DNA of 64,000 nucleotides, from positions 46,160 to 110,159 of the forward strand of contig NZ_PYGA01000023.1 in NCBI RefSeq assembly GCF_003014485.1, read 5' to 3'. Below are positions 1 to 64,000 of this stretch, one piece after another; within the stretch, counting starts at the first letter, position 1, and the number at the start of each line of letters is the position of its first letter. This DNA is from Murinocardiopsis flavida (GTDB lineage: Bacteria > Actinomycetota > Actinomycetes > Streptosporangiales > Streptosporangiaceae). Both the position numbers and the translations under genes were made by a program. A model generated the notes under the pieces. The model saw only the letters and a program-made list of their open reading frames with translations. It was not told where the DNA came from and searched no databases.

Positions 1-1030
1 CCCACTCGTGTGCCGCGTGCGGCCCGCCGCCCACGGCGCCGAACCCGTCGAGTGTGGGGACGCCGAGGGCCGCGCAGATGTTGGCGTCGGAGATGCCGCC
101 GACGGCGGCGGACTCCGGCGGCCGCAGGCCCAGCGCCGCGGCGTGCTCGGCCGTGCGGGACAGCAGCGCGGTGGCGGCGGACTCCTCCATGGGCGGCCGG
201 TTCGGGCCGCCCTCGACGCGCACGTCGACGCCGCCCGCCGCCCCTGCGAACGTGCGGATGCGGGTGTCCACCCGCTGCTGGTCGGCCGCAGTGCCGACCC
301 GCACGTCCAGGTGGAGTTCGGCGCGGTCGGGGACGGTGTTGACGGTCCGCCCGGCGCTGGCCATGGTGGGTGTGACGGTCAGCCCGTCCTCCGGCGCGTT
401 GAGCAGCACCGACTCTGCGACGAGCTCGGCCATGCGCACCAGGGCGTTGCGGCCCTTGTGCGGCTCCAGGCCGGCGTGGGCCGCCCGGCCCCGGCACTGG
501 AGGGTGTAGATCGACCACCCTTTGCGGGCGCGTTTGAACGCGCCGCCGTCAGCGGCGCCCTCCAGGACGAGGACGGCCTGCGCCGCCAGCGCCTCCCGCT
601 CGATCAGCGCGCGGCTCGCAGCCGAGCCGACCTCTTCGTCACCCGTGACGAGGAACGTCACCGGGACCCGCCGGCCGACTGCCGCCATCGCGTACAGGCC
701 GACCAGCAGGCCGGCCTTCATGTCGAACGCGCCGGGACCGAGTGCCCGCCCGCCGTCCACCCGGAACGGCCGCTCGGCGATCGTGCCGAGCGGCCACACG
801 GTGTCGCGGTGGCCGAGCAGGAGGACCCGGCCCGGTGCGTCCGGCGGCCCGTTGCGCCACACCAGCGACGACGGGCCGTCCTCCGACGCCAGGCGCTCGG
901 GAGGCGCCCCGGTGATCCGCTCGCCGAGGTCGGCGAGGAGGTCCCCGCACTCCTCGACCGCGCCGAGGTCGGCGGAGGGCGACTCCGCTTCGACCAGCGC
1001 ACGCAGCGCTTCGGCGAAGTCCTCGGCCAT
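1..1030 (-). CDS. M20 family metallopeptidase/amidohydrolase (ArgE/DapE-like); 3' end runs off the window
   Basis: The minus-strand frame is open from 1030 to the window edge. Start ATG is at 1030 with an AAGGAGAT SD 8 nt upstream. Translation reads MAEDFAEALRALVEAESPS...LLLGHRDTVWPLG...AFDMKAGL, matching M20 metal-binding motifs. This frame is not in the ORF track because its stop lies outside the window. Confidence 0.7.
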   Translation of the reverse strand, partial: MAEDFAEALRALVEAESPSADLGAVEECGDLLADLGERITGAPPERLASEDGPSSLVWRNGPPDAPGRVLLLGHRDTVWPLGTIAERPFRVDGGRALGPGAFDMKAGLLVGLYAMAAVGRRVPVTFLVTGDEEVGSAASRALIEREALAAQAVLVLEGAADGGAFKRARKGWSIYTLQCRGRAAHAGLEPHKGRNALVRMAELVAESVLLNAPEDGLTVTPTMASAGRTVNTVPDRAELHLDVRVGTAADQQRVDTRIRTFAGAAGGVDVRVEGGPNRPPMEESAATALLSRTAEHAAALGLRPPESAAVGGISDANICAALGVPTLDGFGAVGGGPHAAHEW

Positions 1031-1102
1031 GGACGGATCTCCTTCGCGACGGGTAGGGAACAGTTTCGGCGAGTGACTGACGCGCTGTAATGATCCGTTG
1101 GT

Positions 1103-2770
1103 ATGAAGAACGGCACGGAACTTGTCGTGTACGACAAGGAGGAGTACGTGCAGGGACCACTGTTGAGCACCGTCACCGAGACCCTCGGCACGACGGTCAT
1201 GGCGGTGTGGGTCGACGCGGCGGACCCCGGTGCGCGCTGCGACGACGTCGTCATCCACGACGCCGCGGCCGAGTTCGCCGCCGGCCCGGGCGACCTGCTG
1301 CTCGCCGTGGGGGTCGACCCGGCGACGGCCGTCGGCGTCATCGACGCCGCTGCGCGCCACCAGGTGACCGCCGTCGTCGTCCGGGCCACACCGGAGCTGC
1401 GCGCGTGCCTGAGCGGGCCCGCGCGCCGCGCCGGGGTGGCGCTGCTCGGGCTGGCGGCCGACGTCGGCTGGGCGCGCTTCACCGGGCAGCTGCGCGGCCT
1501 GCTCACCACCACCGGCGCGGAGGTCGACGCGGGCCCGGCGGGGCCGCCCTCCCGGGAGCTCGCCGACTTCGCGAACGCGCTGTGCGAGTCGGTCGGCGGC
1601 TCCGTGATGATCTTCAACCCGCAGCAGGAGGTCCTGGCGTTCTCCCGGCTGGCGGAGTCCGACGACCCGATGCGCCGCCAGGCGGTCCTCGACCAGCGCG
1701 GCCCCGCCTGGTACCGGGCGCGGCTGCGCGAACACGGCGTGTACCGGCGGCTGTGGCGCAGCGACGACGTCGTCGACATCCCCGCTGTCCCCGACCGCAA
1801 TGTGCGGCGCCGCATCGCGGTCGCGGTGCGCTCGGGCGACGAAATCCTCGGCTCCATCTGGGTCGCGGAGCGCGGCGCGCCGCTGGACCCCGACGCCAAG
1901 GTCGTACTGCGGGGCGCCGCGGCGTCGGCCGCGCAGTACCTGTCGCGCCTGGGTGCGCGCTCCCACACCCGGCGCCACGCCACCGAGGCGATCGCCCGCC
2001 GGGTCCTCGGCGGCGAGACGGACGACGAGGTGGTCGAATGGCTCGACTTCGACTGGGACCAGCCGTCGGCCGCCATGAGCTGCGTGTTCGCCGACACCGG
2101 GCAGGGCGACGCCCGCTCCCTCGCCGGCCTGCTCTCGGTCCACCTGCCCGCGATGGACTGCGTGGCCGTGCCGGTGCCCGCGCGGGGACGGGTGGACGTC
2201 CTGCTGTGCCAGCTCGGCGGGCGCGACGCCGCCGAACTGGCGACCGCCGCCCGCGAGGTCGTCCAGCGCGCCGCGGCGGCGTCGGGCGCCGCGGTGCTCG
2301 CCGCGCTCGGGCCGGTCGTCCCGGGGGCCGAGCGGGTCCCCGACTCGCTGGCAGAGGCCGACCTGGTGCTGCGCGTGCTGCGCCGCAGCGGGGCCGCCGA
2401 GACCCGGGTGGCCCGGCCCGAGGAGGTGCGCGCCGCTGCCGACGTCCTGGCGCTCGCCGACGAGGTGGGCAGCAGGCCGCGGTTCGCCCGCGGGCCGGTG
2501 CCGGACCTGCTCGCCTACGACCGCGAGCACCACACCGGGTACGCGGCGAGCCTGGCCGCGTACCTCGACGCGCTCGGCGACGTCATCGCCGCAGCGCGCG
2601 CCCTGCACGTCCACCCCAACACGCTGCGGTACCGCCTGCGCCGCATGGGTCCGATCTGCGGAATCGACCTGAACGACCCCGACGAGCGGCTCGTCGCGGC
2701 CCTGCACCTCCGCCGCGCCGATTTGGACCAGCCGACAAGCCGCGGCACGAAAGCTGAGAGCCCCGTCTGA
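1103..2770 (+). CDS. PucR/CdaR family transcriptional regulator
   Basis: 555 aa with a C-terminal PucR-type HTH (HTGYAASLAAYLDALGDV...HPNTLRYRLRRM). It is divergent from the M20 gene and sits upstream of the amidohydrolase operon. Confidence 0.8.
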   Translation: MKNGTELVVYDKEEYVQGPLLSTVTETLGTTVMAVWVDAADPGARCDDVVIHDAAAEFAAGPGDLLLAVGVDPATAVGVIDAAARHQVTAVVVRATPELRACLSGPARRAGVALLGLAADVGWARFTGQLRGLLTTTGAEVDAGPAGPPSRELADFANALCESVGGSVMIFNPQQEVLAFSRLAESDDPMRRQAVLDQRGPAWYRARLREHGVYRRLWRSDDVVDIPAVPDRNVRRRIAVAVRSGDEILGSIWVAERGAPLDPDAKVVLRGAAASAAQYLSRLGARSHTRRHATEAIARRVLGGETDDEVVEWLDFDWDQPSAAMSCVFADTGQGDARSLAGLLSVHLPAMDCVAVPVPARGRVDVLLCQLGGRDAAELATAAREVVQRAAAASGAAVLAALGPVVPGAERVPDSLAEADLVLRVLRRSGAAETRVARPEEVRAAADVLALADEVGSRPRFARGPVPDLLAYDREHHTGYAASLAAYLDALGDVIAAARALHVHPNTLRYRLRRMGPICGIDLNDPDERLVAALHLRRADLDQPTSRGTKAESPV

Positions 2771-2806
2771 ATCCCCCGGCGGGCCACGGAACGGATACTG
2801 GCACGC

Positions 2807-4144
2807 ATGAGCAACGCGGCACGCCTCAAGGACGACGCGCACGCCGCGATCGAGCGGCACGCCGAGGAGATCGCGGCGCTCAGCGACCACCTCATGCACC
2901 GCCCCGAACCCGGATACGCCGAGTTCGCGACGGCCGCGCACTTCGCCGAACGGCTGACGCGCATGGGCCTGCCCGTACGGACCGGGCTGGCCCGCACCGG
3001 GGTGCTGGCCACCATGGCCGGCCGGGGCGACGGCCCCTGCGTCGCCCTCGTCGGCGAACTCGACGCGCTCACCCTGCCCGAGCACCCCTTGGCCGACCCC
3101 GGCACCGGGGCCGCGCACGCCTGCGGCCACCACGCGCAGCTCGCCGCGGTCGCCGGTGCCGCGCTGGGCCTCAGCGCCGTCATGGCCGAACTGGACGGGT
3201 CGGTCGCGCTCATCGCCGCACCCGCGGAGGAACTCGGCGACCTCGACAGCCACCTCGACGCCGCCGCCGGAGCCCGCCCGTCCGGCGGCGGGCCGGAGTT
3301 CCCCGTGGGAAAGGCCGAACTGCTGCGCGAAGGGGCGTTCGACGGCGTCGACATGGCCCTGCTCGTCCACACCGGGCGCGGCGGCGGGCCGCGCTTCTCC
3401 GTGGGCGACACGCTCAACGGTTCGCTGGTCACCCGCGCGCGGTTCCGCGGGCGCTCCGCCCACGCGGGGTCGAGCCCGTGGCTGGGCGTCAACGCCCTCA
3501 AGGCGGCGGGGCTGGCTGCGCACGGCATCGACGCGCAGCGGGAGACCTTCGCCGACGAACACGCCGTCCGGCTGAACTACCTCCTCGCCCACGACCAGGG
3601 CGCCCTGGGGTCCGTCCCGTCGGCGGCGACGCTCCAGACCCTCGTCCGGGCGCGGACGGTCGAGGCGCTGCACACGGCCGCGGCCACGGTCGGCCGGACC
3701 GTGCGCGCCGGAGCACTCGCCTTCGGGGCGCGCGTCGAGGTCGACACCCTGCTCGGTTACCTGCCGCTCGATTCGGCCCCCGCACTGGACGACATCGTCG
3801 AGCGCAACGCCCACCGGGTCATCGGCGGCACGGGCACCGCGCGCGGCCGCCACCTGGGCGCATGCACCGACATGGGCGACCTCGGGCACGTCATGCCCGT
3901 GTCCCACCCCTACACCGGGGGCGCCGAAGGCGACCACCACAGCGCCGACTACCGGGTGCGCGACCACCGCGCGGCGGCGGTCGAACCCGCCCTGTACCTC
4001 GCGGGCGCGGTCATCGACCTGCTCGGCGACGGCGCGGCTGCGGCCCGCCACGTCCTCGGGGAGTCGCCCCCGCGCATGTCCGTACCCGAATACCTGGCCC
4101 TGCGAAGGGCGATGAGCCGCCACGACGAATGGGAGGACGTGTGA
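2807..4144 (+). CDS. M20D family amidohydrolase (aminoacylase/hippurate-hydrolase-like)
   Basis: 445 aa carrying the M20D motif AHACGHHAQ and conserved metal ligands. Its stop overlaps the next start (GTGA). Confidence 0.8.
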   Translation: MSNAARLKDDAHAAIERHAEEIAALSDHLMHRPEPGYAEFATAAHFAERLTRMGLPVRTGLARTGVLATMAGRGDGPCVALVGELDALTLPEHPLADPGTGAAHACGHHAQLAAVAGAALGLSAVMAELDGSVALIAAPAEELGDLDSHLDAAAGARPSGGGPEFPVGKAELLREGAFDGVDMALLVHTGRGGGPRFSVGDTLNGSLVTRARFRGRSAHAGSSPWLGVNALKAAGLAAHGIDAQRETFADEHAVRLNYLLAHDQGALGSVPSAATLQTLVRARTVEALHTAAATVGRTVRAGALAFGARVEVDTLLGYLPLDSAPALDDIVERNAHRVIGGTGTARGRHLGACTDMGDLGHVMPVSHPYTGGAEGDHHSADYRVRDHRAAAVEPALYLAGAVIDLLGDGAAAARHVLGESPPRMSVPEYLALRRAMSRHDEWEDV

Positions 4145-4899
4145 GCCGCACGGTTCTGGTCACCGGGGCCGCCGGAGGGATCGGCGGGGCGATAGCGCGG
4201 TGGTTCCTCGACGACGGCGCGTCCGTCGTCCTGAGCGACCGGGACGGGGAGCGGTGCGCCGCGGTCGCCGATGCGCTGCCCGCCCGCGACCGCGTCGACG
4301 TGCTCGCCGCCGACCTCGCCGACCCCGAGGCGGCGCGGGCGCGGGTGCGCGCCGCGTGGGCGCGCACCGGCCCGCCCGATGTCCTCGTGAACGCCGCGGG
4401 CCTGTACCCGAGCCGCACGCTCCTCGACATGGACGACGCCGAATGGCGCCGCGTCCTCGCCGTCAACCTCGACGGGCCGTTCGCGCTGGCGACCGAGTTC
4501 GGCCGCGCCCTGGCGGCGGAAGGGCGGCCCGGCTGCATCGTCAACGTCACCTCGGGCGCCGGAGAGCGGGCCCGGCGCGGTGCGGCCCACTACTGCACGT
4601 CCAAGGCGGGGCTGACGATGCTGACGAAGGCGCTCGCGCTGGAATTCGCCGAGCACCGCATCCGCGTCAACGCGGTCTCGCCGGGGTTCATCGACGTGGC
4701 CAGCGAGGTCAACCCGCTGCGGCCGGAGTACGTCCGCGCCATCGAGGCCGGCCGCCCGCTGCCGCGCCCGGGCACACCGGCCGACGTCGCCTCGGCGGTG
4801 GGCTACCTGTGCTCCGACGCCGCGGGATGGATCACGGGGTCCACCCTGACCGTCGACGGCGGCGTGGGCGCGGGCAGCGCCGCGCTCCCGATGTCCTAG
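4141..4899 (+). CDS. SDR family oxidoreductase
   Basis: GTG start overlapping the upstream stop. Contains the Rossmann motif VLVTGAAGGIGGAIA, NAAG, and the catalytic S...YxxxK (YCTSKAG). Confidence 0.85.
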   Translation: MSRTVLVTGAAGGIGGAIARWFLDDGASVVLSDRDGERCAAVADALPARDRVDVLAADLADPEAARARVRAAWARTGPPDVLVNAAGLYPSRTLLDMDDAEWRRVLAVNLDGPFALATEFGRALAAEGRPGCIVNVTSGAGERARRGAAHYCTSKAGLTMLTKALALEFAEHRIRVNAVSPGFIDVASEVNPLRPEYVRAIEAGRPLPRPGTPADVASAVGYLCSDAAGWITGSTLTVDGGVGAGSAALPMS

Positions 4900-5033
4900 C
4901 CCCTCCGCCGCCCCTGTCCCGCCGGGCGGCACCGCACGAGCGGGTGGGGCCTGGGGCCCGCCGCAACGGGCGGCGCGGCGGTCCCCGGCCCGTCCCACGC
5001 CCCGACGCCGTCCCACTGGAGTGAACACCCGCA

Positions 5034-5879
5034 ATGCCTTCCGGATACGTCTGCCTCACCTTCGACTTCGACGCGCTGTCGGTCTGGGTCGACCGCGGCC
5101 AGTTGTCCGCCACGCCGCGGTCGCGCGGGGAGTTCGCCGCCGTGGCCGTGCCGCGGCTGCTGAAGACCCTGTCCCGCCGCGGGCTGGCCGCCACCTGGTT
5201 CGTGCCGGGCCACACCGCGCACACCTATCCCGACCTGTGCCGGGAGATCCGCGACCACGGGCACGAGATCGCCCTGCACGGCTACGCGCACGAGAACGTC
5301 GCGACGATGGCGGTGGACGCGGAGCGGGCCGTCCTCGACCGGTCGATCGCCGCGATCACCGAGGTGACGGGGGTCCCCGCGCGCGGCTTCCGCGCACCTG
5401 CGTGGGACCTCTCCGAGAACACGGTCGCGCTGCTCACCGAGCGCGGGCTGCGCTATGACAGCAGCATGATGGGCCACGACCACGCGCCGTACTGGTGCCG
5501 CACCGGCGACCGGGTGGACGCGGCGGGCACCGTGTGGGGCGCCGAGGCCCCGCTGGTGGAGGTGCCGGTGAGCTGGACCCTGGACGACCTCCCGTACCTG
5601 GAGTTCCTGTCGTCGCCCGCGCGCACCCTGCCCGGCCTGCGCGACCCCGGGGAGATGTTCGCGAACTGGGAGCTGGACCTCCGCTACATGCTGCGCGAGA
5701 CCGCGCAGGGGGTCCTCACGGTCACCTGCCACCCCGAGGTGATCGGCCGCGGCCACCGGCTGCTCCGGCTGGAGGAGTGGCTGGACCGGATCGCGGAGGA
5801 GGACGTCGCCTTCAGCACCGTCGCCGAGGTCGCCGACCTGTTCGCGGCCGGAGTAGAGCTGGGCACCCCGAAGGACTGA
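5034..5879 (+). CDS. polysaccharide deacetylase (NodB/PuuE-like) family protein
   Basis: 281 aa. The NodB-homology motifs LTFDFD, HGYAHE and His/Asp ligands are present. It is the last gene of the PucR-adjacent operon. Confidence 0.75.
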   Translation: MPSGYVCLTFDFDALSVWVDRGQLSATPRSRGEFAAVAVPRLLKTLSRRGLAATWFVPGHTAHTYPDLCREIRDHGHEIALHGYAHENVATMAVDAERAVLDRSIAAITEVTGVPARGFRAPAWDLSENTVALLTERGLRYDSSMMGHDHAPYWCRTGDRVDAAGTVWGAEAPLVEVPVSWTLDDLPYLEFLSSPARTLPGLRDPGEMFANWELDLRYMLRETAQGVLTVTCHPEVIGRGHRLLRLEEWLDRIAEEDVAFSTVAEVADLFAAGVELGTPKD

Positions 5880-6239
5880 CCGGAACCCAACCCCCACGCC
5901 AGGGGGTGACTGCCGTCGCGGGCCCCCACTGCGCGATACTCCGCGAAGCGGGCGCAGTAGGGGACTGCGAAGCACCCGGCGGCACGAAGCACCACGCCGC
6001 CGGATCCCCGCCAGACCCTGGCCACCGCGCGCCTCATTGGGCCGACTCGTCCAACCCCCGTCTTGTCTTTTTGTTCTATTGGAGATATAACAACTAGAGT
6101 AGATGGAACAAGGAGGGGATCGGAATGCGACTCGACGCGGGCCGGACAGGCACCGGGAGCGCCGCCGACGCGGTCGCCCGTCGCGCCTGCTGTGGTGGGA
6201 TCGGGAATGCCACGCACGGTGCACGCCAAGGGGGCACGG

Positions 6240-6644
6240 GTGATCCTGAACATCGACCTCAACAGTGAGGTACCGATCTACCAGCAGCTGCGCGACCAGA
6301 TCGTGCACGCCGTCGCGTCGGGGGAACTGCGCGAGGGCAGCTCACTGCCTGCCACCCGTCAGCTCGGCGCCGACCTCGGTGTCAACTTCCACACCGTCAA
6401 CAAGGCCTACGACCTGCTGCGCCGCGAGGGCCTGCTGCGGCTCAACCGCAAGACCGGCGCCGTCATCCAGCGCGATCCCGCGTCCGGCCCGCCGCACCCG
6501 GCCTTCTACCCCGAATGGGAGGCACGCATGGGCGTGCTGCTCGCCGAGGCCATAGCCCACGGTGTCGAACCCGATCAGATCATCGAACGCTGCCGCGACC
6601 AGCTCGGATCGCTCCGCGGCGCCGAGAAGGGAAGAGGGACATGA
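6240..6644 (+). CDS. GntR family (YtrA-type) transcriptional regulator
   Basis: The N-terminal winged HTH reads (V)ILNIDLNSEVPIYQQLRDQIVHAVASGEL...LPATRQLGADLGVNFHTVNKAY. Start is probably GTG 6240, with AAGGGGG 5 nt upstream; the alternative ATG 6207 is in frame. Size is typical of YtrA. Confidence 0.7.
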   Translation: MILNIDLNSEVPIYQQLRDQIVHAVASGELREGSSLPATRQLGADLGVNFHTVNKAYDLLRREGLLRLNRKTGAVIQRDPASGPPHPAFYPEWEARMGVLLAEAIAHGVEPDQIIERCRDQLGSLRGAEKGRGT

Positions 6645-7825
6645 CCGCCGTGCTGCTGACCGTCCAACTGGTCATCGTCGTCACCGTCACCGCGCTCATG
6701 TGGCTGCTGCCGCGGACCAGCCGCGACACGCTGCCGTTCGGCGTCCGCGTCCCGCCCGGGCGGACCGCCGACCCCGCGATCACCGCCGCGACCCGCGGCT
6801 ACCGGGCCGCCGTCCTCTGCGTGAGCCTGCTGTCCGTCGTGGCGAGCGCCGTGCTGTGGCCGCTGATGTCGGCCGAGACCGCCATGAGCGGCGGGGCGGC
6901 GCTCCTGGTCGCCGGCGGTATCGGCGCCTACGCCGGCGCGCACCGCACCGTCCGGCGCGCCAAGGACCGCGAGCACTGGTACGCGGGGCTGCGCGAAGGC
7001 GTCGCCGTCGACACCGGGCTGCGCACCGACCCGGTACGCGTCCCATGGCTGTGGTCGCTACCGTCACTGGTGGTCATCGCCGTCGTCGCGATCACGGGCG
7101 CGGTGCTGTACCCGGGGCTGCCCGAGCGGCTGGTGATCTCGGTCCGCTACCACGAAGGCGGCACCGACTACTCGACCGCGGCGACGACTGTGGGGAGCGC
7201 GTTCGCCCTCGTCATCATCCAGGTGCTGGTCACAGCCCTCCTGCTGCTGATCCTGCGGTTCAGCGTGCGCGCCCGCGCCGACATCGACGCCGCCAACCCC
7301 CGCGAAAGCGCCGAACGCCACCGCCGCTTCCTGCGGATCTGGGCGTACTGCCTGCTGGCGACCGTCTTCGCGCTGAACGTGGCCTTCGGCGGGCTGGCGC
7401 TGATCATCTGGACGGGTTCCCTTGCCAGTGCGGGGCCCGCCGTTGCCGCCGTCGTCATCGTCCCGCTCCTCACCGGGGCCGCGCTGCTCACGGGCGCCGG
7501 GCTGCTCATCGGGCAGAGCGGCTGGCGGATGCGCGACGGAACCGGCGAGGACACCGGCTTCGTGCAACGCGACGACGACCGGTACTGGCACCTGGCCGGA
7601 ACGGTCTACATCAACCGCGCCGACCCCGCGATCCTGCTGCCCAAGCGCGCGGCCGGCCTCGGGTGGACGGTGAACCTGGGCCGCCCCGCCATCTGGCTCG
7701 TGCTCGGCCTGACCCTGGGCGCCCTCGCGGCCCTCGCCGTCGTCATCGTCTTCGGGCTGTCGGGAGACCTGGAGACCACCCAGTACGGCTGGCAGTTCGG
7801 CGCCGGGCCGCTCGGCCCCGAGTAG
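6641..7825 (+). CDS. polytopic integral membrane protein (DUF1648/SdpI-like candidate)
   Basis: ATG overlaps the GntR stop (ATGA) with a GAAGAGGGA SD. 394 aa with 8 or more hydrophobic segments. Coupling to a YtrA regulator is a common arrangement. Confidence 0.6.
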   Translation: MTAVLLTVQLVIVVTVTALMWLLPRTSRDTLPFGVRVPPGRTADPAITAATRGYRAAVLCVSLLSVVASAVLWPLMSAETAMSGGAALLVAGGIGAYAGAHRTVRRAKDREHWYAGLREGVAVDTGLRTDPVRVPWLWSLPSLVVIAVVAITGAVLYPGLPERLVISVRYHEGGTDYSTAATTVGSAFALVIIQVLVTALLLLILRFSVRARADIDAANPRESAERHRRFLRIWAYCLLATVFALNVAFGGLALIIWTGSLASAGPAVAAVVIVPLLTGAALLTGAGLLIGQSGWRMRDGTGEDTGFVQRDDDRYWHLAGTVYINRADPAILLPKRAAGLGWTVNLGRPAIWLVLGLTLGALAALAVVIVFGLSGDLETTQYGWQFGAGPLGPE

Positions 7826-8010
7826 CCCCGCCCGGCCACCGCCGACAGACCGCACCGACCACTGCTGACCGCGCCGCTCCGCGTTCATCGCACGGCGGGG
7901 GCCCGCGCCCATCCGGCCGGGCCCCCGCCGCCCCGCCCCATCCGTGCCGCCGCGCACCGGCGGAGCCATGCCCGCGCGACCCCACCGCCACCGCCATAAG
8001 GAGATCAGCC

Positions 8011-8991
8011 ATGCCCGCAGCACCGCCACCGGCCGGCACCGCCGTGCCCGGCTCCAGGATCGCCATCACCGTCTTCTGCCTGCTGTCCTTCGGTCTCGCG
8101 TGGGCCGCCGCCGCTCCACTGTGGATCAGCGGCGCGGGCCTGGCGCATCCGCAGGCCAAGCTGTTCATCATGGGGATGATGTTCTCCCCCGCCGTCGCCG
8201 CGTTCCTCGTCCTGCGGTTCGTCGCCCGCCCCGCGAGCATCCCGCGCGCGACCGGAATGACGCCGCTGCGCCCCGCACGGACCCTGATCCGCTACTGCGT
8301 CATCGGCTTCGCCATCCCGCCCCTGGTCATGCTGGTGGGGGTCCTGGCCGCGGCCGCCGCGGGCACGTACCGGCTCGACCTCGCCGACTTCTCCGCCTTC
8401 CGGGCGTTCGCCGCCCCGTTGGGGCTGGTCGGCGACGCGGACGGCACCGGGGTCCCCTTCGCCGCCCTCGGCCTCTTCGCCGCACTGCAACTGGTCGGCT
8501 GGGCGGCCGGCCTGCCCATGATGTTCGGCGAGGAATGGGGCTGGCGCGGCTACCTGCTGCCCGCCCTGCTTCACCTGGGCACCCTGCCCGCGCTGCTGCT
8601 CCACGGGGCCATCTGGGGCCTGTGGCACGCGCCGGTGATCCTGCTCGGGTACAACTTCGGCCGGCCCGACGCCGTCGGGCTCGCGGCGATGACCGCGTGG
8701 TGCGTGCTCATGGGCGTGATCCTCGGCTGGCTGCGGCTGGCCTCCGGCTCACTCTGGCCCGCCGTCATCGCCCACGGCGCGACCAACAGCGGGTCGGCCC
8801 TGTTCGTGGTCTTCGGCGACGCAAGCGCCGGCGCCGGCGACGCGGTGCCGATGGCGCTCTGGGTGGCGTCTGGGGCGGCGATGCTCCTGCTGATCACTCT
8901 CGGCGCCGCCCTGCCCCCGGTCCGCAACGCTGTGACGTCCCGCCTGCCGGGAGCACGGGGCGCACTCCGGCTCCGGCGCGCCGCCGATTAG
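8011..8991 (+). CDS. CPBP family intramembrane glutamic endopeptidase (CAAX protease / Abi-like)
   Basis: AAGGAGA SD 5 nt before the ATG. Motifs EEWGWRGYL, LWHAP and AHGATN match the EExxxR / FxxxH / HxxxN CPBP signature. Confidence 0.8.
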   Translation: MPAAPPPAGTAVPGSRIAITVFCLLSFGLAWAAAAPLWISGAGLAHPQAKLFIMGMMFSPAVAAFLVLRFVARPASIPRATGMTPLRPARTLIRYCVIGFAIPPLVMLVGVLAAAAAGTYRLDLADFSAFRAFAAPLGLVGDADGTGVPFAALGLFAALQLVGWAAGLPMMFGEEWGWRGYLLPALLHLGTLPALLLHGAIWGLWHAPVILLGYNFGRPDAVGLAAMTAWCVLMGVILGWLRLASGSLWPAVIAHGATNSGSALFVVFGDASAGAGDAVPMALWVASGAAMLLLITLGAALPPVRNAVTSRLPGARGALRLRRAAD

Positions 8992-9113
8992 CCGCCGGTT
9001 CTGCGCGGTCAAGATCGCCGCCGCCGTGCTGCTCGTGTTCTCCGTTCTGGCCACCCTCATCGTGCTGTGCCGGACGTACGGCCAGTAGCACGCCGGTGGG
9101 ACGTTCTCGGCGC

Positions 9114-9142
9114 CTGGAATCCCTTGTACGCAGGGATTCCAG
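9114..9142. promoter_or_regulatory. perfect 10-bp-stem inverted repeat ctggaatccc-N9-gggattccag between CPBP gene and SWIM gene
   Basis: Seen directly in the sequence. It may act as a terminator for the upstream gene or as an operator; there is no U-tract. Confidence 0.4.
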
Positions 9143-9163
9143 CCCGTTCGAGGCCCCGGGAAA

Positions 9164-10510
9164 ATGTCGTACCCGGCGCCTAGAGTCTCCTTTGTGAGCG
9201 AACGATGGAGCACCGACGACGTCCTTGCCCTCGCCCCCGATTCCGCCTCGGGCAAGGCGGCCGCGAAGGTCGCCAAACCGGCCCTGTGGCCCGTCAGCGG
9301 TTCACGTGCCGAACCCGGTCGCACGGACCCCGTGGTGTTCGGCGAATGCTCCGGCAGCGGCAGCGCCGTGTACCAGGTCTCGGTCGACCTCGCGGCCGCC
9401 GGGTCCCCCGGCCACCGCTGCACCTGCCCCAGCCGCAAGTTCCCGTGCAAGCACGTCCTCGGCCTGCTGCTGCTCTGGGCCCGCGGGCAGGACTCCGGGC
9501 CGTCCGACGGCCCCGAGTGGGTCGCCGAATGGCTCGCCCGGCGGCAGGCCACCGCCGAACGGGCCGGACGCGGTGCGGCGAAGTCCGCCGCACCGGCCGA
9601 CCCCGCCGCGGCGGCGCGGCGCGCACAGCGCCGCGAACGGCTCGTCGCCGACGGCCTCGCCGAGCTCGAACTGTGGTTGGCCGACCAGGCGGCCGCGGGC
9701 CTCGCGGGCCTGCCCCGCCTCGGGTACGCCCACTGGGACACCATGGCGAAACGGCTGGTCGACTGCCAGGCCGGCCGGGTCGCCGCACGGGTCAGGGAGC
9801 TGGGCGGCGCCACCGCCGAGCCCGGCTGGCCCCACCGGGTCCTCGCCGAGTTCGGCCTGCTGCGGCTGCTGTGCGAAGGCCACCGGCGCGAGTCCCTCCC
9901 CCCGCGGCTGCGCGCCGCGGTCCGGGCGCGCATCGGGTTCGCCGGCACGCCCGAACCCGCCCCGGCGCCCCGCGAGGTGTGGACGGTCCTCGGCCGCCAC
10001 GACTTCACCGCCGAGGAGCTCCGCGGCCGCCGCTTCTGGCTGCGCGGCCGCGACTCCGGCCGCACCGCGCACCTGCTCTCCTTCGCGCCGCAGGGCGGCA
10101 CCCCCGAGTCCCCCGTGCGGGTGGGCACCGAGGTCGACGCCGAACTGCTGTTCCACACCGACGACCACCGGGCGTCCGTCGCCGCGCGGCACGCCGAGCA
10201 CCCCGCGGTGCCGCCCGCGGGCGGCACCGTCGCCGACGCCCTGCGGTCGTACGCGGCGGCACTGGCCGACGACCCGTGGCTGGAGGCGTGGCCGGTCGTG
10301 CTCGACCGGGCGGCCCTCGCCCGCGACGGCGGCTGGTGGGCGGCCGACCCGTCCGGCGACGCCCTCCCGCTGCTGCCCGACTCCGTTCCGCCGTGGCGCC
10401 TCGCCGCCGTCACCGGCGGGGCACAGTCCACCCTCGCCGCCGAGCTCACCCCCGACGGCCTTCGCCCTCTGACCGTGTGGGACTCCGAGGGCCGCGCGGC
10501 GACCCTGTGA
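9164..10510 (+). CDS. SWIM zinc finger family protein
   Basis: 448 aa. The SWIM CxCx(n)CxH motif is HRCTCPSRKFPCKHVLGLLLLW. Alternative in-frame start GTG 9194. Confidence 0.75.
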   Translation: MSYPAPRVSFVSERWSTDDVLALAPDSASGKAAAKVAKPALWPVSGSRAEPGRTDPVVFGECSGSGSAVYQVSVDLAAAGSPGHRCTCPSRKFPCKHVLGLLLLWARGQDSGPSDGPEWVAEWLARRQATAERAGRGAAKSAAPADPAAAARRAQRRERLVADGLAELELWLADQAAAGLAGLPRLGYAHWDTMAKRLVDCQAGRVAARVRELGGATAEPGWPHRVLAEFGLLRLLCEGHRRESLPPRLRAAVRARIGFAGTPEPAPAPREVWTVLGRHDFTAEELRGRRFWLRGRDSGRTAHLLSFAPQGGTPESPVRVGTEVDAELLFHTDDHRASVAARHAEHPAVPPAGGTVADALRSYAAALADDPWLEAWPVVLDRAALARDGGWWAADPSGDALPLLPDSVPPWRLAAVTGGAQSTLAAELTPDGLRPLTVWDSEGRAATL

Positions 10511-10864
10511 ACCCGCCGCGCCCGCCCGTCCCCGTTCCCCCGGGTCCGCCGCCGGGCCCGACCACCGATCTCCCTGGAGGGGCAATGCCCAGCGCCGTCC
10601 GCCCGCAGCAGCACGACCCGGCCGCGGCCCATGAACCCGGCACGCACCGCGCCGCCGACCCCGCGCACCGCCTCCGGTGCCGCCTCTGCCTGATCCCGGG
10701 CCGCCCCCGCCGCACCGCTCCGGTTCCCGCCGCGCAACCCGGTCGGCCCGCCACCCGCTGACCCCGGCCCCCGGCCTGCCCGCACACGCAGCGGCCCGTG
10801 CGGCGGCCGCACGCCTCCCGTCCCCGGATCACCAGCCCCGATCCAGCGAAGGGCCTCCTTCCCC

Positions 10865-12385
10865 ATGAACCAGACCACCCCCGCTTCCGCATGGGCGGAC
10901 CTCGTGTCCACGGCGCTCGTCGGCACCGCACGGCGGGCCGTACCCGAGCCCGCCGGGCTGCCCTCTGTACCGGGCGCCGATCCCGCCCGCACCCTGCTCG
11001 ACCGCGCGGCGCAGGCGACCCTTCAGCGCCGGGCCGGCCTCGTCCCCCGCCGTGTCGCCCCGATCGACCCGGCGCCCGGCGAGTCGGCGCCCGTCGTGGG
11101 TGCCGCCGCGGCCCGGCGGCTGGCCACCATGCTCGGCGGCACCGGCGTCGATCTGCTGCCCGAGTGGCTGGCGCTGGCCGCCGACACCGGTCACCGGGTG
11201 CCGCCCGAGTCCCTGCCCGACCTGCTGGCGCGCGCCGAGCGCCACGCCGAACTCCGCGCGCCGCTGGCGCGGGTCGCCGGGGTCCGCGGCGCGTGGCTGG
11301 CCCGGCTGAACCCGGACTGGGCGTTCCTCCGCACCGGCTCCGCACCCTTCGACGCGGCGCGATGGGACCACGGCACCGCCGCGCAGCGCCGCGCGCACCT
11401 GGCGGTGCTGCGCGCACACGACCCCGCCGCCGCACGCGAACTCCTCGACGCGGCGTGGCCCACGGAGCGCGCCGGACAGCGCCGCCGACTGCTGGAGGTC
11501 ATGACCGACGGCCTGTCCGCCGACGACGAACCGCTCCTCGCCCGCGCCGCGGGCGACCGCAGCGCGAACGTCCGCGCCGAGGCGCTCGGCCTGCTCGCCC
11601 GGCTCCCCGGTTCGCGGCACGGCGCCGCGGTGGCCGAGCAGGCGCGGCTGCTGGTCCGGCCCGGCGACGGCGCCCCGTTGGACGTCGGGCGGCCCGAACC
11701 GGCGCCCGAAACCGCGCCCCTTCTCGACATCACGGCGGGCGGCGACTCCTCCGGCTCCCCTGTGTCCGCGGACCGGCGGCGGCGCGACCTGTACTGGGCG
11801 GTCGTCGTGCAGACCCCGCTGCCGGTCTGGCCCGGCCACCTGGGGCTCGACCCCGGGGCCATCGGCGAAGCCGCGCGCACCGCCGGAATGGGGGACCTGC
11901 TCGACGCCCTGGCCGTCGCGGCGGTCCTCCAGCGCGACCCCGTCTGGGCCCGCGCCCTCATCGGCCCGGTCGCCCGGCGGCACGGTTTCGACGAGGACAA
12001 CGGCATCGACCCCCGCGCCCTGCTCCGCAACGGCCGGGGCGGCAGCACCGACCTCGCCGCGGCGCTGCTGAACGTGCTCCCCGAGGGGGAGCGGTGCGCG
12101 GCGGTGCAACGGTGGGCCCTCGCCGCCGGTGCCGTGCCGCCGGGATGGCTGCTCCGCCGCCCGTGGACCGACGAGTTCAGCGTGTTCGTCGTCGACGCTC
12201 TCCGCGGCGCCCGCCCCCGCAACGGGACCACCGCCTGGTACACCGCCACCCTGCTCTGCGACGCCGCCGCCCGGTTCATGCCCCCCGAGTTCCACGATCG
12301 GCTGCCGTGCGACGAGGGCGAGCACTTCGCCGTCCTCGCCGACCGCCTCCGCCTCCGTTCCACCATGCACAAGGAGCTGCTGTGA
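10865..12385 (+). CDS. DUF5691 domain protein (uncharacterised, actinobacterial)
   Basis: 506 aa Ala/Leu/Arg-rich helical-repeat protein. Its stop overlaps the start of the AAA gene (GTGA). The family call comes from remembered architecture rather than a search. Confidence 0.6.
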   Translation: MNQTTPASAWADLVSTALVGTARRAVPEPAGLPSVPGADPARTLLDRAAQATLQRRAGLVPRRVAPIDPAPGESAPVVGAAAARRLATMLGGTGVDLLPEWLALAADTGHRVPPESLPDLLARAERHAELRAPLARVAGVRGAWLARLNPDWAFLRTGSAPFDAARWDHGTAAQRRAHLAVLRAHDPAAARELLDAAWPTERAGQRRRLLEVMTDGLSADDEPLLARAAGDRSANVRAEALGLLARLPGSRHGAAVAEQARLLVRPGDGAPLDVGRPEPAPETAPLLDITAGGDSSGSPVSADRRRRDLYWAVVVQTPLPVWPGHLGLDPGAIGEAARTAGMGDLLDALAVAAVLQRDPVWARALIGPVARRHGFDEDNGIDPRALLRNGRGGSTDLAAALLNVLPEGERCAAVQRWALAAGAVPPGWLLRRPWTDEFSVFVVDALRGARPRNGTTAWYTATLLCDAAARFMPPEFHDRLPCDEGEHFAVLADRLRLRSTMHKELL

Positions 12386-13497
12386 CCGCCACCGCCCCCG
12401 CACCCACTCCGGCCGCCGAGGCCCTGCGCCCGCACGCGGAGCAGAGCCACGCCGCCGAACTCGCTGCGCTCGCCGCCGCCGACGACCGCCCGCGCCCGCC
12501 CGGCTGGAAGCTGTCGCCGTGGGCGGTGACCGAGTACATCCAGGGCACCACCCTGCCCGACGGCACGGAGATCACCCCGAAGTACATCGGGGCCCGGTCG
12601 GTCGTGGAGGTCGCCGTGGCCACGCTCGCCACCGACCGCGCGCTGCTGCTGCTCGGCGTCCCCGGTACCGCGAAGACCTGGCTGTCGGAGCACCTGGCCG
12701 CCGCCATCTCCGGCGACTCCACGCTGCTCGTGCAGGGCACGGCCGGCACGGCGGAGGAGGCCATCCGGTACGGCTGGAACTACGCCCGGCTGCTCGCCGA
12801 GGGCCCGTCGGAGGCGGCGATGGTGCCGAGCCCGGTCATGACCGCCATGGCCGACGGCCGCCTGGCCCGCGTCGAGGAGCTCACCCGGATCCCCTCCGAC
12901 GTCCAGGACGCCCTCATCACGGTGCTGTCGGAGAAGACCCTGCCGGTGCCCGAACTCGCCATGGAGGTGCAGGCGCAGCGCGGGTTCAACATCATCGCCA
13001 CGGCGAACGACCGCGACCGCGGCGTCAACGACCTGTCCAGCGCGCTGCGCCGCCGCTTCAACACCGTGGTGCTCCCGGTCCCGCAGACCGCCGATGACGA
13101 GGTCGACATCGTCACCCGCAGGGTCGCCCAACTCGGCAGCTCCCTCGAACTACCCGAGGTGCCGACCGGCCTCGCCGAGATCCGCCGCATCGTCACCGTG
13201 TTCCGGGAGCTGCGCAGCGGCACCACCGAGGACGGCCGGACCAAGGTGAAGTCGCCGAGCGGGACCCTGAGCACCGCCGAGGCGATCTCGGTGGTGACCA
13301 ACGGCATCGCGCTCGCAGCCTACTTCGGCGACGGCACGCTGCGGCCGTTCGACGTCGCCGCCGGCATCCGCGGCGCCGTCGTGCAGGACCCCGTGTCCGA
13401 CGAGGTCGTCTGGCGCGAGTACCTGGAGACCGTCGTGCGCGAGCGCGACGGCTGGGACGACCTCTACCGCGCCTGCCGCGAAACGGAGCGCCGATGA
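12382..13497 (+). CDS. AAA+ ATPase, MoxR/AAA_5 class
   Basis: GTG start with an AAGGAG SD. Walker A LLLGVPGTAKT, Walker B/sensor LARVEELTRIPSD and the MoxR-like core IIATANDRDRG...LRRRF are present. Confidence 0.85.
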   Translation: MTATAPAPTPAAEALRPHAEQSHAAELAALAAADDRPRPPGWKLSPWAVTEYIQGTTLPDGTEITPKYIGARSVVEVAVATLATDRALLLLGVPGTAKTWLSEHLAAAISGDSTLLVQGTAGTAEEAIRYGWNYARLLAEGPSEAAMVPSPVMTAMADGRLARVEELTRIPSDVQDALITVLSEKTLPVPELAMEVQAQRGFNIIATANDRDRGVNDLSSALRRRFNTVVLPVPQTADDEVDIVTRRVAQLGSSLELPEVPTGLAEIRRIVTVFRELRSGTTEDGRTKVKSPSGTLSTAEAISVVTNGIALAAYFGDGTLRPFDVAAGIRGAVVQDPVSDEVVWREYLETVVRERDGWDDLYRACRETERR

Positions 13498-15746
13498 CCC
13501 TGGTCGACCCCGAACGCGTCCACGTCCTGGGGATACGGCACCACGGCCCCGGCTCGGCACGGGCGGTGCGCGCCGCTCTCGACACCATCCGGCCCGAAAC
13601 CGTGCTCATCGAGGGCCCGCCCGAAGCCGACGCGCTCACCGGCCTCGCCCCCGACCTCGAACCCCCGGTCGCGCTGCTCGCCTACCGGGCCGACTCCCCG
13701 GCGCAGGCGGCGTTCTGGCCGTTCGCGGCGTTCTCCCCCGAGTGGCAGGCGCTGCGCTGGGCCGCCGACAACGGTGCCGAGGCCGACTTCTGCGACCTCC
13801 CCGCGGCGCACACCCTCGCCGAGGAGGAACCGGCTGACAGCGGCCCCACCACCGGCCCCGAGGACGAGGACGACCCCGAGCGGCGCACGCGCGTCGACCC
13901 GCTCGGCGTGCTCGCCGAGGCCGCCGGGTTCGACGACCCCGAGCGGTGGTGGGAGGACGTCGTGGAGCAGCGCGACGGCGCGGGCCCGTCGCCCTTCCCC
14001 GCCATCCTCGACGCCATGAGCGCGGTGCGCGGCGAACTGGCGCCCGAACCCTGGGACGACCGCGAGGCCAGGCGCGAGGCGCACATGCGCCAGACCCTGC
14101 GCCGCGCCATGCGCGCCGGGAGCGGCCGCATCGCCGTGGTGTGCGGCGCGTGGCACGCGCCCGCGCTGCGCGACCTCCCACCGGCCGGGCACGACACCGC
14201 CCTGCTCAAGGGCCTGCCCAAGGTCAAGACCGCCACCACGTGGATCCCGTGGAGCCACGGGCGGCTCGCCGCGGGCAGCGGGTACCGGGCGGGGGTGCGC
14301 TCGCCCGGCTGGTACCACCACCTGTTCACGGCGCCCGACCGGCCGGTCGAGCGCTGGCTCACCGAGGCGGCGCGCCGCTTGCGCGGCGAGGACCAGCCGG
14401 TTTCGTCGGCGCACGTCATCGAGGCGGTGCGGCTCACAACGAGCCTCGCCGTGCTGCGCGGCCGCCCGCTGGCGGGGCTCGCCGAGGTGGCCGAGGCGAC
14501 CACCGCCGTCCTGTGCGAGGGCTCGGAGTCGCGCGCCGCCCTGGTCCACCGGTCCATGGCCATCGGTGAACGCCTGGGGGCGGTGCCCGAGAGCACGCCC
14601 ATGGTCCCGTTGCAGCGCGACCTCACCGCGCAGCAGCGCTCCCTGCGGCTCAAACCCGAGGCGCTGCGCCGCGACCTCGTCCTCGACCTGCGCAAGGACC
14701 TCGACCGCCGGCGCAGCGTCCTGCTGCACCGGCTCGCGCTGCTCGGCGTCGACTGGGGGACGCCGGAAAGCGAGGACAACCGTTCGCGCGGCACCTTCCG
14801 CGAGACGTGGTCGCTGTGCTGGGAGCCCGGCCTCGACATCACCCTCATCGAGGCGAGCGCGTGGGGCACGACGGTCGACGGCGCCGCGACCGCCCGCGCC
14901 GCCGACCGCGCGGCGCACGCCCCTCTGCCCGGCCTGACCGCCCTCACCGAGCAGTGCCTGCTCGCTGAGCTCCACGACGCCGTCCCGGCGGTGCTCGACC
15001 GCGTCGCGGCGCGCGCCGCCGAAGGCGCCGACATCGCGCACCTCATGGCGGCGCTGCCGCCGCTCGCCCGCTCCTCCCGTTACGGCAGCGTGCGGCGGCT
15101 GGACTCCGACGCGCTGCGGCGGGTGGCGGTGGAGCTGCTGCGCAGGGTCTGCGCGGGGCTCGCGCCCGCGGTCGGCGCACTGGGCGACGACGCCGCGGCC
15201 GCCATGGTCGCCGCGGTCGACGGGGTGCACACCGCTGCCGTGCAGCTGGGCGGCGCGGCCGAGGCCGAATGGCTCGACACACTCGAACGGCTCGCCGAGC
15301 GCGGCTCCGTCCCCGGGAAACTGGCGGGCCGCGTCCACCGGCTGCTGCGCGACACCGGCCGCCTCTCGGCGCCGACCCTGGCGCTGCGCCTGAGCCGCGC
15401 GACGTCGGCGGCCGTGCCGCCCGGCCGGTCCGCGGCGTGGATCGAGGGGTTCCTGTCGGGCAGCGGCCTGCTGCTGGTCCACGACACCGACCTCCTCACC
15501 CTGATCGACCGCTGGCTGTCCGGGCTGGCCCCGCAGGCGTTCACCGACGTCCTTCCGCTGCTGCGCCGCTCCTTCGGCGCCTTCCCGCAGCCCGAGCGCC
15601 GCGCCATCGGCGAGCAGGCGGCCCGCCTCGGCGACGGTGCGGCGCCGGAGCGGCCCGCCGAGCCCATCGACGCCGAGCGCGCGGCACCGGCCCTCGCCGC
15701 GGCCGCCGCCCTGCTCGGAGTGGGCGGACCGGCGGCACCGGGGTGA
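13494..15746 (+). CDS. DUF5682 family protein (uncharacterised)
   Basis: 750 aa. Its ATG overlaps the stop of the AAA gene (ATGA). The frame stays open with coherent codon usage. The family call comes from remembered synteny. Confidence 0.6.
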   Translation: MTLVDPERVHVLGIRHHGPGSARAVRAALDTIRPETVLIEGPPEADALTGLAPDLEPPVALLAYRADSPAQAAFWPFAAFSPEWQALRWAADNGAEADFCDLPAAHTLAEEEPADSGPTTGPEDEDDPERRTRVDPLGVLAEAAGFDDPERWWEDVVEQRDGAGPSPFPAILDAMSAVRGELAPEPWDDREARREAHMRQTLRRAMRAGSGRIAVVCGAWHAPALRDLPPAGHDTALLKGLPKVKTATTWIPWSHGRLAAGSGYRAGVRSPGWYHHLFTAPDRPVERWLTEAARRLRGEDQPVSSAHVIEAVRLTTSLAVLRGRPLAGLAEVAEATTAVLCEGSESRAALVHRSMAIGERLGAVPESTPMVPLQRDLTAQQRSLRLKPEALRRDLVLDLRKDLDRRRSVLLHRLALLGVDWGTPESEDNRSRGTFRETWSLCWEPGLDITLIEASAWGTTVDGAATARAADRAAHAPLPGLTALTEQCLLAELHDAVPAVLDRVAARAAEGADIAHLMAALPPLARSSRYGSVRRLDSDALRRVAVELLRRVCAGLAPAVGALGDDAAAAMVAAVDGVHTAAVQLGGAAEAEWLDTLERLAERGSVPGKLAGRVHRLLRDTGRLSAPTLALRLSRATSAAVPPGRSAAWIEGFLSGSGLLLVHDTDLLTLIDRWLSGLAPQAFTDVLPLLRRSFGAFPQPERRAIGEQAARLGDGAAPERPAEPIDAERAAPALAAAAALLGVGGPAAPG

Positions 15747-15831
15747 CCCGGCGCCCGGCCGGCCCGCGGCGCCCCGCCGCACCGGCCCCCTTCAGACGTC
15801 ACCCGGCACCGCGCAGCAGGAGGAGCACACG

Positions 15832-17049
15832 ATGACGACGGCGACGCACGACATCCCCGCAGCGGCGGCCCCCGAGGAGCGGCTGCGCCGGTGGCGGCTG
15901 GTCCTCGGCGCCGCCGCCGAGGCGGACTGCGCGGGCCTGGCCGGTGCCGACGCCGGCATGGACGCCGCCCTCGCCGCCCTCTACGACAACGGCGGGGGCG
16001 GGGGCGCCGACGACACCGGCGGGCCGCGCAGCGCCGGGCTGGGCGCGTCGGCGCCCAGGGTCGCCCGCTGGCTCGGCGACATCCGCACGTACTTCCCGTC
16101 GAGCGTGGTGCGGGTGATGCAGGCCGACGCGGTCGAGCGCCTCGGCCTGGACCGGCTGCTCCTCGAACCGGAGATGCTCGACGCCGTCGAACCCGACGTC
16201 CACCTCGTCGGCACCCTGCTGTCGCTGAACCAGGTCATGCCGCAGCGGGCCCGCGAGTCGGCGCGGGCCGTCGTCCGCGCGGTGGTCCGGGACCTGGAGC
16301 GGCGCCTCGCCCAGCGCACCCGCTCGGTGGTGCGCGGCGCGCTCGACCGGTCGGCGCGCACCCACCGCCCGCGCCGGGCCGCCGACATCGACTGGAACGG
16401 CACCATCCGCCGCAACCTCCAGCACTACCTGCCCGAGCACGGCACGATCGTGCCGCAGAACCTGGTCGGGTACGGGCGGCGCACGCACGGTGTGCAGCGG
16501 CACGTCACGCTCGCCATCGACCAGAGCGGGTCCATGGCCGAGTCGGTGGTGTACGCGAGCGTGTTCGGCGCCGTCCTCGGCTCGATGCGCACCCTGCGGA
16601 CGTCGCTCGTCGTCTTCGACACCGCAGTCGTCGACCTCACCGAGGAGCTGAGCGACCCGGTGGAGGTGCTGTTCGGCACCCAACTGGGCGGCGGGACCGA
16701 CATCAACCGCGCCATCGCCTACTGCCAGGGCCTCATCACCCGCCCGGCCGACTCCGTGTTCGTCCTGATCAGCGACTTGTACGAGGGCGGGATCCGCGAC
16801 GAGATGCTGCAACGGGTCGCGGCCATGACAGCGGCCGGCGTGCAGGTGGTGGTGCTCCTGGCGCTGTCGGACGAGGGGGCGCCGTCCTACGACCGCGACA
16901 ATGCAGCGGCGCTGGCCGCGATGGGCGTCCCGGCGTTCGCGTGCACGCCCGACGCGTTCCCCGAGCTGATGGCCGCGGCGATCCAGGGCCATTCGATGAC
17001 CGCGTGGGCCGAGCGGCGGCAGGACCACGGCGCCGACGGCGACCGGTAG
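15832..17049 (+). CDS. VWA (von Willebrand factor A) domain protein
   Basis: AGGAGG SD. The VWA MIDAS-like motif is LAIDQSGSM...GGGTDINRAI. It is the last gene of the SWIM-MoxR cluster. Confidence 0.8.
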   Translation: MTTATHDIPAAAAPEERLRRWRLVLGAAAEADCAGLAGADAGMDAALAALYDNGGGGGADDTGGPRSAGLGASAPRVARWLGDIRTYFPSSVVRVMQADAVERLGLDRLLLEPEMLDAVEPDVHLVGTLLSLNQVMPQRARESARAVVRAVVRDLERRLAQRTRSVVRGALDRSARTHRPRRAADIDWNGTIRRNLQHYLPEHGTIVPQNLVGYGRRTHGVQRHVTLAIDQSGSMAESVVYASVFGAVLGSMRTLRTSLVVFDTAVVDLTEELSDPVEVLFGTQLGGGTDINRAIAYCQGLITRPADSVFVLISDLYEGGIRDEMLQRVAAMTAAGVQVVVLLALSDEGAPSYDRDNAAALAAMGVPAFACTPDAFPELMAAAIQGHSMTAWAERRQDHGADGDR

Positions 17050-17142
17050 CGCCACCGTCGGGGACCCCCCGTGCGGCACCGCTACCCTGGCCCTTCAGGA
17101 CGCCCGCCCCGACCGCGCGGCACAACACCAGGAGACGCCTCG

Positions 17143-17763
17143 ATGAACCGCTTCACCACGACCGTGCTGTCAGGACTGCTCGGCGCCGCCCTGCTCACGG
17201 CGACATCGTGCGGTGGCGGGGCGTCCGACGACGCGGCGGCGGAGTCCGAAGGCGTCACCGGGGCCACCCTGAAGACCAGCGAGGGCGACATCAAGGTCAC
17301 CCTGTTCCCGGACACGGCGCCCGAGACCGTTGCGAACTTCGCAGGGCTGGCAGAGGGTGGCAAGGCCGAGAACCCGAAGACCGGGGCGAAGCGGTTCTAC
17401 GACGACACCCTGTTCCACCGCGTCATCCCCGGCTTCATGGTGCAGGGCGGCGACCCGCTCGGCAACGGGACGGGCGGCCCCGGCTACACCTTCGAGGACG
17501 AGATCGACCCCGACCTCTCCTTCGACGAGCCCGGCAAGCTGGCCATGGCCAACTCCGGCAAGCACACCAACGGCTCGCAGTTCTTCGTGACCACCGCCCC
17601 GGCGCCGCACATCGACGGGAAGCACACCATCTTCGGCGAGGTCGCCGACAAGAAGAGCCAGCAGGTCGCCGACGCCATCTCCAAGGTCGAGACCGGCCCG
17701 GACGACCGCCCGGCCGAGGACGTCGTCCTGGAGTCGATCACCATCAACCGAGCGGACGGCTGA
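17143..17763 (+). CDS. cyclophilin-type peptidyl-prolyl cis-trans isomerase, secreted lipoprotein
   Basis: AGGAGA SD. Lipobox LTATSC. Cyclophilin motifs FHRVIPGFMVQGGDP and GSQFFVT are present. Confidence 0.85.
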   Translation: MNRFTTTVLSGLLGAALLTATSCGGGASDDAAAESEGVTGATLKTSEGDIKVTLFPDTAPETVANFAGLAEGGKAENPKTGAKRFYDDTLFHRVIPGFMVQGGDPLGNGTGGPGYTFEDEIDPDLSFDEPGKLAMANSGKHTNGSQFFVTTAPAPHIDGKHTIFGEVADKKSQQVADAISKVETGPDDRPAEDVVLESITINRADG

Positions 17764-17799
17764 CGCCGCGCACTCCGCGCACCGCCGAGGAGGCCGAGA

Positions 17800-18585
17800 A
17801 TGGGTTCGGACAACGGAACGGTCGCCGTCGTCACGGGCGGTGCGCGGGGGATCGGGCGCGGCATCGCCCTCGTCCTCGGTGCGACCGGGGCGACGGTCTA
17901 CGTCACCGACCGCGAGAGCAGGGCGCACACGGTGCAGGACCTGCCCGGGACCGTTGAGGACACCGCCGAACAGGTCACGGACCGGGGCGGGCGCGGGATC
18001 GCCGTCCCGCTCGACCACACGGACGACCGCGCCGTCGCCGCGCTGTTCGCCCGGGTGCGCGCGGAGCACGGCGGCCTGGACCTCCTCGTCGCGAACGCCA
18101 CCGCGGGGAACGCGCTGCCGTTCCACTCCGGCGCGTTCTGGACCCTGCCGCTCGCGCACTGGCACAACATGATCGACTGCGGTGTGCGCGGCCACCTGGT
18201 CGCGGCGCACTGCGCGGCGCCGCTGCTCATCGAGCACGGGCGCGGGCTCCTGGTCCTCACCGGGTACGACGACCCCGGGGCCGAGGTGATCGGCGGGCAC
18301 GTCTTCTACGACCTGGCGATGACCGCCACCAGCCGGCTCGCGCGCACGCTCGCCCACGACCTGCGGCCGCACGGGGTCACGGCGCTCGCCGTCTCCCCCG
18401 GGATCACCCGCACGGAGGCGATCGCGGCGGCGGTCCCGGACATGCCGCCGGGCACCGACTCCGTGGAGTTCGCCGGCCGCGCCGTCAGGGCGCTGCTGGC
18501 CGACCCGGACGTCGCCCGCCACGCGGGCCGCACGATCGCGGTGGCCGACCTCGCCGCCGAGTACGGGTTCACCGACATCGAGTGA
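17800..18585 (+). CDS. SDR family oxidoreductase
   Basis: GAGGAGG SD. Contains VAVVTGGARGIGRGIA and the S...YxxxK region. Confidence 0.85.
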   Translation: MGSDNGTVAVVTGGARGIGRGIALVLGATGATVYVTDRESRAHTVQDLPGTVEDTAEQVTDRGGRGIAVPLDHTDDRAVAALFARVRAEHGGLDLLVANATAGNALPFHSGAFWTLPLAHWHNMIDCGVRGHLVAAHCAAPLLIEHGRGLLVLTGYDDPGAEVIGGHVFYDLAMTATSRLARTLAHDLRPHGVTALAVSPGITRTEAIAAAVPDMPPGTDSVEFAGRAVRALLADPDVARHAGRTIAVADLAAEYGFTDIE

Positions 18586-18710
18586 CCGCCGTGCCCCGTC
18601 GGCGCCACGGGAGGGACCCGCCGCGGCGCCAGAGGTCCGGGGCCCCGGGGGCGGCCCCGCGGTACGGCGGCGGGCCCGGCGCGCTGGGGGAACGGCGGGT
18701 CGCAGGCGCC

Positions 18711-19673
18711 TCAGCGGTAGGCGGCGGCGACCGTGTGGAACGCCTCCTTCGGCGTCCGCCGTTCCGGGTCGTCCGACGGCACCTTGACGATCCCGAACCC
18801 GGCCATGTCGAGGTCGTGGGCCGGGATCTCGTGATGCGGGAAGTCCGGCATGGCGTAGGTGAAGACGAAGCAGCCGTGTACGCCGCTCGACTCGTACAGG
18901 TCGATCAGCTCGCCCACGTACCGCGCCTGGGTGCGCTCGTCGCGCACATGCCCCGGTGTGACCCGGGGCGGATCGGCGAACCAGTTCACGATGCGGAAGG
19001 CGCCGGGGCCCGCCTTCTCGGCGCCGAAGTAGGAGCCGCAGCCGAACTCGGTGACCGCAACGGGCTTGCCCGCGCCGCGCACCAGCGCCCGCACGCGGCC
19101 CGCGTACTCGGCCGTGTCGGTGCCGAGGCGGTACAGGTTGACGCCGACGATGTCGAAGCCGGACCAGTCGACGTCCTCCCAGAACGCCGCGCCGTAGGTG
19201 ACGGGGCCGCGGAAGGACGCGCGGGCCGTGGCACAGGCGGCGGCGAGCAGGGCGTTGAGCCTGCGGGTGATCCGCCGGTCGAAGAGGCGCCGCCAGCGCA
19301 GGATGACCTGGAGCCGGAGGAAGGTGGCCGGCCCGGGGACGATGCCCGGTGCGAAGAGCGAGAACTCGCAGCCGACGACGAGCGTGACCCGCCCCGGGTA
19401 CACGACCCGCAGCTCCTCCGCTGCGGCGGCCATAGCGCCGATGTGGGCCAGCGTCTCCTTGTGCGGCCGATCGTCCGTGTGCGACTGGAGCCAGACGTCG
19501 AGCCCGATCTCCAGGGCGTGGCGCGCGGCCCCGATCAGCCCCTCCTCCGCCGTGCCCCTCAGCATCACGGTGGTGCAGTGCAGGTCGTCGCGGATGGTGC
19601 GCAGATCGCGCCGCACGGCGTCGGCCGGGATCCCCTCGGTGGTGTAGGAGACACCCTTGATCGCCAGGGCCAT
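18711..19673 (-). CDS. hypothetical TIM-barrel glycoside-hydrolase-like protein
   Basis: GGAGAGGA SD upstream of ATG 19673. Candidate catalytic Glu motifs GCEFS and VTEFGC. No signal peptide. Confidence 0.5.
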   Translation of the reverse strand: MALAIKGVSYTTEGIPADAVRRDLRTIRDDLHCTTVMLRGTAEEGLIGAARHALEIGLDVWLQSHTDDRPHKETLAHIGAMAAAAEELRVVYPGRVTLVVGCEFSLFAPGIVPGPATFLRLQVILRWRRLFDRRITRRLNALLAAACATARASFRGPVTYGAAFWEDVDWSGFDIVGVNLYRLGTDTAEYAGRVRALVRGAGKPVAVTEFGCGSYFGAEKAGPGAFRIVNWFADPPRVTPGHVRDERTQARYVGELIDLYESSGVHGCFVFTYAMPDFPHHEIPAHDLDMAGFGIVKVPSDDPERRTPKEAFHTVAAAYR

Positions 19674-19827
19674 GGCGCCGTCCTCTCCGCGTCCGCCGCA
19701 ACCGTCCGAACTGCGGACAACGTACCGGAAATGACCTGAACCGGCCGATGACGCCCGTCCGCGGCGGGTGCCGGCGGTGTGCGGCACCCGCTACTAATGG
19801 AGGACCACAGCCGTAGAGAGGGCGGAC

Positions 19828-20493
19828 ATGCGCAGTCAACTATTCGAGCAGGCGCAGGAGAACAAGCAGCCGGGGATGAGTCTGCAAAACACGAAGATGC
19901 TCCGGATGAGCTTCAACGGGGAGTTCTTCGCGCGCCAGGGCTCGATGGTGGCCTACCAGGGCGACGTTGACTTCGCCTACCAGGGCGCGGGCGGGCTCGG
20001 GAAGCTGTTCAAGAAGGCCGTGACCGGCGAGGGCCTGCCGCTGATGAAGGTCACCGGCCGCGGCGACGTCTTCCTCGCGCGCGACGCCTGGGACGTGCAC
20101 GTCGTCGACCTCGAAGGCGACTCCGTCACCGTCAACGGCGAGAACGTCCTCGCGTTCGAGTCGGGCCTGGAGTGGGACATCAAGCGCGTCGAGGGCGCCG
20201 GGATGGCCTCGGGCGGGCTGTTCAACACCGTGTTCACCGGGACGGGGCGGCTCGCGATCGCCTGCCACGGCACGCCCGTCGTCCTCAACGTCGACCAGCC
20301 GACCTTCGTCGACACCGACTCCGCGGTCGCATGGTCGTCCTCCCTGCGCACCGGCGTGCGCCGCACGGTAAAGGCCGGCGCGCTCATCGGCAGGGGCAGC
20401 GGCGAAGCCGCCCAGTTGGCGTTCGAGGGCCAGGGCTTCGTACTGGTCCAGGCTTCGGAAGGCCCCCAGATCCCGGTCCAGTCCAACTCCTAG
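19828..20493 (+). CDS. AIM24 family protein (DUF124/TIGR00266)
   Basis: 221 aa with a good SD. The sequence pattern is typical of the AIM24 beta-rich fold (LRMSFNGEFFARQGSMVAYQG...GTGRLAIA). Confidence 0.7.
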   Translation: MRSQLFEQAQENKQPGMSLQNTKMLRMSFNGEFFARQGSMVAYQGDVDFAYQGAGGLGKLFKKAVTGEGLPLMKVTGRGDVFLARDAWDVHVVDLEGDSVTVNGENVLAFESGLEWDIKRVEGAGMASGGLFNTVFTGTGRLAIACHGTPVVLNVDQPTFVDTDSAVAWSSSLRTGVRRTVKAGALIGRGSGEAAQLAFEGQGFVLVQASEGPQIPVQSNS

Positions 20494-20529
20494 CCCCTCC
20501 CGGCCGTGATGCCGTTACGGCGGCGGCAC

Positions 20530-21024
20530 TCACGGCACGGGTTGGCCGGCCGGGGCGGGCGGTAGCAGCGGGCCGCCGTCCCAGCCTTGGAAGACCAGCA
20601 TGGTCTGCACCCGGGTCACCTCCGAGCGGGCCGTGAGCTCGTCCAGCACGAGGCGCTGCAACGCGGCCACGCCCTCGGCCGCCACCAGCGCGAGGAAGTC
20701 GTCCGGCCCGCTCAGGTGGTACACGGCGCGGGTCTCGGGCTGGGCGAGGATGTGCGCGACCAGCGGCTCGACCAGCGGGCGCCGGTGCGGCTGCACCTGG
20801 ATGGCCAGGAACGCCTGGATGGGTCGGCCGAGCATCGCGGGGTCGACGCGCAGGGTGTGCCCGAGGATCGCACCAGCCTCGCGCATGCGGTTCACCCGGT
20901 CCAGGCAGGTGGACGGCGCGATGCCGACGCCCGCGGCGAGTTCCCTGTTCGTGGTCCGCGCATCGTTCTGCAAACGGCGCAGAATCTCCAGGTCGACCGG
21001 ATCAAGACGCAGATTCTGAGGCAT
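20530..21024 (-). CDS. Lrp/AsnC family transcriptional regulator
   Basis: HTH LDPVDLEILRRLQNDARTTNRELAAGVGIAPSTC followed by a RAM domain. It is divergent from a LysE exporter across an AT-rich promoter. Confidence 0.85.
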   Translation of the reverse strand: MPQNLRLDPVDLEILRRLQNDARTTNRELAAGVGIAPSTCLDRVNRMREAGAILGHTLRVDPAMLGRPIQAFLAIQVQPHRRPLVEPLVAHILAQPETRAVYHLSGPDDFLALVAAEGVAALQRLVLDELTARSEVTRVQTMLVFQGWDGGPLLPPAPAGQPVP

Positions 21025-21149
21025 GTGCCGAATTATAACCGATATTGCAGATAGAAATCCGGCAATCGTACAGAATTGGAGGCATTCCACCGGTGCCCGC
21101 CCTTGCGTGCGCCCACCGGTACCCGCCGCCCCGCGCCCAGGAGGGACCC

Positions 21150-21818
21150 ATGCCCGAGAACCTGCCGGTCTTCTTCCTGACCACCATCGTCGTGCTGGTC
21201 GTCCCCGGCCCCGACTTCGTGGTGGTCACCCGGACCACGGTGGCGCGCGGGCGGGCCGCGGGCCTGGCGGCCGCCGCCGGTATCGCCACCGGGCTGGCCG
21301 GGTACACCGCGCTCGCCGCCGCCGGGGTGACCGTGCTGATCGCCGCGAACCCCGCCGCGCTCTCGGTGCTGCGCTTCGCCGGGGCGCTCTACCTCATCGC
21401 CCTCGGCGCCGGGGCGCTCATCACCCTGTGGCGGGGTCGCCACGACGGCACCCCGGACGACCCCGCCGCTGCGCACCGCGCACCGGACGCCCCGGCCGGC
21501 CCGCGCCCGGCGCGCTCCACCGCGGGGCTGCGGGCCGCGTTCGCCCAAGGGCTGCTGAACAACAGCCTCAACCCGAAGGCCCTGGTGTTCTTCCTCGGCT
21601 TTCTGCCGCAGTTCATCGCGCCGGGAAGCCCTGCCGCCCCGCAGACCCTGTTCCTCGGCGCCTGCGTCGTCACCCTCGCCGTCGCGTGGTGGGCCGGCTA
21701 CGTCGCGGCGATCACCCGGATCACCGCCGTCCTGCGCCGCCGCCGCGCCCGCCGGGGCATCGACCTCGCCGGCGGCCTCGCCCTCACCACCTTCGGCCTG
21801 GCCCTCGCCGCCGGCTGA
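21150..21818 (+). CDS. LysE/RhtB family amino-acid exporter
   Basis: AGGAGGGA SD. Six TM helices with the LysE signature FFLTTIVVLVVPGPDF...NPKALVFFLGFLPQF. Confidence 0.8.
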   Translation: MPENLPVFFLTTIVVLVVPGPDFVVVTRTTVARGRAAGLAAAAGIATGLAGYTALAAAGVTVLIAANPAALSVLRFAGALYLIALGAGALITLWRGRHDGTPDDPAAAHRAPDAPAGPRPARSTAGLRAAFAQGLLNNSLNPKALVFFLGFLPQFIAPGSPAAPQTLFLGACVVTLAVAWWAGYVAAITRITAVLRRRRARRGIDLAGGLALTTFGLALAAG

Positions 21819-21830
21819 GCCGCGCAAGAC

Positions 21831-21870
21831 GGGCGGGGGCCGGACCCCGGCCGGGGTCCGGCCCCCGCCC
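21831..21870. terminator. perfect 40-nt GC palindrome between convergent genes (bidirectional terminator hairpin)
   Basis: gggcgggggccggaccccgg|ccggggtccggcccccgccc lies 13 nt after the LysE stop and 9 nt after the esterase stop. Confidence 0.6.
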
Positions 21871-21878
21871 GTGCGGCG

Positions 21879-22901
21879 TCACGCCTTGCGCAGCCGCTCG
21901 ATGATCCCGTCGAGGTCGCGGGTGAACATCTCCTTGCGGAAGACGTGGCCGCCCTCCGCCTCGTGCGCCTCGTGCTCGATACCGGCCTTGTCGAGGAGGC
22001 CGCGGAACTCCCGCTGGCCGGCCAGAACCTGGGTCTCATTCGCACGGTCGAACAGGTTGACCGGGTCGGGGCTGGTCCCGGCCACCATGAAGACGCGCTT
22101 GCCGCGGTAGTCCTCGACGTTCTCGACCGGGTTGTCGGCGGTGACCCGCTTCTCGTCCCAGCGCGGCGCCCCGTAGACGGTGCCTCCGGCCAGCTCCACC
22201 GCTCCCGAGGAGACGTTGGCCCAGTGCGTGACCAGGCCGGCGTCGCGCCGCATGCTGGCGGGGCCGGAGTGCGAGCTGATCGAGGCGAAGTGGTCGGGGT
22301 ACTTCGCGCCGTACTTGAGCGCGCCGAAGCCGCCCATGGAGAAGCCCGCGACCGCCCGGCCCTCGGCCTCGTCGTAGGTCCGGAAGTTGGCGTCGACCCA
22401 GGGGATCAGCTGCTTGATGTGGAAGGTCTCCCAATTGCGCGGGCCCGCCTCGGACTTCACCGGGTCGGAGTACCAGCCGGCGTGTCCGCCGTCCGGCATC
22501 ACGGTGATGACGTCCCGGTCGCCGGACACGACGTCGCGGATGCCCATCTCATCGAAGGACCGGAAGTCCTCGCTGGTCCCGCCCCCGTGGAGGAGGTAGA
22601 CGACGGGGTAGGTGCGGCCGCTGGTCTCGTAGTCGTCGGGGAGCATGACGTTGACCCCGGGGTTCCAGCCGACGGCCTCGGTCTCGAACCGGAAGAACTT
22701 CATGCGGGGATCGCTCTCCTCGCGCTCCACGACACGGAGCCCCGCGGCGTCCTGCACCGCGTTGGCGGCAGGCTCTGCTGCGGTGAAGGGAGTGCTCTCG
22801 GTCGAGATCACGGCGGTGATCCCGCCGATCATCGCCACTGCTGTGGCGACTCCGGCCGCGGTCTTCAGGACGCCCCTGCGGGTGGGACGGAACGTGCTCA
22901 C
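21879..22901 (-). CDS. secreted esterase / alpha-beta hydrolase (esterase D / mycolyltransferase-like), Tat signal
   Basis: GTG start with a GGAGG SD. Tat motif TRRGVLKTAAGVA. Esterase motifs HGGG and GFSMGG are present. Confidence 0.75.
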   Translation of the reverse strand: MSTFRPTRRGVLKTAAGVATAVAMIGGITAVISTESTPFTAAEPAANAVQDAAGLRVVEREESDPRMKFFRFETEAVGWNPGVNVMLPDDYETSGRTYPVVYLLHGGGTSEDFRSFDEMGIRDVVSGDRDVITVMPDGGHAGWYSDPVKSEAGPRNWETFHIKQLIPWVDANFRTYDEAEGRAVAGFSMGGFGALKYGAKYPDHFASISSHSGPASMRRDAGLVTHWANVSSGAVELAGGTVYGAPRWDEKRVTADNPVENVEDYRGKRVFMVAGTSPDPVNLFDRANETQVLAGQREFRGLLDKAGIEHEAHEAEGGHVFRKEMFTRDLDGIIERLRKA

Positions 22902-23104
22902 GTGACCTCCAGGTCGGGAAAAGGGGGCGGCGGCAGAGAGGGGCCCGCGAGTGCGGGGCGCCGCCGACGCGGCCACGCTAGGGAAGGCCGATGAAGTCTC
23001 GTTGAAATGCCGCTCGACGTGCGCGTTCATTGGCGGTCGGCGGCACGTGCGCGCCGCGGCCCGCGCCGATCGGGCGGGGACTCTTTCGGCGGCGGAACCG
23101 CCTG

Positions 23105-26038
23105 CTACTCCGCCGCCACGCACTTCCCCGTCAACGGGATCCGCTGGATGCGGTCGTCATCGGCGGCGGTCATCGCGCCGAGCGACCGGAGCGCCTCGAA
23201 CTGCTCCTGCGCATCCGCGCGGCGACCCATCGCGAGGTAGCACGTGCCCAAGCGGTCCCGAAGCTCCAGTTCCAGCCGGACGGCGGTCTGGTCGGAGATG
23301 ACGGCAAGAGCCTGATGGAAGAGCGCGATCGCGGTGTGCGGTTCGCCCAGTTCCTGCATCGCGGCGGCCAGCCGGGTCAGACTGCCGACGCGCAGCGTGA
23401 CGTCCGCGACCTGATCGGCCAGGTCGACCGCCTGCCGCAGCGCGGGCGCGGCCTCGGCCGGGCGACCGAGCTGGAGCAGAATGCTGCCGACGCTGCACAG
23501 CGCCCGCCCCACCATCGACGGGCTGCCGATCGCCTCTCCGAGCGCGCGGGAGCGGGTGAAGCAGTCGAGGGCCTCCTCGGGGCGGCCCTGGAGCAGCAGG
23601 ATGTAGCCGCGGCCGGACGTCGCCCGCTCGACGAGCCAGTCGTCGCCGAGCTCCTCGGCCAGTTCGATCACCGCGGCCAAGTCGTCCAGCACGCCGCCGT
23701 GCCGCCCTGAGGCCGCTCCGGAGATCACCAGGCCGCCGCGGGCACGGGCCTCGACCCGCCGGTCGCCCGCCGACCGGCCGCCTTCGAGGGCTGCGCTGAA
23801 CCACGTGCGGGCCTGGTCGTACCGGCCCTGCATGCCATAGGCGAAGCCCAGGCAGAAGTACAGCGAAGGGGCCATCCGGGGGTCGGCGGCATCGCCGACC
23901 CGCGACAGTGCGATCTCGACAGCGGCACGGGACTCGTGGATCCTGCCCCTGCGCACGAGGAAGTCGACCACGGCCTCGGCGATCCAGCACGCGTGGCCCA
24001 CCTGCCCGATGGCTGCGGCGTGGCCGACCACATCGGCGAAGTCGCCGGCCTTGTCGAGCCAGGCCGAGGCGTCCTCCCAACCGCGGAACGGCGCATCCCC
24101 CGGCTCCGGCCCGGTCGGGAAGCTCGCGGCGCCCCACTCGCTCGCGATCCGGCCGGCCGCGATGTAGAGCCGGAACACCCGTGCGGTGACCATTGCGCCC
24201 GCCTCCGCGGGCTCCTCGGCGGCCAGCCGGCGCGCGAACACCGCGACAAGGTCGTGCAGCCGGTACCGGTCGGCGGCCGGTTGCTGCACGAGGCTCGCGT
24301 CCACCAGTCGCTCCAAGGAGCGGTCGGCGTCGCGCGGCGGGCAGTCGAGCATCGCCGCCATCGTGAGCCGGTCGAGCTCCGGCGTGGGCGACAGGCCCAG
24401 CACGCGAAACGCCCGCTGATCGGCGTCGGGAAGCTGGTCGTAGGAGGCCCGGAACGCGGCCTCGACGCTGCGGTCCCCCGCGGTCAGGCCGCCGAGCCGT
24501 CCCTCGTCGTCGGCGAGCCGCGCCACCAGGTCCTCGAACGTCCATGCCGGACGGGTCTGGAGGCGCGCTCCGGCGATGCACAGTGCGAGCGGCAGCCGCC
24601 CGCACAGCCGGGCCAGCGCACGCACCGCGCCCGGCTCGCCGCCCGCCCGCGACGCACCGGCGATGCGGTTCAGCAGCGCCGCGGCAGCCTCGATGTGGAG
24701 CGGTTCCAACGAGACCCGGCGCTCCGCGTCCAGACCCGCCAGCCGCCGGCGGCTGGTCACCAGGACGCTGCTGCCCGCCCCGGCCGGCAGCAGCGGGCGC
24801 ACCTGCTCGGCGCTCCACGCGTCGTCGAGCACCAGCACCAGGCGGAGCGAGGCGGTGGCGGCGCGCCACGACGCCGCGAGTTCGTCGAGGTCGTCCGGGG
24901 TACCGCTGTCGTCCACGCCGACCGCCCGCAGCAGCCGACGCAGCACGCGCTCCACGGCGGGTGCCCTGCGCCCGCTGTGCCCGTGCAGATCCACGAACAG
25001 GCATCCGTCCGGGCAGTCGGCACGGAGTGTTCGCGCGGCGTTCACCGCCAGCGCGGTCTTCCCGGCTCCCGCCACCCCGTCGACCGCCGCGGTGGTCACC
25101 GCGTCGGCGGCGATCGGCGCTGCGAGCAGCGCCAGTTCCCGTTCCCGGCCGATCAGCTCGCCGATGCCGACCGGCAACTCGTCGCGCGGCCGGTCGGCCG
25201 GAACGGGGGCCGGGGGCGCACCGGCCGCCTGACTCCTGTCGGCGAGACCGAGCGACGCGTCGTCCCCGCGCAGCACCGCCTGGTGGACGCTCTGCATCTC
25301 CGCGCCGGGCTCCACCCCCAGGTCCTCGACGAGGCGGTCGCGCAGCCGGGGGAACACCCGCAGCGCGTCGGCCTGCTGCCCGCCGCCGTAACGGGCACGC
25401 ACCAGGAGGGCGGCGAGCCCTTCGGCGTGCGGGTACGCCTCGATCCACTCGGGCAGCTCGTCAACCACCTCGTCGTAGCGTCCCAGGCGGACCTGCGCGT
25501 CGAGCTTGTCCTGGAGCAGCGCGACCCGCCGCTCCGCCAGCCGGCGCCGCTCCCCTTCCGCGAACGGCCCCGGGAGTCCCGCCAGCGGCTCGCCGTCGAA
25601 CAGCGCGAGCGCGCGGGTGTACGCGCCCACCGCCGCGGCCAGGTCACCGCTCTGCCGAGCACCGCCGGCCTCGGCCGCGAGCTCGTTCAGGCGCACCGTG
25701 TCGAGCAGGGCGCCGCTGCCGACGAAGCGGTACCCGCTCCGGTCGCTGACGATCACCGACTTCGCGTCCACGCCGTTGGCCTGCAAGCACCGCCGCAGGC
25801 GGAACACGTAGCCCGGCATGTTCCGGACACCGGTGCTCGGCGGGTCCTGGCCCCACACCCGGTCGAGCAGCTGCTCCTGGCTGACGGTGACATCGGAGCG
25901 CAGCACCAGGGCCGCCAACACGGCCTGCTGGCGGACGGGGCCCACATCCAGCTCCTCGGCACCACACCAGACCCGCATCGGGCCGAGCACGGCGAACCGA
26001 ATATGCGTGGGAGAAACCGGTGTAATCCGTTCGGACAC
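23105..26038 (-). CDS. AfsR/SARP family transcriptional regulator (BTAD + NB-ARC + TPR)
   Basis: 977 aa. N-terminal OmpR-type wHTH and BTAD (FAVLGPMRVW...), Walker A GVAGAGKTALA, and C-terminal TPRs. Confidence 0.85.
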   Translation of the reverse strand: MSERITPVSPTHIRFAVLGPMRVWCGAEELDVGPVRQQAVLAALVLRSDVTVSQEQLLDRVWGQDPPSTGVRNMPGYVFRLRRCLQANGVDAKSVIVSDRSGYRFVGSGALLDTVRLNELAAEAGGARQSGDLAAAVGAYTRALALFDGEPLAGLPGPFAEGERRRLAERRVALLQDKLDAQVRLGRYDEVVDELPEWIEAYPHAEGLAALLVRARYGGGQQADALRVFPRLRDRLVEDLGVEPGAEMQSVHQAVLRGDDASLGLADRSQAAGAPPAPVPADRPRDELPVGIGELIGRERELALLAAPIAADAVTTAAVDGVAGAGKTALAVNAARTLRADCPDGCLFVDLHGHSGRRAPAVERVLRRLLRAVGVDDSGTPDDLDELAASWRAATASLRLVLVLDDAWSAEQVRPLLPAGAGSSVLVTSRRRLAGLDAERRVSLEPLHIEAAAALLNRIAGASRAGGEPGAVRALARLCGRLPLALCIAGARLQTRPAWTFEDLVARLADDEGRLGGLTAGDRSVEAAFRASYDQLPDADQRAFRVLGLSPTPELDRLTMAAMLDCPPRDADRSLERLVDASLVQQPAADRYRLHDLVAVFARRLAAEEPAEAGAMVTARVFRLYIAAGRIASEWGAASFPTGPEPGDAPFRGWEDASAWLDKAGDFADVVGHAAAIGQVGHACWIAEAVVDFLVRRGRIHESRAAVEIALSRVGDAADPRMAPSLYFCLGFAYGMQGRYDQARTWFSAALEGGRSAGDRRVEARARGGLVISGAASGRHGGVLDDLAAVIELAEELGDDWLVERATSGRGYILLLQGRPEEALDCFTRSRALGEAIGSPSMVGRALCSVGSILLQLGRPAEAAPALRQAVDLADQVADVTLRVGSLTRLAAAMQELGEPHTAIALFHQALAVISDQTAVRLELELRDRLGTCYLAMGRRADAQEQFEALRSLGAMTAADDDRIQRIPLTGKCVAAE

Positions 26039-26067
26039 CGGCGCACCTTATCAAAGCGAGGCGACCG

Positions 26068-26100
26068 CGAATCAGCCGCGAATCAGCCGCAAATCCGGCG
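26068..26100. repeat. three tandem 11-bp repeats (cgaatcagccg x2 plus degenerate caaatccggcg) 30-60 bp upstream of the SARP start
   Basis: Seen directly in the sequence. One helical-turn periodicity is the classic spacing of SARP-type heptamer direct repeats. Confidence 0.4.
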
Positions 26101-26648
26101 TATGCGGCGATTCGCGGCGGACGCGCGGCACAATCGGGGCCCCGGTGGTCCGGTACGCCACCGGGGCGGCTTCAGCGACCGCCCCGCGCCCGGACGAGCG
26201 CCTGGGGCACAGCGAGGAGCGAAGGCCGTGGCGACGGCGATGCCGGGATGATCGGGTCGGCCAGGGGGCAGCCGTTGTCGGGCGCGCGTCCGCTCATGGC
26301 TCGCTTTCGGTCGTGCAGGGGGCGCGGATGCCCGCGTTCGAGAAGGTGGCGCGGCGGGGGCGGCGCGACCGCACACCCGGCGGCGGGACGCCGAGTCGAC
26401 CCGCGTGCGCCGCGGGGCCGATCCACCGGCGACGCTACGCCGCACCGATGAAATCTCGATGAAACCCCGCACGACGCATTCGCTCCCGCACCGTTCGCGC
26501 CGGCCGACACGGTGACGGGGCTGAACCGCCCCGGGGCGGCGGGGCCGCCGGCGCACTGGGAGGGCCGCACCGCCCGGCCCGGCCCCCTGCCGCCCCGCCG
26601 GTGCCGGCTCCCGCGGACGGCTCGCGGGGACCGGCACCCGGAAAACGG

Positions 26649-27893
26649 TCAGCCTGCGCCGAGGGCCTGGGTGGGCGGGGTGCGGGCCGCGCGCATCGCG
26701 GGGAGCAACCCGGCGACCGCGCCGATGAGGACGGGGACGGCGGCCCCGCCCGCGAGCGCCCACAGCGGCACGTCGACCAGCCACCCCTGCCACAGCGCGT
26801 AGCACGCGGTGACCAGGCCGCCGAGTACCGCACCGGCCACGCCGCCCAGCGCCGACAGCACCATCGCCTCCACCAGGAACTGCCCCCGGATCTGGCCGCG
26901 CGTCGCGCCGAGCGCCCGGCGCAGGCCGATCTCGCCGCGGCGCTCCAGCACCGAGATGACCATCGTGTTCGCGACACCCACGCCGCCCACCAGCAGCGCC
27001 ACACCGCCCAACCCCAGCAGCAGGCCGGTGAACGCCGCGTCCACGGCCTCCTTCGCCTGGAGCGCGTCGGACGGCCGGGACATCGTGATCTCGTTGGGGT
27101 TCTCCGGGTCGAGTGTGCGGCCGAGCAGCTCCCTGACCTCGTCCACCCGCTCGGGGTCGGCGCGGGCGTAGACGGTGGTGGGGTGGCCGTCCATACCGAG
27201 GCGGTCGCCCGCGACGCCCCAGCCCACCAGCGCGGCGCGGTCGAGCTCCGGGGCCAGCTCCACCGGGTCGAGCACCCCGACGACGCTGTAGTACTCGGCC
27301 CCGATGAGCACCAGGGTGCCGGGGCCGGCCTCGGTGATGCCGAGCTGCGCCGCCGCCTTCGCGCCGAGGACCACGGCCGGGTACCGCGACGTCGCCTCGT
27401 TCAACCACGCGCCCTGCGCCATCTCGACCTCCAGCGTGTCGAGCAGGCCGAGGTCCGCGGCGTAGGTGGTGATCCCGCCCGATTCCCCCTTGGGGATGCG
27501 GTCGCTCCGGTACACCGAGGCGTCGTCCAGCTGGGCGACCTCCGATATCCGCCGGACGCCCCCGACCCGTTCGCCGTGGGCCGCGGCGCCCTTCGGCAGC
27601 TTCGCGGTCTCCCCGGTGAACATCGAGTCGCCAGGGGTCGCCGTGAGGAGGTTGGTCCCGAGCCGGTCGATGCGCGCGTCCAGCTCCGCGCGGCTCGAGG
27701 CGGAGATGCCGACGACGGCCACCATCGCGGCGATGCCGATGGCGATCCCCAGCGCCGACAGCACCACGCGCAGCGGCCTGGCCCGCAGCCCGCTCGCCCC
27801 CGTGCGGAGCAGGTCGACCGGCGACAGCCGGGCCGGGACAGGGGCGCGGGGCGCACCGCGGCGCCGCCCGCCCACGGGCCGCCGCCCCCTCAC
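26649..27893 (-). CDS. ABC transporter permease, FtsX/MacB-like
   Basis: GTG start overlapping the ATPase stop (GTGA). N-terminal TM, a large periplasmic domain, and a C-terminal four-TM FtsX domain. Confidence 0.8.
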   Translation of the reverse strand: MRGRRPVGGRRRGAPRAPVPARLSPVDLLRTGASGLRARPLRVVLSALGIAIGIAAMVAVVGISASSRAELDARIDRLGTNLLTATPGDSMFTGETAKLPKGAAAHGERVGGVRRISEVAQLDDASVYRSDRIPKGESGGITTYAADLGLLDTLEVEMAQGAWLNEATSRYPAVVLGAKAAAQLGITEAGPGTLVLIGAEYYSVVGVLDPVELAPELDRAALVGWGVAGDRLGMDGHPTTVYARADPERVDEVRELLGRTLDPENPNEITMSRPSDALQAKEAVDAAFTGLLLGLGGVALLVGGVGVANTMVISVLERRGEIGLRRALGATRGQIRGQFLVEAMVLSALGGVAGAVLGGLVTACYALWQGWLVDVPLWALAGGAAVPVLIGAVAGLLPAMRAARTPPTQALGAG

Positions 27894-28636
27894 GGCCGCA
27901 CCCCGCCGACCGCCGCCGATCGCGCCCCGTCGGTCCGCTCGTCGGCGGCGATCCGGCCGTCCCTGACCTGGATCCGCCGGGGCAGCCCGGCGGCGACCTC
28001 GCGGTCGTGCGTGATGACGACGACCGCCGCCCCCTCCGCGTTCAGCTCGCGGAGCAGGCCGATGACCACCTCGCCCGTCGCGGTGTCGAGCGCGCCGGTG
28101 GGCTCGTCGGCGAGGATCAGCGCCGGGTCGCCCGCCACCGCCCTGGCGATCGCGGTCCGCTGCTGCTGCCCGCCCGAGAGCTCGTGCGGGCGGTGCCCGG
28201 CCCGGTCGGCCATCCCCACCCGGCGCAGCGCGGCCGCCGCCTTCTCCCGCCGCCGCCGCATCGGCAGCCCGGTGTAGAGCAGCCCGTCGGCGACGTTGTC
28301 GAGCGCGGTGATGTTCGCCGCCAGGTGGAACTGCTGGAACACGAACCCGATCCCGGTCGCCCGCAGCGCGGAGCGGGCGTCGTCGCCGAGCGCGCCGACG
28401 TCGTGGCCGCCGATCCGGATCGCGCCGGCGGTGGGGGTGTCGAGCGTCCCGAGGAGGTTGAGCAGGGTGGACTTGCCCGACCCGGACGGGCCGACGATGC
28501 CGACCAGCTCACCGGCCTCGATGCGCACGCTCACACCGTCCAGCGCGCGCACGCCGCCGGGGTAGTGGCGCGCCACGTCCTCCAGTTCGGCGGCCGGCGC
28601 CGCCGGCCCGGGGGCGGTACCGGTTGCGGCGCTCAT
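27890..28636 (-). CDS. ABC transporter ATP-binding protein (MacB-type NBD)
   Basis: Walker A GPSGSGKST, signature LSGGQQQR, Walker B ILADEPT. Its ATG overlaps the adaptor stop (ATGA). The ORF track fuses this gene with its upstream neighbour only because no stop intervenes in that frame. Confidence 0.9.
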   Translation of the reverse strand: MSAATGTAPGPAAPAAELEDVARHYPGGVRALDGVSVRIEAGELVGIVGPSGSGKSTLLNLLGTLDTPTAGAIRIGGHDVGALGDDARSALRATGIGFVFQQFHLAANITALDNVADGLLYTGLPMRRRREKAAAALRRVGMADRAGHRPHELSGGQQQRTAIARAVAGDPALILADEPTGALDTATGEVVIGLLRELNAEGAAVVVITHDREVAAGLPRRIQVRDGRIAADERTDGARSAAVGGVRP

Positions 28637-29787
28637 TCGGGCACCGCCACCGTCGTGCCCTCGGCGATCCCGTCGCCGCTGATCTCGACGCGGTCGCCGG
28701 CGAACATGCCCGTCTCGACCGGGACGTCGCGCACATCGTTCCCGTCGACAACGGACACGCCGTGGCCGCCGCCCGGCAGCGCGATCAGTGCGCTGACGGG
28801 CACGACGAGCACGTTCTCCTTGCGCGCGCTGCGGAACCCGACCTCCACGGGGGCCTGGTCGAAGGACTCGGCCTCCTCCCCGGCGCCGTCGTCCAGCGTG
28901 ACCACGACCGCGAAGGTGGGCTCGCCGTCCCCTTGGCCGCCCTCCTCCGCCGCGGGTTCCTCGGCCACCGAACCCACCGAGGACACCTCGCCCTTCGCGG
29001 TCCCGCCGCCGGGGAGCGTCACCTCGACCTTGTCGCCCTCGCGCACCAGGTCGCGGTCCGACACCTTCACGTCCACGCGGACGATCTGCTCGGTGGAGCC
29101 GGTCTTCAGGACGGGGCCCGAGGGCGCGGCGCGCTGGCCGACCTTCGCCTCCAGCCCCGAGATCCGCACCTCGCCCTTTGCGAACCACACGTCGGCGGGG
29201 TCGACGCGGCCGGTCTCCGGCACGCCGAGGTCCTCCTGCCACCGCTCCACGGCCGCGGCCGTGAGGTGCGAGAACTCGTCGTCCACGGTGAACCCGGTGT
29301 AACCGAGTTCGCTGAGCGCCTGCTCGAACCGGCGCACGTCGGACCCTGTGACGCCCGACTTGAGGACGCGGTAGGCCGGGCGGTCGCCGCGCAGCAGCAC
29401 CACCGGCCGGTCGTCCAGCTCGTAGAGCGACTGCCCGGGGCGCACGGTGTCGCCCTCCTTCGGCAGGTCGGTGATGACGCCGTCGGCGCCGGCGAAGACG
29501 GTCGCCCCGCCGCCGAAGCCGAGCGTGCCGTCCATCGTCTTCCGCTCCTCCAGTGCCGTGCGCTCGACATCGGTGGTCGCATCCGGCCGGGTCGAGGCGT
29601 CCGCCGGCTTCTCGCGCTGCCCGGACCAGCCGACGGTCCACGCCGCGGCGGCCAACGCGGCGATCACCGTGACGGCCAGCGCAGCGGCCGCGGCCCGGCG
29701 CCACGGGCGGCGCGGCGCGGGCGGCACATCGGCAGGGACGTCGTCGGCGGCGTCGGGCCGCGGCCCGACGCCGTCCAGGACACTCAC
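28633..29787 (-). CDS. membrane-anchored periplasmic adaptor (HlyD-like) with peptidoglycan-binding domain
   Basis: GTG start overlapping the lipoprotein stop (GTGA). TM anchor AAAAALAVTVIAALAAAAW. PG-binding-like segment VRRFEQALSELGYTGFTVDDEFSHLTAAAVERWQ. Beta-rich C-terminus. Confidence 0.65.
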   Translation of the reverse strand: MSVLDGVGPRPDAADDVPADVPPAPRRPWRRAAAAALAVTVIAALAAAAWTVGWSGQREKPADASTRPDATTDVERTALEERKTMDGTLGFGGGATVFAGADGVITDLPKEGDTVRPGQSLYELDDRPVVLLRGDRPAYRVLKSGVTGSDVRRFEQALSELGYTGFTVDDEFSHLTAAAVERWQEDLGVPETGRVDPADVWFAKGEVRISGLEAKVGQRAAPSGPVLKTGSTEQIVRVDVKVSDRDLVREGDKVEVTLPGGGTAKGEVSSVGSVAEEPAAEEGGQGDGEPTFAVVVTLDDGAGEEAESFDQAPVEVGFRSARKENVLVVPVSALIALPGGGHGVSVVDGNDVRDVPVETGMFAGDRVEISGDGIAEGTTVAVPE

Positions 29788-30314
29788 TGCCCCTTCTGAA
29801 TGGTGACGCCCGCGCCGCCGGGGCCGCCCTTCTCCGCGCACTTGCGCATCGGTTCCCGCATCTTCTCGGCGTCGTCGATCGGGAGGCCGAGGCCCTCCCC
29901 CATCTTCGGGTCCTCGACGTCGATCCCCTCGCTCCGGAGGCACTCGGCCACCTTGAGGTTGGACTCGTGCATCTCCTCGTCGGACGGCGGGTTCTCGTCA
30001 ACGGGCAGGTGCTTCTCGCACTTGTCCATGGCCTCCTTGTCCTTGCCGGAGGACTTGAGCGGGACGGCCGGCATCATGCCCTCGCCCCCCTTGGGGTCGG
30101 GCATGTCCACCCCGTTGTCGCGCATGCACTCGGTGAACTTCAGCATGGCGTCCTGGGTCTCCGATCCGGCGTCCCGCCCGCCGACCGCGCCGCCGCCCTT
30201 TCCGCTGTCGCCGCCGCTGTCCGCCCCGCCGATGCCCAGGGTGGCGCACCCCGTCATCAGCAGTCCCGCCAATGCGGCGGCCGCCGCGTATCCGGTGATC
30301 GTTCGCATGGTCAT
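29784..30314 (-). CDS. secreted lipoprotein with duplicated Cys-pair motif
   Basis: GGAGAG SD. Lipobox LLMTGC. Two internal repeats each carry E-C-[ML]-R...KC (ECMRDNGVDMPDP...KCEKH and ECLRSEGIDVEDP...KCAEK). It is the first gene of the ABC operon. Confidence 0.6.
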   Translation of the reverse strand: MTMRTITGYAAAAALAGLLMTGCATLGIGGADSGGDSGKGGGAVGGRDAGSETQDAMLKFTECMRDNGVDMPDPKGGEGMMPAVPLKSSGKDKEAMDKCEKHLPVDENPPSDEEMHESNLKVAECLRSEGIDVEDPKMGEGLGLPIDDAEKMREPMRKCAEKGGPGGAGVTIQKGQ

Positions 30315-30388
30315 GTCGCTCTCCGCCTCGCAGCGTCGTGGGAAGACCCCGGAGTGCACCGGGGCGGTCCCCATGCCACCGCTCCCCC

Positions 30389-30462
30389 GGTTACGCGGTG
30401 GTTAGCGCGCCGAACCGCCGCCTCGCACCGGGTTCTCGCCGACCCCTAACCTCCCGCTAACC
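30389..30462. promoter_or_regulatory. symmetric hexamer repeats in divergent promoter: GGTTAC-N5-GGTTAG ... CTAACC-N5-CTAACC (11-bp spacing)
   Basis: Seen directly in the sequence between the lipoprotein/ABC operon and the response-regulator gene. The geometry matches OmpR-family direct-repeat binding sites. Confidence 0.4.
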
Positions 30463-30522
30463 GGGGACCGGTAATCGTTGGAGCCGCCGCGCGCGGGCGC
30501 GGTGGGACGACAGGGGGCCGTA

Positions 30523-31179
30523 GTGCGGGTGCTGATCGTCGAGGACGAGCCGTCGCTCGCCGCGACCGTCGCGGAAGGGCTGCGCGGCGAGGGCATGGCC
30601 GTCGACGTCGCCGCCGACGGCGACGCCGGGTTGGAGATGGCGACCGTGCACGGCTACGACGTCATCGTGCTCGACCGCGACCTGCCCGTCATCCACGGCG
30701 ACGAGATCTGCGCCCGTGTCGCGGACGACCCCTCGATCGACGCCCGCGTCCTGATGCTCACGGCGATGGGCCAGGTCAGCGACCGGGTCGACGGGTTGAG
30801 CCGCGGCGCCGACGACTACCTCGCGAAACCGTTCGCCTACGCCGAACTCGTCGCGCGGGTCCGCGCCCTGGGCCGCCGCACCCGGCCGGCGGCACCACCG
30901 GTGCTGCACCGGGCCGGCGTCAGCCTCGACGGCAGGCTGCGCACCGCCAGCCGCGACGGCCGGGCGCTCGCCCTGTCGCCGAAGGAGTTCGGCGTGCTGG
31001 AGGAGCTGCTGAAGGCCGACGGCGCGCCCGTGACGACCGCCCACCTGATCGAGAAGGTGTGGGACGCCCACCTCGACCCGTTCAGCGGGGTCCTCAAGGT
31101 CGTCGTGCACGGGCTGCGCCGCAAGATCGGCGACCCGCCCCTGATCTCGACCGTCCCCGGCCACGGCTACCGGATCTGA
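30523..31179 (+). CDS. OmpR-family response regulator
   Basis: The receiver domain (V)RVLIVEDE...VIVLDRDLP is followed by a winged helix. Probable start is GTG 30523; TTG 30478 and GTG 30502 are in-frame alternatives. Confidence 0.85.
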   Translation: MRVLIVEDEPSLAATVAEGLRGEGMAVDVAADGDAGLEMATVHGYDVIVLDRDLPVIHGDEICARVADDPSIDARVLMLTAMGQVSDRVDGLSRGADDYLAKPFAYAELVARVRALGRRTRPAAPPVLHRAGVSLDGRLRTASRDGRALALSPKEFGVLEELLKADGAPVTTAHLIEKVWDAHLDPFSGVLKVVVHGLRRKIGDPPLISTVPGHGYRI

Positions 31180-31180
31180 C

Positions 31181-32443
31181 GTGGCGGCCACCGAGCCCCG
31201 GCGCGCATGGCGGCACGCGCGCACCCGCCTCGCCCGCGCGCCCTTCACCGTGCGCGGCAAGCTGGCGCTCATCTACACCGGGGTGTTCCTCGTGGGCGGT
31301 GTGCTACTGCTCGCGCTCAACTACTCGATCGTCTCGGCGAGCCTGGCCGAGCGGGGCGTGGAACTCGCCAAGACCACGACGGTGTCGGGGCCGGTCGACG
31401 GGTCGTCGGAGACCGTCTCGGGCGAGCCCTTCTCCCGCACCGACCCGGGGCCCGGCCTGCGCGCGCGGGCCATCCCCACGGAGGTGATCGAGGACTACCA
31501 GACCGGGGTGCTGTCCGACCTGCTGCTGCGTTCCGGTCTCGGGCTCGCCGCCGTCACCCTGCTGGCGGCTCTCGCCGGCTGGATCATCGCCGGACGCCCG
31601 CTGCGGCGGCTGCACCAGGTCACCGAGACCGCGCGGCGGCTGTCGGAACGCGACCTCGGCAGCCGCCTGGCCCTCGAAGGGCCGCCGGACGAGTTCAAGG
31701 AGCTCGGCGACACGTTCGACGGGATGCTCCAGCGCCTCCAGGCCGCGTTCGAGGCGCAGCGGCGGTTCGTCGCCAACGCGTCGCACGAGCTGCGGACCCC
31801 GCTCGCCGTGCAACGGGCCGCCGCCGAGGTGCCCCTGGCCCAGGGCCGGGTCCCCGAGGAACTGCGCCCCGCACTGGACCGGGTGGTCGAGTCGACCGCG
31901 CGCAGCGAGCGCCTCATCGCCGGGCTGCTCCTGCTGGCACGGTCCGACCAGGGGATCGCCGAACCGGAGCCGGTCGACCTCGCCGACGCGGCGCGCCACG
32001 CGGTGCGCTCCTGCACCGAGGACGCCGCGGCGGCCGGTGTCACGCTGCGGTCCGATCTCGGCCCCGCCGTCGTCTCGGGCGACCGGCTGCTCCTGGAGCA
32101 GCTCGTCGGCAACCTCGTCGACAACGCCGTCCGCTACAACCGGCCCGGCGGCGAGGTGACCATCGCGGCCGGGGTCCGGGGCGGCGACGCCGTCCTGCGG
32201 GTGCGCAACACCGGCCAGGCGGTGGCCGAGGCCGAGCGGCTGTTCGAACCGTTCCACCGCGGCGGCGACGCCCGGCTGCACCGCGCCAAGGCGGGCACCG
32301 GGCTGGGCCTCTCGATCGCCCGGTCGATCGCGACCGCCCACAGCGGCAGGATCACGGCCGCGGCGCGCGAGGGCGGCGGCCTGTCCGTCACCCTGCGGCT
32401 CCCCCCGCACACCGCAGCGGAGCCGGCCACCGGGACACCGTGA
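31181..32443 (+). CDS. sensor histidine kinase
   Basis: GTG start 1 nt after the RR stop. Two TM helices, a HAMP domain, the H-box ASHELRTPL, and N/G boxes (DNAVRYN, GTGLGLSIA). Confidence 0.85.
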   Translation: MAATEPRRAWRHARTRLARAPFTVRGKLALIYTGVFLVGGVLLLALNYSIVSASLAERGVELAKTTTVSGPVDGSSETVSGEPFSRTDPGPGLRARAIPTEVIEDYQTGVLSDLLLRSGLGLAAVTLLAALAGWIIAGRPLRRLHQVTETARRLSERDLGSRLALEGPPDEFKELGDTFDGMLQRLQAAFEAQRRFVANASHELRTPLAVQRAAAEVPLAQGRVPEELRPALDRVVESTARSERLIAGLLLLARSDQGIAEPEPVDLADAARHAVRSCTEDAAAAGVTLRSDLGPAVVSGDRLLLEQLVGNLVDNAVRYNRPGGEVTIAAGVRGGDAVLRVRNTGQAVAEAERLFEPFHRGGDARLHRAKAGTGLGLSIARSIATAHSGRITAAAREGGGLSVTLRLPPHTAAEPATGTP

Positions 32444-32494
32444 CCGCCGTCCCGCGACCAGGGCGGAGGGCGCCCTGGTCGCGGGACGGCTCAG

Positions 32495-34117
32495 TCAGTC
32501 CTTCTTCGTGGGGCAGCCCGGCGGCGGGGGTGGCGGGGGCGGGGGCTTGCCGTCGTCGCCGCCGTCCTTGTGGACGCACTCGGGGAAGTCGACCCAGTCG
32601 CGCGGGTTCTTGCCGTCGGGCGCGCCGAGGAAGTCGGCGGCGATGGACTCGCGGCCCTCGCGGCCCCACTCCGCGGCGACGCCGAACTCCATCCCGAGGA
32701 AGCTGACGCCCCAGCCGACGCTCTCCGACTCGAACTCGGTGTCGTAGAGCACCTTGCTGACCTTGCCGTGGTCGTAGAACTCCTTCTTGACCTTGTCCCA
32801 GTCGGTGCTGTCCTTGTTGATATCGACGGGCTCGCCGACCTCGTCGGCGAGGTCGCCGGCGCCGGACTTCTGGCCGGTCAGCCAGTCCTCGACGACCGAG
32901 CGGTTCTTGTCGGTCACCTCCAACTGGGCGGTCCGCACGTCGTAGCGGCCCTTGCGCTCGGTCTTGCCGTAGCTGCCGTTGACCGGACCGACCTGGCCGG
33001 CGACGTCGAGGTTGAACCCCTCGCCCCTGGGCGACTCCACGGCCTCGGACATGACGATGCCGACGAGCTTGCCGTCCTTGTCGTGGGTGACCTTCAGGGA
33101 GACGTTCTTGCTGCCCTTGCCGTGCAGCAGGCCCGCCGTACCCTCGCCCGAGACGGTGAAGGAGTAGATCTTGGAGGTCTTGGGGTTCTTCGGGTCGCGG
33201 TTGTCCTTCTCCTCGATGGTCTCGCCGGCCATCTTGCCCTCGCCGCCGAGGAGGTTGAGGCTGAGCGAATCGCCGCCCTCGTCGTCCTTGTCGTCCTTCT
33301 TGCCCTTGTCGCCCTTCTTGTCCTTCTTGTCGGTGATGTTGCCGAGCTTGAGCCCGCCGGAGCCCTCGCCGCCGACGGACTTGGTGGTGATCTGCGGATC
33401 GTCCATGTCGGGCGGGTCGGACACCTTGCACGACGACATGATCGGGTTGTCGGCGCAGAACTTGGTCTGCGCCCGGCCCTGCTCCTGCCGCACCTTGTTG
33501 TAGTAGGACTTGATCTCGCCGATCTTGTCGTCGGCTTCGCCCTTGTTCTTGAAGACGTAGGTGTCGCCGACCGCCATGTTCAGTCCGCCGCCGATCTTGC
33601 CGCCGACCTCGACCCCGCCGCTCTTGAAGACGTTCAGGCCCGACTCGACCTCGACCCCGAGGTGGCCGGTCGACAGGGCGGTGAGACGCACGGTCCCGTC
33701 GGAGTACTCCTGGCGGATGAACGCGAACTCATCGGTGATCTTGATGAACAGCATCTTGTACGTGGACTTCGAGTACTCCTTCTCGTACAGCTTCTCGCAG
33801 AGGGGCGGCTTGAACGCGTCGTCCTTCTTGGTCCCGGGCCGCCCGTCGCTGCACGGGCCCGCAGTGGGGCTCGGGTGGGGTGGCTTCGGGCCGGCGTCGC
33901 CGCCCCCGCCCTCGCCGTCGCAGTCCGCCTGGCCGGCGCTGAGGAGGACGCACAGCGCGGGCGGTACGTGCTTGGCCACACGGTCGCCCAGCAGGTAGAG
34001 GCCTGCTCCACCCATGATGACGCCGGCCAGCACGATCATCGCCGCGTACTCGATGACGGACACGCCCGACTCGGAGCGCCGCGCCCGCGACCGGAACCTT
34101 GCATTGACGGAAGCCAT
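32495..34117 (-). CDS. large secreted protein with Flp/TadE-type prepilin signal and Lys/Asp/Gly-rich low-complexity body, poly-Pro C-terminus
   Basis: GAGAGGG SD before ATG 34117. Leader MASVNARFRSRARRSESG followed by VSVIEYAAMIVLAGVIMGG matches the G/XXXXEY prepilin-peptidase motif plus a hydrophobic helix. About 500 aa of K/D/G/E-rich sequence (KKDKKGDKGKKDDKDDEGG) follows, ending in PPPPPPPPPGCPTKKD. Both flanks are AT-rich. Confidence 0.55.
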   Translation of the reverse strand: MASVNARFRSRARRSESGVSVIEYAAMIVLAGVIMGGAGLYLLGDRVAKHVPPALCVLLSAGQADCDGEGGGGDAGPKPPHPSPTAGPCSDGRPGTKKDDAFKPPLCEKLYEKEYSKSTYKMLFIKITDEFAFIRQEYSDGTVRLTALSTGHLGVEVESGLNVFKSGGVEVGGKIGGGLNMAVGDTYVFKNKGEADDKIGEIKSYYNKVRQEQGRAQTKFCADNPIMSSCKVSDPPDMDDPQITTKSVGGEGSGGLKLGNITDKKDKKGDKGKKDDKDDEGGDSLSLNLLGGEGKMAGETIEEKDNRDPKNPKTSKIYSFTVSGEGTAGLLHGKGSKNVSLKVTHDKDGKLVGIVMSEAVESPRGEGFNLDVAGQVGPVNGSYGKTERKGRYDVRTAQLEVTDKNRSVVEDWLTGQKSGAGDLADEVGEPVDINKDSTDWDKVKKEFYDHGKVSKVLYDTEFESESVGWGVSFLGMEFGVAAEWGREGRESIAADFLGAPDGKNPRDWVDFPECVHKDGGDDGKPPPPPPPPPGCPTKKD

Positions 34118-34321
34118 AACGGCCCTCTCGATGCCCGCACCACGAGTTGGCATCATGTTGTTTATGGTGTCATTTTTAGTGGCTTTTCCTAGAGTTTAGG
34201 TTTGTTTACTGTCAGCGAACAGGGACCACAGCCTCAATCCGGGTCCCGTTCCCGCCCAGTACGCGACGCGCGCCCCTGCCCCGATCGGGGCAGGGGCGCG
34301 CGTCGCGGCCCGAAAAAGCGG

Positions 34322-35977
34322 CTACTTGCGGAAGTGGAAGATGCCCCACGCGAGGTCGCCGGAGTCGCCTCCGTTGACCCAGTTGCGCAGGCCGACCTTC
34401 ATCCGCTCCAGATACTCGGTGCTGATCTGCCCGGTGAGCTCGGCCTCCCGGGCCTCGGTCTCGGCGAGGACCCGGCCGTAGTGCCGGGGCAGCTGCGGGC
34501 TGAGGTCGTCGAACTCGACCTTGGTCAGCCCGAGCCGGCGGGCCTCCGCCTCGTAGAAGCCGGGGGTCGCCATGGTGTCGAGGTGCAGGCGCTCCAGGAT
34601 CGGGCGCAGCGCCTCGCTCGCGGCGCCGTCGGCCGCCATGGGGTCGGTGAAGACCAGCCGGCCGCCGGGGCGCAGCACCCGGACCGCCTCCTCCACCACG
34701 CGGGCGCGGTCGCCGCTGTGCAGCAGCGCGTCCTGCGACCACACGACGTCGAAGCCGTTGTCCTGGAGCGGGATCTCCTCGAACGACCCGTCGACCACGT
34801 CGATGAGGTGGTCGAGGCCCGCCGCCCGGTTCATGGCCCGGTTCCGGTCGTTCTCGACCTCACTGAGGTTGAGGCAGGTCACCCGGCACCCGTAGGTGCG
34901 GGCGAGGAACCGCGCCGAGCCCCCGTAGCCGGAGCCCAGGTCGACCACCGCGGTGTCGGGGGTGAGTTCCAGCTTGTCCGCCATGCGCTCGACCGTGCGG
35001 CGGCTCGCGTCGGCGATGTCGTCGTCGGCGGCGGTGTAGAGGCCGACGTGGATGTCGGTGCCGCCCCAGACCGAGTGGTAGAACGCGTCGGCGTCGCTGG
35101 AGTTGTAGTACTCCCGCGCGGTCTGCACCGCGGTGGAGTAGTTCTCGGCGGCGTCCTCGTCGGAGTGGTACGCCTTCTCCGCGATGTGCACGAAGAAGTC
35201 GGGCTCCTCGCCCTGGTAGGTCTCCTGGAAGTCACCGTAGGTGTTGATCCGCTGGAACCCGACCTCGCGCATGAGCCGCCGCACGTAGTTCTTGCGCAGC
35301 GGGAACATGTTGAGGTGGTACTCGGACTGGTCGGGGAACCGGTAGCGGAACCGGGCCAGGCCCTCGTCGACGTGCGCCGGCTCGGCCGACACCTCTTCAC
35401 CGCAGTAGTAGTAGGTGTGCGAGTTGCCGTAGGTGCCGTCGAGCAGGGCGTCGTAGTTGCGCTGGTCGATGATCAGCACGCCGTCGTGCTTGAGCATCGC
35501 GTAGAACTCGGCGAGGGCCTTGCGGCGGTCGCGCTCGGAGAACAGGTGGGTGAACGAGTTGCCGAGGCAGATGATGGCGTCGTAGGTGCCGTGCACGTCA
35601 CGGTTGAGCCATCTCCAGTCGGCCTGGACGACGCGGAGGATGTGCCCGCCGTACGTGAGGCCGTTGGAGAACGCTTGAGCCAGCATCTCGGGGCTGCCGT
35701 CGGCGCTGACGGTGTCGAAGCCCTCTTCAAGCAGACGCACCGAGTGGAACCCGGTGCCGGTCGCGACGTCGAGCACCTCGCGCACACCGCGTGCCTTGAG
35801 CTGCTCGATGAAGAAGCCGCCCTCGCTCGCGTAGCGCCGCTTCCAGTCGATCAGCTCGTCCCACTTCTCGACGAAGCCCGTGACATATTCGGCTTTGTAG
35901 TGGTCGGTTTCGCGAACAGCGAGCGGGTCGGTGCCAAAACCCTGCGTGTCCTGCCCTTTGATAGGTCGACTCCTCAC
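34322..35977 (-). CDS. bifunctional glycine/sarcosine N-methyltransferase + sarcosine/dimethylglycine N-methyltransferase (glycine betaine synthesis)
   Basis: 551 aa. The N-terminal GNMT-like half contains VLDVATGTGFHSVRLLEEGF, and the C-terminal SAM-MT half contains VVDLGSGYGGSARFLA. This fused two-methyltransferase architecture is the one described for the Actinopolyspora halophila betaine synthase. GTG start. Confidence 0.7.
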   Translation of the reverse strand: MRSRPIKGQDTQGFGTDPLAVRETDHYKAEYVTGFVEKWDELIDWKRRYASEGGFFIEQLKARGVREVLDVATGTGFHSVRLLEEGFDTVSADGSPEMLAQAFSNGLTYGGHILRVVQADWRWLNRDVHGTYDAIICLGNSFTHLFSERDRRKALAEFYAMLKHDGVLIIDQRNYDALLDGTYGNSHTYYYCGEEVSAEPAHVDEGLARFRYRFPDQSEYHLNMFPLRKNYVRRLMREVGFQRINTYGDFQETYQGEEPDFFVHIAEKAYHSDEDAAENYSTAVQTAREYYNSSDADAFYHSVWGGTDIHVGLYTAADDDIADASRRTVERMADKLELTPDTAVVDLGSGYGGSARFLARTYGCRVTCLNLSEVENDRNRAMNRAAGLDHLIDVVDGSFEEIPLQDNGFDVVWSQDALLHSGDRARVVEEAVRVLRPGGRLVFTDPMAADGAASEALRPILERLHLDTMATPGFYEAEARRLGLTKVEFDDLSPQLPRHYGRVLAETEAREAELTGQISTEYLERMKVGLRNWVNGGDSGDLAWGIFHFRK

Positions 35978-36267
35978 ACTCGAAATGACCCCGGCCGCAG
36001 CCCGAACACGGCGGACAGGGGTGGGATTTCGCCTTTTTCATTGAAATGCACTTGACGAATCGTTTCAAGTGCACCGCCTCCACCCTGCGTTAAAACAGCA
36101 GGTCAGAAGCGCGAAATTCGTCAATCTGGCGGCCGACACCAGTCGGATCTCGAAAATTTTCCAACCGGATTGAAGCGCCATACGCAACTCATTGCGCAAC
36201 ACGCACCAGAAGAATGTGACGGCGTCCTATTCGTGAAAATCACCGGAAATTCGGGAGCCGCGCACGC

Positions 36268-36291
36268 GCCCGCACGCGCACGCGTGCGGGC
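36268..36291 (-). terminator. GC-rich hairpin (11-bp stem gcccgcacgcg / cgcgtgcgggc) about 100 nt downstream of the LCP stop
   Basis: Seen directly in the sequence. On the minus strand it is followed by a T-containing tract (gaatttccggtgattttcacg). Confidence 0.4.
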
Positions 36292-36394
36292 CCGTGAGAG
36301 GCGGCGGGTGTGCTCTCCCGGGAGAAGGTGGGTGGGCGGTCATGGCGGCGGCCCACCCCCTCGTGTCCACGCGGCGTCATTCGAGTGACGAGGG

Positions 36395-37396
36395 TCAGTT
36401 GACCTTGTCGACGTCGTTCGCGAGCTCGTGCTCCTCGATGTACTCGTCAAGGCGGTCCTCGCGCAGCGCGGCGGAGAAGTCCTTGACGGCGGACGTGTCG
36501 AGCCGTACGACGTTCTGGCTGCCCTCGTAGCCGGTTTCGGCCGCGGGGAGACTGATGAACTCGATGCCCTCCGGACCGCCGCGCGCCATGCGCGCCGCCA
36601 GGGACCGCATCGTGCCCATGGTGGTGCCGGAGTCGACGGCGACCGCCCCGCTCGCCGCCTCGAGGAACGCGTCGAGCCGGGCCGGGTCGGTGAGCACTCC
36701 GGTGCTCGCCGCCTTCTCCGCCATGGCCTTGATGAACGCCTGCTGGCGCTTCACACGGTCGAAGTCGCTGCCGGGCAGCCCCTTGCGCTCGCGGACAAAC
36801 CGCAGCGCCTCGTCGCCGTCCATGTGGTTCTTCCCCGCCTCCCACGACCACTCGTTGCTGGGGTCGTAGACGTCCTCGGCGAGGTGCACGTCGACCCCGC
36901 CGAGAGCGTCGGTCATCGTCTTGAACCCCTGGAAGTCGACCGCGGCGAAATGGTCGATCCGCACGTCGGTGAGCTTCTCGACGGTCTCGACCAGCAGCCG
37001 CGGGCCGCCCCGCTCGAAGGACGCGTTGATCTTCGCGCGGCCGTGGCCGGGGATCTCCACCCAGGAGTCGCGCGGGATCGAGACGACGTAGGAGTCGTCG
37101 CGGCCCTTGGGCGCGTGCAGCAGCATGATGGTGTCGGACCGGGCCTCACCCTTGCGCCACGTGGTCTCGGTGAAATCGCCGCGCATGTCGGAGCCGACCA
37201 GCAGCCAGTTCTCGCCGGCGTCGGGCAGCGGCCGCTTCGAGGACGCGGTCGGCAGCGCGTCGGCGATGCGCTGGATGTTGCGGTCGTAGCCGTCCTGCCG
37301 CGACAGGACCCAGCCCGTACCGCAGGCCGCGAGTACCGCGAGCGCGAGGAGGACGGACAGGATGATCCGGCGGCGCCTGCGCTTCGGTTTCCCCAT
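36395..37396 (-). CDS. LCP (LytR-CpsA-Psr) family protein
   Basis: N-terminal basic stretch plus a TM helix (KRRRRRIILSVLLALAVLAA). LCP domain motifs LLVGSDMRGD and SIPRDSWVEIPGHG...KINAS are present. Confidence 0.8.
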   Translation of the reverse strand: MGKPKRRRRRIILSVLLALAVLAACGTGWVLSRQDGYDRNIQRIADALPTASSKRPLPDAGENWLLVGSDMRGDFTETTWRKGEARSDTIMLLHAPKGRDDSYVVSIPRDSWVEIPGHGRAKINASFERGGPRLLVETVEKLTDVRIDHFAAVDFQGFKTMTDALGGVDVHLAEDVYDPSNEWSWEAGKNHMDGDEALRFVRERKGLPGSDFDRVKRQQAFIKAMAEKAASTGVLTDPARLDAFLEAASGAVAVDSGTTMGTMRSLAARMARGGPEGIEFISLPAAETGYEGSQNVVRLDTSAVKDFSAALREDRLDEYIEEHELANDVDKVN

Positions 37397-37885
37397 GTGC
37401 GGTATCCCCGTTTTATCAGCGATCTTGCCTGGCCAACGAACTGCATACCACAGCTGGTTCCCCGGATCCGGGCACGACTGGCGGCACCGGCCGATGTGCC
37501 GCGCCAGCGCGCGCACGGCGCGGCACGAGCGGTCCGGAACGCGCGCCGATTCCCATCCGAAAACCCCGGCATTCCGCTGCCGCGCGGGAACCCCGCCCGG
37601 CACCGCTGCGTCGGAGGAATGCAGTGCACAGACGGGGCCCCGCCCCGTAGGGCGGCGGTACCGCGCGACAGCCGGCACCACCGCCCGAACCGTCCCGATT
37701 CTCAGCGTCTTCCAAGGTGAATGGCCGATGACGGACAAAACGTGGCAGACAATGGGGGAGCACCGTAACGTTTCCCGCCAGCACGGTGGTCGTCCCCCGA
37801 AGCCTGCGCGCCGTGTCCCATCGCGGCGGCCGCACGGCCGCGCGACCGCACCGTTCACCCGCGGGTGGAGAGGACCTCACCGCCG

Positions 37886-38515
37886 ATGGGCGCGTTCGTT
37901 CAGGCAGCGCTGGGTTTCCCGACCGTATTGTTCACGTTCTCACTGGTGGTGGTCGTTGCTTACTGGGTTCTCGTGCTGGTCGGCGGCGCCGAGGTCGACA
38001 TGCTCGACGGCGACGTCCCCGACTCGGGGGGCGCCATCGGACTGCTGGGCGGCATCGGCCTCGGCGGTGTTCCCGGCACGGTCTCGGTGTCGCTGGTGAT
38101 CGCGGTCGCCTGGTTCCTCAGCCTCTCCGGCGCGTCGCTCGCCACGGGGTGGGGCCTGTCGCCCACCTGGCTCATCGTGATCCTGGTCGGCGTCCTCGCC
38201 CTGGCGCTCATGGGCGCCTGGCTGGTCACGGCCTTCATCGTCATGGGACTGCGCAAGGCCCTGCCCGACGCCCGCGAGTCCTCCCTGCACGACTTCGTCG
38301 GCCGCACCTGCACCATCCGCACCGGCAAGGTGACCATGGACTTCGGGCAGGCCGAAGCCGCGTCGGAGGACGGATCCACCTCGGTGATCCAGGTCCGCCA
38401 GCACGGCGACGACCCGCTCACCGCCGGCAGTACCGCACTCGTCTACGCCTACGACGACGCCGGAGAGTTCTTCTGGGTGTCGGCGTTCGACCCCGCGCTC
38501 GACCCGAACCGCTGA
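37886..38515 (+). CDS. NfeD family membrane protein (YuaF/YqiJ-like), flotillin partner
   Basis: N-terminal TM helices and a C-terminal OB-fold-like soluble domain (GRTCTIRTGKVTMDFGQAEA...). It sits immediately upstream of the flotillin gene. Alternative start GTG 37865. Confidence 0.7.
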   Translation: MGAFVQAALGFPTVLFTFSLVVVVAYWVLVLVGGAEVDMLDGDVPDSGGAIGLLGGIGLGGVPGTVSVSLVIAVAWFLSLSGASLATGWGLSPTWLIVILVGVLALALMGAWLVTAFIVMGLRKALPDARESSLHDFVGRTCTIRTGKVTMDFGQAEAASEDGSTSVIQVRQHGDDPLTAGSTALVYAYDDAGEFFWVSAFDPALDPNR

Positions 38516-38620
38516 CAGCGGACCCCGCACCACACCGGCCCCGCGCACAGCCGCGGCGCCGGCGAGCACCGCACGTCCCCGCCTGCCGCCGCAGGCACCC
38601 CCCGACCTAAGGACTTATCG

Positions 38621-40723
38621 ATGGATGTGATCTCCGCGGGCTTCGGCATTCTGATCGCCGTCGTCCTCGTCATCGTTCTGGGGCTGGTGATCGTCGTCAG
38701 CCGGCTCTTCCGCAAGGTCGAGCAGGGCAAGGCCCTGATCGTCTCCAAGACGAACCGGGTCGACGTCACCTTCACCGGCATGGTCGTCCTGCCGGTGCTG
38801 CACCGCGCCGAGATCATGGACATCTCGGTGAAGACGATCGAGATCGAGCGGACCGGCAAGGAGGGGCTGATCTGCTCCGACAACATCCGCGCCGACATCC
38901 GCATCTCGTTCTTCGTGCGGGTGAACAACCAGCGCGAGTCCGTCATCAAGGTGGCCCAGTCCATCGGCACCGAGCGCGCCAGCAACCAGGACACCCTCCA
39001 GGAGCTGTTCAACGCCAAGTTCTCCGAGGCGCTGAAGACCGTCGGCAAGCAGCTCCAGTTCGAGGACCTGTACACCCAGCGCGACGAGTTCCGCGACCGC
39101 ATCATCCAGATGATCGGCGTGGACCTCAACGGCTACCAGCTCGAAGACGCGGCGATCGACTTCCTGGAGCAGACCCCGCTGCACAGCCTGGACGAGAACA
39201 ACATCCTCGACGCCCAGGGCATCCGCAAGATCACCGAGCTCACCGCCGTGCAGAGCATCCACACCAACGAGCACGCGCGCAACAAGGAGAAGGAGATCGA
39301 GCGGCAGAACGTCGAGGCGCGCGAGGCGATCCTCGAACTGGAGCGGCGCCGCGAGGAGGCCGAGGCCAAGCAGCAGCGCGAGGTCGAGACCCTGCGGGCG
39401 CGCGAGGAGGCCGAGACCGCACGGGTGCGCTCCGAGGAGCTGCTGAAGTCCGAGACCGCACGCGTGCGCACCGATGAGCAGGTCGGCGTGCAGCAGCAGA
39501 ACCGCGACCGGGAGATCGCGGTGGCGCAGAAGAACCGCGAGCGGGTCATCGCCATCGAGACCGAGCGCATCGAGAAGGACCGGATGCTGGAGGTCATCGG
39601 CCGCGAGCGCGAGACCGAGCTGTCCCGCATCTCCAAGGACAAGGAGCTGGAGGGCGAGCGGCGCGAGATCGCCGAGTCCATCCGCGAGCGCATCGCCGTC
39701 GACAAGACCGTCGCCGAGCAGGAAGAGGCCATCAAGAAGCTGCGGACGGTCGAGGAGGCCGAGCGCACCCGCCAGGCCATCATCATCCAGGCCGAGGCCG
39801 AGGCGCAGGAGGCCCTGGTCAAGGACATCAAGGCCGCCGAGGCCGCCGAGCAGGCGTCCGCGCACAAGGCCCGCGAGGAGCTGCGGCTCGCCGAGACCCG
39901 GCAGCAGACCGCCGAGCTCGACACCCAGGCCGCCATCCGCCTCGCCGAGGGCAAGCAGGCCGACGCCGCCGCCGAAGGGCTCGCGAAGGCCCAGGTGCTG
40001 GAGCGCGAGGCCGCGGCGCTGGAGAAGCAGGGCCGCGCCGAAGCGGTCGTGGAACGCGAGAAGGGCGTCGCGACCGCCGAGGCGCTCGACAAGCACGGCC
40101 GCGCCGAGGCCGCGGTGAGCCGCGAGAAGGCGCTCGCCGACGCCGAGGGCATCCGCGAGAAGCTCAAGGCCGAGGCCGAGGGCATCAACGACAAGGCCGA
40201 GGCCATCGCGGCGCTCGACGAGGCGGGACGCGGGCACGAGGAGTACCGCCTGCGGCTCGACGCCGAGAAGGAGATCCGGCTCGCCGGCATCACCGTGCAG
40301 AAGGACGTCGCCGAGGCGCAGGCCGCCGTGCTGTCCACCGGCCTCCAGTCCGCCGACATCGACATCGTGGGCGGCGACGGCGCGTTCTTCGAGCGGCTCA
40401 CCGGCTCCATCGGCATGGGCAAGGCCGTCGACGGGTTCATGCAGAACTCCCAGGTCGCGCAGACCCTCGCCGGGCCGTGGCTGGACGGTTCCGCCGACTT
40501 CACCAACGACCTGTCCCGGCTGGTCGGCTCGGTGCGCACCGAGGACGTCAAGAACGTCACCCTGTCGGCGCTGCTCATGAAGCTGATCAACAATGGCGGC
40601 GCCGAAGAGGGCAAGCTCCGCGAGCTGCTGAGCACCGCGAACCGGCTCGGTGTGGCCGACTCGCCCGTGTCGGCCCTCACCGGCCCCCGCCTGAACTCCG
40701 CCGAGACGACCGCGAAGGCGTGA
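38621..40723 (+). CDS. flotillin (SPFH/band-7 family, FloT/YqiK-like)
   Basis: AAGGAC SD. N-terminal TM helix, an SPFH domain, and a long EA-repeat coiled coil (EAEAKQQREVETLRAREEAE...). Confidence 0.85.
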   Translation: MDVISAGFGILIAVVLVIVLGLVIVVSRLFRKVEQGKALIVSKTNRVDVTFTGMVVLPVLHRAEIMDISVKTIEIERTGKEGLICSDNIRADIRISFFVRVNNQRESVIKVAQSIGTERASNQDTLQELFNAKFSEALKTVGKQLQFEDLYTQRDEFRDRIIQMIGVDLNGYQLEDAAIDFLEQTPLHSLDENNILDAQGIRKITELTAVQSIHTNEHARNKEKEIERQNVEAREAILELERRREEAEAKQQREVETLRAREEAETARVRSEELLKSETARVRTDEQVGVQQQNRDREIAVAQKNRERVIAIETERIEKDRMLEVIGRERETELSRISKDKELEGERREIAESIRERIAVDKTVAEQEEAIKKLRTVEEAERTRQAIIIQAEAEAQEALVKDIKAAEAAEQASAHKAREELRLAETRQQTAELDTQAAIRLAEGKQADAAAEGLAKAQVLEREAAALEKQGRAEAVVEREKGVATAEALDKHGRAEAAVSREKALADAEGIREKLKAEAEGINDKAEAIAALDEAGRGHEEYRLRLDAEKEIRLAGITVQKDVAEAQAAVLSTGLQSADIDIVGGDGAFFERLTGSIGMGKAVDGFMQNSQVAQTLAGPWLDGSADFTNDLSRLVGSVRTEDVKNVTLSALLMKLINNGGAEEGKLRELLSTANRLGVADSPVSALTGPRLNSAETTAKA

Positions 40724-40730
40724 CGCAGAC

Positions 40731-43700
40731 GTGACCGACACCGTCGAAACTGCCGCCTCGGCACCTGCCGAGCCGAACGGGGCCGCACCCGGTCCGGACG
40801 CGCCCGGGCCCGACGGTCCCGCCGCCCGCGCCGGGTCGGCCCCCGAAGGGCTCGACCAGGGGACCTACGAGGTCCTGCGGACCCGGTTGGCGGGGCAGGC
40901 CGCCGATCTCGCCCGCCGGGCCGAATCGCTCAACGCCCGGCGGCTGGCGGTCTTCGGCGGTGCCGAGCTGCGTCTCACCGGGACCGAGCGGATCCGCACG
41001 GGGCACAACTGCGTGCCCCGCGACATCGTGCCCGTCGGCGACCTCATGCTCTTCGGGTACAACGTCTTCATCGGGCTGAAGCAGGAGACGACCGTCGCCG
41101 ACGTCTTCTCGCTGCACCGCTTCACCCCGCCGGACCCCGCAGCGGAGCCCGGCGGGCAGCCCCCGTTCACCGAGGCCGGGCCGGGCGAACTGCCCGGCCT
41201 CCTGGACGACGCCCAGTTCCGGCGCGACTTCGCCGAGCTGTACCGCTACTACCGCGACACCCGCCTGCTGCAACTGCGCCGGGTCGGCCCGAAGCTCCTC
41301 GCCGTGTTCCAGACCGGCGAACGCACCGAGGACATCCGGGTCCTCCGCTGGCAGGTCGAGAACGACGGCGGCGTTCGCTACCTCGACGGCCGCGGCGAAC
41401 GCGACCACGTGTTCCCGGCGCAGCAGGACTTCGAATGGGTCGAGACGACCCGGGAGCAGCACGTCCTGGGCCGCCACCCGCACATCTCCATCCTCGACCA
41501 GGTGTTCGTGGAGACGGTCGGCGGCGACCTCACCATCAAGGTCGAGAACAACACCGAGTCCGGCGCGGGCATCTACAGCGAACCCGTCGACGAACCGCTC
41601 CAGAGCCTCGCCGACGCCGAGGTCCACTACGCCGAGGTCGGCGCGCTCGTCCTGCTGCGGGTGCTGCCGTACAAGGAGACGGAGTGGCGGCACCTGGTGT
41701 TCAACACCAGGACCAGGGACGTCGTCCGCCTCGACGGCATCGGCCGGGCGTGCCGGCGGCTGCCCGAGGACCAGGGGCTGATCTTCCCCGGCGGCACCTA
41801 CCTCGCCACCGGCATCGCCCGGACCTTCGACACCGACGTCACCGACCTGGAGTTCGAGCGGTTCGTCCGGTCGCCCAACGGCGAGGACGTCCTCTACGTC
41901 TTCCATTCGCGCGGCGAAGGGCGGTCGCTGCTGCTGCCCTACAACGTGATCCGCAAGGAGGTCGCCGCCCCGATCGTCTGCCACGGGTTCAGCGTGTTCG
42001 ACGACGGCACGCTCGTGGTGTTCCGCGCCGACTCCGACGAGCCGACGCGGGTGCACCCCATGCAGGTGTGGCAGACCCCGTTCTGCACCGACGACCACGC
42101 CGCCGCGCAGCCCGTCGGAACCGGGCCGCTGGAGCGCATCGGCAACGCCGAGCTGGTCCGCGGCGTCTCCGAGTGCCTTTCGGTCGCGCGGATGATCGAG
42201 GAGATGGCGCCGTCGGCCGAGGTGTTCGAGGCGCTCATCGCCGCCGCCAAGCGCACGGCCGACACCTACCACTGGCTGGGCGAGGACGAACTCGACCGGC
42301 CCGGCGAACCCCTCGCGGGCGTCCGGGGCACCGCCGAGCAGGTCCTGGACGAGTTCGAGAAGGTCCAGGCCCTCACCGCCCAGGCGGCCGACGCGCTCGC
42401 CGAGGCCGAGGCGGCGGCGCTGACCCTCATCCGGCGCACCCGCGGCGAGGCGCCCCAGGGCGCCGACGGCTGGGTCGGCAGGCTCGCGGAGCTGCGCCGA
42501 TCCCAGGGCCACCTCGTCACCCTGCGCGAGATGCGCTACGTCGACACCGCGCGCATCGACGCGCTCGACCGCAAGCTCGCGGAGCAGCTCGACTCCGCCG
42601 GGCGGCGCGCCGTGGAGTTCCTGCGCGGCGACGACGCCTTCGCGGGGTACCACGGCGACGTCGCCGCGCTGGTCGCCGAGGCCGAGTCGATCGCGAGCGT
42701 CGCCGACGCCGGACCCGTCACCGACCGGTTGGCCGAGCGCTCCGACGCACTGGAGATCGTCACCGAGGTGGTGGGCTCCCTCGACATCGGCGACGCAACG
42801 GTGCGCACCACCATCCTGGAGCGCATCGGCGAGGTGCTGGGCGGCGTGAACCGCGCCCGCGCGACCCTCGCCGCGCGCCGCACGGAGCTGCTCGCCACCG
42901 AGGGGCGCGCGGAGTTCGCCGCGGAGTTCGCCCTGTTCGGGCAGGCCGTCACCGGCGCGCTCGCCGTCGCCGACACCCCCGAGCGCTGCGACGACCAGCT
43001 CGGCCGGCTGCTGCTGCAACTGGAGAACCTGGAGTCGCGGTTCGGCGAGTTCGACGACTTCCTCACCGAGCTGGGCGACAAGCGCGAGGAGGTCTACGAG
43101 GCGTTCTCGGCGCGCAAGCAGGCCCTGCTGGACGAGCGGAGCCGCCGCGCCGACCGGCTCGTGGAGTCCGCCGAGCGCATCCTGGCGAGCGTGCAGCGGC
43201 GGGTGGCCGCGCTCGGCTCCATCGACGAGGTGAACACCTACTTCGCGTCCGACCCCATGATCGCCCGGCTGCGCTCCACGGCCGAGGAGCTGCGCTCCCT
43301 CGGCGACCAGGTGCGCGCGGAGGAGGTCGACGGCCGGGTGAAGGCCGCCCGGCAGGAGGCCGGGCGGTCGCTGCGCGACCGGCTCGACCTGTACGCCGAC
43401 GGCGGCGAGACCATCAAGCTGGGGCACCACCGGTTCGCCGTCAACACCCAGCCCGTGGACCTGACCCTCGTCCCCAACGGCGAGACCATGGCGTTCGCCA
43501 TCACCGGCACCGACTTCCGGGCGCCCGTCCAGGACCCGGAGTTCGACGCGACCCGCCCGTTCTGGCAGCAGCTGCTGCCGTCGGAGACCCCTGACGTCTA
43601 CCGGGCGGAGCACCTGGCCGCGGCGATCCTCTCCGGCGCCGAGTCCGACGGCACCGGGCCCTCGCTGGCGGAGCTGCACGCCGCGGCGGAGCGCGACACA

Positions 43701-45878
43701 GCGGCGGCGGAGACCGGCGGCACCGGGCAGGACCTGCTCGGCCTGGTGCGCGGCGTCGCCGAGGCCCGCTACGACGAGGGCTACGAGCGCGGCGTCCACG
43801 ACCACGACGCCGCGGCGATCCTCGCGGCCCTGCTGCGCCTGCACTCCGCCGCGGGGCTGCTGCGCTACCCGTCGGCCGCGCGTGCGGCCGCCCTGCTGTT
43901 CTGGACGTTCGGCACCGGTGCCGACGCCGGTAGCGGTACCGGCGCCGAGCGGACCGGGTGGACCGCGCGCGCCCGCTCGCTGGCGCGCGCCCGCGCGGCG
44001 TTCGGACGCTCCCCCGCCATCGGCGCGTTCACCGCCGAACTCGCCGACGCGATCGGCGGCTTCCTCGACGCGGAACTGCCCGGCACCGGACTCGCGGACG
44101 ACGCACCCGTCCGGCGGCTCGCGGGCGAGTACCTGTTCGAGGAGCTCGCCACCGCCGCACCCGGGGCGCCGGTGGAGTTCGTCGTCAGCGGACGGGCGCG
44201 GGACCTCCTCCAGCGCTTCGGCCGGGCCCTCGACGGCTCGCGGTCGGCGTCGCGCGGCGACTTCGACGCCGACCTCGCCGGGCTCGGCGACCGCGTCCTC
44301 GACCGGCACCAGCTCGTGTCGGCGTGGATCGGGTCGTTCCTGGAGTCGTCCGCCGACGACGACGCGGCGGCGTTCGCGGCCGACGTCCCCGAGGCGGTCG
44401 CCGTGGAGCTGTGCGGCGGCGACCTCGCCGCCCGCGACTCCTCGGCCGAGCTCACCGCGACCGTCACGGGGCTGCTCGGCGCCCACCCGCGCCTCGACGG
44501 GCGCGGCCTGCACGTGCGCCTGGACGAGCTGCTCACCCGTACCCGCCGGTTCCGCGACGAGCGGGTGCCCGGCTTCCGCGCGTTCCAGAAGCGCCGCAAC
44601 GCCCTTGTCGCCGCCGAACGCGACCGGCTGCGGCTCGCCGAGTACACGCCGAAGGTCATGAGCGGGTTCGTGCGCAACCAGTTGCTGGACGACGTGTACC
44701 TGCCGCTCATCGGTGACAACCTCGCCAAGCAGCTCGGGGCGGCCGGCGACGCCAAGCGCACCGACCAGATGGGCCTGCTGCTGCTGATCTCGCCGCCCGG
44801 GTACGGCAAGACCACACTCATGGAGTACGTCGCGAGCCGGTTGGGCCTGGTGTTCGTCAAGGTCAACGGCCCATCGCTGGGGCACGACGTCACATCGGTC
44901 GACCCGGCCGACGCGCCCAACGCCACTGCGCGGCAGGAGGTCGAGAAGATCTCGTTCGCCCTGGAGGCCGGCAACAACGTCCTGCTGTACCTGGACGACA
45001 TCCAGCACACCTCGCCGGAACTGCTCCAGAAGTTCATCTCGCTGTGCGACGCCCAGCGCCGCATGGAGGGTGTGTGGAACGGGCGGACCCGCACCTACGA
45101 CATGCGCGGCAAGCGGTTCGCCATGTGCATGGCCGGCAACCCCTACACCGAGTCGGGGCAGCGCTTCCGCGTCCCCGACATGCTCGCCAACCGCGCCGAC
45201 GTGTGGAACCTGGGCGACGTCCTGTCGGGCCGCGAGGAGCAGTTCGCACTCAGCTACATCGAGAACGCGCTCACGTCCAACCCCGTGCTTGCGCCGCTGT
45301 CGTCCCGCGACCGGGACGACGTGCGGCTGCTGGTCCGCCTGGCGCGCGGCGACTCCGGCGTGCGCGCCGACCAGCTGGCGCACCCTTACTCTTCGGTGGA
45401 GCTCGACCAGGTCCTCGCTGTGCTCCGCAAGCTGCTGCGCGCCCAAGAGGTGGTGCTCGCCAACAACCAGGCGTACATCGCCTCGGCCGCGCAGGCGGAC
45501 GCCTCGCGCACCGAGCCCCCGTTCCAGTTGCAGGGCTCCTACCGGAACATGAACAAGCTCGCGGAGCGGATCGTGCCGGTCATGAACGACGCCGAACTCG
45601 AAGCGGTCATCGACGACCACTACGTGGGCGAGGCGCAGACCCTCACGACGGGGGCAGAGTCCAACCTGCTGAAACTCGCGGAACTGCGCGGCGTGCTGAC
45701 CCCCGAGCAGCGGCAGCGGTGGGACGACGTGAAGGCGGGCCACCTCCGGGCGCGGGCGCTCGGCGGCAGCGAGGGCGACCCGATGAGCCGGGCCGTCGGC
45801 GCGGTCGGCCTCCTCGCCGACCGCGTGGCCGCAGTGGAGACAGCCATCGACCGAGCCTCGACCCGCCGGGAGAAGTAA
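40731..45878 (+). CDS. very large (1715 aa) protein with C-terminal AAA+ (AAA_5/MoxR-like) ATPase domain
   Basis: GTG start 7 nt after the flotillin stop. The roughly 1300-aa N-terminal region has no motif I recognise. The C-terminus has Walker A SPPGYGKTTL, Walker B VLLYLDDIQ and a sensor region MCMAGNPYTESGQRFRVPDMLANR. Confidence 0.7.
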   Translation: MTDTVETAASAPAEPNGAAPGPDAPGPDGPAARAGSAPEGLDQGTYEVLRTRLAGQAADLARRAESLNARRLAVFGGAELRLTGTERIRTGHNCVPRDIVPVGDLMLFGYNVFIGLKQETTVADVFSLHRFTPPDPAAEPGGQPPFTEAGPGELPGLLDDAQFRRDFAELYRYYRDTRLLQLRRVGPKLLAVFQTGERTEDIRVLRWQVENDGGVRYLDGRGERDHVFPAQQDFEWVETTREQHVLGRHPHISILDQVFVETVGGDLTIKVENNTESGAGIYSEPVDEPLQSLADAEVHYAEVGALVLLRVLPYKETEWRHLVFNTRTRDVVRLDGIGRACRRLPEDQGLIFPGGTYLATGIARTFDTDVTDLEFERFVRSPNGEDVLYVFHSRGEGRSLLLPYNVIRKEVAAPIVCHGFSVFDDGTLVVFRADSDEPTRVHPMQVWQTPFCTDDHAAAQPVGTGPLERIGNAELVRGVSECLSVARMIEEMAPSAEVFEALIAAAKRTADTYHWLGEDELDRPGEPLAGVRGTAEQVLDEFEKVQALTAQAADALAEAEAAALTLIRRTRGEAPQGADGWVGRLAELRRSQGHLVTLREMRYVDTARIDALDRKLAEQLDSAGRRAVEFLRGDDAFAGYHGDVAALVAEAESIASVADAGPVTDRLAERSDALEIVTEVVGSLDIGDATVRTTILERIGEVLGGVNRARATLAARRTELLATEGRAEFAAEFALFGQAVTGALAVADTPERCDDQLGRLLLQLENLESRFGEFDDFLTELGDKREEVYEAFSARKQALLDERSRRADRLVESAERILASVQRRVAALGSIDEVNTYFASDPMIARLRSTAEELRSLGDQVRAEEVDGRVKAARQEAGRSLRDRLDLYADGGETIKLGHHRFAVNTQPVDLTLVPNGETMAFAITGTDFRAPVQDPEFDATRPFWQQLLPSETPDVYRAEHLAAAILSGAESDGTGPSLAELHAAAERDTAAAETGGTGQDLLGLVRGVAEARYDEGYERGVHDHDAAAILAALLRLHSAAGLLRYPSAARAAALLFWTFGTGADAGSGTGAERTGWTARARSLARARAAFGRSPAIGAFTAELADAIGGFLDAELPGTGLADDAPVRRLAGEYLFEELATAAPGAPVEFVVSGRARDLLQRFGRALDGSRSASRGDFDADLAGLGDRVLDRHQLVSAWIGSFLESSADDDAAAFAADVPEAVAVELCGGDLAARDSSAELTATVTGLLGAHPRLDGRGLHVRLDELLTRTRRFRDERVPGFRAFQKRRNALVAAERDRLRLAEYTPKVMSGFVRNQLLDDVYLPLIGDNLAKQLGAAGDAKRTDQMGLLLLISPPGYGKTTLMEYVASRLGLVFVKVNGPSLGHDVTSVDPADAPNATARQEVEKISFALEAGNNVLLYLDDIQHTSPELLQKFISLCDAQRRMEGVWNGRTRTYDMRGKRFAMCMAGNPYTESGQRFRVPDMLANRADVWNLGDVLSGREEQFALSYIENALTSNPVLAPLSSRDRDDVRLLVRLARGDSGVRADQLAHPYSSVELDQVLAVLRKLLRAQEVVLANNQAYIASAAQADASRTEPPFQLQGSYRNMNKLAERIVPVMNDAELEAVIDDHYVGEAQTLTTGAESNLLKLAELRGVLTPEQRQRWDDVKAGHLRARALGGSEGDPMSRAVGAVGLLADRVAAVETAIDRASTRREK

Positions 45879-45884
45879 CCCACC

Positions 45885-45927
45885 CGTGCGCGGCACGGAG
45901 CGGCCCCGCAGCAATGTGCCGCGCACG
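45885..45927. terminator. hairpin (12-bp stem cgtgcgcggcac / gtgccgcgcacg, 19-nt loop) between convergent genes
   Basis: Seen directly in the sequence, 7 nt after the stop of the 1715-aa gene. Confidence 0.35.
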
Positions 45928-45955
45928 CCTCAACGGCGGTCACGCGCGATCGTGG

Positions 45956-46244
45956 TCACTCGTCACGCTCGACGGGCCAGTACTGCACACGCAGGACGAA
46001 AACAATGCCGAAGCGTCGCTGCTCCATGAACCAGACGATGAGGCGTCCCTCCGCGTGGTCGAGCACCGGCGATAGGCCCGCTTCTGCAACGGGTGGCTCA
46101 CCTATGTACTTGACCGATGTACTTGACCGACGCGGCGTCAGCGAGGCTCTGTGCCAGACGCTCGACATCGACCTTCACCTGAGGTTCGAGCCCGCCCACG
46201 ACGTTCTCCGCGTCGGGCAGGAACTCCCAGGTCCAGTCGTTCAT
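45956..46244 (-). pseudogene. type II TA toxin (RelE/ParE-like fold, inferred) disrupted by a 13-bp tandem duplication
   Basis: Two overlapping minus-strand ORFs (46098..46460 and 45956..46168) share the peptide SVKYIG. Removing one copy of the duplicated 13-mer (46104-46116 equals 46117-46129) restores a single 91-aa ORF: MNDWTWEF...SVKYIGEPPVAEAG...RLIVWFMEQRRFGIVFVLRVQYWPVERDE. Its ATG overlaps the upstream gene's stop (ATGA). Confidence 0.5.
46104..46129. repeat. perfect 13-bp tandem duplication (atgtacttgaccg x2) inside the toxin gene
   Basis: Seen directly in the sequence. It causes a +13 frameshift that introduces a stop. Confidence 0.85.
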
Positions 46245-46591
46245 GCGACGGCCTCGCGCATTGCTTCGTCGAGCAGTGCGGCGATCTCCTCCGACTTGGC
46301 GCGGGCGGTGGCGACGTCCGCTGCCTGAGCCGCGGCGTGTTCGAGTTCGCGGAGCCGACGGGCCCGAACCGGGTGGCGGCGCAGCGCGACGAACACGGCC
46401 CACCGATCCAGGAATGTGTGCATGGGCACCGTGCTGTCGGTCTGTACCGCTTCTTGCCATGCGGCGTGGAACTCCGTCTCGAAACGGACCGCCGCAGTCA
46501 AGTCCAGACGCTTCACGGCCACCCGGAGCGCCTGTTCGGTCACCGGTGGCATAGGGAACAGCGGCTCGTCGTGGTCGACCGGCTGAGACAT
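46241..46591 (-). CDS. putative antitoxin (small helical protein) of the TA pair
   Basis: 116 aa. Its stop overlaps the toxin ATG. Small palindromes (acgacgatagtcgt and tgactgcgtca) lie in its promoter region at 46600-46660. Confidence 0.45.
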   Translation of the reverse strand: MSQPVDHDEPLFPMPPVTEQALRVAVKRLDLTAAVRFETEFHAAWQEAVQTDSTVPMHTFLDRWAVFVALRRHPVRARRLRELEHAAAQAADVATARAKSEEIAALLDEAMREAVA

Positions 46592-46776
46592 GCGGCCCCC
46601 TCGGCTCTCCCGTCCAATGAGCACGACGATAGTCGTTGACTGCGTCAGTTTGACACAGCCCAACCGGCGCCTCCGTGGGCCGCGGAACGACAACGGCCGC
46701 CGTCCGCCCTCGTCAGGGCGGGCGGCGGCCGGTTCGTGCGGTGCGCGGCCGCTGGGTGCGGCCGGGCGGGTGCGTC

Positions 46777-47415
46777 CTACGCCGACTGGCGGCGGCGGGA
46801 TGCGTAGATCGTCACCGCGCCGACTCCGGTCGCGATGGCGCCGGCGAGCATGAAGCCGGTGAGCTCGGAGCCGGTGACCGGCAGCTCCTCGTCCTCGCCG
46901 TCCGCCGAGGGCTGGGTGCCGGAGCTGGCCTCGCCGACCTGGCTGGTCTGCGCCTGGTTGCTGCCTGCGTCCTTGCCCGGGGGCGGGTTCTCGTCGTCGG
47001 GGCCGTCCGGCGGGTCACTCGGGTCGGGCGGCGGGTCGCTCGGGTCCGGCGGGTCCGTGGGCGGATCCGTCGGGGGATCCGTCGGCGGGTCCGGGGGGTC
47101 CGGCGGGTCGGGCGGATCCGGGGGGTCCGGCGGGTCCGGCGGGTCCGGGGGGTCCGGCGGGTCAGGCGGGTCCGGCGGATCCGGGTCCGGTGGGGCGGGC
47201 GGTGCCGGCGGAGGCGGCGGGTCCGGCAGAATCGGGTCGAGGACGGGGTCGAGGTTCACACCTGCGTCCACGTCAACGGGAGATTCGCCGCCCACGGACA
47301 CGCCCACGTCCAGCAGCGACTCGGGCTGCTCTTCGGCGAACGCGGTCGCCGAGGAGAATCCGAACGCCAGCAGCGCGGTGGTCGCGATGCCGGCGAAACG
47401 TGCTGTGTTGGACAT
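46777..47415 (-). CDS. LPXTG cell-wall-anchored protein with (Asp-Pro-Pro)n repeat
   Basis: AAGGAG SD. Signal peptide MSNTARFAGIATTALLAFGFSSATAFA. About 20 DPP/TDPP repeats. Sorting signal LPVTG, a TM helix and the tail RRRQSA. Confidence 0.7.
   Translation of the reverse strand: MSNTARFAGIATTALLAFGFSSATAFAEEQPESLLDVGVSVGGESPVDVDAGVNLDPVLDPILPDPPPPPAPPAPPDPDPPDPPDPPDPPDPPDPPDPPDPPDPPDPPDPPTDPPTDPPTDPPDPSDPPPDPSDPPDGPDDENPPPGKDAGSNQAQTSQVGEASSGTQPSADGEDEELPVTGSELTGFMLAGAIATGVGAVTIYASRRRQSA
47025..47215. repeat. tandem 9-bp coding repeats (GGNTCCGGC-type) encoding DPP units
   Basis: Seen directly in the sequence. The repeat lies inside the LPXTG gene and is not CRISPR-like, because there are no spacers. 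Confidence 0.6.
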
Positions 47416-47441
47416 CCTGCTCCTTTCCTTCACTTGGGGGT

Positions 47442-48836
47442 TCATGCGGGGGTCAGGGCGTACAGGTCGTCGTCGGCCATGACGATGGCATGGCCGTCGA
47501 GCAGGCCCCAGGGACGGGCGGCGCCCGTCTCCAGGTTCTCGGGCGAACCGTCGCGGCCGACAGCCACCGCGACGCCCTTCCGTTCGCCGTACAGTGTGGG
47601 ACCGGCCGCGCTCGTGGGGCGGAAGCCGCCGAGGAGGCGCCCTTCGCCCGCTTCGAGGTCGACCAGCAGCGGGCCGTAGGCTCCGACGCCGTCGCCCACC
47701 ACCCAGCGGGCGTCCACGAGGGCCTGTTCGGCGACCGCGGTGGAACTCGCGACCGAACCGTCCTGCGAGTCGTGGACGGCGAGGATGGTGCGGCCGCCGC
47801 CCGCCGCGGCCCAGCGGACGATGACGTAGTCGTCGGAGGCCGCGAGTACGCGTTCGAGGCGGGTGGCCTGGTCCGGGGGTACCGGCTCGACCTCGCGGGC
47901 CTTGCCCGCAGGCCGGACCCACGACCACGGCCCGTTGGCGGACGCGGCGAGCACGGAATCGCCTTTGGCGAGCAGGCCGGCGGTCCCCTGCGGGGTGTCG
48001 ACCTCGACGAGCTCGCCGTCGGACGGCACGAACGCCGCCCCCTCGGTGAGGACCATGGGGGCCGAGCCGCCGTAGCTCACCTGCCCGCCGCTGGGCAGCT
48101 CGAAGCGCTCGGGGTCGCCGCCGCCGGACGCCCACACCCACAGCGACTCGGAGTCGGACAGGGAGACGCTGAAGTCGTCGGCCCCGCCGTTGATGCGCAG
48201 GCCGCTCTTGACCTCGGCCGGCGGGAGGGGCGACTCCTCGGACCACTTGCGCACGCCGTCGGGACCGATGGCGGCGATCTTGCCGTCGGCGCCGACGATC
48301 GCCGCGACGCTGCCGTCCTCGGCGACGGACGGCCGCGACCCGGGCGCCAGCGGGATCTTCCAGAGGGCGTCCTCCGTGAACCCGGGAGGCGCCGGACGCG
48401 AGTTGAACGAGGCGGACTCGGGCGTGGTCGCGGCGTCGGCGGACTCGGGCCAGCCCGGCGGCAGCATCCGGTAGGCGAGGGTGCCGGTACCGGCGAGGCC
48501 GCCGATGACGAGGACGGCGACCGCGGCGACCAGCAGCCCGCTGCGGCGCCCGCCGCCGGAGGTCCCGGCCTCGGCGGCGCGGACCACCCCGGTGGGCGTG
48601 GCGGTGAGCTGCCATTCGCTGGAGGCGTCGGCGGCGTGGATGCGCACGGGGCGGCCGAGTCGTACGGCGTGCTCGACGGCGACGTCGAGCGCCGCGCGGC
48701 GGGTCTCCTTGGGACCGGCGCCGCCGACCCAGCGGTGGTCGTCCTTGAAGGTGATCTCGGCATGCCGCTCGTCGGGGGCGATGACGAGCGTGACCGGCGA
48801 CTTGTGGGGCTTCTGCTGCTTGGCACCGCGCCTCAT
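47442..48836 (-). CDS. bitopic membrane protein, cytoplasmic N-domain + extracellular beta-rich domain (hypothetical)
   Basis: 465 aa with one TM helix (LLVAAVAVLVIGGLAG). It ends 26 nt upstream of the LPXTG gene, so the two are probably co-transcribed. Confidence 0.5.
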   Translation of the reverse strand: MRRGAKQQKPHKSPVTLVIAPDERHAEITFKDDHRWVGGAGPKETRRAALDVAVEHAVRLGRPVRIHAADASSEWQLTATPTGVVRAAEAGTSGGGRRSGLLVAAVAVLVIGGLAGTGTLAYRMLPPGWPESADAATTPESASFNSRPAPPGFTEDALWKIPLAPGSRPSVAEDGSVAAIVGADGKIAAIGPDGVRKWSEESPLPPAEVKSGLRINGGADDFSVSLSDSESLWVWASGGGDPERFELPSGGQVSYGGSAPMVLTEGAAFVPSDGELVEVDTPQGTAGLLAKGDSVLAASANGPWSWVRPAGKAREVEPVPPDQATRLERVLAASDDYVIVRWAAAGGGRTILAVHDSQDGSVASSTAVAEQALVDARWVVGDGVGAYGPLLVDLEAGEGRLLGGFRPTSAAGPTLYGERKGVAVAVGRDGSPENLETGAARPWGLLDGHAIVMADDDLYALTPA

Positions 48837-49451
48837 GCGGGCTCCGGCGCCGACACGGCCGGCCCTCCGGGCACGCCTCGACCGCGGCGCGGCGGAAGGG
48901 CTGTGCGCATCGGCGGGGGAATCCTGTCCGTGGGCGGGTCGTGGCGGTGCGGGCGTGGGTGGGCCGGGCCGTTCTCTGGTATATCGACGCTCAACGGCCA
49001 GGGACGGTTGCGGTACATGAGGCGCAAAGCAACGGGGGACAGCAGCGATCATACTAATTCGCGCCGTTGCCGCATCGTCGCGATGCGTCCATTCCGGTTA
49101 CGGACGACCGCGCGATGCGCTTCGACCGCGCCGAAACAGGGAGACTCCTCACCGCGACCTGCGGCGACGCCGTCGGCCATAGTGCCGGGCGCCGTATCGC
49201 CCCGATACGGGCACCCAGCCGCACACCACGCTCCCACCGCCCTGGCCACATCCGGCCGGATCGGGCCCGCGCAGCGTTCGACGCGCCCGCCTCCCACCCG
49301 CGCCCAGCGCCCGTGCACCGTTCGGCGGACCCGGGACCCCGCCCGCACACCCCGCACCACACCCAGGGCCCCGCGCACGCACAGCGGCCCCGCTGCCCTC
49401 CCGCTTCCGCGGGACGGGCGGCGGGGCCGCGGGGTGCGGCGCCGGTGCGCC

Positions 49452-50258
49452 TCAGACCTCCTTGAGCATCCCGGCGTCCACGACGACATCGGCGCCCGTC
49501 GTGCCCGCAGAGCGCGGGGAGGCGAGCTGGACGATCGCGTCGGCGACCTCCCGCGGGTCGAGGAGGCGGCCGATCGTCAGCCGCATCATCTCCGGCCCGG
49601 CGGTGTCCATGACGGTGTCGCGATCGGTGCCGACCGCCGCCGCGAAGACGTCGGCCGCGCCGCCCTCCTCGGTCCACCACGGCGTCCGGACCGGGCCCGG
49701 CGTCACCGTGTTGACCCGGATCCCCTGCGGGCCGAACTCCTCGGAGAGCGACTTGGTGAGGGCGCTCAGCCCCGCCTTCGCCGCGCCGTAGTCGACGTTC
49801 ACGCCGCTCGGCTGCCGGGCGTGCGCGGACGACACGTTGACGATCGCGCCGCCGCCGCGCGCCAGCATCGCCGGCACCGCCGCGCGGACGGCCCGGACAG
49901 CGGAGAACAGGTTGAACTCGAACATCGCGCGCCAGTCGTCGTCACCGGGTTCCATGAACCCGAACTGCGGCATCGTCGTGCCGGGCGGCGGCCCGCCCGC
50001 GTTGTTCACCAGGATGTCCAGGCCGCCGAACTCCTCGACCGCACGGGCGACGGCCTGAGCGGGCGCATCCGGGTCCATGAGGTCCGCCGATACGTGGACC
50101 AGTGCCGGACCCGCCAGCGCGTCGAGGCCCGGTGTGGACTTCCGGGAGACGGCGACCACCCGCGCCCCTTCGTCCAGCAGCAAGCGGGTGGTGGCGAGTC
50201 CGATGCCCTTCGAGGCTCCGGTGACGACGGCGACCCGGTCGGTGAGTCGGAGATCCAT
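49452..50258 (-). CDS. SDR family oxidoreductase
   Basis: Contains VAVVTGASKGIGLA, NNAG and the S..Y...K region. Confidence 0.85.
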   Translation of the reverse strand: MDLRLTDRVAVVTGASKGIGLATTRLLLDEGARVVAVSRKSTPGLDALAGPALVHVSADLMDPDAPAQAVARAVEEFGGLDILVNNAGGPPPGTTMPQFGFMEPGDDDWRAMFEFNLFSAVRAVRAAVPAMLARGGGAIVNVSSAHARQPSGVNVDYGAAKAGLSALTKSLSEEFGPQGIRVNTVTPGPVRTPWWTEEGGAADVFAAAVGTDRDTVMDTAGPEMMRLTIGRLLDPREVADAIVQLASPRSAGTTGADVVVDAGMLKEV

Positions 50259-50513
50259 GGGTGGGCCCTTCGGTTCGAGGGCCGCGGCGCGCCGCGGCCA
50301 TGTCGTTCCCGGCCCTGTCGCGGTCCCGGGAGCGCCGTGCCTTCCGCACCGGCGCACCCCGTAAACGCCACGGACGTCAGATGTGTGAGGTCCCGGACGT
50401 CGAACGTGCCGAAGCGTGTCTCGCAACCGCGGGTGGGCTTTCGCCCTATCGGGGTCGGCCCGCCTGCGGCCCACAAACACCGAAACTCCACCCGCGGCCA
50501 AGGGAACCGAGTA

Positions 50514-52790
50514 CTACGGGCGGCCCACGAAGACGCGGACGACCGAGCCCTTGGGGAGGGTCGAACCCGGGTTCGGGTTGACCGCGGCGACGGTTCCCGC
50601 GCCGCCCGGGGAGCGGACGGTGCGCGGGGACACGCGCACCGTGTAGCCGGCGTCCTTCAGCGCGCGCACCGCGTCGTCCTTGGGACGGCCCAGCACGTCG
50701 GGGATTGCCGCACCGTCGCCCCGCCGCCCGGCGGGGCCGTTCTTGCGGTCGTCGCCCGCGCCGCCGTTGTGCACGCCGTCGGTGAAGTCGCTCGCCGGCA
50801 GCCCGGCCGACGCCTCGCTCATGGTCGCGCGCCAGATGGGGCCGGGGATGTCGGCGCCGTACACGATGCGGAAGTAGCGGCCGCCGAGGCTCACGTGGCG
50901 CAACGGGTGGCTCTCACCGCCCCGCGGGTCGCCCACCGCGACCGCGCTCGACAGGTGCGGCGTGTACCCGGCGAACCACGAGTACGCGGCGCCGTCGGTG
51001 GTCCCGCTCTTCGCCGCGGCCGGCCGGCCGATCCCCAGCCCGTCGGCGGTGCCGCCGTCGAAGGTCTGCGCGAGGACGTGGCTGACGCCGTTCGCCACCT
51101 CCTCGGACAGCACTTCGCGGCATTCGGGCTGGATGTCCATGCGCTCGCCGGTGGACTCGATGTCGATGGACGCGATCGGCTCGGGACGGCAGTAGGTCCC
51201 CCCTGAGGCGAAGACGGCGTAGGCGCCGGCCATCGTGAGGGGCGACACCTCCTGGTCGCCGAGGGTGAAGGACGCCCATTGCCCGAGCGGCGCGCCGTCG
51301 GCACGGTGCACACCGAGCCGCTTCGCCGTCTTGACCGTGTCGCACAGCCCGACGGCGGCCTGCAACTGGGCGAAGTAGGTGTTCACGGACCCCTTGGTGC
51401 CCTCGATCATGTCGAGCCGCCCGGAGTCGCTCTCCGCGGAGTTCTTGACGTCCCACGGCGACAGCCGGTCGCCGCCGCAGGTGCGCAGCCCGCTGACCGT
51501 GGTGCTGCCCGGCGAACTGAAGGTGGTGCCGTAGCCCATGCCCTGGTCGAGGGCCGCTGCGAGGGTGAACGCCTTGAAGGTCGACCCGGCCTGGAAGCCC
51601 GTGCCGCCGCCGTACTCGGCGTCCACGGCGAAGTTGATGGCGGTCTGGCCGCGGACGTTCTCGTCGTAGCCGAAGTCGCGGCTCTGCGCGATCGCCCGCA
51701 CGGCTCCGGTGCCGGGCTCGACCAGCGCCTGCGCCGCCACCTTGCCGGACTCATTGCGGCGCGGCACGTACCGGTCCACGGCGTCCTGGGCGGCCTCCTG
51801 GGCGCGGGGGACGAGGGTGGTGCGGATGCGCAGGCCGGCGGTGCGCAGCCAGCGGGCGCGCTGCTCCTTGGTCTTGCCGTAGCGGGGGTTCCGCTCGATC
51901 TCGTTCACCACGTAGGTGCAGAAGAACGGCGCGTCGCTGTACATGCAGCCGTTCTCGAAGTTGTTGACGTCCAGGACCAGGTCGGCGTCCTGGGCCGCCG
52001 CGGCCTCGCGCTTGCCGAGCATGTCGGAGACGACCATGCGGTCGAGGACGATGTTGCGGCGGTCGATCGCCTTCTCGGGGTGGAGCAGGGGGTTGTAGCC
52101 GGATGGGGAGCGGACGAGCGCGGCGAGCATCGACGCCTGGCCAAGTTCGAGGTCCGCGGCCGCGACGCCGAAGTAGTGGCGGGCCGCTGACTCGATGCCG
52201 TAGGCGCCGTCGCCGAAGTAGGCGACGTTGAGGTAGCCGGCGAGGATCTCGTCCTTCGCCATCCGCTTCTCGATGCCGATCGCGTACCGCAGTTCCTTGA
52301 CCTTGCGGGCGATGGTGACCTCGGTGGCGTCCTGCTTCTCCTCCTCTGTGCCCGCGCCTTCCAGCAGCACGTTCTTCACGTACTGCTGGGTGAGGCTCGA
52401 ACCGCCCTGGGTCTCACCGCGGAGGGTCGCCAGCACGGCGCGGAAGGTGCCCTGGAAGTCGACCCCGTTGTGCTCGTAGAAGCGCCGGTCCTCGCTCGCC
52501 ATGATCGCGTCGCGCATGACCGGCGCGATCGCGCCGATGCGGACGGGCTGCCGGTTCTTGTCGTAGATCTGGGCGAGTTCGGAGCCGTCGGCGGCGTGGA
52601 TGACGGACCGCTGCGGTGGCGGCGGGGCGTCGAGTTCCGATGGCAGGTCGAGGAATCCGACGGCCATGTTCCGGACCGCGAACGCCGTCCCTCCCACAAA
52701 AGGGAGAACCATCCCCGTAACGAGCAGACCGGCGACAACGCCCAATGCGCCGATCCGGCCGATTTGCCGGAGCAATTCCACGTTAGCCAC
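50514..52790 (-). CDS. class A penicillin-binding protein (transglycosylase + transpeptidase) with C-terminal PASTA domain
   Basis: GT51 motifs EDRRFYEHNGVD, the TPase motifs STFK, SxN and KSG, and a PASTA-like C-terminus. GTG start, with an AT-rich promoter upstream. Confidence 0.85.
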   Translation of the reverse strand: MANVELLRQIGRIGALGVVAGLLVTGMVLPFVGGTAFAVRNMAVGFLDLPSELDAPPPPQRSVIHAADGSELAQIYDKNRQPVRIGAIAPVMRDAIMASEDRRFYEHNGVDFQGTFRAVLATLRGETQGGSSLTQQYVKNVLLEGAGTEEEKQDATEVTIARKVKELRYAIGIEKRMAKDEILAGYLNVAYFGDGAYGIESAARHYFGVAAADLELGQASMLAALVRSPSGYNPLLHPEKAIDRRNIVLDRMVVSDMLGKREAAAAQDADLVLDVNNFENGCMYSDAPFFCTYVVNEIERNPRYGKTKEQRARWLRTAGLRIRTTLVPRAQEAAQDAVDRYVPRRNESGKVAAQALVEPGTGAVRAIAQSRDFGYDENVRGQTAINFAVDAEYGGGTGFQAGSTFKAFTLAAALDQGMGYGTTFSSPGSTTVSGLRTCGGDRLSPWDVKNSAESDSGRLDMIEGTKGSVNTYFAQLQAAVGLCDTVKTAKRLGVHRADGAPLGQWASFTLGDQEVSPLTMAGAYAVFASGGTYCRPEPIASIDIESTGERMDIQPECREVLSEEVANGVSHVLAQTFDGGTADGLGIGRPAAAKSGTTDGAAYSWFAGYTPHLSSAVAVGDPRGGESHPLRHVSLGGRYFRIVYGADIPGPIWRATMSEASAGLPASDFTDGVHNGGAGDDRKNGPAGRRGDGAAIPDVLGRPKDDAVRALKDAGYTVRVSPRTVRSPGGAGTVAAVNPNPGSTLPKGSVVRVFVGRP

Positions 52791-52910
52791 GGATTGATAC
52801 TAGGACGAAGCGCCCTGAATTCCCGGTAGCGGAATGCCCGGTATTGGAACCGGATATTAAATTCTCGCCATATGCATGTCTTTGCCGATCCCCCGATCCC
52901 CCTCGCGCGC

Positions 52911-52942
52911 CGGGCCGCCGGGCCGCCGGGCCGCCGGGCCGC
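52911..52942. repeat. 8-bp tandem repeat cgggccgc x4 in the PBP upstream region
   Basis: Seen directly in the sequence. Confidence 0.5.
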
Positions 52943-53057
52943 CGCGACGAGGAATACCGGCCGCCCCCAGCGGGCGGCGGCCGCCACGGCCCCCGCTGCG
53001 CGACGATCCGCGGATCGGGCGCGGCAGGGGACCGCGAAGCACCCGGCGGCGCACGCC

Positions 53058-55313
53058 TCAGGGGCGGGCGACCGGGTCGGGTGCCCTCCCGTTCCCGGCG
53101 CGCGCCGCTGCCGCGCCGCGGGCGTGCCGCGGCGGGGCCGACCGCCCGTTGGCGCCGCGGACCACGGGCGCAGCCTCGTCGCCACCGTCCCCGCCACCGT
53201 CGGCGCCGTGCCGCATCGCGGGCTCCCGTTGCGGGATCTCGGCCGCCGCCGTGCGGTAGAGCGCGTCGACCGCGTCGGCGAACCGCTCCTGCGCGGTCGG
53301 CTCCTCCGGCCCGAGCAGGTAGCTCGCCAGCTTGGCGCGCGGGCCGGCGTACACGTCTGCCTCGGTGTCGGCGACCGCTCGCAGCGCCTCCTTGAGGCCG
53401 CGCCCGTCGGGGCGCAGCAGGTAGGCGGCCGCAGCCGTCGGGTGGGCGGTCCGGAATTCCATGTCGGGCACCCCGGCGCAGTTGGCGACCGCGTAGGGCT
53501 TGCCCGTGGCGATGAAGTCGGTGATCACCCCGGAGATGTCGCTGATGAGCAGGTCGGCGTGGTCGAAGCAGGAGTAGAGGTCGGGCCTGCCGTCCAGCAC
53601 GGCGAGGTGCTCGCCGGGGGCGCGGCCCAGCCAGTACAGCCGGTTCCACTCCCGTTCGAGGCGCTGGAGCTCCTCCACCTCGCCCGAGCCGACCGCGCCG
53701 TCGTCGCGCGAGCCGCGGGCCTCGTCCCGCTTGCGGTGGTACTCCGCCGAGCCGCGGATGCGCTCCTCGATCGCCGCGAGGCGGCGGGCGCCCGGCGCCG
53801 TCCCGCTGACGGGCGCGGCGCGTCCGGCGTCCTCGATCATGGCGACGATGGCGCGGTGCGCCGCTGCGGCGCGCGGGTCGCGCGTCCCCGTTGCGGGGTG
53901 CGGGCGGTACAGCACCCGCACCGGCGGTTCGGCGCCGAGGAGCAGTTCGACCAGCGCCTCCCCCGCGTCGACCAGTGACGTGCCGCGGGGCGCGGCGGCC
54001 GTGCCCTCCCAGGTCGGGGCGTACAGAACGGTCGGGACGGGGCCTGCCGTCGCATGCACCGACATCCGCGCGACGGCGTCGAGCTGCGGCCGTCCGATCT
54101 CCACGAACGCGTCGTCGCGCAGGACCGAGCGGGCCGACGCGTAGCGGTCGCGGCCGCCCTTGCCCGCGGTCCACACCTGGTCGTAGGCGCGGCAGACCGG
54201 GTCGGGCACCGCGTCGCCGTCGCGGTCGCCGTGGCCGACGAGCACGTGCCGCAGCCGCTGGTTGCGGAGCAGGTCGGTGTTCGCGGCATTGCTGTCGGGG
54301 TAGAGCGCGACCCGCGCCCGCCCGAAGTCGAGCGCCGCCAGGTCCTCTGCGTCCGGGACGCACAGCACCGGCAGCGGGGTCGGCGCCAGGTGGGCCGCAG
54401 CGGAGCGGTCGCGCAGCACGACGAGCGGCCTGCGGCGGTCGCCTTGGCGCACGAGCGGCTCCAGCCACATGTCGGCGCGGTGGATTCCGGTGTCGGTCCC
54501 GGCGTAGTAGAGCAGCACCTCGGGCCCGTAACCGTCGATCCAGGTCTGCATGTAGGCGACGACCTCCTCGCCGACCGCCATGCGCCGGGCCGCGACGGCG
54601 TAGGGGACGAGCGCGGCGAGCGCCGCCGTCCCCGCGACGACGGCGAGCGCGGGCCCCGCGAGCGCCGGAATCTCACTCTGTGTGATCAGTCCGGCGAGGA
54701 CCCCGGCGAGGACCGCCGCGTCCAGCAGCAGGAGGCGGCGCAGCGCACCGGTCACCAGGAACGCGGGCGGCCCGTCGGGGATGTCGAGCGGGTCCAGGTC
54801 GATGTTCCTGGTGACGACGGGGAGGCTGCGGTACCGGCGCAGCCGCCGCAGGACGACGTCGTAGCCGAACTGGAGGCAGAACAGCGCCATCATGGCGCCG
54901 ATGGCGGCCCACAGCGGGATTCCGGCCGCTGCGCCGGTCGTGCCCAGCAGGGCGAGCAGCAGGCCCTGGCGCAGCAGCGCCTGAGTGGTCGAGCCGAGGC
55001 GGTACCTGGACAGCTCCCGCAGCGCGCGCGGCGCTCGGAGCTGCACGAACACGGTCGCCGCGTAGACCAGGGCGGCACCGGCTGCGAAGGTCCACACCGA
55101 TGCGGCGAGCACCGCCGCGGCGAGCAGGGCGAACCCCGAGGCGAGCACGCCCAGGGCGACTACGGCGGGGACTCCGAGGATGCGGGGGGCCTCAGCCGGA
55201 GTCACCGCTCCCCCTCGTTCAGCGGGGCTCTGCCCCGGGCGGCGGTCGTCCTGAGAACAAGCCGGGGCGCCTCCGGCGCCGGCACTGCGTCGTCGCGCAA
55301 TGTCCCTCCCCAC
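53058..55313 (-). CDS. CDP-glycerol glycerophosphotransferase (TagB/TagF) family protein with N-terminal membrane domain
   Basis: N-terminal multi-TM domain followed by a C-terminal TagF-like domain (...LYAPTWEG..., ...FDHADLLISDISGVITDFIATGKPY...). The start codon is uncertain. Confidence 0.65.
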   Translation of the reverse strand: MGRDIARRRSAGAGGAPACSQDDRRPGQSPAERGGAVTPAEAPRILGVPAVVALGVLASGFALLAAAVLAASVWTFAAGAALVYAATVFVQLRAPRALRELSRYRLGSTTQALLRQGLLLALLGTTGAAAGIPLWAAIGAMMALFCLQFGYDVVLRRLRRYRSLPVVTRNIDLDPLDIPDGPPAFLVTGALRRLLLLDAAVLAGVLAGLITQSEIPALAGPALAVVAGTAALAALVPYAVAARRMAVGEEVVAYMQTWIDGYGPEVLLYYAGTDTGIHRADMWLEPLVRQGDRRRPLVVLRDRSAAAHLAPTPLPVLCVPDAEDLAALDFGRARVALYPDSNAANTDLLRNQRLRHVLVGHGDRDGDAVPDPVCRAYDQVWTAGKGGRDRYASARSVLRDDAFVEIGRPQLDAVARMSVHATAGPVPTVLYAPTWEGTAAAPRGTSLVDAGEALVELLLGAEPPVRVLYRPHPATGTRDPRAAAAHRAIVAMIEDAGRAAPVSGTAPGARRLAAIEERIRGSAEYHRKRDEARGSRDDGAVGSGEVEELQRLEREWNRLYWLGRAPGEHLAVLDGRPDLYSCFDHADLLISDISGVITDFIATGKPYAVANCAGVPDMEFRTAHPTAAAAYLLRPDGRGLKEALRAVADTEADVYAGPRAKLASYLLGPEEPTAQERFADAVDALYRTAAAEIPQREPAMRHGADGGGDGGDEAAPVVRGANGRSAPPRHARGAAAARAGNGRAPDPVARP

Positions 55314-55562
55314 GTGTGGGTCGGCACGATTGCGTACACCCTGCTCGGCCGACCGTCGAAAACAGCTCTACCAGGTAATTTCACAGACAGTAGCCGGTCA
55401 ATTGCGGGCATGGGAACCACCATGGCGGGCATGTCGGACGTCGGACCCACGTCCCGCTAACAGCACCCCTGCCCGGACGGCGAAAACCCGCCGAACAGAA
55501 GGCGCCACGGGTTACCTTCGAGACCCCGGCGCGACGGCTCTCTCTACCGGCGAGGAGGACGG

Positions 55563-55721
55563 ATGCCAGCGAACGATCACACGGAACACGAAGAAACGGA
55601 CCGATTGGCCGAGGAGGTGCAATCCGTCCTTTTCGCCTATGACCTGAAGAGGCTGGTCAGGGCGTCGAAGGAGAACGACGCCGAGGCCGTCGCCGAGATC
55701 AGGAACGGTCACGAATCTTAG
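55563..55721 (+). CDS. small ORF (52 aa) with strong SD
   Basis: GAGGAGGA SD 6 nt before the ATG. The peptide is acidic and helical, MPANDHTEHEETDRLAEEVQSVLFAYDLKRLV.... It falls below the ORF-track size cutoff. Confidence 0.25.
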   Translation: MPANDHTEHEETDRLAEEVQSVLFAYDLKRLVRASKENDAEAVAEIRNGHES

Positions 55722-55808
55722 CAAAAACCTGAACGGCAGTTGCTGTGTTATATAATCCAGTGTTAGGGTGACTACCCATTTGTCCCGTGTTCTATCAACA
55801 GGGGAATC

Positions 55809-56030
55809 ATGAAACTCACCATGCTCGCCAAGGACGACAAGTCCCAAAAAGGTGATTGTCCTTCCGTTTACATGTCCGATACCGGCGAACTCGTCGTACA
55901 GGGCTTCCAGCTTGACGCTTCCGATCTGCGTGAACTGCACAACCCGCTGCCCGGCGAGGCCGCCGTTCGGATCTCCCCCGAGGTCGTCCTGAAGGCGATT
56001 CGGATCTACGAACAGAACAGGCCACTATGA
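55809..56030 (+). CDS. small protein, DUF397-like
   Basis: 73 aa (KGDCPSVYMSDTGELVVQG...). An AT-rich promoter (tatataat) lies upstream. Its stop overlaps the next ATG (ATGA). Confidence 0.5.
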   Translation: MKLTMLAKDDKSQKGDCPSVYMSDTGELVVQGFQLDASDLRELHNPLPGEAAVRISPEVVLKAIRIYEQNRPL

Positions 56031-56596
56031 CGACAGATAAGTCCGAACGACCCGTGAGCAGGGAGGTGTTCGGGCGCTATTTCCACGATTTCAATCACAC
56101 CGCGTTCAGGCTGGAGACGCTGCAAGAGTACGCGGCGCCGGATGAGCGCCGACCGTTCGAACGGTTCATGTCCGAGGGCCACCTCGAATTCGCTCCGGAT
56201 CTCATCGAATGGGGCGATGAAATTCGGGAGAAGGCATCCAGAGGACTTCTCCACAGCCGGGTCCACGTGGTCACCGAACCGTTGTCGGATTACCTGAGGT
56301 TCGAGTGCGCGGCCGGTTACCGGCACAACGTCACCGCAGGCGAGGACATCCGCATCCTGCCTGTCAAGGAGGGCGACTGGCCCGAGGGGATTCCCCACCT
56401 CGACTACTGGCTTTTCGATTCGCACCGGCTGGTGCGCATGGACTACAACCCCGACGGCTCCCTTCATGCGCCCGTGCTGGTCGACGACCCGAACGAGATC
56501 GTCGCCGCCAACGTCTGGCGCGACCGCGCCAAGCACCTGTCGATCCCCTACACCGAGTACGAATCCCGCTTCGACGCCTACATGCGTCCCCGTTGA
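56027..56596 (+). CDS. conserved hypothetical protein (189 aa)
   Basis: Coupled to both neighbours. No motif I recognise. Confidence 0.5.
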   Translation: MTTDKSERPVSREVFGRYFHDFNHTAFRLETLQEYAAPDERRPFERFMSEGHLEFAPDLIEWGDEIREKASRGLLHSRVHVVTEPLSDYLRFECAAGYRHNVTAGEDIRILPVKEGDWPEGIPHLDYWLFDSHRLVRMDYNPDGSLHAPVLVDDPNEIVAANVWRDRAKHLSIPYTEYESRFDAYMRPR

Positions 56597-56615
56597 GCGC
56601 GAAGGGACCGTCGCG

Positions 56616-58793
56616 TTGACAGAAGGCCGCACCGGCGCCGGAACGCCCGAGCCGCCCGGTCCTCGGAACGAGGTCACCGGCGACACCGGCGCCGTTGTGC
56701 AGACCGGATCCGTTCACGGCGATGTGCACATCACCTCGTCGGCCGCGTCCCCGGCAGCGGCCACACCCCGACAGCTCCCGCTGTCCGTCACCGGGTTCGT
56801 CAACCGGAGCGACGAGATCGCCCTGCTCGACGCGCTGATCTCCGACGAGGACGGCGCTGCCGCCGGTCAGGCAGGCGGCGCGGTCGTCATCTCCGCCATC
56901 GGCGGCACACCCGGAATCGGCAAGACCGCACTCGCCGTGCACTGGGCACACCGCGTCCGCTCCCGCTACGCCGACGGCGATCTCTACGTCAACCTGCACG
57001 GCCACGGCCCCGGGCCCCGGCTCGACACCGCCCAGGCACTCGGCTCACTGCTGCGCGCCCTCGGGGCCCCGCCCGACCAGATCCCCCTCGACCTCGACGG
57101 CCGGGCTGCGCTGTACCGGTCGCATCTCGCCCACAAGCGCATGCTCATCGTCATCGACGACGCCGTGTCCGCCGACCAGGTCCGCCCGCTGCTGCCCGCC
57201 GCACCCGGCTGCCTGGTCCTGGTCACCAGCCGCAGCACCCTGTCCGGCCTCGTGGCACGGGAGGGGGCGCGCCGGATGACCCTCGACGCGCTTTCGACCG
57301 GGGAAGCCCTCACGCTGTTCCGCGAAGTCGCCGGAGCGGAGCGCATCGACGCCGAGCCCGAAGCCGCACACACCCTCGTCGCCCACTGCGACCACCTCCC
57401 GTTGGCGCTGCGGATCCTGGCCGCCCGGATCATCGGCAGCCCCCATTCACCGTTGAGCGCCTTCGCCGCCGACCTCGCCACCGAGGACCGGCGGCTCGAC
57501 ATCCTCGGTACCGGCGACGACGAACTCAGCGACGTCCGAGCGGTATTCGCCGACTCCTACTCGGCGCTGCCGGCCGATGCCGCCCGCCTGTTCCGCCGCA
57601 TCGGCACGCACCCCGGCGGCGAGATCAGTGCGCACGCCTGTGCCGTGTCCATCGAATGCGCCGTAGCCGACGTGCGCCCCGTTCTCGGACGGCTCATCGG
57701 GGCGAGCCTCGTCCAGCAGGTGGGCCGCGACCGCTACCGGCTCCACGACCTCCTCCGGCTCTACGCCGTCGAGCGCTTCCACGCCGATGAACCCGCCGAC
57801 AGCCGGACGGTGGTGATCAGCCGCTTCGCCGCCTGGTACCTGCGGTCCGCGGGCAATGCCGTCCGGTGGGTACTGCCCAACTTCCCCCTTGCGGACGTCA
57901 CCGGACCGGTCCCGGAGCCGCCGACACCGCCACCGGCGTTCGAGTCGACCGATGCCGCACTCGCCTGGTTCGACCAGGAGCGGACCAACCTCGTCGGCAC
58001 CGCCCACACCGCGCGTGCCCTCCGCGCGGACGACCTCGCGTGGCGGATGGCGGTCACGGTCGCCCCCCTGCTGGACTTCCACAACCACAGGGACGAGTGG
58101 CGCGATATCGCCGAGTCCGGCCTGGCCGCCGCCCGCGCGATCGACCACCGGTACGGGGCGGCTCGCGCCCGCATCTCCCTCGCTGACTTCGAGAAGAATT
58201 CCGGCGACACCGACGCCGCCATCGCGCACTACGAGGCACTGATCGAGGCGGATGCCGACGACTGGATCACCGGTTTCGCACTCCGCACGCTGGGGTCCAT
58301 CCGGTGGAACCGGCACGACGGCGACGAAGCCCGCGCGCTGCTGCGGCGCTCGATCGACACCTTCCGCCGGTCCGGCGAACGGCGCGGCGAGGGTATGGCG
58401 CTGCTCAGCCTCGCCGAGTGCGAGCGCTCGACCGGCCGATTCTCGGCAGGGCTGAAGTACTGCGCCGCCGCGACCGCCATCTTCACCGAGACCACCGACA
58501 CCTGGACCATCGCGTGGTCCCGGTGCTTCACCGGCCGCACCCTCATCTCGGCGGGACGGCACACCGACGCCGTCGCGGAGTACACGACGGCGCTCCAGGT
58601 CTTCCGGGACCTCGGCGACAGCGAATCCGAGTCCATCGCCCTCGTCGGGCTGGGCGACGCCTACGCCGCTCTCGGGGACACCGAATCGGCCCGCTCCCAC
58701 CTCGGCGCGGCACTGGACCTCCGCACCGCCGCCGACGTCCCCGGCACCGAAGAGATCAAGGCAACCCTCGCCCGGATCCCCCGCCCCGCCTGA
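56616..58793 (+). CDS. STAND NTPase: NB-ARC domain + C-terminal TPR repeats, short N-terminal extension
   Basis: TTG start with an AAGGGA SD 7 nt upstream. P-loop GGTPGIGKTALAV, hhhhDD LIVIDDAVS, and TPR-like repeats at the C-terminus. No DNA-binding domain, unlike the SARP. Confidence 0.7.
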   Translation: MTEGRTGAGTPEPPGPRNEVTGDTGAVVQTGSVHGDVHITSSAASPAAATPRQLPLSVTGFVNRSDEIALLDALISDEDGAAAGQAGGAVVISAIGGTPGIGKTALAVHWAHRVRSRYADGDLYVNLHGHGPGPRLDTAQALGSLLRALGAPPDQIPLDLDGRAALYRSHLAHKRMLIVIDDAVSADQVRPLLPAAPGCLVLVTSRSTLSGLVAREGARRMTLDALSTGEALTLFREVAGAERIDAEPEAAHTLVAHCDHLPLALRILAARIIGSPHSPLSAFAADLATEDRRLDILGTGDDELSDVRAVFADSYSALPADAARLFRRIGTHPGGEISAHACAVSIECAVADVRPVLGRLIGASLVQQVGRDRYRLHDLLRLYAVERFHADEPADSRTVVISRFAAWYLRSAGNAVRWVLPNFPLADVTGPVPEPPTPPPAFESTDAALAWFDQERTNLVGTAHTARALRADDLAWRMAVTVAPLLDFHNHRDEWRDIAESGLAAARAIDHRYGAARARISLADFEKNSGDTDAAIAHYEALIEADADDWITGFALRTLGSIRWNRHDGDEARALLRRSIDTFRRSGERRGEGMALLSLAECERSTGRFSAGLKYCAAATAIFTETTDTWTIAWSRCFTGRTLISAGRHTDAVAEYTTALQVFRDLGDSESESIALVGLGDAYAALGDTESARSHLGAALDLRTAADVPGTEEIKATLARIPRPA

Positions 58794-58839
58794 CCCTCCT
58801 CCCCGCTCGGCGAAAAGTCCCGGACATCAGGTCCTATGC

Positions 58840-59037
58840 CTACTCCCGGCTGATGGCGATCGCGCGGCTGGGGCAGAGGCGGACGGCCTGCGCAACGGCC
58901 CCGTGCAGGTCCTTCGGGGGGTCCGGGAGGAGCACCGTGACCAGTCCGTCGTCGTCGGACTGGTCGAAGACCTCCGGCACGGTGAGTACGCACATTCCGG
59001 CGCTGATGCAGACGCTGGTGTCCGCGGTGATCCGCAT
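58840..59037 (-). CDS. ferredoxin (single-cluster, P450 redox partner)
   Basis: 65 aa with the Cys pattern CxxxxxC...CP. It starts 8 nt after the P450 stop. Confidence 0.75.
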   Translation of the reverse strand: MRITADTSVCISAGMCVLTVPEVFDQSDDDGLVTVLLPDPPKDLHGAVAQAVRLCPSRAIAISRE

Positions 59038-59044
59038 GATTCGC

Positions 59045-60253
59045 CTACCAGGTGACGGGGAGTTCGTGGACGCCGTACAGGAGGGTGCCGTGCTTGTAGG
59101 GCAGCTCGTCCGCCGACGCCGCGAGCCGCAGCGTGGGGATGCGCTCGAACAGGGAGGAGAACGCGATCTCCAGCTCCATCCGGGCGAGGTTCTGCCCGAT
59201 GCACTGGTGGACGCCGTAGCCGAAGGCGACGTGGTGCCGTTTGCCGCGGTGGACGTCGAACCGCTCGGGCTCGGGGAACGCCCCGGGGTCCCAGTCGGCC
59301 GCGGCCAGTAGGGCGATGACCCCGTCGCCCGCGCGGATCGCCGCACCGCCGAGTTCGGTGTCCTCGGCCGCGATCCGGGCGGTGACGAAGTCGGCGATGC
59401 TGAGGTAGCGCAGCAGCTCCTCGACGGTGCCCGGGAGCAGCTCGGGGTCGGACCGGAGCGCGGCGAGCTGGTCGGGGTGCTCCAGCAGCGCCATGGTGCC
59501 GAGCGAGATCATGTTCACGGTGGTCTCGTGCCCCGCGTTGAGCAGCATCAGGCACATCATCACCAGTTCGTCCCGGCCGAGCTCGCCGACGGGCTCCAGG
59601 TGATCGGTGACCAGCCTGCTCATCAGGTCGTCGCCGGGGTCCTGCTGCTTTCGGGTGATCAGCCCGTCCATGTAGGCGCGGAGCTCGCCCAACGCGGTCG
59701 CGAACTGCTCCGCTGTGCTCGCCCGTGTCAGGGCGGCCCTGCTCCTGCTCTGGAAGAACTCGTGGTCGTCGTAGGGCACACCGAGCAGCTCGCAGATCAC
59801 CAGTGACGGGACGGGGAGTGCGAACGCCTCGACCAGGTCCACCGGCCGGGGCCCGGCGAGCAGGTCGTCCAGCAGCCGGTCCACAGCGGCCTGGATGGCG
59901 GGCCGCATCGTCTTGATGCGCTTGTGGGTGAACTCCTGGATGATCATGCGCCGGTAGAAGCCGTGCTGCGGCGGGTCCATCCGGATGAAGGGCGGGCGCT
60001 CCAGGATCTGCGCCTGCCCCGGGAGGATCCTGGGAAAGCCGGGGCGGGTGCCGTCGGCACTGAACGCCGGGCTGCTCAGCACGGTCCGGACGTCTTCGTA
60101 CCGGGTCACCAGCCAGGCGCTGCCACCGAGGGCCATCGGCACCTTGGCGACGGGTTCCCCGGCACGCAGCCGGTCGTACTCCGGCGGCGGTGCGAACGGG
60201 CACTGCCGCTGGAAGGGGAAGGTCATGGATTCGGGAGACGTGGTCGGGGGCAT
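59045..60253 (-). CDS. cytochrome P450
   Basis: I-helix AGHETT, the EXXR motif, and the heme loop FGYGVHQCIG. Confidence 0.9.
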   Translation of the reverse strand: MPPTTSPESMTFPFQRQCPFAPPPEYDRLRAGEPVAKVPMALGGSAWLVTRYEDVRTVLSSPAFSADGTRPGFPRILPGQAQILERPPFIRMDPPQHGFYRRMIIQEFTHKRIKTMRPAIQAAVDRLLDDLLAGPRPVDLVEAFALPVPSLVICELLGVPYDDHEFFQSRSRAALTRASTAEQFATALGELRAYMDGLITRKQQDPGDDLMSRLVTDHLEPVGELGRDELVMMCLMLLNAGHETTVNMISLGTMALLEHPDQLAALRSDPELLPGTVEELLRYLSIADFVTARIAAEDTELGGAAIRAGDGVIALLAAADWDPGAFPEPERFDVHRGKRHHVAFGYGVHQCIGQNLARMELEIAFSSLFERIPTLRLAASADELPYKHGTLLYGVHELPVTW

Positions 60254-60357
60254 CGGACACTCCTTCGCAAGTGGAGGGAAATCCTTCGCTTTTCTTGTGC
60301 GGGTAAGCTAGCACAATCGAAGGGGTTCCCTCCACATCTTGAGGAGACAGGTTCCGG

Positions 60358-61020
60358 TTGACCGAGAACACGGCGCAGCTGCGGGCGGACGCCCGCCGCA
60401 ACCGCGAGCAGATCATCAGCACGGCCCGCGAGGTCTTCCTAGAGCAGGGCACCCACGCGTCGCTGGAGGAGATCGCCCGGCGCGCCGGCGTCGGCATCGC
60501 CACCCTCTACCGGCGGTTCCCCGACCGCCACACGCTCGTCCGGCAGGTCGCCCTGGAGAACATGGCCCTGGTCCGCGCGGAGATGGACCGCGCCACCGCC
60601 GAGCACCCCGACGCCTGGGGCGCGCTGGCGCAGCTCATCCGCCGCATGGTGGACCTGCGGCTCGGTGTCTTCATGCCGGTGCTCGCGCAGAGCCTGGAGG
60701 GCGACCTGCGCGGCGAGGGGGGCACGCTGAAGGTGCGGCGCAACGAGCTCTTGGAGCGGATGGGCGCGCTCATCCGCGCCGCCCAGCAGGACGGGCAGCT
60801 GCGCGAGGGCGTCACCCCCATCGACATCATGCTCGGCACCATCAAGCTGTCCCGCCCGCTGCCCGTCATCGGTGCCGAGCTGAACGAGCTGCTGATCGCC
60901 CAGCAACTGGAGCTGTTCCTCGGCGGCCTGCACGCGGTGGCGCTGGACGCGGCCGAGCCGCTGGACCGGCAGCGGCTCACGCTCGACGACCTGGACCGCT
61001 ATCTCAAGGCGGCGGAGTAG
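60358..61020 (+). CDS. TetR/AcrR family transcriptional regulator
   Basis: TTG start with a GAGGAGA SD. HTH LEEIARRAGVGIATLYRRF. Divergent from the P450. Confidence 0.85.
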   Translation: MTENTAQLRADARRNREQIISTAREVFLEQGTHASLEEIARRAGVGIATLYRRFPDRHTLVRQVALENMALVRAEMDRATAEHPDAWGALAQLIRRMVDLRLGVFMPVLAQSLEGDLRGEGGTLKVRRNELLERMGALIRAAQQDGQLREGVTPIDIMLGTIKLSRPLPVIGAELNELLIAQQLELFLGGLHAVALDAAEPLDRQRLTLDDLDRYLKAAE

Positions 61021-61144
61021 CCGGCGCCGTTCCGCGGCGATGCCGCCGTGGGCGCCCGACACGGTGGTGCCGGACCGTTCGTACGGTGCGACCAGCCCTT
61101 TTGACGACTTGCCACCCGTTGTCCCGGTCCGGTATGAAACGTGC

Positions 61145-61681
61145 ATGCTAAAGGGCGCAAAGGTCGGGCTCAGGGCCCGCTACGAGGACGACATCGAGGT
61201 TCTGCGGACCGAGCTCTACGACGACGTGGTCAACGGTTCGCGGGCCGAGGGACGGCCGTGGCGACCCATGACACCGGATTCGAAGGACCCGCGGCTCGTT
61301 GTGGACGACAAGGCGCAGGGGCTCGTCCAGTTCTCCGCGGTGGAGCTGGACGGCGAGACGCTGATCGGCATGGCGACCCTGTACGACATCGACACCCACC
61401 ACCGGTCCGCGCACATCGGGCTGGGGCTGCTGCCGTCCTGCCGCGGCATGGGCTACGGCACCGACGTGGTCGCGGTGCTGACCCACTACGGTTTCGTCGT
61501 GCGCGGCCTGCACCGGCTCCAGATCGAGACGCTCGCCGACAACGCCGCGATGCTGCGCGCCGCCGAACGCAACGGCTTCGTCCGCGAGGGCGTACTGCGC
61601 TCCTCGTCGTGGGTGATGGGCGAGTTCCTGGACGAGGTGGTCCTCGGCCTCCTCGCCGAGGACTGGAACCCGAACCACTGA
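61145..61681 (+). CDS. GNAT family N-acetyltransferase
   Basis: The acetyl-CoA-binding motif is CRGMGYG within RimJ/RimL-like architecture. Confidence 0.8.
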   Translation: MLKGAKVGLRARYEDDIEVLRTELYDDVVNGSRAEGRPWRPMTPDSKDPRLVVDDKAQGLVQFSAVELDGETLIGMATLYDIDTHHRSAHIGLGLLPSCRGMGYGTDVVAVLTHYGFVVRGLHRLQIETLADNAAMLRAAERNGFVREGVLRSSSWVMGEFLDEVVLGLLAEDWNPNH

Positions 61682-61746
61682 ACCGCCGGTACCGTTGAAC
61701 GTCCGCGACCGAGTCGAGAAACTCAAGGATTTTTTGAGGCGGTCGA

Positions 61747-61944
61747 CTACAGGTCACCCGACCGAACACCGCGTAGCAGCGCCGTCCACTCCGCCGAGGA
61801 GACCAACAGGTGCCCGGAATCCCGGTTCTGCGTATCGCGGACATCAATCTCTTGCGATGGGAGCGACCGAACCTCAACACAGTTTGTGTCGCCACCCTGC
61901 GAGTAGCTTGACTTCTGCCAGTTACTTGTAATCATCGAAGTCAC
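61747..61944 (-). CDS. DUF397 domain protein
   Basis: WQKSSYSQGGDTNCVEV...DTQNRDSGHLLVSSAEWTALLRGV is the classic DUF397 signature. It overlaps the upstream XRE gene by 23 nt. Confidence 0.8.
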   Translation of the reverse strand: MTSMITSNWQKSSYSQGGDTNCVEVRSLPSQEIDVRDTQNRDSGHLLVSSAEWTALLRGVRSGDL

Positions 61945-62731
61945 TCCTAGCTTTCTTCATCAGCTCACGCGAGGCATCGGGAGGCAACGCCAAGCCACGT
62001 AGGTCCGAGAACAATCCAGTGAACCTCTCCACGGACTCCGCATCGCTCAGCGGAAATCCTGAAGCAGAAGTTTCGAGGTAGACCACGTGGCCCAAGTCGG
62101 GAACGTCAATTATCTGAAATCCACCATCTAGCCCCGGATGAAACCCGTGGTTAGCAGTGATTATTTGGATAGTGACGCGTTGCTTATTCGAGAGAGCGAT
62201 TAGCTGGTCAACTTGAGCAGCCATTGTCTCATGCCCTCCAAACGGACGACGCACAACCTCCTCGTTGAGGACAACCATGAGCTTTGGGGGACGGTCAGTT
62301 TTTAGTATGGACTGGCGTTCGATCCGCGTGCCCACCAGGTCACCGATCTCAGCATCCGTCGCATCCTCGTTGCCGAGTCGGAGTTGAGTCCGCGCGTAGT
62401 CGGGCGCCTGCAACAATCCCGGCACCAGCAGCGGTTGGAAGATCCTCAAGGCCGATGCGTCGCGCTGTAGCTGTGCCACGCCTTCAAACCACTCAGGTAC
62501 ACCCGAGGACGTGTTCAGACTCTCCCACGCACGGAGCAACGCTCCCTGAGCGGTAAGGGCTTGGTCAAGCAGGACGATAGTGGACCGTTTGGTCGCTTTG
62601 GTCCCCCGTTCCAGATCACTAAGCATCGTCTGCGAAAGCAGCGCCGCAGAGGCGGTTTCCGTCTGCGTAAGCCCAGCCTGCTCACGTAGACGACGGAGGT
62701 CCAGGCCGAAGCGACGTCGTGCGTGCTTCAT
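61922..62731 (-). CDS. XRE-family HTH regulator with DUF5753 C-domain (WhiJ-like)
   Basis: The N-terminal HTH is FGLDLRRLREQAGLTQTETASAALLSQTMLSDLERG. GC content is lower here. Alternative start 62743. Confidence 0.8.
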   Translation of the reverse strand: MKHARRRFGLDLRRLREQAGLTQTETASAALLSQTMLSDLERGTKATKRSTIVLLDQALTAQGALLRAWESLNTSSGVPEWFEGVAQLQRDASALRIFQPLLVPGLLQAPDYARTQLRLGNEDATDAEIGDLVGTRIERQSILKTDRPPKLMVVLNEEVVRRPFGGHETMAAQVDQLIALSNKQRVTIQIITANHGFHPGLDGGFQIIDVPDLGHVVYLETSASGFPLSDAESVERFTGLFSDLRGLALPPDASRELMKKARSDFDDYK

Positions 62732-63085
62732 GTTCACCACCATGAGACAGCTTTTTACCACCAGAGTACCGCCACTTATCGCAGTTACCAATCTATTTTC
62801 TCTGTCTGGCGGTAGCTATGGGCAGTGGTACGCAGGTGATGGCACGGTGAGCTCAGGGCATAGTTCTAGACGATCCAGATCGGAGTGGGACAGCCCGAGG
62901 CAGCGCAGAAGTACGGCCCTGCTCGGTGTTGCACGCACCGGGCAGGGCCTTGCTCCCCACCCTGAACCAGACCAGGAATGAGGAACCATGAAGAACGCTA
63001 CCGGCCACCGCCGTCCGCCCCCGCGACACGGTGCGGCGTCGCGGATCCGCCCCTACGTGATCCGGCGGACCGGGGTGATCGCGCG

Positions 63086-63541
63086 ATGACCGCCGTCCTG
63101 GACCGGGCGTGCACCTGGCTGCCCGGGGCCGAGAGCAGCATCCGCACCGCCCGCGGCTGGGCCGCCGCCACCCTCGCCGCGGTCACCCCGCCCCTGCCGG
63201 CCCCGGTCATCGACGACGCGGTCCTGATCATCAGCGAGTTGGCCACCAACGCGGTCCGCCACACCCGCAGCGGGCGCGGCGGGACCTACGCCCTCACCCT
63301 GGAAACCGACCCCGACCACGTCCGCATCTGGGTGATGGACGAAGGAGCCGCCGCGATCCCCTTCCCCCGCTGCGCCGACCGCGACCACGATGAGGAAGGC
63401 GGCCGAGGGCTGGCCATCATCCAGGCATGCGCCGACGAGAGCGGCCCCGTCGTCACCGCGACCGCCACGGGCTACACGGCCGCCATCCACCTCACGACAC
63501 CCGGGACCCGTTCGGGCGGAGGACGGTCGTGTCGGCGCTGA
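63086..63541 (+). CDS. ATP-binding protein, HATPase_c anti-sigma-factor-like (WhiJ-locus partner)
   Basis: DDAVLIISELATNAVRH...GGRGLAII is the GHKL N/G-box pattern. An in-frame upstream ATG at 62978 is also possible. Confidence 0.65.
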   Translation: MTAVLDRACTWLPGAESSIRTARGWAAATLAAVTPPLPAPVIDDAVLIISELATNAVRHTRSGRGGTYALTLETDPDHVRIWVMDEGAAAIPFPRCADRDHDEEGGRGLAIIQACADESGPVVTATATGYTAAIHLTTPGTRSGGGRSCRR

Positions 63542-63819
63542 CCCGGGCCCGGCTCTCGCGGGAGTGGGGCCATGCGTGGCTGATCACCGGCCCCCACCCG
63601 GGACGGATGTACACCGCGACCCGGCTGCGCCCCCGCACCGGCGGCCCGAACACCGTCACCGTCCATACCTTGCGCGGGCTGCGCACCCGCCTGGAGCAGA
63701 TCGACACCGACGAACGCGACGCCGTCCTGCCCCGGCTGCGCCCAGCACTGCCCCGGCGCGACCGCACGAAGCGCTACTTCCGCATGCCGCCACCCCCAGC
63801 CGAGCGCACGACCGGCTGA
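63529..63819 (+). CDS. hypothetical small protein (97 aa)
   Basis: GTG start overlapping the end of the ATP-binding gene. Composition is plausible but no motifs were found. Confidence 0.2.
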   Translation: MSALTRARLSREWGHAWLITGPHPGRMYTATRLRPRTGGPNTVTVHTLRGLRTRLEQIDTDERDAVLPRLRPALPRRDRTKRYFRMPPPPAERTTG

Positions 63820-64000
63820 CCGCAGACCACGCCCGGCCCTGCCACCGGCGGACCCCGGCCGGACACCCCGGCTGACCGCAGACCGCGCCCGGCCCCGCCT
63901 CCACCCCTCCCACGCGGGGCCGGGCGCCCACACCCGTACCAACCACGCCCCGACCACCCACAGGTCCGGGCGCCCCCACCCCTGACCACGCCCGCCTCCA

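Follow-up and report, generated by a model that had tools for sequence, protein, structure and literature searches.

The five genes on the plus strand of the Murinocardiopsis flavida window, i.e. the whole stretch of 64,000 nucleotides that was analysed, form an operon that almost certainly represents a YehL-type MoxR-VWA module. Its product is a soluble, cytoplasmic, ATP-driven five-subunit AAA+ system, and transmembrane segments were predicted in none of the five subunits. What appears to be new here is a domain resembling the TIKI/TraB/ChaN/erythromycin esterase proteins in DUF5682, the largest subunit. As the best explanation, which we hold with a little less than even confidence, the module would be a widespread chromosomal YehL-type five-subunit AAA+ system, in which the motor gates or loads a DUF5682 hydrolase and the SWIM and DUF5691 proteins serve as an adaptor. 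The genes and motifs are located in the window as follows, with the reading frames supported by GC3 given in brackets.

9164-10510, plus strand: SWIM zinc-finger protein, 448 aa from the ATG at 9164 (frame 2; GC3, Pfam SWIM)
9419-9454, plus strand: SWIM finger C86-x-C88-x6-C95-x-H97 (CTCPSRKFPCKH), read from the sequence
10511-10864, no strand: intergenic gap of about 354-355 bp, peculiar to M. flavida, with an unsupported 58-aa ORF
10865-12385, plus strand: DUF5691 protein, 506 aa (frame 2; Pfam DUF5691, 358.6 bits)
12382-13497, plus strand: MoxR AAA+ ATPase, very probably of the YehL subfamily, 371 aa (frame 1; AAA_5, 127.7 bits)
12655-12678, plus strand: Walker A GVPGTAKT in the ATPase gene
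12865-12882, plus strand: Walker B variant ARVEEL in the ATPase gene; EE replaces DE, as in YehL
13494-15746, plus strand: DUF5682 protein (frame 3; Pfam DUF5682, 899.8 bits, full length, profile positions 1-727)
13494-14267, plus strand: N-terminal alpha/beta domain of DUF5682/YehM, aa 1-258, putative TIKI/TraB/ChaN/Ere-like hydrolase fold
13530-13544, plus strand: G13-x-x-H16-H17, DUF5682 N-domain motif
13611-13613, plus strand: E40, DUF5682 N-domain motif
14073-14078, plus strand: R194-E195, DUF5682 N-domain motif
14145-14156, plus strand: G218-x-x-H221, DUF5682 N-domain motif
14268-15746, plus strand: C-terminal part of DUF5682/YehM, aa 259-750, mostly alpha-solenoid with a small beta insertion
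15832-17049, plus strand: CoxE-like VWA protein, YehP orthologue, 405 aa (frame 1; VWA_CoxE, 183.5 bits)
16519-16533, plus strand: MIDAS D230-Q-S-G-S in the VWA gene, completed by GGGTD and SDLYEG

The positions of these five same-strand genes, as given in an earlier note on this DNA, were borne out by GC3, which amounts to 0.9-0.99 in all of the called frames, and by an HMM search against Pfam, in which each protein matched its expected family, so that the five domain calls of that note (SWIM, DUF5691, MoxR ATPase, DUF5682 and VWA) hold. Both of the start/stop overlaps that it described are present in the sequence, namely GTGA between the DUF5691 and ATPase genes (12382-12385) and ATGA between the ATPase and DUF5682 genes (13494-13497). 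The VWA gene indeed has an AGGAGG of its own at 15819-15824, and its ATG is located 7 nt past this motif and 85 bp past the DUF5682 stop. For the SWIM gene, a GTG at 9194 may represent an alternative start, because the alignments of the orthologues begin at about residue 8-12. The ORF in the gap between the SWIM and DUF5691 genes, which had already been distrusted, was rejected as a gene, since tblastn in 80 related loci found no homologue (all E > 0.9); its coordinates and length needed correction, from 10575-10761 and 61 aa to 10585-10761 and 58 aa. An Rfam scan of positions 8000-18500 at E ≤ 1, gap included, revealed no RNA element, and a promoter and terminator consensus scan gave no match.

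In 80 loci fetched by DUF5682 alone, the ATPase was found 77 times, the VWA gene 78 times, DUF5691 75 times and SWIM 74 times, some of the misses lying at contig ends (e.g. L003, L017, L034, L048), and all five genes occur together in about 75 of the 80 fetched genomes. This association is far above chance, and the pairing of the MoxR ATPase with a VWA gene claimed from the single sequence holds up. The gene set is syntenic among relatives and also across phyla: the gene order is the same in Leptolyngbya, Chloroflexia, Gemmatimonadota, Rhizobium, Deinococcus and Hymenobacter, the module is present in most of the actinomycete genera sampled, and overall its conservation spans at least seven bacterial phyla. 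In the cyanobacterial loci L037 and L057, DUF5682 is unlinked. No sixth conserved gene was found in the flanks, which differ by lineage; in the window the module is surrounded by ordinary genes (DUF5808, CPBP protease, cyclophilin, SDR, AIM24 and LysE), none of which is common to the 80 loci. The median identity decreases from the ATPase (78%) and the VWA protein (72%) to DUF5682 (54%), SWIM (43%) and finally DUF5691 (36%), the fastest-evolving subunit, and this gradient fits a conserved motor that works with variable adaptors.

Regarding the motor, 61 ATPase sequences including YehL share Walker A, the EE-type Walker B, ATAN and RRRF, in line with an AAA_5-type domain that has both Walker motifs, sensor 1 and an Arg finger, and the predicted nucleotide-binding and hydrolysis motifs of the M. 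flavida protein are intact. The MIDAS residues (DQSGS, GGGTD, SDLYEG) are likewise conserved in 55 VWA sequences including YehP; the VWA gene is located two genes downstream of the ATPase gene. Compared to the E. coli proteins, the ATPase shares 41% identity with YehL over 357 aa, the VWA protein 38% with YehP over 370 aa, and DUF5682 26% with YehM over its full length (E 6e-37). Judged from these alignments, E. coli yehL-yehM-yehP are the orthologues of the ATPase-DUF5682-VWA core. A search of NCBIfam with the ATPase returned only distant ATPase families far under their cutoffs (GvpN with 28 bits vs 267, MadB with 44 vs 475). YehL constitutes one of seven MoxR subfamilies and is still uncharacterised (PMC3893208). 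The earlier statement that this architecture is without a described function therefore stands, as no characterised pathway emerged from Pfam, NCBIfam, PADLOC, PDB sequences or the literature, but it has to be refined, because the core of the module already has a name in E. coli.

The likeness to the E. coli yeh operon includes the same order of the AAA_5 ATPase, DUF5682 and VWA_CoxE genes, a SWIM-finger protein in the cluster, the EE-type Walker B, the MIDAS and the N-terminal motifs of DUF5682, and both systems are equally uncharacterised. However, the E. coli SWIM protein YehQ (614 aa) is encoded downstream of the VWA gene, whereas the M. flavida SWIM gene lies upstream, and in the comparison of the actinobacterial SWIM profile with YehQ the finger alone aligned, without significance. 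Furthermore, profile search and hhalign detected no DUF5691 in E. coli, in contrast to M. flavida, while the WGR and DUF4132 genes upstream in E. coli (yehF, yehI) have no homologue in the window or in any of the 80 loci. The possibility that DUF5691 is YehQ or DUF4132 in diverged form was considered and rejected, since its profile matched none of the E. coli Yeh proteins and hhalign against YehQ and YehI revealed no relation. The predicted orthology is thus limited to yehL, yehM and yehP and does not extend to the whole of yehLMPQ; with no detectable DUF5691 in E. coli and YehQ sharing the finger alone, the adaptor half of the module is not universal.

The adaptor half itself consists of a linked pair. 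The SWIM match in Pfam covers aa 70-103 (31.1 bits vs a cutoff of 19.6), and the CxCxnCxH signature of the putative zinc site is complete (C86-T-C88-x6-C95-K-H97). The finger is nearly invariant among 62 orthologues, and C[ST]CPSR[KV]FPCKH is also found in the SWIM proteins of Deinococcus, Hymenobacter and Rhizobium. A profile of the 62 orthologues gave full-length matches in Deinococcus (E 9e-110) and Hymenobacter (E 6e-136), by which the protein is assigned to a specific orthologous family beyond the generic SWIM class. DUF5691, which matches its Pfam profile over the full length (positions 1-491), is an all-alpha HEAT/ARM-like solenoid. phmmer searches against PDB sequences found no relative with a solved structure for the SWIM protein, and the same holds for DUF5691. 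In other bacteria the two genes are separated by a short gap, abut, overlap by 4 bp (L018, L030) or are fused, as in P0174 (a single 886-aa protein) and in Hymenobacter (1009 aa). The earlier proposal of two transcription units split at the gap is not supported, since SWIM and DUF5691 behave as one unit in this comparison. Instead, the module divides naturally after DUF5691 and before the ATPase, since in every Streptomyces locus, and likewise in Kitasatospora and Streptantibioticus, the SWIM-DUF5691 pair has a divergent orientation.

The N-terminal domain of DUF5682 is, with good but not full confidence, TIKI/TraB-like, an assignment that we base on the fold and on the pattern of motifs, the support from sequence being weak and not significant by standard sequence tools. 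The alpha/beta fold of the superfamily with its parallel beta-sheet core is present, and fold-level matches include structures of the TraB family, ChaN, the Ere-like 2rad and HopBA1. G13xxH16(H17) follows strand 9-14, E40 follows strand 36-39, R194-E195 is located inside helix 189-207 and G218xxH221 follows strand 213-218. These motifs are invariant in DUF5682 sequences of four phyla, E. coli YehM included, and their order and spacing match those of the E. coli TraB protein YbaP (G38xxH41, E67, R228N229, G249xxH252). The paired GxxH, the Glu and the Arg also fit the signature of the TIKI family, i.e. 2His/2Glu plus a conserved basic residue (PMC6254334). An hhalign comparison of the domain with YbaP, for which 82 diverse representatives were used, resulted in E 0.01 with a probability of 4% and E 0.002 with a probability of 13%; the score of 28.5 that goes with E 0.002 exceeded those of all 40 segment-shuffled controls (19.3 ± 1.3, maximum 24.6). 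An earlier hhalign run with a YbaP alignment of low diversity was not significant. In Pfam at E ≤ 10 the isolated domain matched DUF5682 alone, a model that begins at residue 25, so that the first GxxH motif is located outside of it. A profile of the domain yielded only chance hits among PDB sequences, phmmer of DUF5682 found no relative with a solved structure there, and Foldseek of DUF5682 against the PDB gave no hit at E ≤ 0.001, with helical repeats dominating. In contrast to the TIKI/TraB/PrgY/GumN, ChaN and erythromycin esterase superfamily, the domain is fused to a solenoid of about 490 aa and encoded in an AAA+ operon. Among the papers listed in a literature search, none described such a context or linked MoxR with TraB or TIKI. 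The searchable literature contained no experimental datum on any subunit, no mention of DUF5682 or DUF5691 was found, and the yeh genes turned up only in lists of genes, in a study of H-NS and in introductions on MoxR.

In the characterised chaperone pairs RavA-ViaA, CoxD-CoxE, NorQ-NorD and CbbQ-CbbO, too, an AAA+ ATPase of the MoxR class has a VWA protein with a MIDAS as its partner, and the VWA protein studied here belongs to the CoxE-like Pfam family. The expected action of such pairs is ATP-driven remodelling (PMC3893208). In the mechanism that we propose, the YehL-type MoxR ring would couple through the MIDAS of the VWA protein and, driven by ATP, remodel a complex for which the solenoids serve as scaffolds. 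This remodelling would activate the TIKI/TraB-like domain of DUF5682 or deliver substrate to it, and the domain could act as a protease or esterase via its His/Glu pair and the Arg, while the fast-evolving SWIM-DUF5691 pair would be the adaptor that recognises a target protein or nucleic acid. We put this ATP-gated hydrolase mechanism forward tentatively, as an inferred scheme that is somewhat less likely than not. Against it, TIKI-fold proteins also include non-enzymes. Similar to this scheme, eukaryotic midasin (Rea1) combines ATPase modules of the AAA_5 (dynein-related) type with a MIDAS and draws on ATP to extract a protein from a large assembly. Midasin, however, is a single giant polypeptide that acts on pre-60S ribosomes, and nothing here ties the M. 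flavida module to ribosomes.

Alternatively, the module could be a classical MoxR-VWA maturation chaperone for the insertion of a metal or cofactor into, or the assembly of, an unlinked client enzyme. In that case DUF5682 and DUF5691 would play the part of passive scaffolds, and the TIKI-like domain, like ChaN, would bind a ligand, metal or haem instead of acting as a hydrolase. We consider this somewhat unlikely. CoxDEF, NorQD and CbbQO adjoin their client genes, whereas no candidate client gene is conserved beside the module, the flanks of which vary by lineage, and a linkage to client enzyme or XdhC-like genes as in CoxD-CoxE-CoxF was not seen among the neighbours in the window. Compared to the characterised pairs, the module also comprises three additional dedicated subunits (SWIM, DUF5691 and DUF5682), and the invariance of GxxH, Glu and Arg from E. 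coli to Actinomycetota would suggest a catalytic site or one for a precise ligand, and not a scaffold.

Of the two functions named in the earlier note, chaperone or metal insertion and conflict or defence, the latter is the less likely one. An NTP-dependent conflict or anti-phage system with a SWIM-DUF5691 sensor and a TIKI-like effector would follow the logic of the ternary MoxR-vWA systems that Kaur et al. 2020 describe (PMC7159879) and of the actinobacterial Esr pathway (PMC13622651), in which a MoxR-vWA pair, together with variable proteins, forms an NTP-dependent signalling core. Such cores are known from predicted conflict systems and by now also from experimentally supported ones. The sensor-like SWIM and DUF5691 proteins evolve fast (36-43% identity), TIKI-fold proteins include toxins or effectors such as RRSP and HopBA1, and E. 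coli yehLM is silenced by H-NS/StpA (PMC3686432). We nevertheless regard such a role as improbable. The module lacks a beta-propeller, VMAP, kinase/phosphatase, FHA, effector-associated and known effector domains; bpMoxR scored 23.5 bits on the ATPase, under its cutoff of 27; and a PADLOC-DB 2.0 scan of all subunits gave only a weak IetA match in the P-loop region of the ATPase (E 0.004, 14.6 bits). In addition, only 37 of the 72,556 plasmid records contain DUF5682, most of these being megaplasmids or chromids, and among 50,697 phage records a single one does. The yehLMPQ genes are present as a single copy in 5353 of the 5426 complete E. coli genomes (98.7%), and ordinary genes adjoin the module in the window. 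This distribution, together with the PADLOC result, argues for a chromosomal function and not for a mobile defence island, and a housekeeping or stress role is more likely than mobile defence. Least probable of all is a remodelling of DNA or the nucleoid, in which the SWIM finger would bind DNA and the AAA+ motor would act on nucleoprotein during repair or in the organisation of the chromosome.

E. coli has only two MoxR ATPases, of which YehL is one, and the yeh operon has been a y-gene cluster of unknown function ever since the MoxR subfamily classification, which in the form cited by Wong et al. 2014 is reportedly that of Snider & Houry 2006. The five-gene form described here represents a fuller version of the E. 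coli yehLMP machine and is found in at least seven phyla. With a probable catalytic domain of the TIKI/TraB type, what was a group of DUFs becomes a hypothesis that can be tested and that names the residues to mutate and the output to seek, i.e. cleavage or de-esterification. It is possible, although we rate it as doubtful, that the module stands for an unrecognised class of AAA+-regulated hydrolases, in which a MoxR ring and a MIDAS adaptor gate a protease or esterase of the TIKI/TraB family that is directed to its target by a SWIM-HEAT adaptor. If true, this would add to the E. coli core genome an ATP-dependent processing machine of bacteria unrelated to Clp, Lon, FtsH and the proteasome, would extend MoxR-VWA biology beyond cofactor insertion and would provide a mechanistic context for the poorly understood bacterial TraB/GumN family.

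Third-position GC (GC3) placed the five genes of the module on the + strand of the window, whose G+C content is about 74%, exactly where the earlier note had positioned them, and a Pfam search agreed with all of its domain calls (SWIM, DUF5691, MoxR ATPase, DUF5682 and VWA). The genes, all supported by GC3, are:

9164-10510 (+), SWIM gene; Pfam SWIM, 31.1 bits
10865-12385 (+), DUF5691 gene; Pfam DUF5691, 358.6 bits
12382-13497 (+), AAA_5 ATPase gene with a GTG start, GTGA overlap with the DUF5691 gene; AAA_5, 127.7 bits
13494-15746 (+), DUF5682 gene, ATGA overlap with the ATPase gene; Pfam DUF5682, 899.8 bits
15832-17049 (+), VWA_CoxE gene, ATG 7 nt 3' of AGGAGG; VWA_CoxE, 183.5 bits

The DUF5691 and DUF5682 proteins correspond to CLV63_12358 and CLV63_12360, respectively (100% identity each). 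Since none of the five proteins contains a transmembrane-like segment, the products are predicted to be soluble and cytoplasmic.

The products of yehL-yehM-yehP-yehQ of E. coli K-12 are AAA_5, DUF5682, VWA_CoxE and SWIM proteins, respectively. YehL is 41% identical to the window ATPase, YehM 26% to the DUF5682 protein over its full length (E 6e-37) and YehP 38% to the VWA protein, and the three genes follow the same order as in the window. The SWIM protein YehQ, which is encoded downstream, has only the finger in common with its window counterpart and, unlike in the window module, no DUF5691 is detectable in E. coli. YehL is the namesake of one of seven MoxR subfamilies and one of the two MoxR proteins of E. 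coli (Wong et al. 2014, PMC3893208). We conclude that the module is real and that the earlier note read it essentially correctly. It does have a name, as the YehL-type MoxR-VWA system in a fuller, five-gene form, of which the window copy is an ordinary orthologue. In the searchable literature, "DUF5682" and "DUF5691" occur in no paper, and the yeh genes appear without functional data, only in lists and in one hns/stpA study, in which yehL and yehM were up-regulated in the mutants (PMC3686432). The region 5' of yehL (L001, the E. coli locus, 6475-14290) contains yehF (WGR), the pseudogene yehH, yehI (1210 aa, DUF4132) and yehK; homologues of these were found neither in the window nor in 80 related loci, so that their link to yehL would be enterobacteria-specific, if functional at all.

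These 80 loci were retained from a genome-collection scan seeded with two DUF5682 peptides, which yielded at least 600 stretches, 597 of them confirmed among the matches listed, and partner genes were sought by tblastn. Synteny in relatives, which had been named as a check, was evident: 74 to 78 of the 80 loci contained each partner (SWIM 74, DUF5691 75, ATPase 77, VWA 78), some of the absences falling at contig ends, and the five-gene order was kept across phyla, i.e. in Leptolyngbya (L038), a Chloroflexia MAG (L077), a Gemmatimonadota MAG (L053) and Acidimicrobiales (L061) and, according to RefSeq annotation, in Rhizobium, Deinococcus and Hymenobacter. The SWIM finger C[ST]CPSR[KV]FPCKH is near-identical in these phyla. 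Median identities to the window proteins are graded (ATPase 78%, VWA 72%, DUF5682 54%, SWIM 43%, DUF5691 36%), as would fit a conserved motor whose adaptor subunits evolve faster. In 61 ATPase sequences, YehL among them, Walker A (GxPGTAK[TS]), a Glu-Glu Walker B (hRhEE), which is unusual, sensor-1 ATAN and RRRF are all conserved. The MIDAS of the window VWA protein is complete (DQSGS, GGGTD, SDLYEG) and is likewise conserved in YehP. On this evidence the ATPase and the VWA protein both appear competent for catalysis and function.

Some loci deviate in detail. In a Nostocaceae MAG (L037, 275-2539) and an Acaryochloris MAG (L057, 9992-12250) DUF5682 shares 47% identity with its window counterpart and the other four genes are absent within the fetched flanks, whereas in the cyanobacterium Leptolyngbya (L038) all five occur together; the partners may be located elsewhere in the two MAGs' genomes. 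In Rhizobium sp. Kim5 (pRetKim5c; L083, 3009-4504) the annotated 325-aa "hypothetical protein" 5' of DUF5691 represents no more than the C-terminal portion of a SWIM protein, and the finger YKCSCPSRKFPCKH is encoded in unannotated DNA directly 5' of it; the gene call is truncated, or else there is a frameshift. Small extra ORFs without a Pfam match lie between the ATPase and DUF5682 genes on plasmids of Hymenobacter sp. HDW8 (L084, 6368-6979, 203 aa), where the module adjoins PDDEXK nuclease and recombinase genes, and Deinococcus taeanensis (L085, 6765-7001, 78 aa).

No sixth conserved gene flanks the module among the 80 loci; the commonest flank clusters after the module genes reach at most 27 loci, apparently of the Streptomyces group, and the window neighbours (DUF5808 protein, CPBP protease, cyclophilin, SDR, AIM24) recur in none. 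An 809-aa ORF at 6562-8991 (+) was rejected as a high-GC artefact, as GC3 resolves two genes:

6515-7825 (+), DUF5808 membrane protein, GC3 frame 2
~7950-8991 (+), CPBP/Rce1-like intramembrane protease, GC3 frame 1

Further along the window, 38621-45878 (+) holds two genes 7 bp apart. The product of the first (700 aa) has an SPFH/Band 7 domain at its N terminus; that of the second (1715 aa) contains DUF3686 ("ATPase involved in DNA repair", 725 bits), DUF7902 and, at the C terminus, an AAA domain. This large uncharacterised pair lies on the margin of a stretch with lower GC (0.67-0.69, 34-40 kb). Large regulators with NB-ARC and TPR domains are encoded at 23105-26038 (-) and 56466-58793 (+), the former being AfsR/SARP-like because of its additional Trans_reg_C and BTAD domains. 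ORFs well supported by GC3 at 53058-55313 (-, 751 aa) and 32495-34156 (-, 553 aa) match no Pfam family at E <= 1e-5.

The 354-bp gap between the SWIM and DUF5691 genes, which the earlier note had taken to suggest two transcription units, contains neither an Rfam match nor a promoter or terminator consensus. Its small ORF, previously given as 61 aa (10575-10761), actually spans 10585-10761 (58 aa) and was rightly distrusted, since no counterpart exists among the 80 loci. Elsewhere, the two genes abut or share a 4-bp overlap (L018, L030) or form one polypeptide, as in the fusion protein P0174 (886 aa) and in a Hymenobacter protein (1009 aa). The gap is thus a local peculiarity of this genome and no evidence for two units there. 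The comparative break lies instead between DUF5691 and the ATPase, as the SWIM-DUF5691 pair is transcribed divergently from ATPase-DUF5682-VWA in all Streptomyces loci, Kitasatospora and Streptantibioticus. A cyclophilin-type PPIase gene at 17071-17763 (+) starts 21 bp past the VWA stop and may be co-transcribed with the module here; it lies beside the module in none of the 80 related loci.

The structure model of DUF5682 (77-sequence alignment; pLDDT 84, pTM 0.78) shows an alpha/beta domain at the N terminus (about 258 residues) and then a long solenoid. Four motifs are invariant in all sequences examined, including YehM:

motif 1, G13-x-x-H16-H17, after strand 1
motif 2, E40, after strand 2
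motif 3, R194-E195, within a helix
motif 4, G218-x-x-H221, after a further strand

The signature of the TIKI superfamily, which includes ChaN, HopBA1 and Bcr135, comprises 2His/2Glu catalytic residues at strand ends and a conserved basic residue (Jang et al. 2018, PMC6254334), and is present in DUF5682. In E. coli YbaP (TraB/GumN), the corresponding G38xxH41, E67, R228-N229 and G249xxH252 are spaced almost identically. The Pfam DUF5682 model starts at residue 25 and thus leaves out the first GxxH motif. Sequence-level tests of the assignment are weak: the isolated N-domain matched nothing in Pfam other than DUF5682, its profile matched no PDB sequence, and Foldseek returned for DUF5682 only a marginal match, apparently to a Tetrahymena TraB-family chain (judged by chain length). 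In hhalign, a 177-sequence N-domain profile against 82 diverse TraB representatives gave E 0.01, with all four motifs in register in the relaxed alignment, and E 0.002 (score 28.5) with another match-column rule; controls scored 19.3 +/- 1.3 (40 segment-shuffled, maximum 24.6) and 12.9 (reversed). We consider homology of the N-domain to the TIKI/TraB family probable, not proven.

The module is a conserved five-component cytoplasmic set of an AAA+ ATPase, a MIDAS, two solenoid scaffolds and a SWIM finger, with a probable TIKI/TraB-like active site in DUF5682. Judging from MoxR-VWA systems in general (PMC3893208) and from TIKI-family enzymology (PMC6254334), the MoxR ring, coupled via the VWA MIDAS, would remodel a complex assembled on the solenoids, and this would activate the DUF5682 hydrolase or load substrate into it, with SWIM-DUF5691 picking the target. 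A possible, if doubtful, alternative is a maturation chaperone of the usual type whose client is unlinked, DUF5682 then being a scaffold that binds a ligand. A conflict system is improbable: a PADLOC scan of the module gave no meaningful match, the bpMoxR model of ternary conflict systems scored under threshold, 5353 of 5426 complete E. coli genomes carry one chromosomal copy of yehLMPQ, and DUF5682 is rare on plasmids (37 of 72,556 records, mostly megaplasmids or chromids) and phages (1 of 50,697 records). This distribution, together with the profile results, is not the pattern typical of a defence island. The sole phage record (MT835988.1; match at 10584-12758 with 28% identity and 96% coverage) is a 14-kb contig without annotation, derived from metagenomes of human faeces, and may be a misclassified bacterial fragment. 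A DNA-directed remodeller is very unlikely.

What matters is the family more than this copy: found very widely and part of the E. coli core genome, the YehL-type module has been functionally blank, and the probable active site of DUF5682 now gives it a specific catalytic hypothesis.

Follow-up and report, generated by a model that had tools for sequence, protein, structure and literature searches.

A fused betaine synthase gene of Murinocardiopsis flavida with a conserved hairpin-containing leader and a probable AUC start codon

From our analysis of a 64,000-nucleotide stretch of Murinocardiopsis flavida DNA (the window), we propose that the fused methyltransferase gene in Table 1 encodes a single-polypeptide betaine synthase, forms a stand-alone unit, and is expressed through a transcribed structured leader and a weak AUC start, an account that, taken as a whole, we hold with a probability of about 0.6. 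The gene is ordinary and already annotated, and the enzyme itself is nothing new. An AUC/AUU start of the betaine synthase was not found described in the literature searched, and neither was the family-conserved, hairpin-containing leader in Rfam and the literature searched. A leader that moves with the gene and whose two hairpins persist through compensatory change offers a concrete candidate for the control of SAM-costly betaine synthesis; we know of no work on the control of de novo betaine synthesis in actinomycetes.

Table 1. Features of the betaine synthase locus, in window coordinates
Feature	Position	Strand	Details
Probable terminator, perfect 20-bp stem with 4-nt loop	34263..34306	minus	16 nt past the stop codon, read from the sequence
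Longest ORF, fused glycine/sarcosine/dimethylglycine N-methyltransferase	34322..35977	minus	GTG start, 551 aa + stop
SDMT domain, residues 281-551	34325..35137	minus	NCBIfam NF041675, PDB 2O57
GSMT domain, residues 12-271	35165..35944	minus	NCBIfam NF051855, PDB 5GWX
ATC, probable true initiation codon, 546-aa product	35960..35962	minus	7 nt after GAGGAG; equivalents in 34 loci
Shine-Dalgarno (SD) GAGGAG	35970..35975	minus	overlaps annotated GTG and the following AGG AGT
H2, lower stem CGAAAT/ATTTCG, upper stem ACCCC/GGGGT, GC-rich apical part	35981..36031	minus	minimum-energy fold
Unpaired conserved segment TTTCAATG between H1 and H2	36039..36046	minus	-67/-69 from GTG, nearly all family members
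H1, perfect 9+9 inverted repeat TGCACTTGA-N9-TCAAGTGCA	36047..36073	minus	arm-swap test
Block B (GACGAATTTCGCGCTTCTGACCTGCTG; core CTGACCTGC at -129)	36096..36122	minus	conserved at fixed distance
Block A, GGTGCG-N3-TTGCGCAATGAGTTGCG-N3-GGCG, imperfect 30-bp palindrome/hairpin	36170..36207	minus	GTTGCG invariant in family
GC-rich inverted repeat, probable LCP-gene terminator	36257..36302	minus	22-nt arms, 86% complementary

The fused enzyme and its distribution

The ORF product is 100% identical to the NCBI protein 'glycine/sarcosine N-methyltransferase [Murinocardiopsis flavida]'. An earlier note on this DNA had read it as a 551-aa minus-strand frame with a GSMT-like N-half and an SDMT-like C-half, and both its coordinates and the two domain profiles agree with that reading; the GSMT and then the SDMT domain lie in one frame, without a stop or frameshift between them. 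The N-half scored 486.9 bits against the equivalog profile NF051855, which passes the cut-off of 350 (profile positions 1-259 of 259), and aligned with the Methanohalophilus GSMT of PDB 5GWX over residues 10-268 (E 4e-121). It is about 70% identical to this crystallised enzyme, as judged by inspection, and its SAM-binding motif VLDVATGTG (class I motif I, V/I-L-D-x-A-x-G-x-G) is identical in 5GWX. The C-half aligned with the Galdieria SDMT of PDB 2O57 over residues 278-551 (E 3.6e-69) and scored 411.8 bits (E 1.9e-123) against the equivalog profile NF041675 (profile positions 6-277 of 278), below the cut-off of 550; NF041675 is nonetheless its best family by far (runner-up 94 bits). By sequence, the C-half is thus a homologue of SDMT, short of strict equivalog status. 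Unrelated SAM-dependent methyltransferase families, against which the earlier note had proposed a check, offered no better home, as cyclopropane synthases scored far lower than the GSMT/SDMT matches.

The resemblance to the Actinopolyspora type of fusion was borne out as well. The fused GSMT-SDMT of Actinopolyspora halophila, reportedly the work of Nyyssola and co-workers in 2000, shares with the M. flavida protein a single polypeptide of about 550-570 aa in which the GSMT domain precedes the SDMT domain, and the essentially full-length orthologues of A. biskrensis and A. mortivallis are 70% identical to it over residues about 5-550. The Actinopolyspora and Saccharopolyspora versions differ in their longer N-terminus and canonical ATG/GTG start, and their genes are without the Nocardiopsaceae leader. 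The stand-alone GSMT of Methanohalophilus portucalensis (5GWX/5H02) and SDMT of Galdieria sulphuraria (2O57) align end to end with the respective halves of the M. flavida protein; these are encoded by two genes, whereas in M. flavida a linker of about 10 residues connects the halves. By homology to characterised enzymes, the N-terminal GSMT domain would convert glycine to sarcosine and then to dimethylglycine, and the C-terminal SDMT domain would convert sarcosine and dimethylglycine to betaine, each betaine costing three S-adenosylmethionine.

The fusion turned out to be widespread, contrary to the earlier expectation that it is rare outside Actinopolyspora. The best 120 protein clusters (90% identity) were all fused (509-575 aa), which gives at least 120 distinct fused clusters, with sources in Nocardiopsaceae, Pseudonocardiaceae, Thermomonosporaceae, Streptomyces, Nocardia, Jiangella, Actinopolymorpha, Stackebrandtia and others. 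Species genomes held at least 580 confirmed relatives, the best 80 of them all full-length fusions, and many relatives come from non-halophiles. Since the fusion is widespread and is found in Saccharopolyspora erythraea, Streptomyces, Actinomadura and Nocardia as well, the gene marks halophily only weakly, and its presence should not be taken as a sign of a halophilic organism. In the literature mentioning M. flavida, physiology was not found.

An enzyme serving some purpose other than osmoprotection, either with other amine substrates or with betaine as a methyl store or precursor, would fit the commonness of the gene among non-halophilic soil actinomycetes, the SDMT half falling under its equivalog cut-off, and the betaine transporter and SAM-recycling genes not being found adjoining the gene. 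We consider such a role improbable, because the N-half is very similar to a biochemically and structurally characterised GSMT, the architecture is that of the Actinopolyspora enzyme, and the closest carriers are mostly halophilic or halotolerant (Streptomonospora, Haloactinospora, Lipingzhangella, Nocardiopsis).

The initiation codon

Comparison with relatives suggests that translation in M. flavida probably starts at the ATC five codons downstream of the annotated GTG. The (G/A)AGGAG sequence is invariant in all family members, and the anti-SD duplex for the ATC start has an energy of -8.1 kcal/mol. In 34 loci from five actinobacterial groups, ATT or ATC stands at the corresponding place, in every case 5-7 nt past a strong SD. 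In nine loci the stretch from the upstream stop to the conserved FG motif offers no ATG, GTG or TTG, which points to a conserved non-canonical start in these relatives; M. flavida has the GTG as an alternative. The ATT:ATC ratio is 20:11 at the start position as against 23:607 among internal isoleucine codons (65% versus 3.7% ATT), with p about 1e-21 for loci that are phylogenetically non-independent. A gammaproteobacterial MAG carries ATG exactly at this position, and NCBI protein P0028 begins at the ATT, while other orthologues have been visibly truncated by NCBI. The ATC start had gone unremarked in the earlier note.

The annotated GTG at 35977 could instead be the real start, with the ATC/ATT five codons on an ordinary isoleucine codon. 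About 17 of 19 Nocardiopsaceae loci have the GTG in frame; it has GAGGG/GGGG about 10 nt before it (duplex -6.2 to -10 kcal/mol), and begins the 551-aa form that NCBI annotates. Spiractinospora, however, has GTA in its place, N. rhodophaea has it in another frame, and it is absent in Streptomyces, Actinomadura/Spirillospora and a Streptosporangiaceae MAG, which keep SD-N5-7-ATT. Codons 2-3 of the GTG frame would be the rare AGG AGT, together spelling the SD, and the ATT bias is not that of internal isoleucine codons. We therefore rate the GTG as a rather unlikely sole start; in M. flavida and most Nocardiopsaceae it also could initiate, and both starts may be in use.

Non-canonical starts are known from infC, whose AUU start is controlled by IF3, and sigR is the best-known actinobacterial gene with a conserved one. 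In Streptomyces, sigR begins with GTC under IF3 control (Feeney et al., 2017, PMC5472188). The betaine synthase gene shares with sigR and infC an evolutionarily conserved start other than AUG, GUG or UUG behind a good SD and, with sigR, an actinobacterial and stress-related setting; it differs from sigR in using AUC/AUU, and in M. flavida in the nearby in-frame GTG option. A weak AUC start (in most relatives AUU) at an optimal distance from the SD would keep the basal synthesis of a SAM-expensive enzyme low and make it sensitive to control of initiation fidelity. Such a start would account for the three annotated N-termini of the protein (551, 546 and about 520 aa), and would enlarge the very small set of bacterial genes that have a conserved non-canonical start by one from a stress pathway.

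The leader and its two hairpins

The region of about 280 nt upstream of the gene, which the earlier note had singled out as AT-rich, has 54.1% GC (35978-36260, 283 nt) against a window mean of 72.7% (sd 5.6%, 200-nt windows) and falls in the lowest 1% of windows, with three or four other stretches of the window equally low. About 260 nt have been conserved in about 20 Nocardiopsaceae/Stackebrandtia loci with differing flanking genes, and throughout the family the conserved blocks at -129, -94 and -67/-69 keep constant distances to the gene. The nhmmer profiles of the leader blocks, searched against 80 loci, had no matches beyond Nocardiopsaceae and Stackebrandtia (the block B-C profile also matches the Stackebrandtia locus, E 1e-12), and the leader is therefore lineage-restricted; a metagenome scan for further homologues gave one match only (L088). 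The leader would run from the distal palindromic block A through block B, H1, an unpaired stretch and H2 to the strong SD.

The inverted repeat noted earlier near 36048-36072 is present and one base longer per arm, at 36047-36073. Taken alone it is marginally beyond chance, since 150 of 3000 dinucleotide-preserving shuffles of the 417-nt intergenic region held an equally good repeat (perfect, at least 9 nt, spacer of at most 20 nt); its significance comes from the comparison with relatives. As an exactly conserved operator the palindrome fails, being absent from 23 related upstream regions, and a covarying hairpin is preferred; no second copy was found within the 64-kb window. At the position of H1 the relatives have arms such as CCCAC/GTGGG, CCCC/GGGG, GGGGGG/CCCCCC, CAGGTG/CATCTG and GCACT/AGTGC, and H1 contains a family-invariant CTTGAA (CUUGAA at the top of the hairpin). 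H2 is the most consistently predicted pairing across 16 relatives, and a hairpin occurs at its position in 19 of 20 loci with differing arm sequences, the exception being N. trehalosi.

The evidence for the hairpins rests on an alignment-free arm-swap test, in which 14 non-redundant lineages were treated as exchangeable, although a few clades share the same arm change (e.g., Spiractinospora plus JGI_L090). Arms paired with their own partners gave -9.19 kcal/mol for H1 as against -6.39 kcal/mol when swapped (p=1e-4), and -15.46 as against -12.63 kcal/mol for H2 (p=3e-4), so that, under this treatment of the lineages, the arms of both hairpins co-vary and carry the compensatory changes looked for in a structured cis-regulatory RNA. 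The folding z-scores are -2.0 and -2.2 for the M. flavida leader, and the H1/H2 z-scores of individual sequences are mostly unremarkable, as expected in G+C-rich sequence. A convincing H1 is missing in 2-4 of about 16 species. Applied to the MAFFT alignment, RNAalifold returned almost no consensus structure (-2.65 kcal/mol, 7 pairs), because this alignment puts the hairpin arms out of register.

Could the repeat be a functionless chance palindrome in an AT-rich spacer? Its frequency of 5% in the shuffles and the unconserved sequence of its 3' arm among relatives would allow this. Complementary arms of different sequence at the same anchored position in relatives, the difference between own and swapped arms, and GCACT-N11-AGTGC in Stackebrandtia at the same place make such an origin very doubtful. 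The view of the upstream region as a regulatory candidate has thus gained ground: it is conserved in the family, and the repeat lies in a hairpin whose arms change together between species.

Between H1 and H2, the conserved unpaired stretch of the relatives runs on as ..TATATGCGCGAAGTTTCACCC. H2 ends 5 nt before the SD, leaving the SD uncovered, and is followed by UUUCG or UUUUUCG, itself paired with CGAA(A/G) at the base of the stem; it has no real U-tract after the stem, and a terminator scan of the region did not flag it. Three further candidates were rejected. An upstream leader peptide from the ATG within TTTCAATG has neither a conserved frame nor a conserved length in the family alignment (6 codons in Streptomonospora, about 21 in N. 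mangrovi, and a long overlap in M. flavida). Pairing of UGACC in block B with GGUCA after H1 is lost where either side changes. Sequestration of the SD by UCGGCGUC, as drawn by RNAalifold, involves two invariant sides, and those changes that N. trehalosi and Stackebrandtia show do not restore the pairing.

Because pairing is kept through change and the hairpins contain G-U pairs (in H2, e.g., GACCCUC/GAGGGUU in Streptomonospora) that can form on the sense strand only, the region from at least H1 onward is most likely transcribed and would act as a structured 5' UTR; it is from co-variation alone that we infer this transcription. The leader would then regulate expression of the gene as a cis-regulatory RNA, possibly in connection with salt, with a protein, a metabolite or ionic conditions as candidate effectors. 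It resembles known structured 5' leaders (riboswitches, attenuators, protein-binding leaders) in its covarying stems split by conserved unpaired segments, its place directly before the SD of a biosynthetic gene, and its being carried into varied genomic contexts. It differs from them in its narrow taxonomic range and in having no Rfam match, terminator U-tract or convincing SD-sequestering helix.

The Rfam scan that the earlier note had called for did not identify the leader as a known element: with Rfam 15 (4227 families, among them the glycine, SAM, SAH, c-di-AMP and Na+ riboswitches), no match was found in the leaders of four lineages. The M. flavida leader gave none at E up to 10; the only M. 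flavida matches had E > 2, belonged to eukaryotic families and lay within the GC-rich terminator region. In 15 related loci, among them those of Streptomyces and Actinomadura, the sequences before the gene likewise gave no match. A tentative reading, which we think less likely than not, is that the leader of about 260 nt is a previously undescribed cis-regulatory RNA which, together with the weak AUC/AUU start, places betaine synthesis in Nocardiopsaceae under post-transcriptional control. Such an RNA, whether of a riboswitch-like or a protein-binding kind, might respond to betaine, SAM/SAH, glycine or ionic conditions; we know of no betaine- or osmolyte-responsive RNA.

Transcription unit and upstream elements

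The gene is probably monocistronic, because a probable terminator hairpin follows its stop codon. The ORF upstream, on the same strand, is a LytR_cpsA_psr (LCP family) gene with its stop at 36395, and the full intergenic region (35978-36394) measures 417 nt, of which the distal 130 nt are the GC-rich hairpins that follow the LCP-family gene. The inverted repeat at 36257..36302 lies just downstream of that gene and probably serves both as its terminator and as the limit of the AT-rich leader on the upstream side. The betaine synthase gene would thus form its own transcription unit, bounded by hairpins on both sides. Neighbouring genes vary among the genomes of relatives and the upstream 260 nt are retained, as if the gene travelled together with its own regulatory leader.

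Within the leader, TGACCTGC of block B is nearly invariant across the family, and block B is a candidate promoter element, protein site or RNA segment. Block A occurs once per locus, always upstream of the betaine synthase gene, and its predicted fold in nearly all relatives is an extended hairpin; the 64-kb window yielded no second copy. A scan for sigma-70-like promoters upstream of the gene found none, which would fit an alternative sigma factor or a start site lying farther off. Manual fits of SigB/SigF-type (GGGTAY), SigR/SigE-type and other ECF motifs failed, either in spacing or because the GGGT(C/A) of the relatives is missing in M. flavida.

MocR-type regulators (GntR plus aminotransferase fold) such as GabR and PdxR have divergent targets. 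At least 10 of the Nocardiopsaceae loci examined carry a MocR-type gene divergently upstream, and a DUF6069 gene either follows it or takes its place. These loci resemble the GabR/PdxR divergons, with about 415-460 bp between the genes and the repeat-rich block A mid-way. M. flavida differs in having no adjacent divergent regulator gene: tblastn found neither the MocR nor the DUF6069 gene in the 64-kb window, and the MocR-type gene is also absent in seven other relatives that retain block A.

The upstream region might accordingly work purely at the level of DNA, through an alternative-sigma promoter and operators with a short 5' UTR, the hairpins being by-products. In such a case the MocR-type regulator that most relatives encode divergently could bind block A, and the hairpins could stem from G/C-rich tracts and palindromic operators. 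The divergent gene in these loci, the 2-fold symmetry of the 30-bp block A with its repeated TGCG units, as for a dimeric regulator, a perfect TATAAT for the divergent gene on the opposite strand upstream of block A in relatives, and the scant consensus structure from RNAalifold make this a serious possibility, if a minority one. Operators keep their sequence, however, whereas the arms of H1 and H2 change and stay complementary, including a full flip from C-rich to G-rich; M. flavida has blocks A, B and C without either gene in the window; and no conserved -10 element (TAnnnT) was found on the gene strand anywhere in the 330 nt of the family alignment. We therefore favour the transcribed, structured leader.

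Streptomyces and Actinomadura have different conserved leaders before the same SD-AUU arrangement. If the leader of Nocardiopsaceae is indeed a cis-regulatory RNA, these may be its functional analogues, and translational control may be general in the betaine pathway of actinomycetes; the Streptomyces leader has a predicted hairpin that would sequester the SD.

The fused enzyme and its spread

From its sequence, the 551-aa ORF is almost certainly a fused betaine synthase, with a glycine/sarcosine N-methyltransferase (GSMT) in the N-half and a sarcosine/dimethylglycine N-methyltransferase (SDMT) in the C-half, as the earlier note had proposed. Two class I methyltransferase domains were found by Pfam. 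In NCBIfam, residues 12-271 match the GSMT equivalog NF051855 (486.9 bits, cut-off 350) and residues 281-551 match the SDMT family NF041675 (411.8 bits, E 1.9e-123, below the strict cut-off of 550); the runner-up family for the SDMT half scores 94 bits. Both halves align end to end with a solved structure: Methanohalophilus GSMT 5GWX for the N-half (4e-121) and Galdieria SDMT 2O57 for the C-half (4e-69). Cyclopropane synthases had been named as the family whose better match would overturn the assignment; the CMAS match is weak and GSMT/SDMT are far better, so the enzyme assignment holds. An NCBI entry from Murinocardiopsis flavida (family Nocardiopsaceae), named glycine/sarcosine N-methyltransferase, is 100% identical to the protein, and the enzyme, already known, annotated and widespread, is of low interest by itself.

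The fusion had been described as rare outside Actinopolyspora and as a sign of halotolerance or halophily. It is not rare, because the best 120 clusters at 90% identity are all fused (509-575 aa, from many actinomycete families) and at least 580 relatives were confirmed in a scan of one genome per species, the best 80 of them being full-length fusions. These relatives take in Streptomyces, Actinomadura, Actinomycetospora and one gammaproteobacterial MAG; the Actinopolyspora orthologues share 70% identity with the M. flavida protein. With clustering at 50% identity, the fused form is reduced to a few representatives, surrounded by many clusters of single-domain GSMT or SDMT. Halophilic genera are enriched among the carriers, yet the gene is not diagnostic of halophily, as the best 120 clusters also include the non-halophiles Saccharopolyspora erythraea, Nocardia and Jiangella. 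Our literature search found nothing on M. flavida physiology.

A conserved, probably structured leader

The AT-rich character of the upstream region is confirmed: 35978-36260 has 54% GC against 72.7% for the window, within the lowest 1% of 200-nt windows. Two other stretches, ~55600-55900 and 61750-62300, are equally AT-rich (47-55% GC). In the aligned upstream regions of Nocardiopsaceae loci, the conserved blocks keep constant spacing to the gene, and a block B-C profile searched against 80 loci also matches the Stackebrandtia locus (E 1e-12), with no matches beyond these two groups. The Rfam scan suggested earlier matched no family in the M. flavida leader or in those of 15 other lineages; the sole weak matches (eukaryotic, spurious) fall in the GC-rich repeats behind the upstream gene.

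Features of the betaine synthase region (window positions; negative values are distances from the GTG; SD, Shine-Dalgarno)
Feature	Position	Strand	Sequence or remark
553-aa ORF, next gene downstream	32495-34156	minus	no Pfam match
Perfect 20-bp hairpin	34263-34306		16 nt 3' of stop codon
Betaine synthase ORF, 551 aa	34322..35977	minus	GTG start (ORF call)
ATC codon	35962-35960	minus	7 nt after GAGGAG
Conserved segment	at start of gene		TTCGAGTGTGAGGAGTCGAC
Hairpin H2	35981-36031		CGAAAT..ACCCC...GGGGT..ATTTCG, just 5' of SD
Conserved segment	-67/-69		TTTCAATG, then TATATGCGCGAAGTTTCACCCTCGGCGTCGTGTG in most relatives
Inverted repeat of hairpin H1	36047-36073		TGCACTTGA-N9-TCAAGTGCA
Conserved segment	-94		CACTTGAA
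Block B	36096-36122		near-invariant TGACCTGC at -129
Block A, distal	36170-36207		GGTGCG-N3-TTGCGCAATGnGTTGCGY-N2-TGCGATTCG
GC-rich inverted repeats/hairpins	36257-36302 and 36322-36362		directly 3' of LCP-family gene
LCP-family (LytR_cpsA_psr) gene, 5' neighbour	ends at 36395	minus	
Membrane protein, 216 aa	37865-38515	plus	no Pfam match
SPFH/Band 7 (flotillin-like) protein, 700 aa	38621-40723	plus	long Glu/Arg/Ala-rich coiled-coil region

The inverted repeat noted in the leader is present and slightly longer than first reported. Alone it is only marginally unusual (an equal repeat arises in 5% of shuffles), and its 3' arm is unconserved in relatives. Most relatives carry complementary arms at the equivalent anchored place, with the 5' arm adjoining an invariant CTTGAA: CCCAC/GTGGG in N. 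chromatogenes, CCAC/GTGG in Streptomonospora, CCCC/GGGG in N. potens, CAGGTG/CATCTG in Spinactinospora, GCACT/AGTGC in Stackebrandtia and, as a complete flip, GGGGGG/CCCCCC in Spiractinospora and a JGI contig. By this comparison, the palindrome reads as one version of a covarying hairpin, H1, a clear form of which is missing in a few species. H2, the pairing predicted most consistently, was found in 19 of 20 folded loci (N. trehalosi has a different fold), with arms in relatives of CACCCTC/GAGGGTG, GACCCTC/GAGGGTT, CTCGTCGGTGC/GTGCCGGCGGG or GATCCCGGG/CCCTGGGAGTC.

For 14 non-redundant lineages we compared, without an alignment and without correcting for phylogeny, how well a species' own arms pair and how well arms exchanged between species do; own arms paired better for both H1 (-9.19 vs -6.39 kcal/mol, p=1e-4) and H2 (-15.46 vs -12.63 kcal/mol, p=3e-4). 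RNAalifold gave essentially no consensus structure because the MAFFT alignment puts the arms out of register. The fold of the M. flavida leader as a whole is ~2 standard deviations more stable than those of shuffled sequences. Because several of the pairs are G-U and would read A-C on the opposite strand, the folding species is likely the sense-strand RNA.

Covarying stems, conserved unpaired segments, the position directly 5' of the SD and co-transfer with the gene together make a pattern that resembles that of a cis-regulatory RNA, and we give about even odds that the leader acts as RNA. A serious rival is a DNA-level reading, with operators and an unusual promoter, especially for block A, whose sequence has 2-fold symmetry and in relatives sits midway between the gene and the divergent MocR gene. 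Each locus has a single copy of block A, invariably at this position. No sigma-70-type promoter was found upstream of the gene and no conserved TAnnnT on its strand; an alternative sigma factor, or a distant start with a 5' UTR of at least 240 nt including block A, is possible. H2 leaves the SD uncovered and lacks a true U-tract. Three further ideas found no support on examination: a conserved uORF, a long-range helix between B and C, and an anti-SD helix.

The Streptomyces loci have a different conserved leader (~200 nt), for which nested helices are predicted by RNAalifold, along with a hairpin in which ACCNUCU pairs with the GGAGGU SD, and the Actinomadura loci yet another; by profile search of the 80 loci, neither is homologous in sequence to the Nocardiopsaceae leader. 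These conserved leaders suggest that post-transcriptional control of the gene is general. The Streptomyces sequence runs GGTGGCATAGA..GGATAGCTATGCGC..GCGCGGT...GCCGCGCC..CCACCNTCTC, ~215 nt 5' of the ATT start in the compared loci L065, L071, L072, L074 and L077-L079 (e.g., L065:3798-4021), and has no Rfam match. The Streptomyces sRNA scr4677 (RF02673, 84.7 bits) has a strong match in another Streptomyces locus at L069:7251-7465 (-), ~1.6 kb downstream of the end of the betaine synthase gene, and is probably unrelated.

The start codon

The annotated GTG overlaps the SD; with the two rare codons that come next, AGG AGT, it spells GAGGAG. Throughout the family (G/A)AGGAG-N5-7-AT(C/T) is invariant; Spiractinospora has GTA in place of the GTG, and in N. 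rhodophaea the GTG is put out of frame by a deletion of 2 nt. The SD-N-ATT layout recurs in Stackebrandtia, a Streptosporangiaceae MAG, Actinomadura/Spirillospora and nine Streptomyces loci, with unchanged spacing to the conserved FG(D)(D/N)P motif, and the gammaproteobacterial MAG has ATG at exactly the equivalent position. Nine loci have no ATG, GTG or TTG from the upstream in-frame stop to the motif, and a start downstream of the motif is not credible since it aligns with structured residues of 5GWX. ATT:ATC is 20:11 at the start position against 23:607 for internal Ile codons of the same genes. On this cross-locus comparison of the SD-AT(C/T) arrangement, GTG losses and codon bias, we put at roughly 0.7 the probability that translation starts at the AUC at 35962 (546-aa product); the GTG may serve as an additional start.

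The probable ATC start (ATT in most relatives) is conserved across five actinobacterial groups; loci cited for it are L007, L010, L021, L022, L029, L065-L080, L084 and L091. Public annotations of orthologues disagree (551, 546, 543 and ~520 aa): NCBI annotates the Spiractinospora protein from ATT, and others are truncated at the N-terminus (~520 aa). Streptomyces sigR offers an earlier example of a stress-pathway gene with a conserved weak start, a GTC repressed by IF3 (PMC5472188). By our Rfam and literature searches, both leader and start codon appear undescribed; they are directly testable and lift the overall interest to moderate.

Gene neighbourhood

The methyltransferase gene looks monocistronic, with hairpins on both sides. 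The GC-rich repeats, one of them built from alternating GCGC/GTGC units, are probable terminators. The gene also stands alone, among different neighbours, in 19 other Nocardiopsaceae loci; there the usual upstream neighbour is a divergent MocR-type regulator gene (GntR HTH plus aminotransferase fold) and/or a DUF6069 membrane-protein gene. Neither is present within the 64-kb window, their place being taken by the LCP-family gene. The divergent link, ~415-460 nt upstream on the opposite strand, is listed for L001-L004, L007, L008, L083 and L085-L087, and the MocR-type and/or DUF6069 link further for L005, L006, L081, L082, L084, L089 and L090.

In the product of the downstream 553-aa ORF (62-68% GC, noticeably below its surroundings), a hydrophobic Flp/TadE-like segment at the N-terminus precedes a middle rich in Lys, Asp and Gly and a poly-proline C-terminus; the ORF may encode a secreted or surface protein or have been horizontally acquired. 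The 216-aa and 700-aa proteins are, at a guess, an NfeD-like/flotillin pair.

Follow-up and report, generated by a model that had tools for sequence, protein, structure and literature searches.

Gene content and layout of the locus

Within the window analysed here (the whole 64-kb stretch of DNA), three genes on the plus strand encode a 209-aa protein with three transmembrane (TM) segments, a YqiK-type flotillin of 700 aa and a soluble protein of 1715 aa. The last of these matches P0001 of Murinocardiopsis flavida at 100%.

37886 to 38515, plus strand: small membrane protein gene; ATG start at 37886, preceded by GGAGAGGA; RBS; GC3 0.91
38621 to 40723, plus strand: flotillin-type SPFH gene, 700 aa; GC3 0.97
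40731 to 45878, plus strand: giant soluble ATPase gene, 1715 aa; GTG start; GC3 0.96

Re-reading of the open reading frames bore out the coordinates and the close spacing reported in the earlier note, with only 7 nt between the flotillin stop and the GTG of the giant gene at 40731 (TGA-CGCAGAC-GTG). A sequence scan found no terminator-like or promoter-like site within the operon. The GC3 values of the three plus-strand frames are a high-GC coding signature, which is even along the length of the giant ORF. Giant antisense ORFs on the minus strand (40677-45926 and 38615-40741) were ruled out by GC3; such long antisense ORFs are artefacts of the 72% GC content. The earlier note counts the giant as the second MoxR-class ATPase in the window; elsewhere in it, at 13.5-17 kb, DUF5682 and VWA_CoxE genes were observed.

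The flotillin consists of a single N-terminal TM-like segment (aa 1-34, followed by RLFRK), a Band_7 domain (aa 32-236; 31 bits in Pfam against a cut-off of 23.6), a long E/A/R-rich coiled coil and a C-terminal region. Column conservation across 75 loci is 0.8-0.9 over most of its length. BLASTP aligns it with Escherichia coli YqiK at 27% identity over 428 aa (E=5e-34). We therefore classify it from its sequence as a YqiK homologue. It scores only 20.5 bits with the NCBIfam FloT model (NF058507 equivalog), for which the cut-off is 700, and so is not a FloT orthologue.

The small protein has three hydrophobic TM-like segments followed by basic residues, an acidic loop and a C-terminal soluble domain that is beta-rich by motif (FVGRxCxIRT...FGQAE...QVR...YD, conserved in the family alignment). 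Its gene adjoins the SPFH gene, and the two had previously been read as a canonical NfeD and flotillin pair. The flotillin and its small 3-TM partner stand, but the Pfam NfeD label does not. Pfam NfeD (PF01957) matches neither the window protein (at E<=10) nor any of 15 members of its family (at E<=1), it is carried by 0 of the 120 relatives listed, and a profile search with the small protein found no NfeD chain in the PDB. The NfeD assignment was thus rejected, having no match by Pfam, NCBIfam or PDB. An hhalign comparison with E. coli YqiJ gave a weak match (P=44.7%, E=2.3e-4, 127 co-linear columns), YqiJ_N matched one family member only (E=0.15) and PF21001 is present in one relative. In UniRef, NCBI and source records, the protein and its relatives are named DUF1449, YqiJ family or OB-fold-containing. 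The three TM-like segments, the weak YqiJ alignment and the source names point to a 3-TM protein of the YqiJ/YuaF type. YqiJ and YuaF are structurally akin to NfeD (PMC2636767). We therefore regard the small protein as YqiJ/DUF1449-like to judge by these matches, and as NfeD-like in the broad sense only.

Domain anatomy and class of the giant ATPase

The N-terminal ~1300 aa of the giant protein had been described as unrecognisable. This is not so, given that a Pfam search of the region identified DUF3686 (E=2.8e-218) and DUF7902 (E=1e-29), which cover parts of it. Both are Pfam families of unknown function, and our literature search found no paper that mentions DUF3686 and nothing relevant on DUF7902. 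The C-terminal ATPase, assigned in the earlier note to the AAA_5/MoxR type from its GYGKTT and DD Walker B motifs, was confirmed by Pfam (AAA, AAA_5 and AAA_22 all match aa 1346-1473) and by the invariance of these motifs. No TM-like segment was found in the giant protein. The following features, all on the plus strand, were recognized.

40905 to 42272, plus strand: DUF3686 region, aa 59-514
Part of the DUF3686 region, plus strand: N-terminal helix, aa 45-75, packed against the propeller-like domain in the structure model
aa ~80-450, plus strand: divergent, ~7-bladed beta-propeller-like domain of 27 strands, from structure models and fold searches
42126 to 43391, plus strand: helical rod of long 3-4-helix bundles, aa 466-887, spectrin/talin-like in the fold search
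42633 to 42887, plus strand: DUF7902, aa 635-719, inside the helical rod
43410 to 43535, plus strand: small beta domain, aa 894-935, with strands in both models and invariant G898 and F902
43593 to 44630, plus strand: second helical domain, aa 955-1300, with invariant EGYxxGVHDxDA (aa 1016-1027, nt 43776-43811)
44748 to 45230, plus strand: AAA+ alpha/beta core, aa 1340-1500, from Pfam and motifs
44790 to 44816, plus strand: Walker A, SPPGYGKTT, aa 1354-1362
44868 to 44936, plus strand: conserved insert of 23 residues between beta2 and alpha2, aa 1380-1402, modelled as a loop
44979 to 45008, plus strand: Walker B, LYLDD, with D1422 and D1423
45057 to 45104, plus strand: pre-sensor-1 beta-hairpin
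Within the AAA+ core, plus strand: sensor-1 residue N1470, invariant
45174 to 45200, plus strand: PDMLANR, with invariant R1488
45231 to 45875, plus strand: AAA+ lid and C-terminal helical extension, aa 1501-1715, with invariant QGSYRNM (aa 1601-1607), a candidate sensor 2

Models and fold searches agree on a beta-propeller and AAA+ architecture, in which the propeller is divergent and has low TM-scores. Conservation is lowest at aa 1050-1300. The Walker A and Walker B motifs are invariant in 17 and 51 diverse homologues.

The folds nearest to the AAA+ module are those of CbbQ (12.5), NorQ (12.1), dynein (11.7-10.4) and midasin (10.9), with a modest margin over Rix7 (10.5) and Lon (10.0). Features of the MoxR class that are present, and invariant, are Walker A and B, sensor 1 (N1470) and an arginine-finger-like residue (R1488) before strand 5. 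A defining feature of the class is a beta-hairpin insert in helix 2 (PMC7159879); the helix-2 region here carries the conserved insert modelled as a loop, and the pre-sensor-1 hairpin is present. The usual partner of MoxR proteins is a vWA co-chaperone (PMC7159879), and Pfam identified no vWA domain within the triad. By its modelled fold, we place the giant ATPase in the MoxR/dynein class, nearest to the MoxR-class chaperones. Its Walker B is DD rather than DE, and this may imply slow, switch-like hydrolysis rather than a motor.

It is possible to read the same architecture as a structural coat or lattice, in which a protein with a propeller and helical legs polymerises with flotillin into a sub-membrane scaffold, and the AAA+ domain with its DD Walker B is only a nucleotide-dependent assembly switch. 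The whole-chain Foldseek matches are indeed to proteins that combine a propeller with helical legs (clathrin heavy chain, IFT-A, Vps11 and Elp1), the rod resembles spectrin and talin, and the DD is invariant. However, the Foldseek matches have very low TM-scores (0.07-0.14), and those to helical regions are generic. Furthermore, the AAA+ domain is the most conserved region of the protein, and its retention of sensor-1, arginine-finger-like and sensor-2-like residues suggests real catalysis. We consider the coat reading unlikely.

Most family records examined carry the public name 'DNA repair ATPase', whereas the window protein is named 'MoxR-like ATPase'. That the protein is a repair ATPase encoded beside a flotillin by chance seems extremely improbable. 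All that favours it is naming, by NCBI in the product name and by Pfam in the description of DUF3686 ('ATPase involved in DNA repair'). We found no DNA-binding, nuclease or SMC/ABC-type domain, the AAA+ module is of the MoxR/dynein class, and RuvB models reach just 19-20 bits where the cut-offs are 282-299. The flotillin neighbour is obligate and no repair genes are linked; the literature gives the name no support either. Coiled-coil similarity to SbcC-type COGs is the probable source of the name, which has no support in this analysis and hides the membrane link of the family.

Conservation of the flotillin and ATPase linkage

The adjacency of the flotillin and giant genes is conserved in relatives. 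A flotillin lies directly upstream of the giant gene in 82/82 related loci with upstream DNA (77 such loci, plus L082, L083, L084, L086 and L087), and among these loci the ATPase was never found without a flotillin. The five added loci keep the adjacency with giants only 28-50% identical to the window protein. The linkage reaches from Actinomycetota to Gammaproteobacteria, with one further contig of 24% GC, and the two genes often overlap by 4 nt. Pairwise identities of the flotillins and giants are correlated (r=0.92), part of which is accounted for by shared phylogeny. Some Streptomyces loci have a reduced YqiJ-like gene or none, and one Streptomyces locus examined lacks it. We regard the three genes as one co-inherited module that is probably co-transcribed. 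A candidate Rosetta-stone fusion, P0177 (NfeD1b_N with DUF3686), was set aside, as it is on a 5x long-read contig with frame breaks and is probably an artefact.

No universal fourth gene was found at these loci; the search turned up only clusters with PspA, a DedA gene, a channel-like protein and a lineage-specific PucR-like regulator. Of ~87 loci, only 2 have PspA next to the triad. L082 and L086 show the complete form with its CesT/Tir-PspA link, and in both Simiduia and pQBR103 PspA/IM30, together with DUF2170 or yjfKLMC-type genes, is fused to the triad on the same strand. A Simiduia PspA query found no match in the 64-kb window.

At least 588 of 185,579 species genomes, many of them from Streptomyces, encode a member of the giant family, which comprises 933 representatives at 50% identity. 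The distribution of the module between phyla is patchy, and it occurs on some megaplasmids (e.g., pQBR103), as might be expected of an anti-phage or conflict system. In that scenario, a MoxR-type ATPase with a propeller sensor would control a membrane-perturbing flotillin/YqiJ effector and trigger abortive infection; actinobacteria and myxobacteria are rich in MoxR-centred conflict systems, some of which include beta-propellers (PMC7159879). Several observations make this improbable. PADLOC 2.0 gave no meaningful match (only mad8 and IetA, weakly, in the P-loop region, at E>0.001), and Pfam identified no effector of the vWA, protease or nuclease type. At ~70% identity over 1700 aa between actinomycete orders, the protein is more conserved than is usual for defence genes. 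The neighbours are housekeeping genes, the locus is mid-chromosome in 4/5 complete actinomycete chromosomes among the matches, and only 13/72,556 plasmid records contain the module. Our literature search found nothing relevant linking SPFH proteins to anti-phage defence, or MoxR to SPFH proteins.

Proposed role and comparison with known systems

That the ATPase is a candidate ATP-driven partner of the flotillin, as the earlier note proposed, is supported by the universal adjacency, the gene coupling and the invariant ATPase motifs. We lean, by a little over an even chance, towards a role as an ATP-driven remodeller of flotillin/PspA sub-membrane assemblies. In this model, the YqiJ-like 3-TM/OB protein and the YqiK-type flotillin would lie at the membrane on its cytoplasmic face. 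The C-terminal MoxR/dynein-class module of the soluble 190-kDa ATPase probably forms a hexameric ring, each subunit of which would project a helical rod tipped with a beta-propeller-like binding domain. Most likely, the propeller and rod would dock on oligomeric flotillin, or on the clients and PspA-type polymers that collect there, and ATP binding and hydrolysis would then drive assembly, remodelling or disassembly of sub-membrane complexes in envelope stress. Such logic would be analogous to that of MoxR-adaptor chaperones, Vps4/ESCRT-III and HflK/C-FtsH.

Of the elements of this remodeller model, the order of the genes, their conservation and coupling, the folds of the domains and the intactness of the ATPase motifs are shown, whereas hexamer formation, direct flotillin binding and the stress role are what we infer. 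Topology agrees, as basic residues follow the TM segments of the small protein and of the flotillin, and the giant has no such segment. Ravi et al. (2024) arrived at the same reading from gene context, and links between SPFH proteins and PspA have been described in B. subtilis (PMC8581546). The counterpoints are the lack of a vWA partner, the DD Walker B and the rarity of adjacent PspA.

More speculatively, bacterial flotillin could have in the giant a dedicated partner that consumes the energy. The giant would form a hexameric ring of the MoxR/dynein-like kind, with six arms, each ending in a propeller. When the membrane is damaged, these arms would take hold of cages of YqiK-type flotillin, and of PspA polymers where they occur, and assemble, open or recycle them. 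We advance this only tentatively and think it rather less likely than the general remodeller role. If true, it would give bacterial flotillins their own equivalent of Vps4/ESCRT-III or FtsH/HflKC, and would offer a direct biochemical handle on their long-debated function. A strictly linked ATPase is a partner of the kind that makes the question of this function experimentally tractable.

The E. coli yqiJ-yqiK and B. subtilis yuaF-floT operons (SPFH2/NfeD2-type; Hinderhofer et al. 2009, PMC2636767) share with the window the order of a small 3-TM/OB protein followed by a flotillin. The window flotillin is homologous to YqiK, and its small partner is weakly YqiJ-like. However, neither operon includes an ATPase gene, and the window flotillin is 150 aa longer.

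SPFH scaffolds paired with an AAA+ machine at the membrane are also described for HflK/C-FtsH and the prohibitin-m-AAA protease (PMC13220708). The window ATPase resembles these in being encoded beside an SPFH scaffold. Unlike them, it has no peptidase family match and no TM segment, and is predicted to be cytoplasmic with a huge propeller/rod extension; FtsH belongs to the classical AAA+ clade rather than the MoxR/dynein-like one.

Compared with the MoxR-class chaperones CbbQ-CbbO, NorQ-NorD and RavA-ViaA, the triad lacks a vWA partner, and its AAA+ module follows ~1300 aa made up of propeller, rod and helical domains, has DD in Walker B and has a helix-2 insert modelled without a hairpin. The likeness to Vps4/ESCRT-III is one of logic, in that a soluble AAA+ protein carrying an adaptor at its N-terminus would act on a polymer bound to the membrane. 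Bacterial PspA/Vipp1 proteins are ESCRT-III relatives, and PspA is linked in gammaproteobacterial versions of the module.

The closest precedent is the operon of Band-7/flotillin, YqiJ and beta-propeller-AAA+ that was identified in silico in an earlier study (Ravi et al. 2024, mSystems, PMC11237479), whose authors interpreted it as a partner of PspA/CesT-Tir envelope-stress systems and noted widely distributed 'abbreviated operons' without PspA. All three components, with matching architectures, are found in the window, but the PspA/CesT-Tir dyad is not alongside. Given that the Simiduia PspA query had no match in the 64-kb window, the locus is the abbreviated form. The module was thus already known in 2024, and the window locus is an ordinary member. 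The published account comprises two sentences, is in silico only, and gives neither a name nor an AAA+ clade (PMC11237479). To it we add that the ATPase was never found without flotillin in the loci examined, that its predicted fold is of the MoxR/dynein class and that some Streptomyces loci have a reduced YqiJ-like gene or none. As the association was already reported, the value of this analysis is in confirmation, a sharper anatomy and the correction of the annotation.

The three-gene locus and the giant ATPase

The earlier note had proposed a flotillin operon that includes a giant AAA+ gene, and the coordinates, GC3 and start codons confirm the gene arrangement. The window has a G+C content of 72% and is identical to Murinocardiopsis flavida sequence (P0001). 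An ORF scan finds long ORFs on both strands of the region, with the high-GC coding signature (GC3) confined to the plus-strand frames. The three starts (ATG 37886, ATG 38621 and GTG 40731) were verified on the sequence.

37865-38515, plus strand: ORF of the small gene, GC3 0.91; start ATG 37886, preceded by GGAGAGGA
38621-40723, plus strand: flotillin ORF, GC3 0.97; start ATG 38621, stop TGA 40721-40723, then CGCAGAC up to the giant start
40731-45878, plus strand: giant ORF, GC3 0.96, even in 300-nt steps along the ORF; start GTG 40731

A search of 37500-45900 for terminator-like or sigma-70-like sites found none. The triad is bordered upstream by a divergent LytR-CpsA-Psr gene and downstream by convergent minus-strand genes.

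No TM-like segments were found in the 1715-aa giant protein. Its N-terminal ~1300 residues had been considered unrecognisable, but a domain search recognises much of this region, with Pfam matches to DUF3686 (aa 59-514, E=2.8e-218) and DUF7902 (aa 635-719). Two AlphaFold2 models, with input alignments of 51 sequences, cover aa 1-1000 (pLDDT 82.6) and aa 881-1715 (pLDDT 89, pTM 0.80), and predict the following parts:

aa 1-42: disordered tail
aa 45-75: helix
aa 80-450: beta-domain of ~27 strands
aa 466-887: rod of long helical bundles
aa 894-935: small beta domain
aa 955-1300: second helical domain, with the invariant motif EGYxxGVHDxDA
aa 1340-1500: AAA+ core
C-terminal to the AAA+ core: lid with a helical tail

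A MoxR/dynein-like ATPase fold with intact nucleotide-binding motifs lies behind a propeller-plus-rod. Conservation within the protein is highest in the ATPase region, and the family shows no variation in Walker A, the DD Walker B, sensor-1 N1470, R1488 or QGSYRNM. Members carry the public name 'DNA repair ATPase', but neither domain, neighbour nor fold searches support it, and we consider such a function highly improbable.

Conservation of the flotillin-ATPase pair

At 50% clustering, a search with the N-terminal region of the giant protein recovered 933 representatives; members of full length measure 1600-2000 aa. With each species represented by a single genome, a scan located at least 588 loci. 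Adjacency was examined in the best 80 of these, plus Hoyosella. All 77 loci with more than about 400 bp of upstream DNA have a flotillin homologue immediately upstream on the same strand, including Myxococcota, one Clostridia MAG and proteobacterial MAGs. Some of the gene pairs overlap by 4 nt, others lie up to ~260 nt apart, and pairwise identities of the two proteins are correlated (r=0.92). The adjacency is therefore kept in relatives, and the idea that the giant protein is an ATP-driven flotillin partner withstood this comparison.

The triad is retained even in the most distant branch of the family (28-36% identity to the window protein), which includes Simiduia, Psychrobacter and a metagenome contig of only 24% G+C (L084, 4277-11950). 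Its presence there and in the window, at 72% G+C, indicates that the module spans very different genomes. The family is seldom found on plasmids: 13 of 72,556 records carry a member, and most of these are megaplasmids or chromids.

Of the 77 loci with flotillin, 61 gave a match to the small gene, which in several Streptomyces loci is limited to the N-terminal part. Direct inspection of one locus, L053, found it absent, with a divergent PucR-like regulator abutting the flotillin gene. The invariant core is thus flotillin plus ATPase, and no further gene is universally linked among the compared loci.

In the small protein (209 aa), three hydrophobic segments are accompanied by a conserved soluble domain at the C-terminus. 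It had been called NfeD, which holds only in a broad sense; the protein is YqiJ-like, and none of 15 sequences in the family alignment matches Pfam NfeD. With E. coli YqiJ, hhalign gives a co-linear alignment of low strength (P=45%, E=2e-4). In UniRef and NCBI records the protein and its relatives appear as 'DUF1449 family', 'YqiJ family' or 'OB-fold-containing'. YqiJ and YuaF, which are paired with SPFH2 flotillins, are treated as structural NfeD homologues (Hinderhofer et al. 2009, PMC2636767). A PDB search with the family profile gave no match. In the 700-aa flotillin, the single TM segment is N-terminal and the Band_7 domain scores over the Pfam cut-off; the protein shares 27% identity with E. 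coli YqiK over 428 residues (E=5e-34). NCBIfam comparison ruled out a FloT equivalog.

Neighbours in relatives and in the window

In about 20 Streptomyces-type loci, a divergent PucR-like regulator ~170-330 nt upstream (e.g., L053, 6437-7869) is a candidate dedicated regulator of the module. In about seven loci a gene for a ~666-aa membrane protein starts ~31 nt beyond the giant gene. In Hoyosella (L001, 12988-13608) a VTT/DedA-family membrane protein gene, another membrane-homeostasis neighbour, follows after 26 nt. A divergent metagenomic version (L087, 5706-15100) has flotillin, an NfeD1b_N-containing gene and then the giant gene, which is split over two calls; gene calling joined the NfeD1b_N part to the giant gene in one protein (P0177). 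As the contig was assembled from long reads at 5x and contains frame breaks, this fusion is probably artefactual; the locus still places a Pfam-recognisable long NfeD within the module.

Other features of the window are:

9164-12385, plus strand: ORFs near the DUF5682 and VWA_CoxE genes
13494-17049, plus strand: DUF5682 protein (E=2e-270), then VWA_CoxE protein
23105-26038, minus strand: AfsR/SARP-type regulator (Trans_reg_C, BTAD, NB-ARC, TPR), unrelated to the triad
34322-35977, minus strand: 551-aa protein with two methyltransferase domains, also unrelated
46098-46693, minus strand: two small overlapping ORFs directly downstream of the giant gene, one for a ~115-aa helical protein beginning MSQPVDHDEPLF, the other short and ending in VKYIGQVHR; possibly a pair of toxin-antitoxin type
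46777-~47400, minus strand: ORF whose C-terminal part has, in this order, signal peptide, long (PD/PPD)n proline-rich repeat and LPVTG + TM + RRRQSA, an LPXTG sortase-anchored surface protein whose gene is convergent with the giant gene

The DUF5682 and VWA_CoxE genes are probably part of a MoxR/AAA_5-DUF5682-vWA cluster with a putative ATPase gene, which may be the other MoxR-class ATPase mentioned in the earlier note.

Possible function and relation to known operons

The triad genes are co-inherited and tightly coupled, and all three products have a cytoplasm-facing topology. We lean slightly towards a scenario in which the giant ATPase would form a ring and use its propeller-tipped arms to bind the flotillin oligomer, or clients of flotillin. 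Through ATP turnover it could then assemble, remodel or recycle sub-membrane complexes under envelope stress, possibly with PspA. A structural coat-like lattice, in which the ATPase acts as a switch, seems unlikely by comparison. A conflict or defence system is more doubtful still: there is no meaningful PADLOC match, an effector domain is absent, conservation is very high and the neighbours are housekeeping genes.

The usual partner of MoxR is a vWA protein (PMC7159879); Pfam finds no vWA domain in the triad. A literature search found no mention of DUF3686 and no experimental data on the module. An operon of CesT/Tir-PspA plus three components, one a 3-TM YqiJ/YuaF-type protein, was described by Ravi et al. 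2024 (mSystems, PMC11237479). In Simiduia, DUF2170 (YjfI) and PspA/IM30 precede the triad on the same strand, and in pQBR103 it is preceded by PspA, rhomboid, DUF2491, DUF350, DUF1190 and a glutathionylspermidine-synthase-like gene. This arrangement matches that description exactly. Abbreviated operons without PspA have a wider distribution and may cooperate with a PspA whose gene lies at another locus (Ravi et al. 2024, PMC11237479). No PspA was detected in the 64-kb window, and the locus is an abbreviated operon of this type. Since the module was already described in silico, this locus is an ordinary example of a known operon type. What interest remains lies in how the module works and in the public annotation, which misleads.
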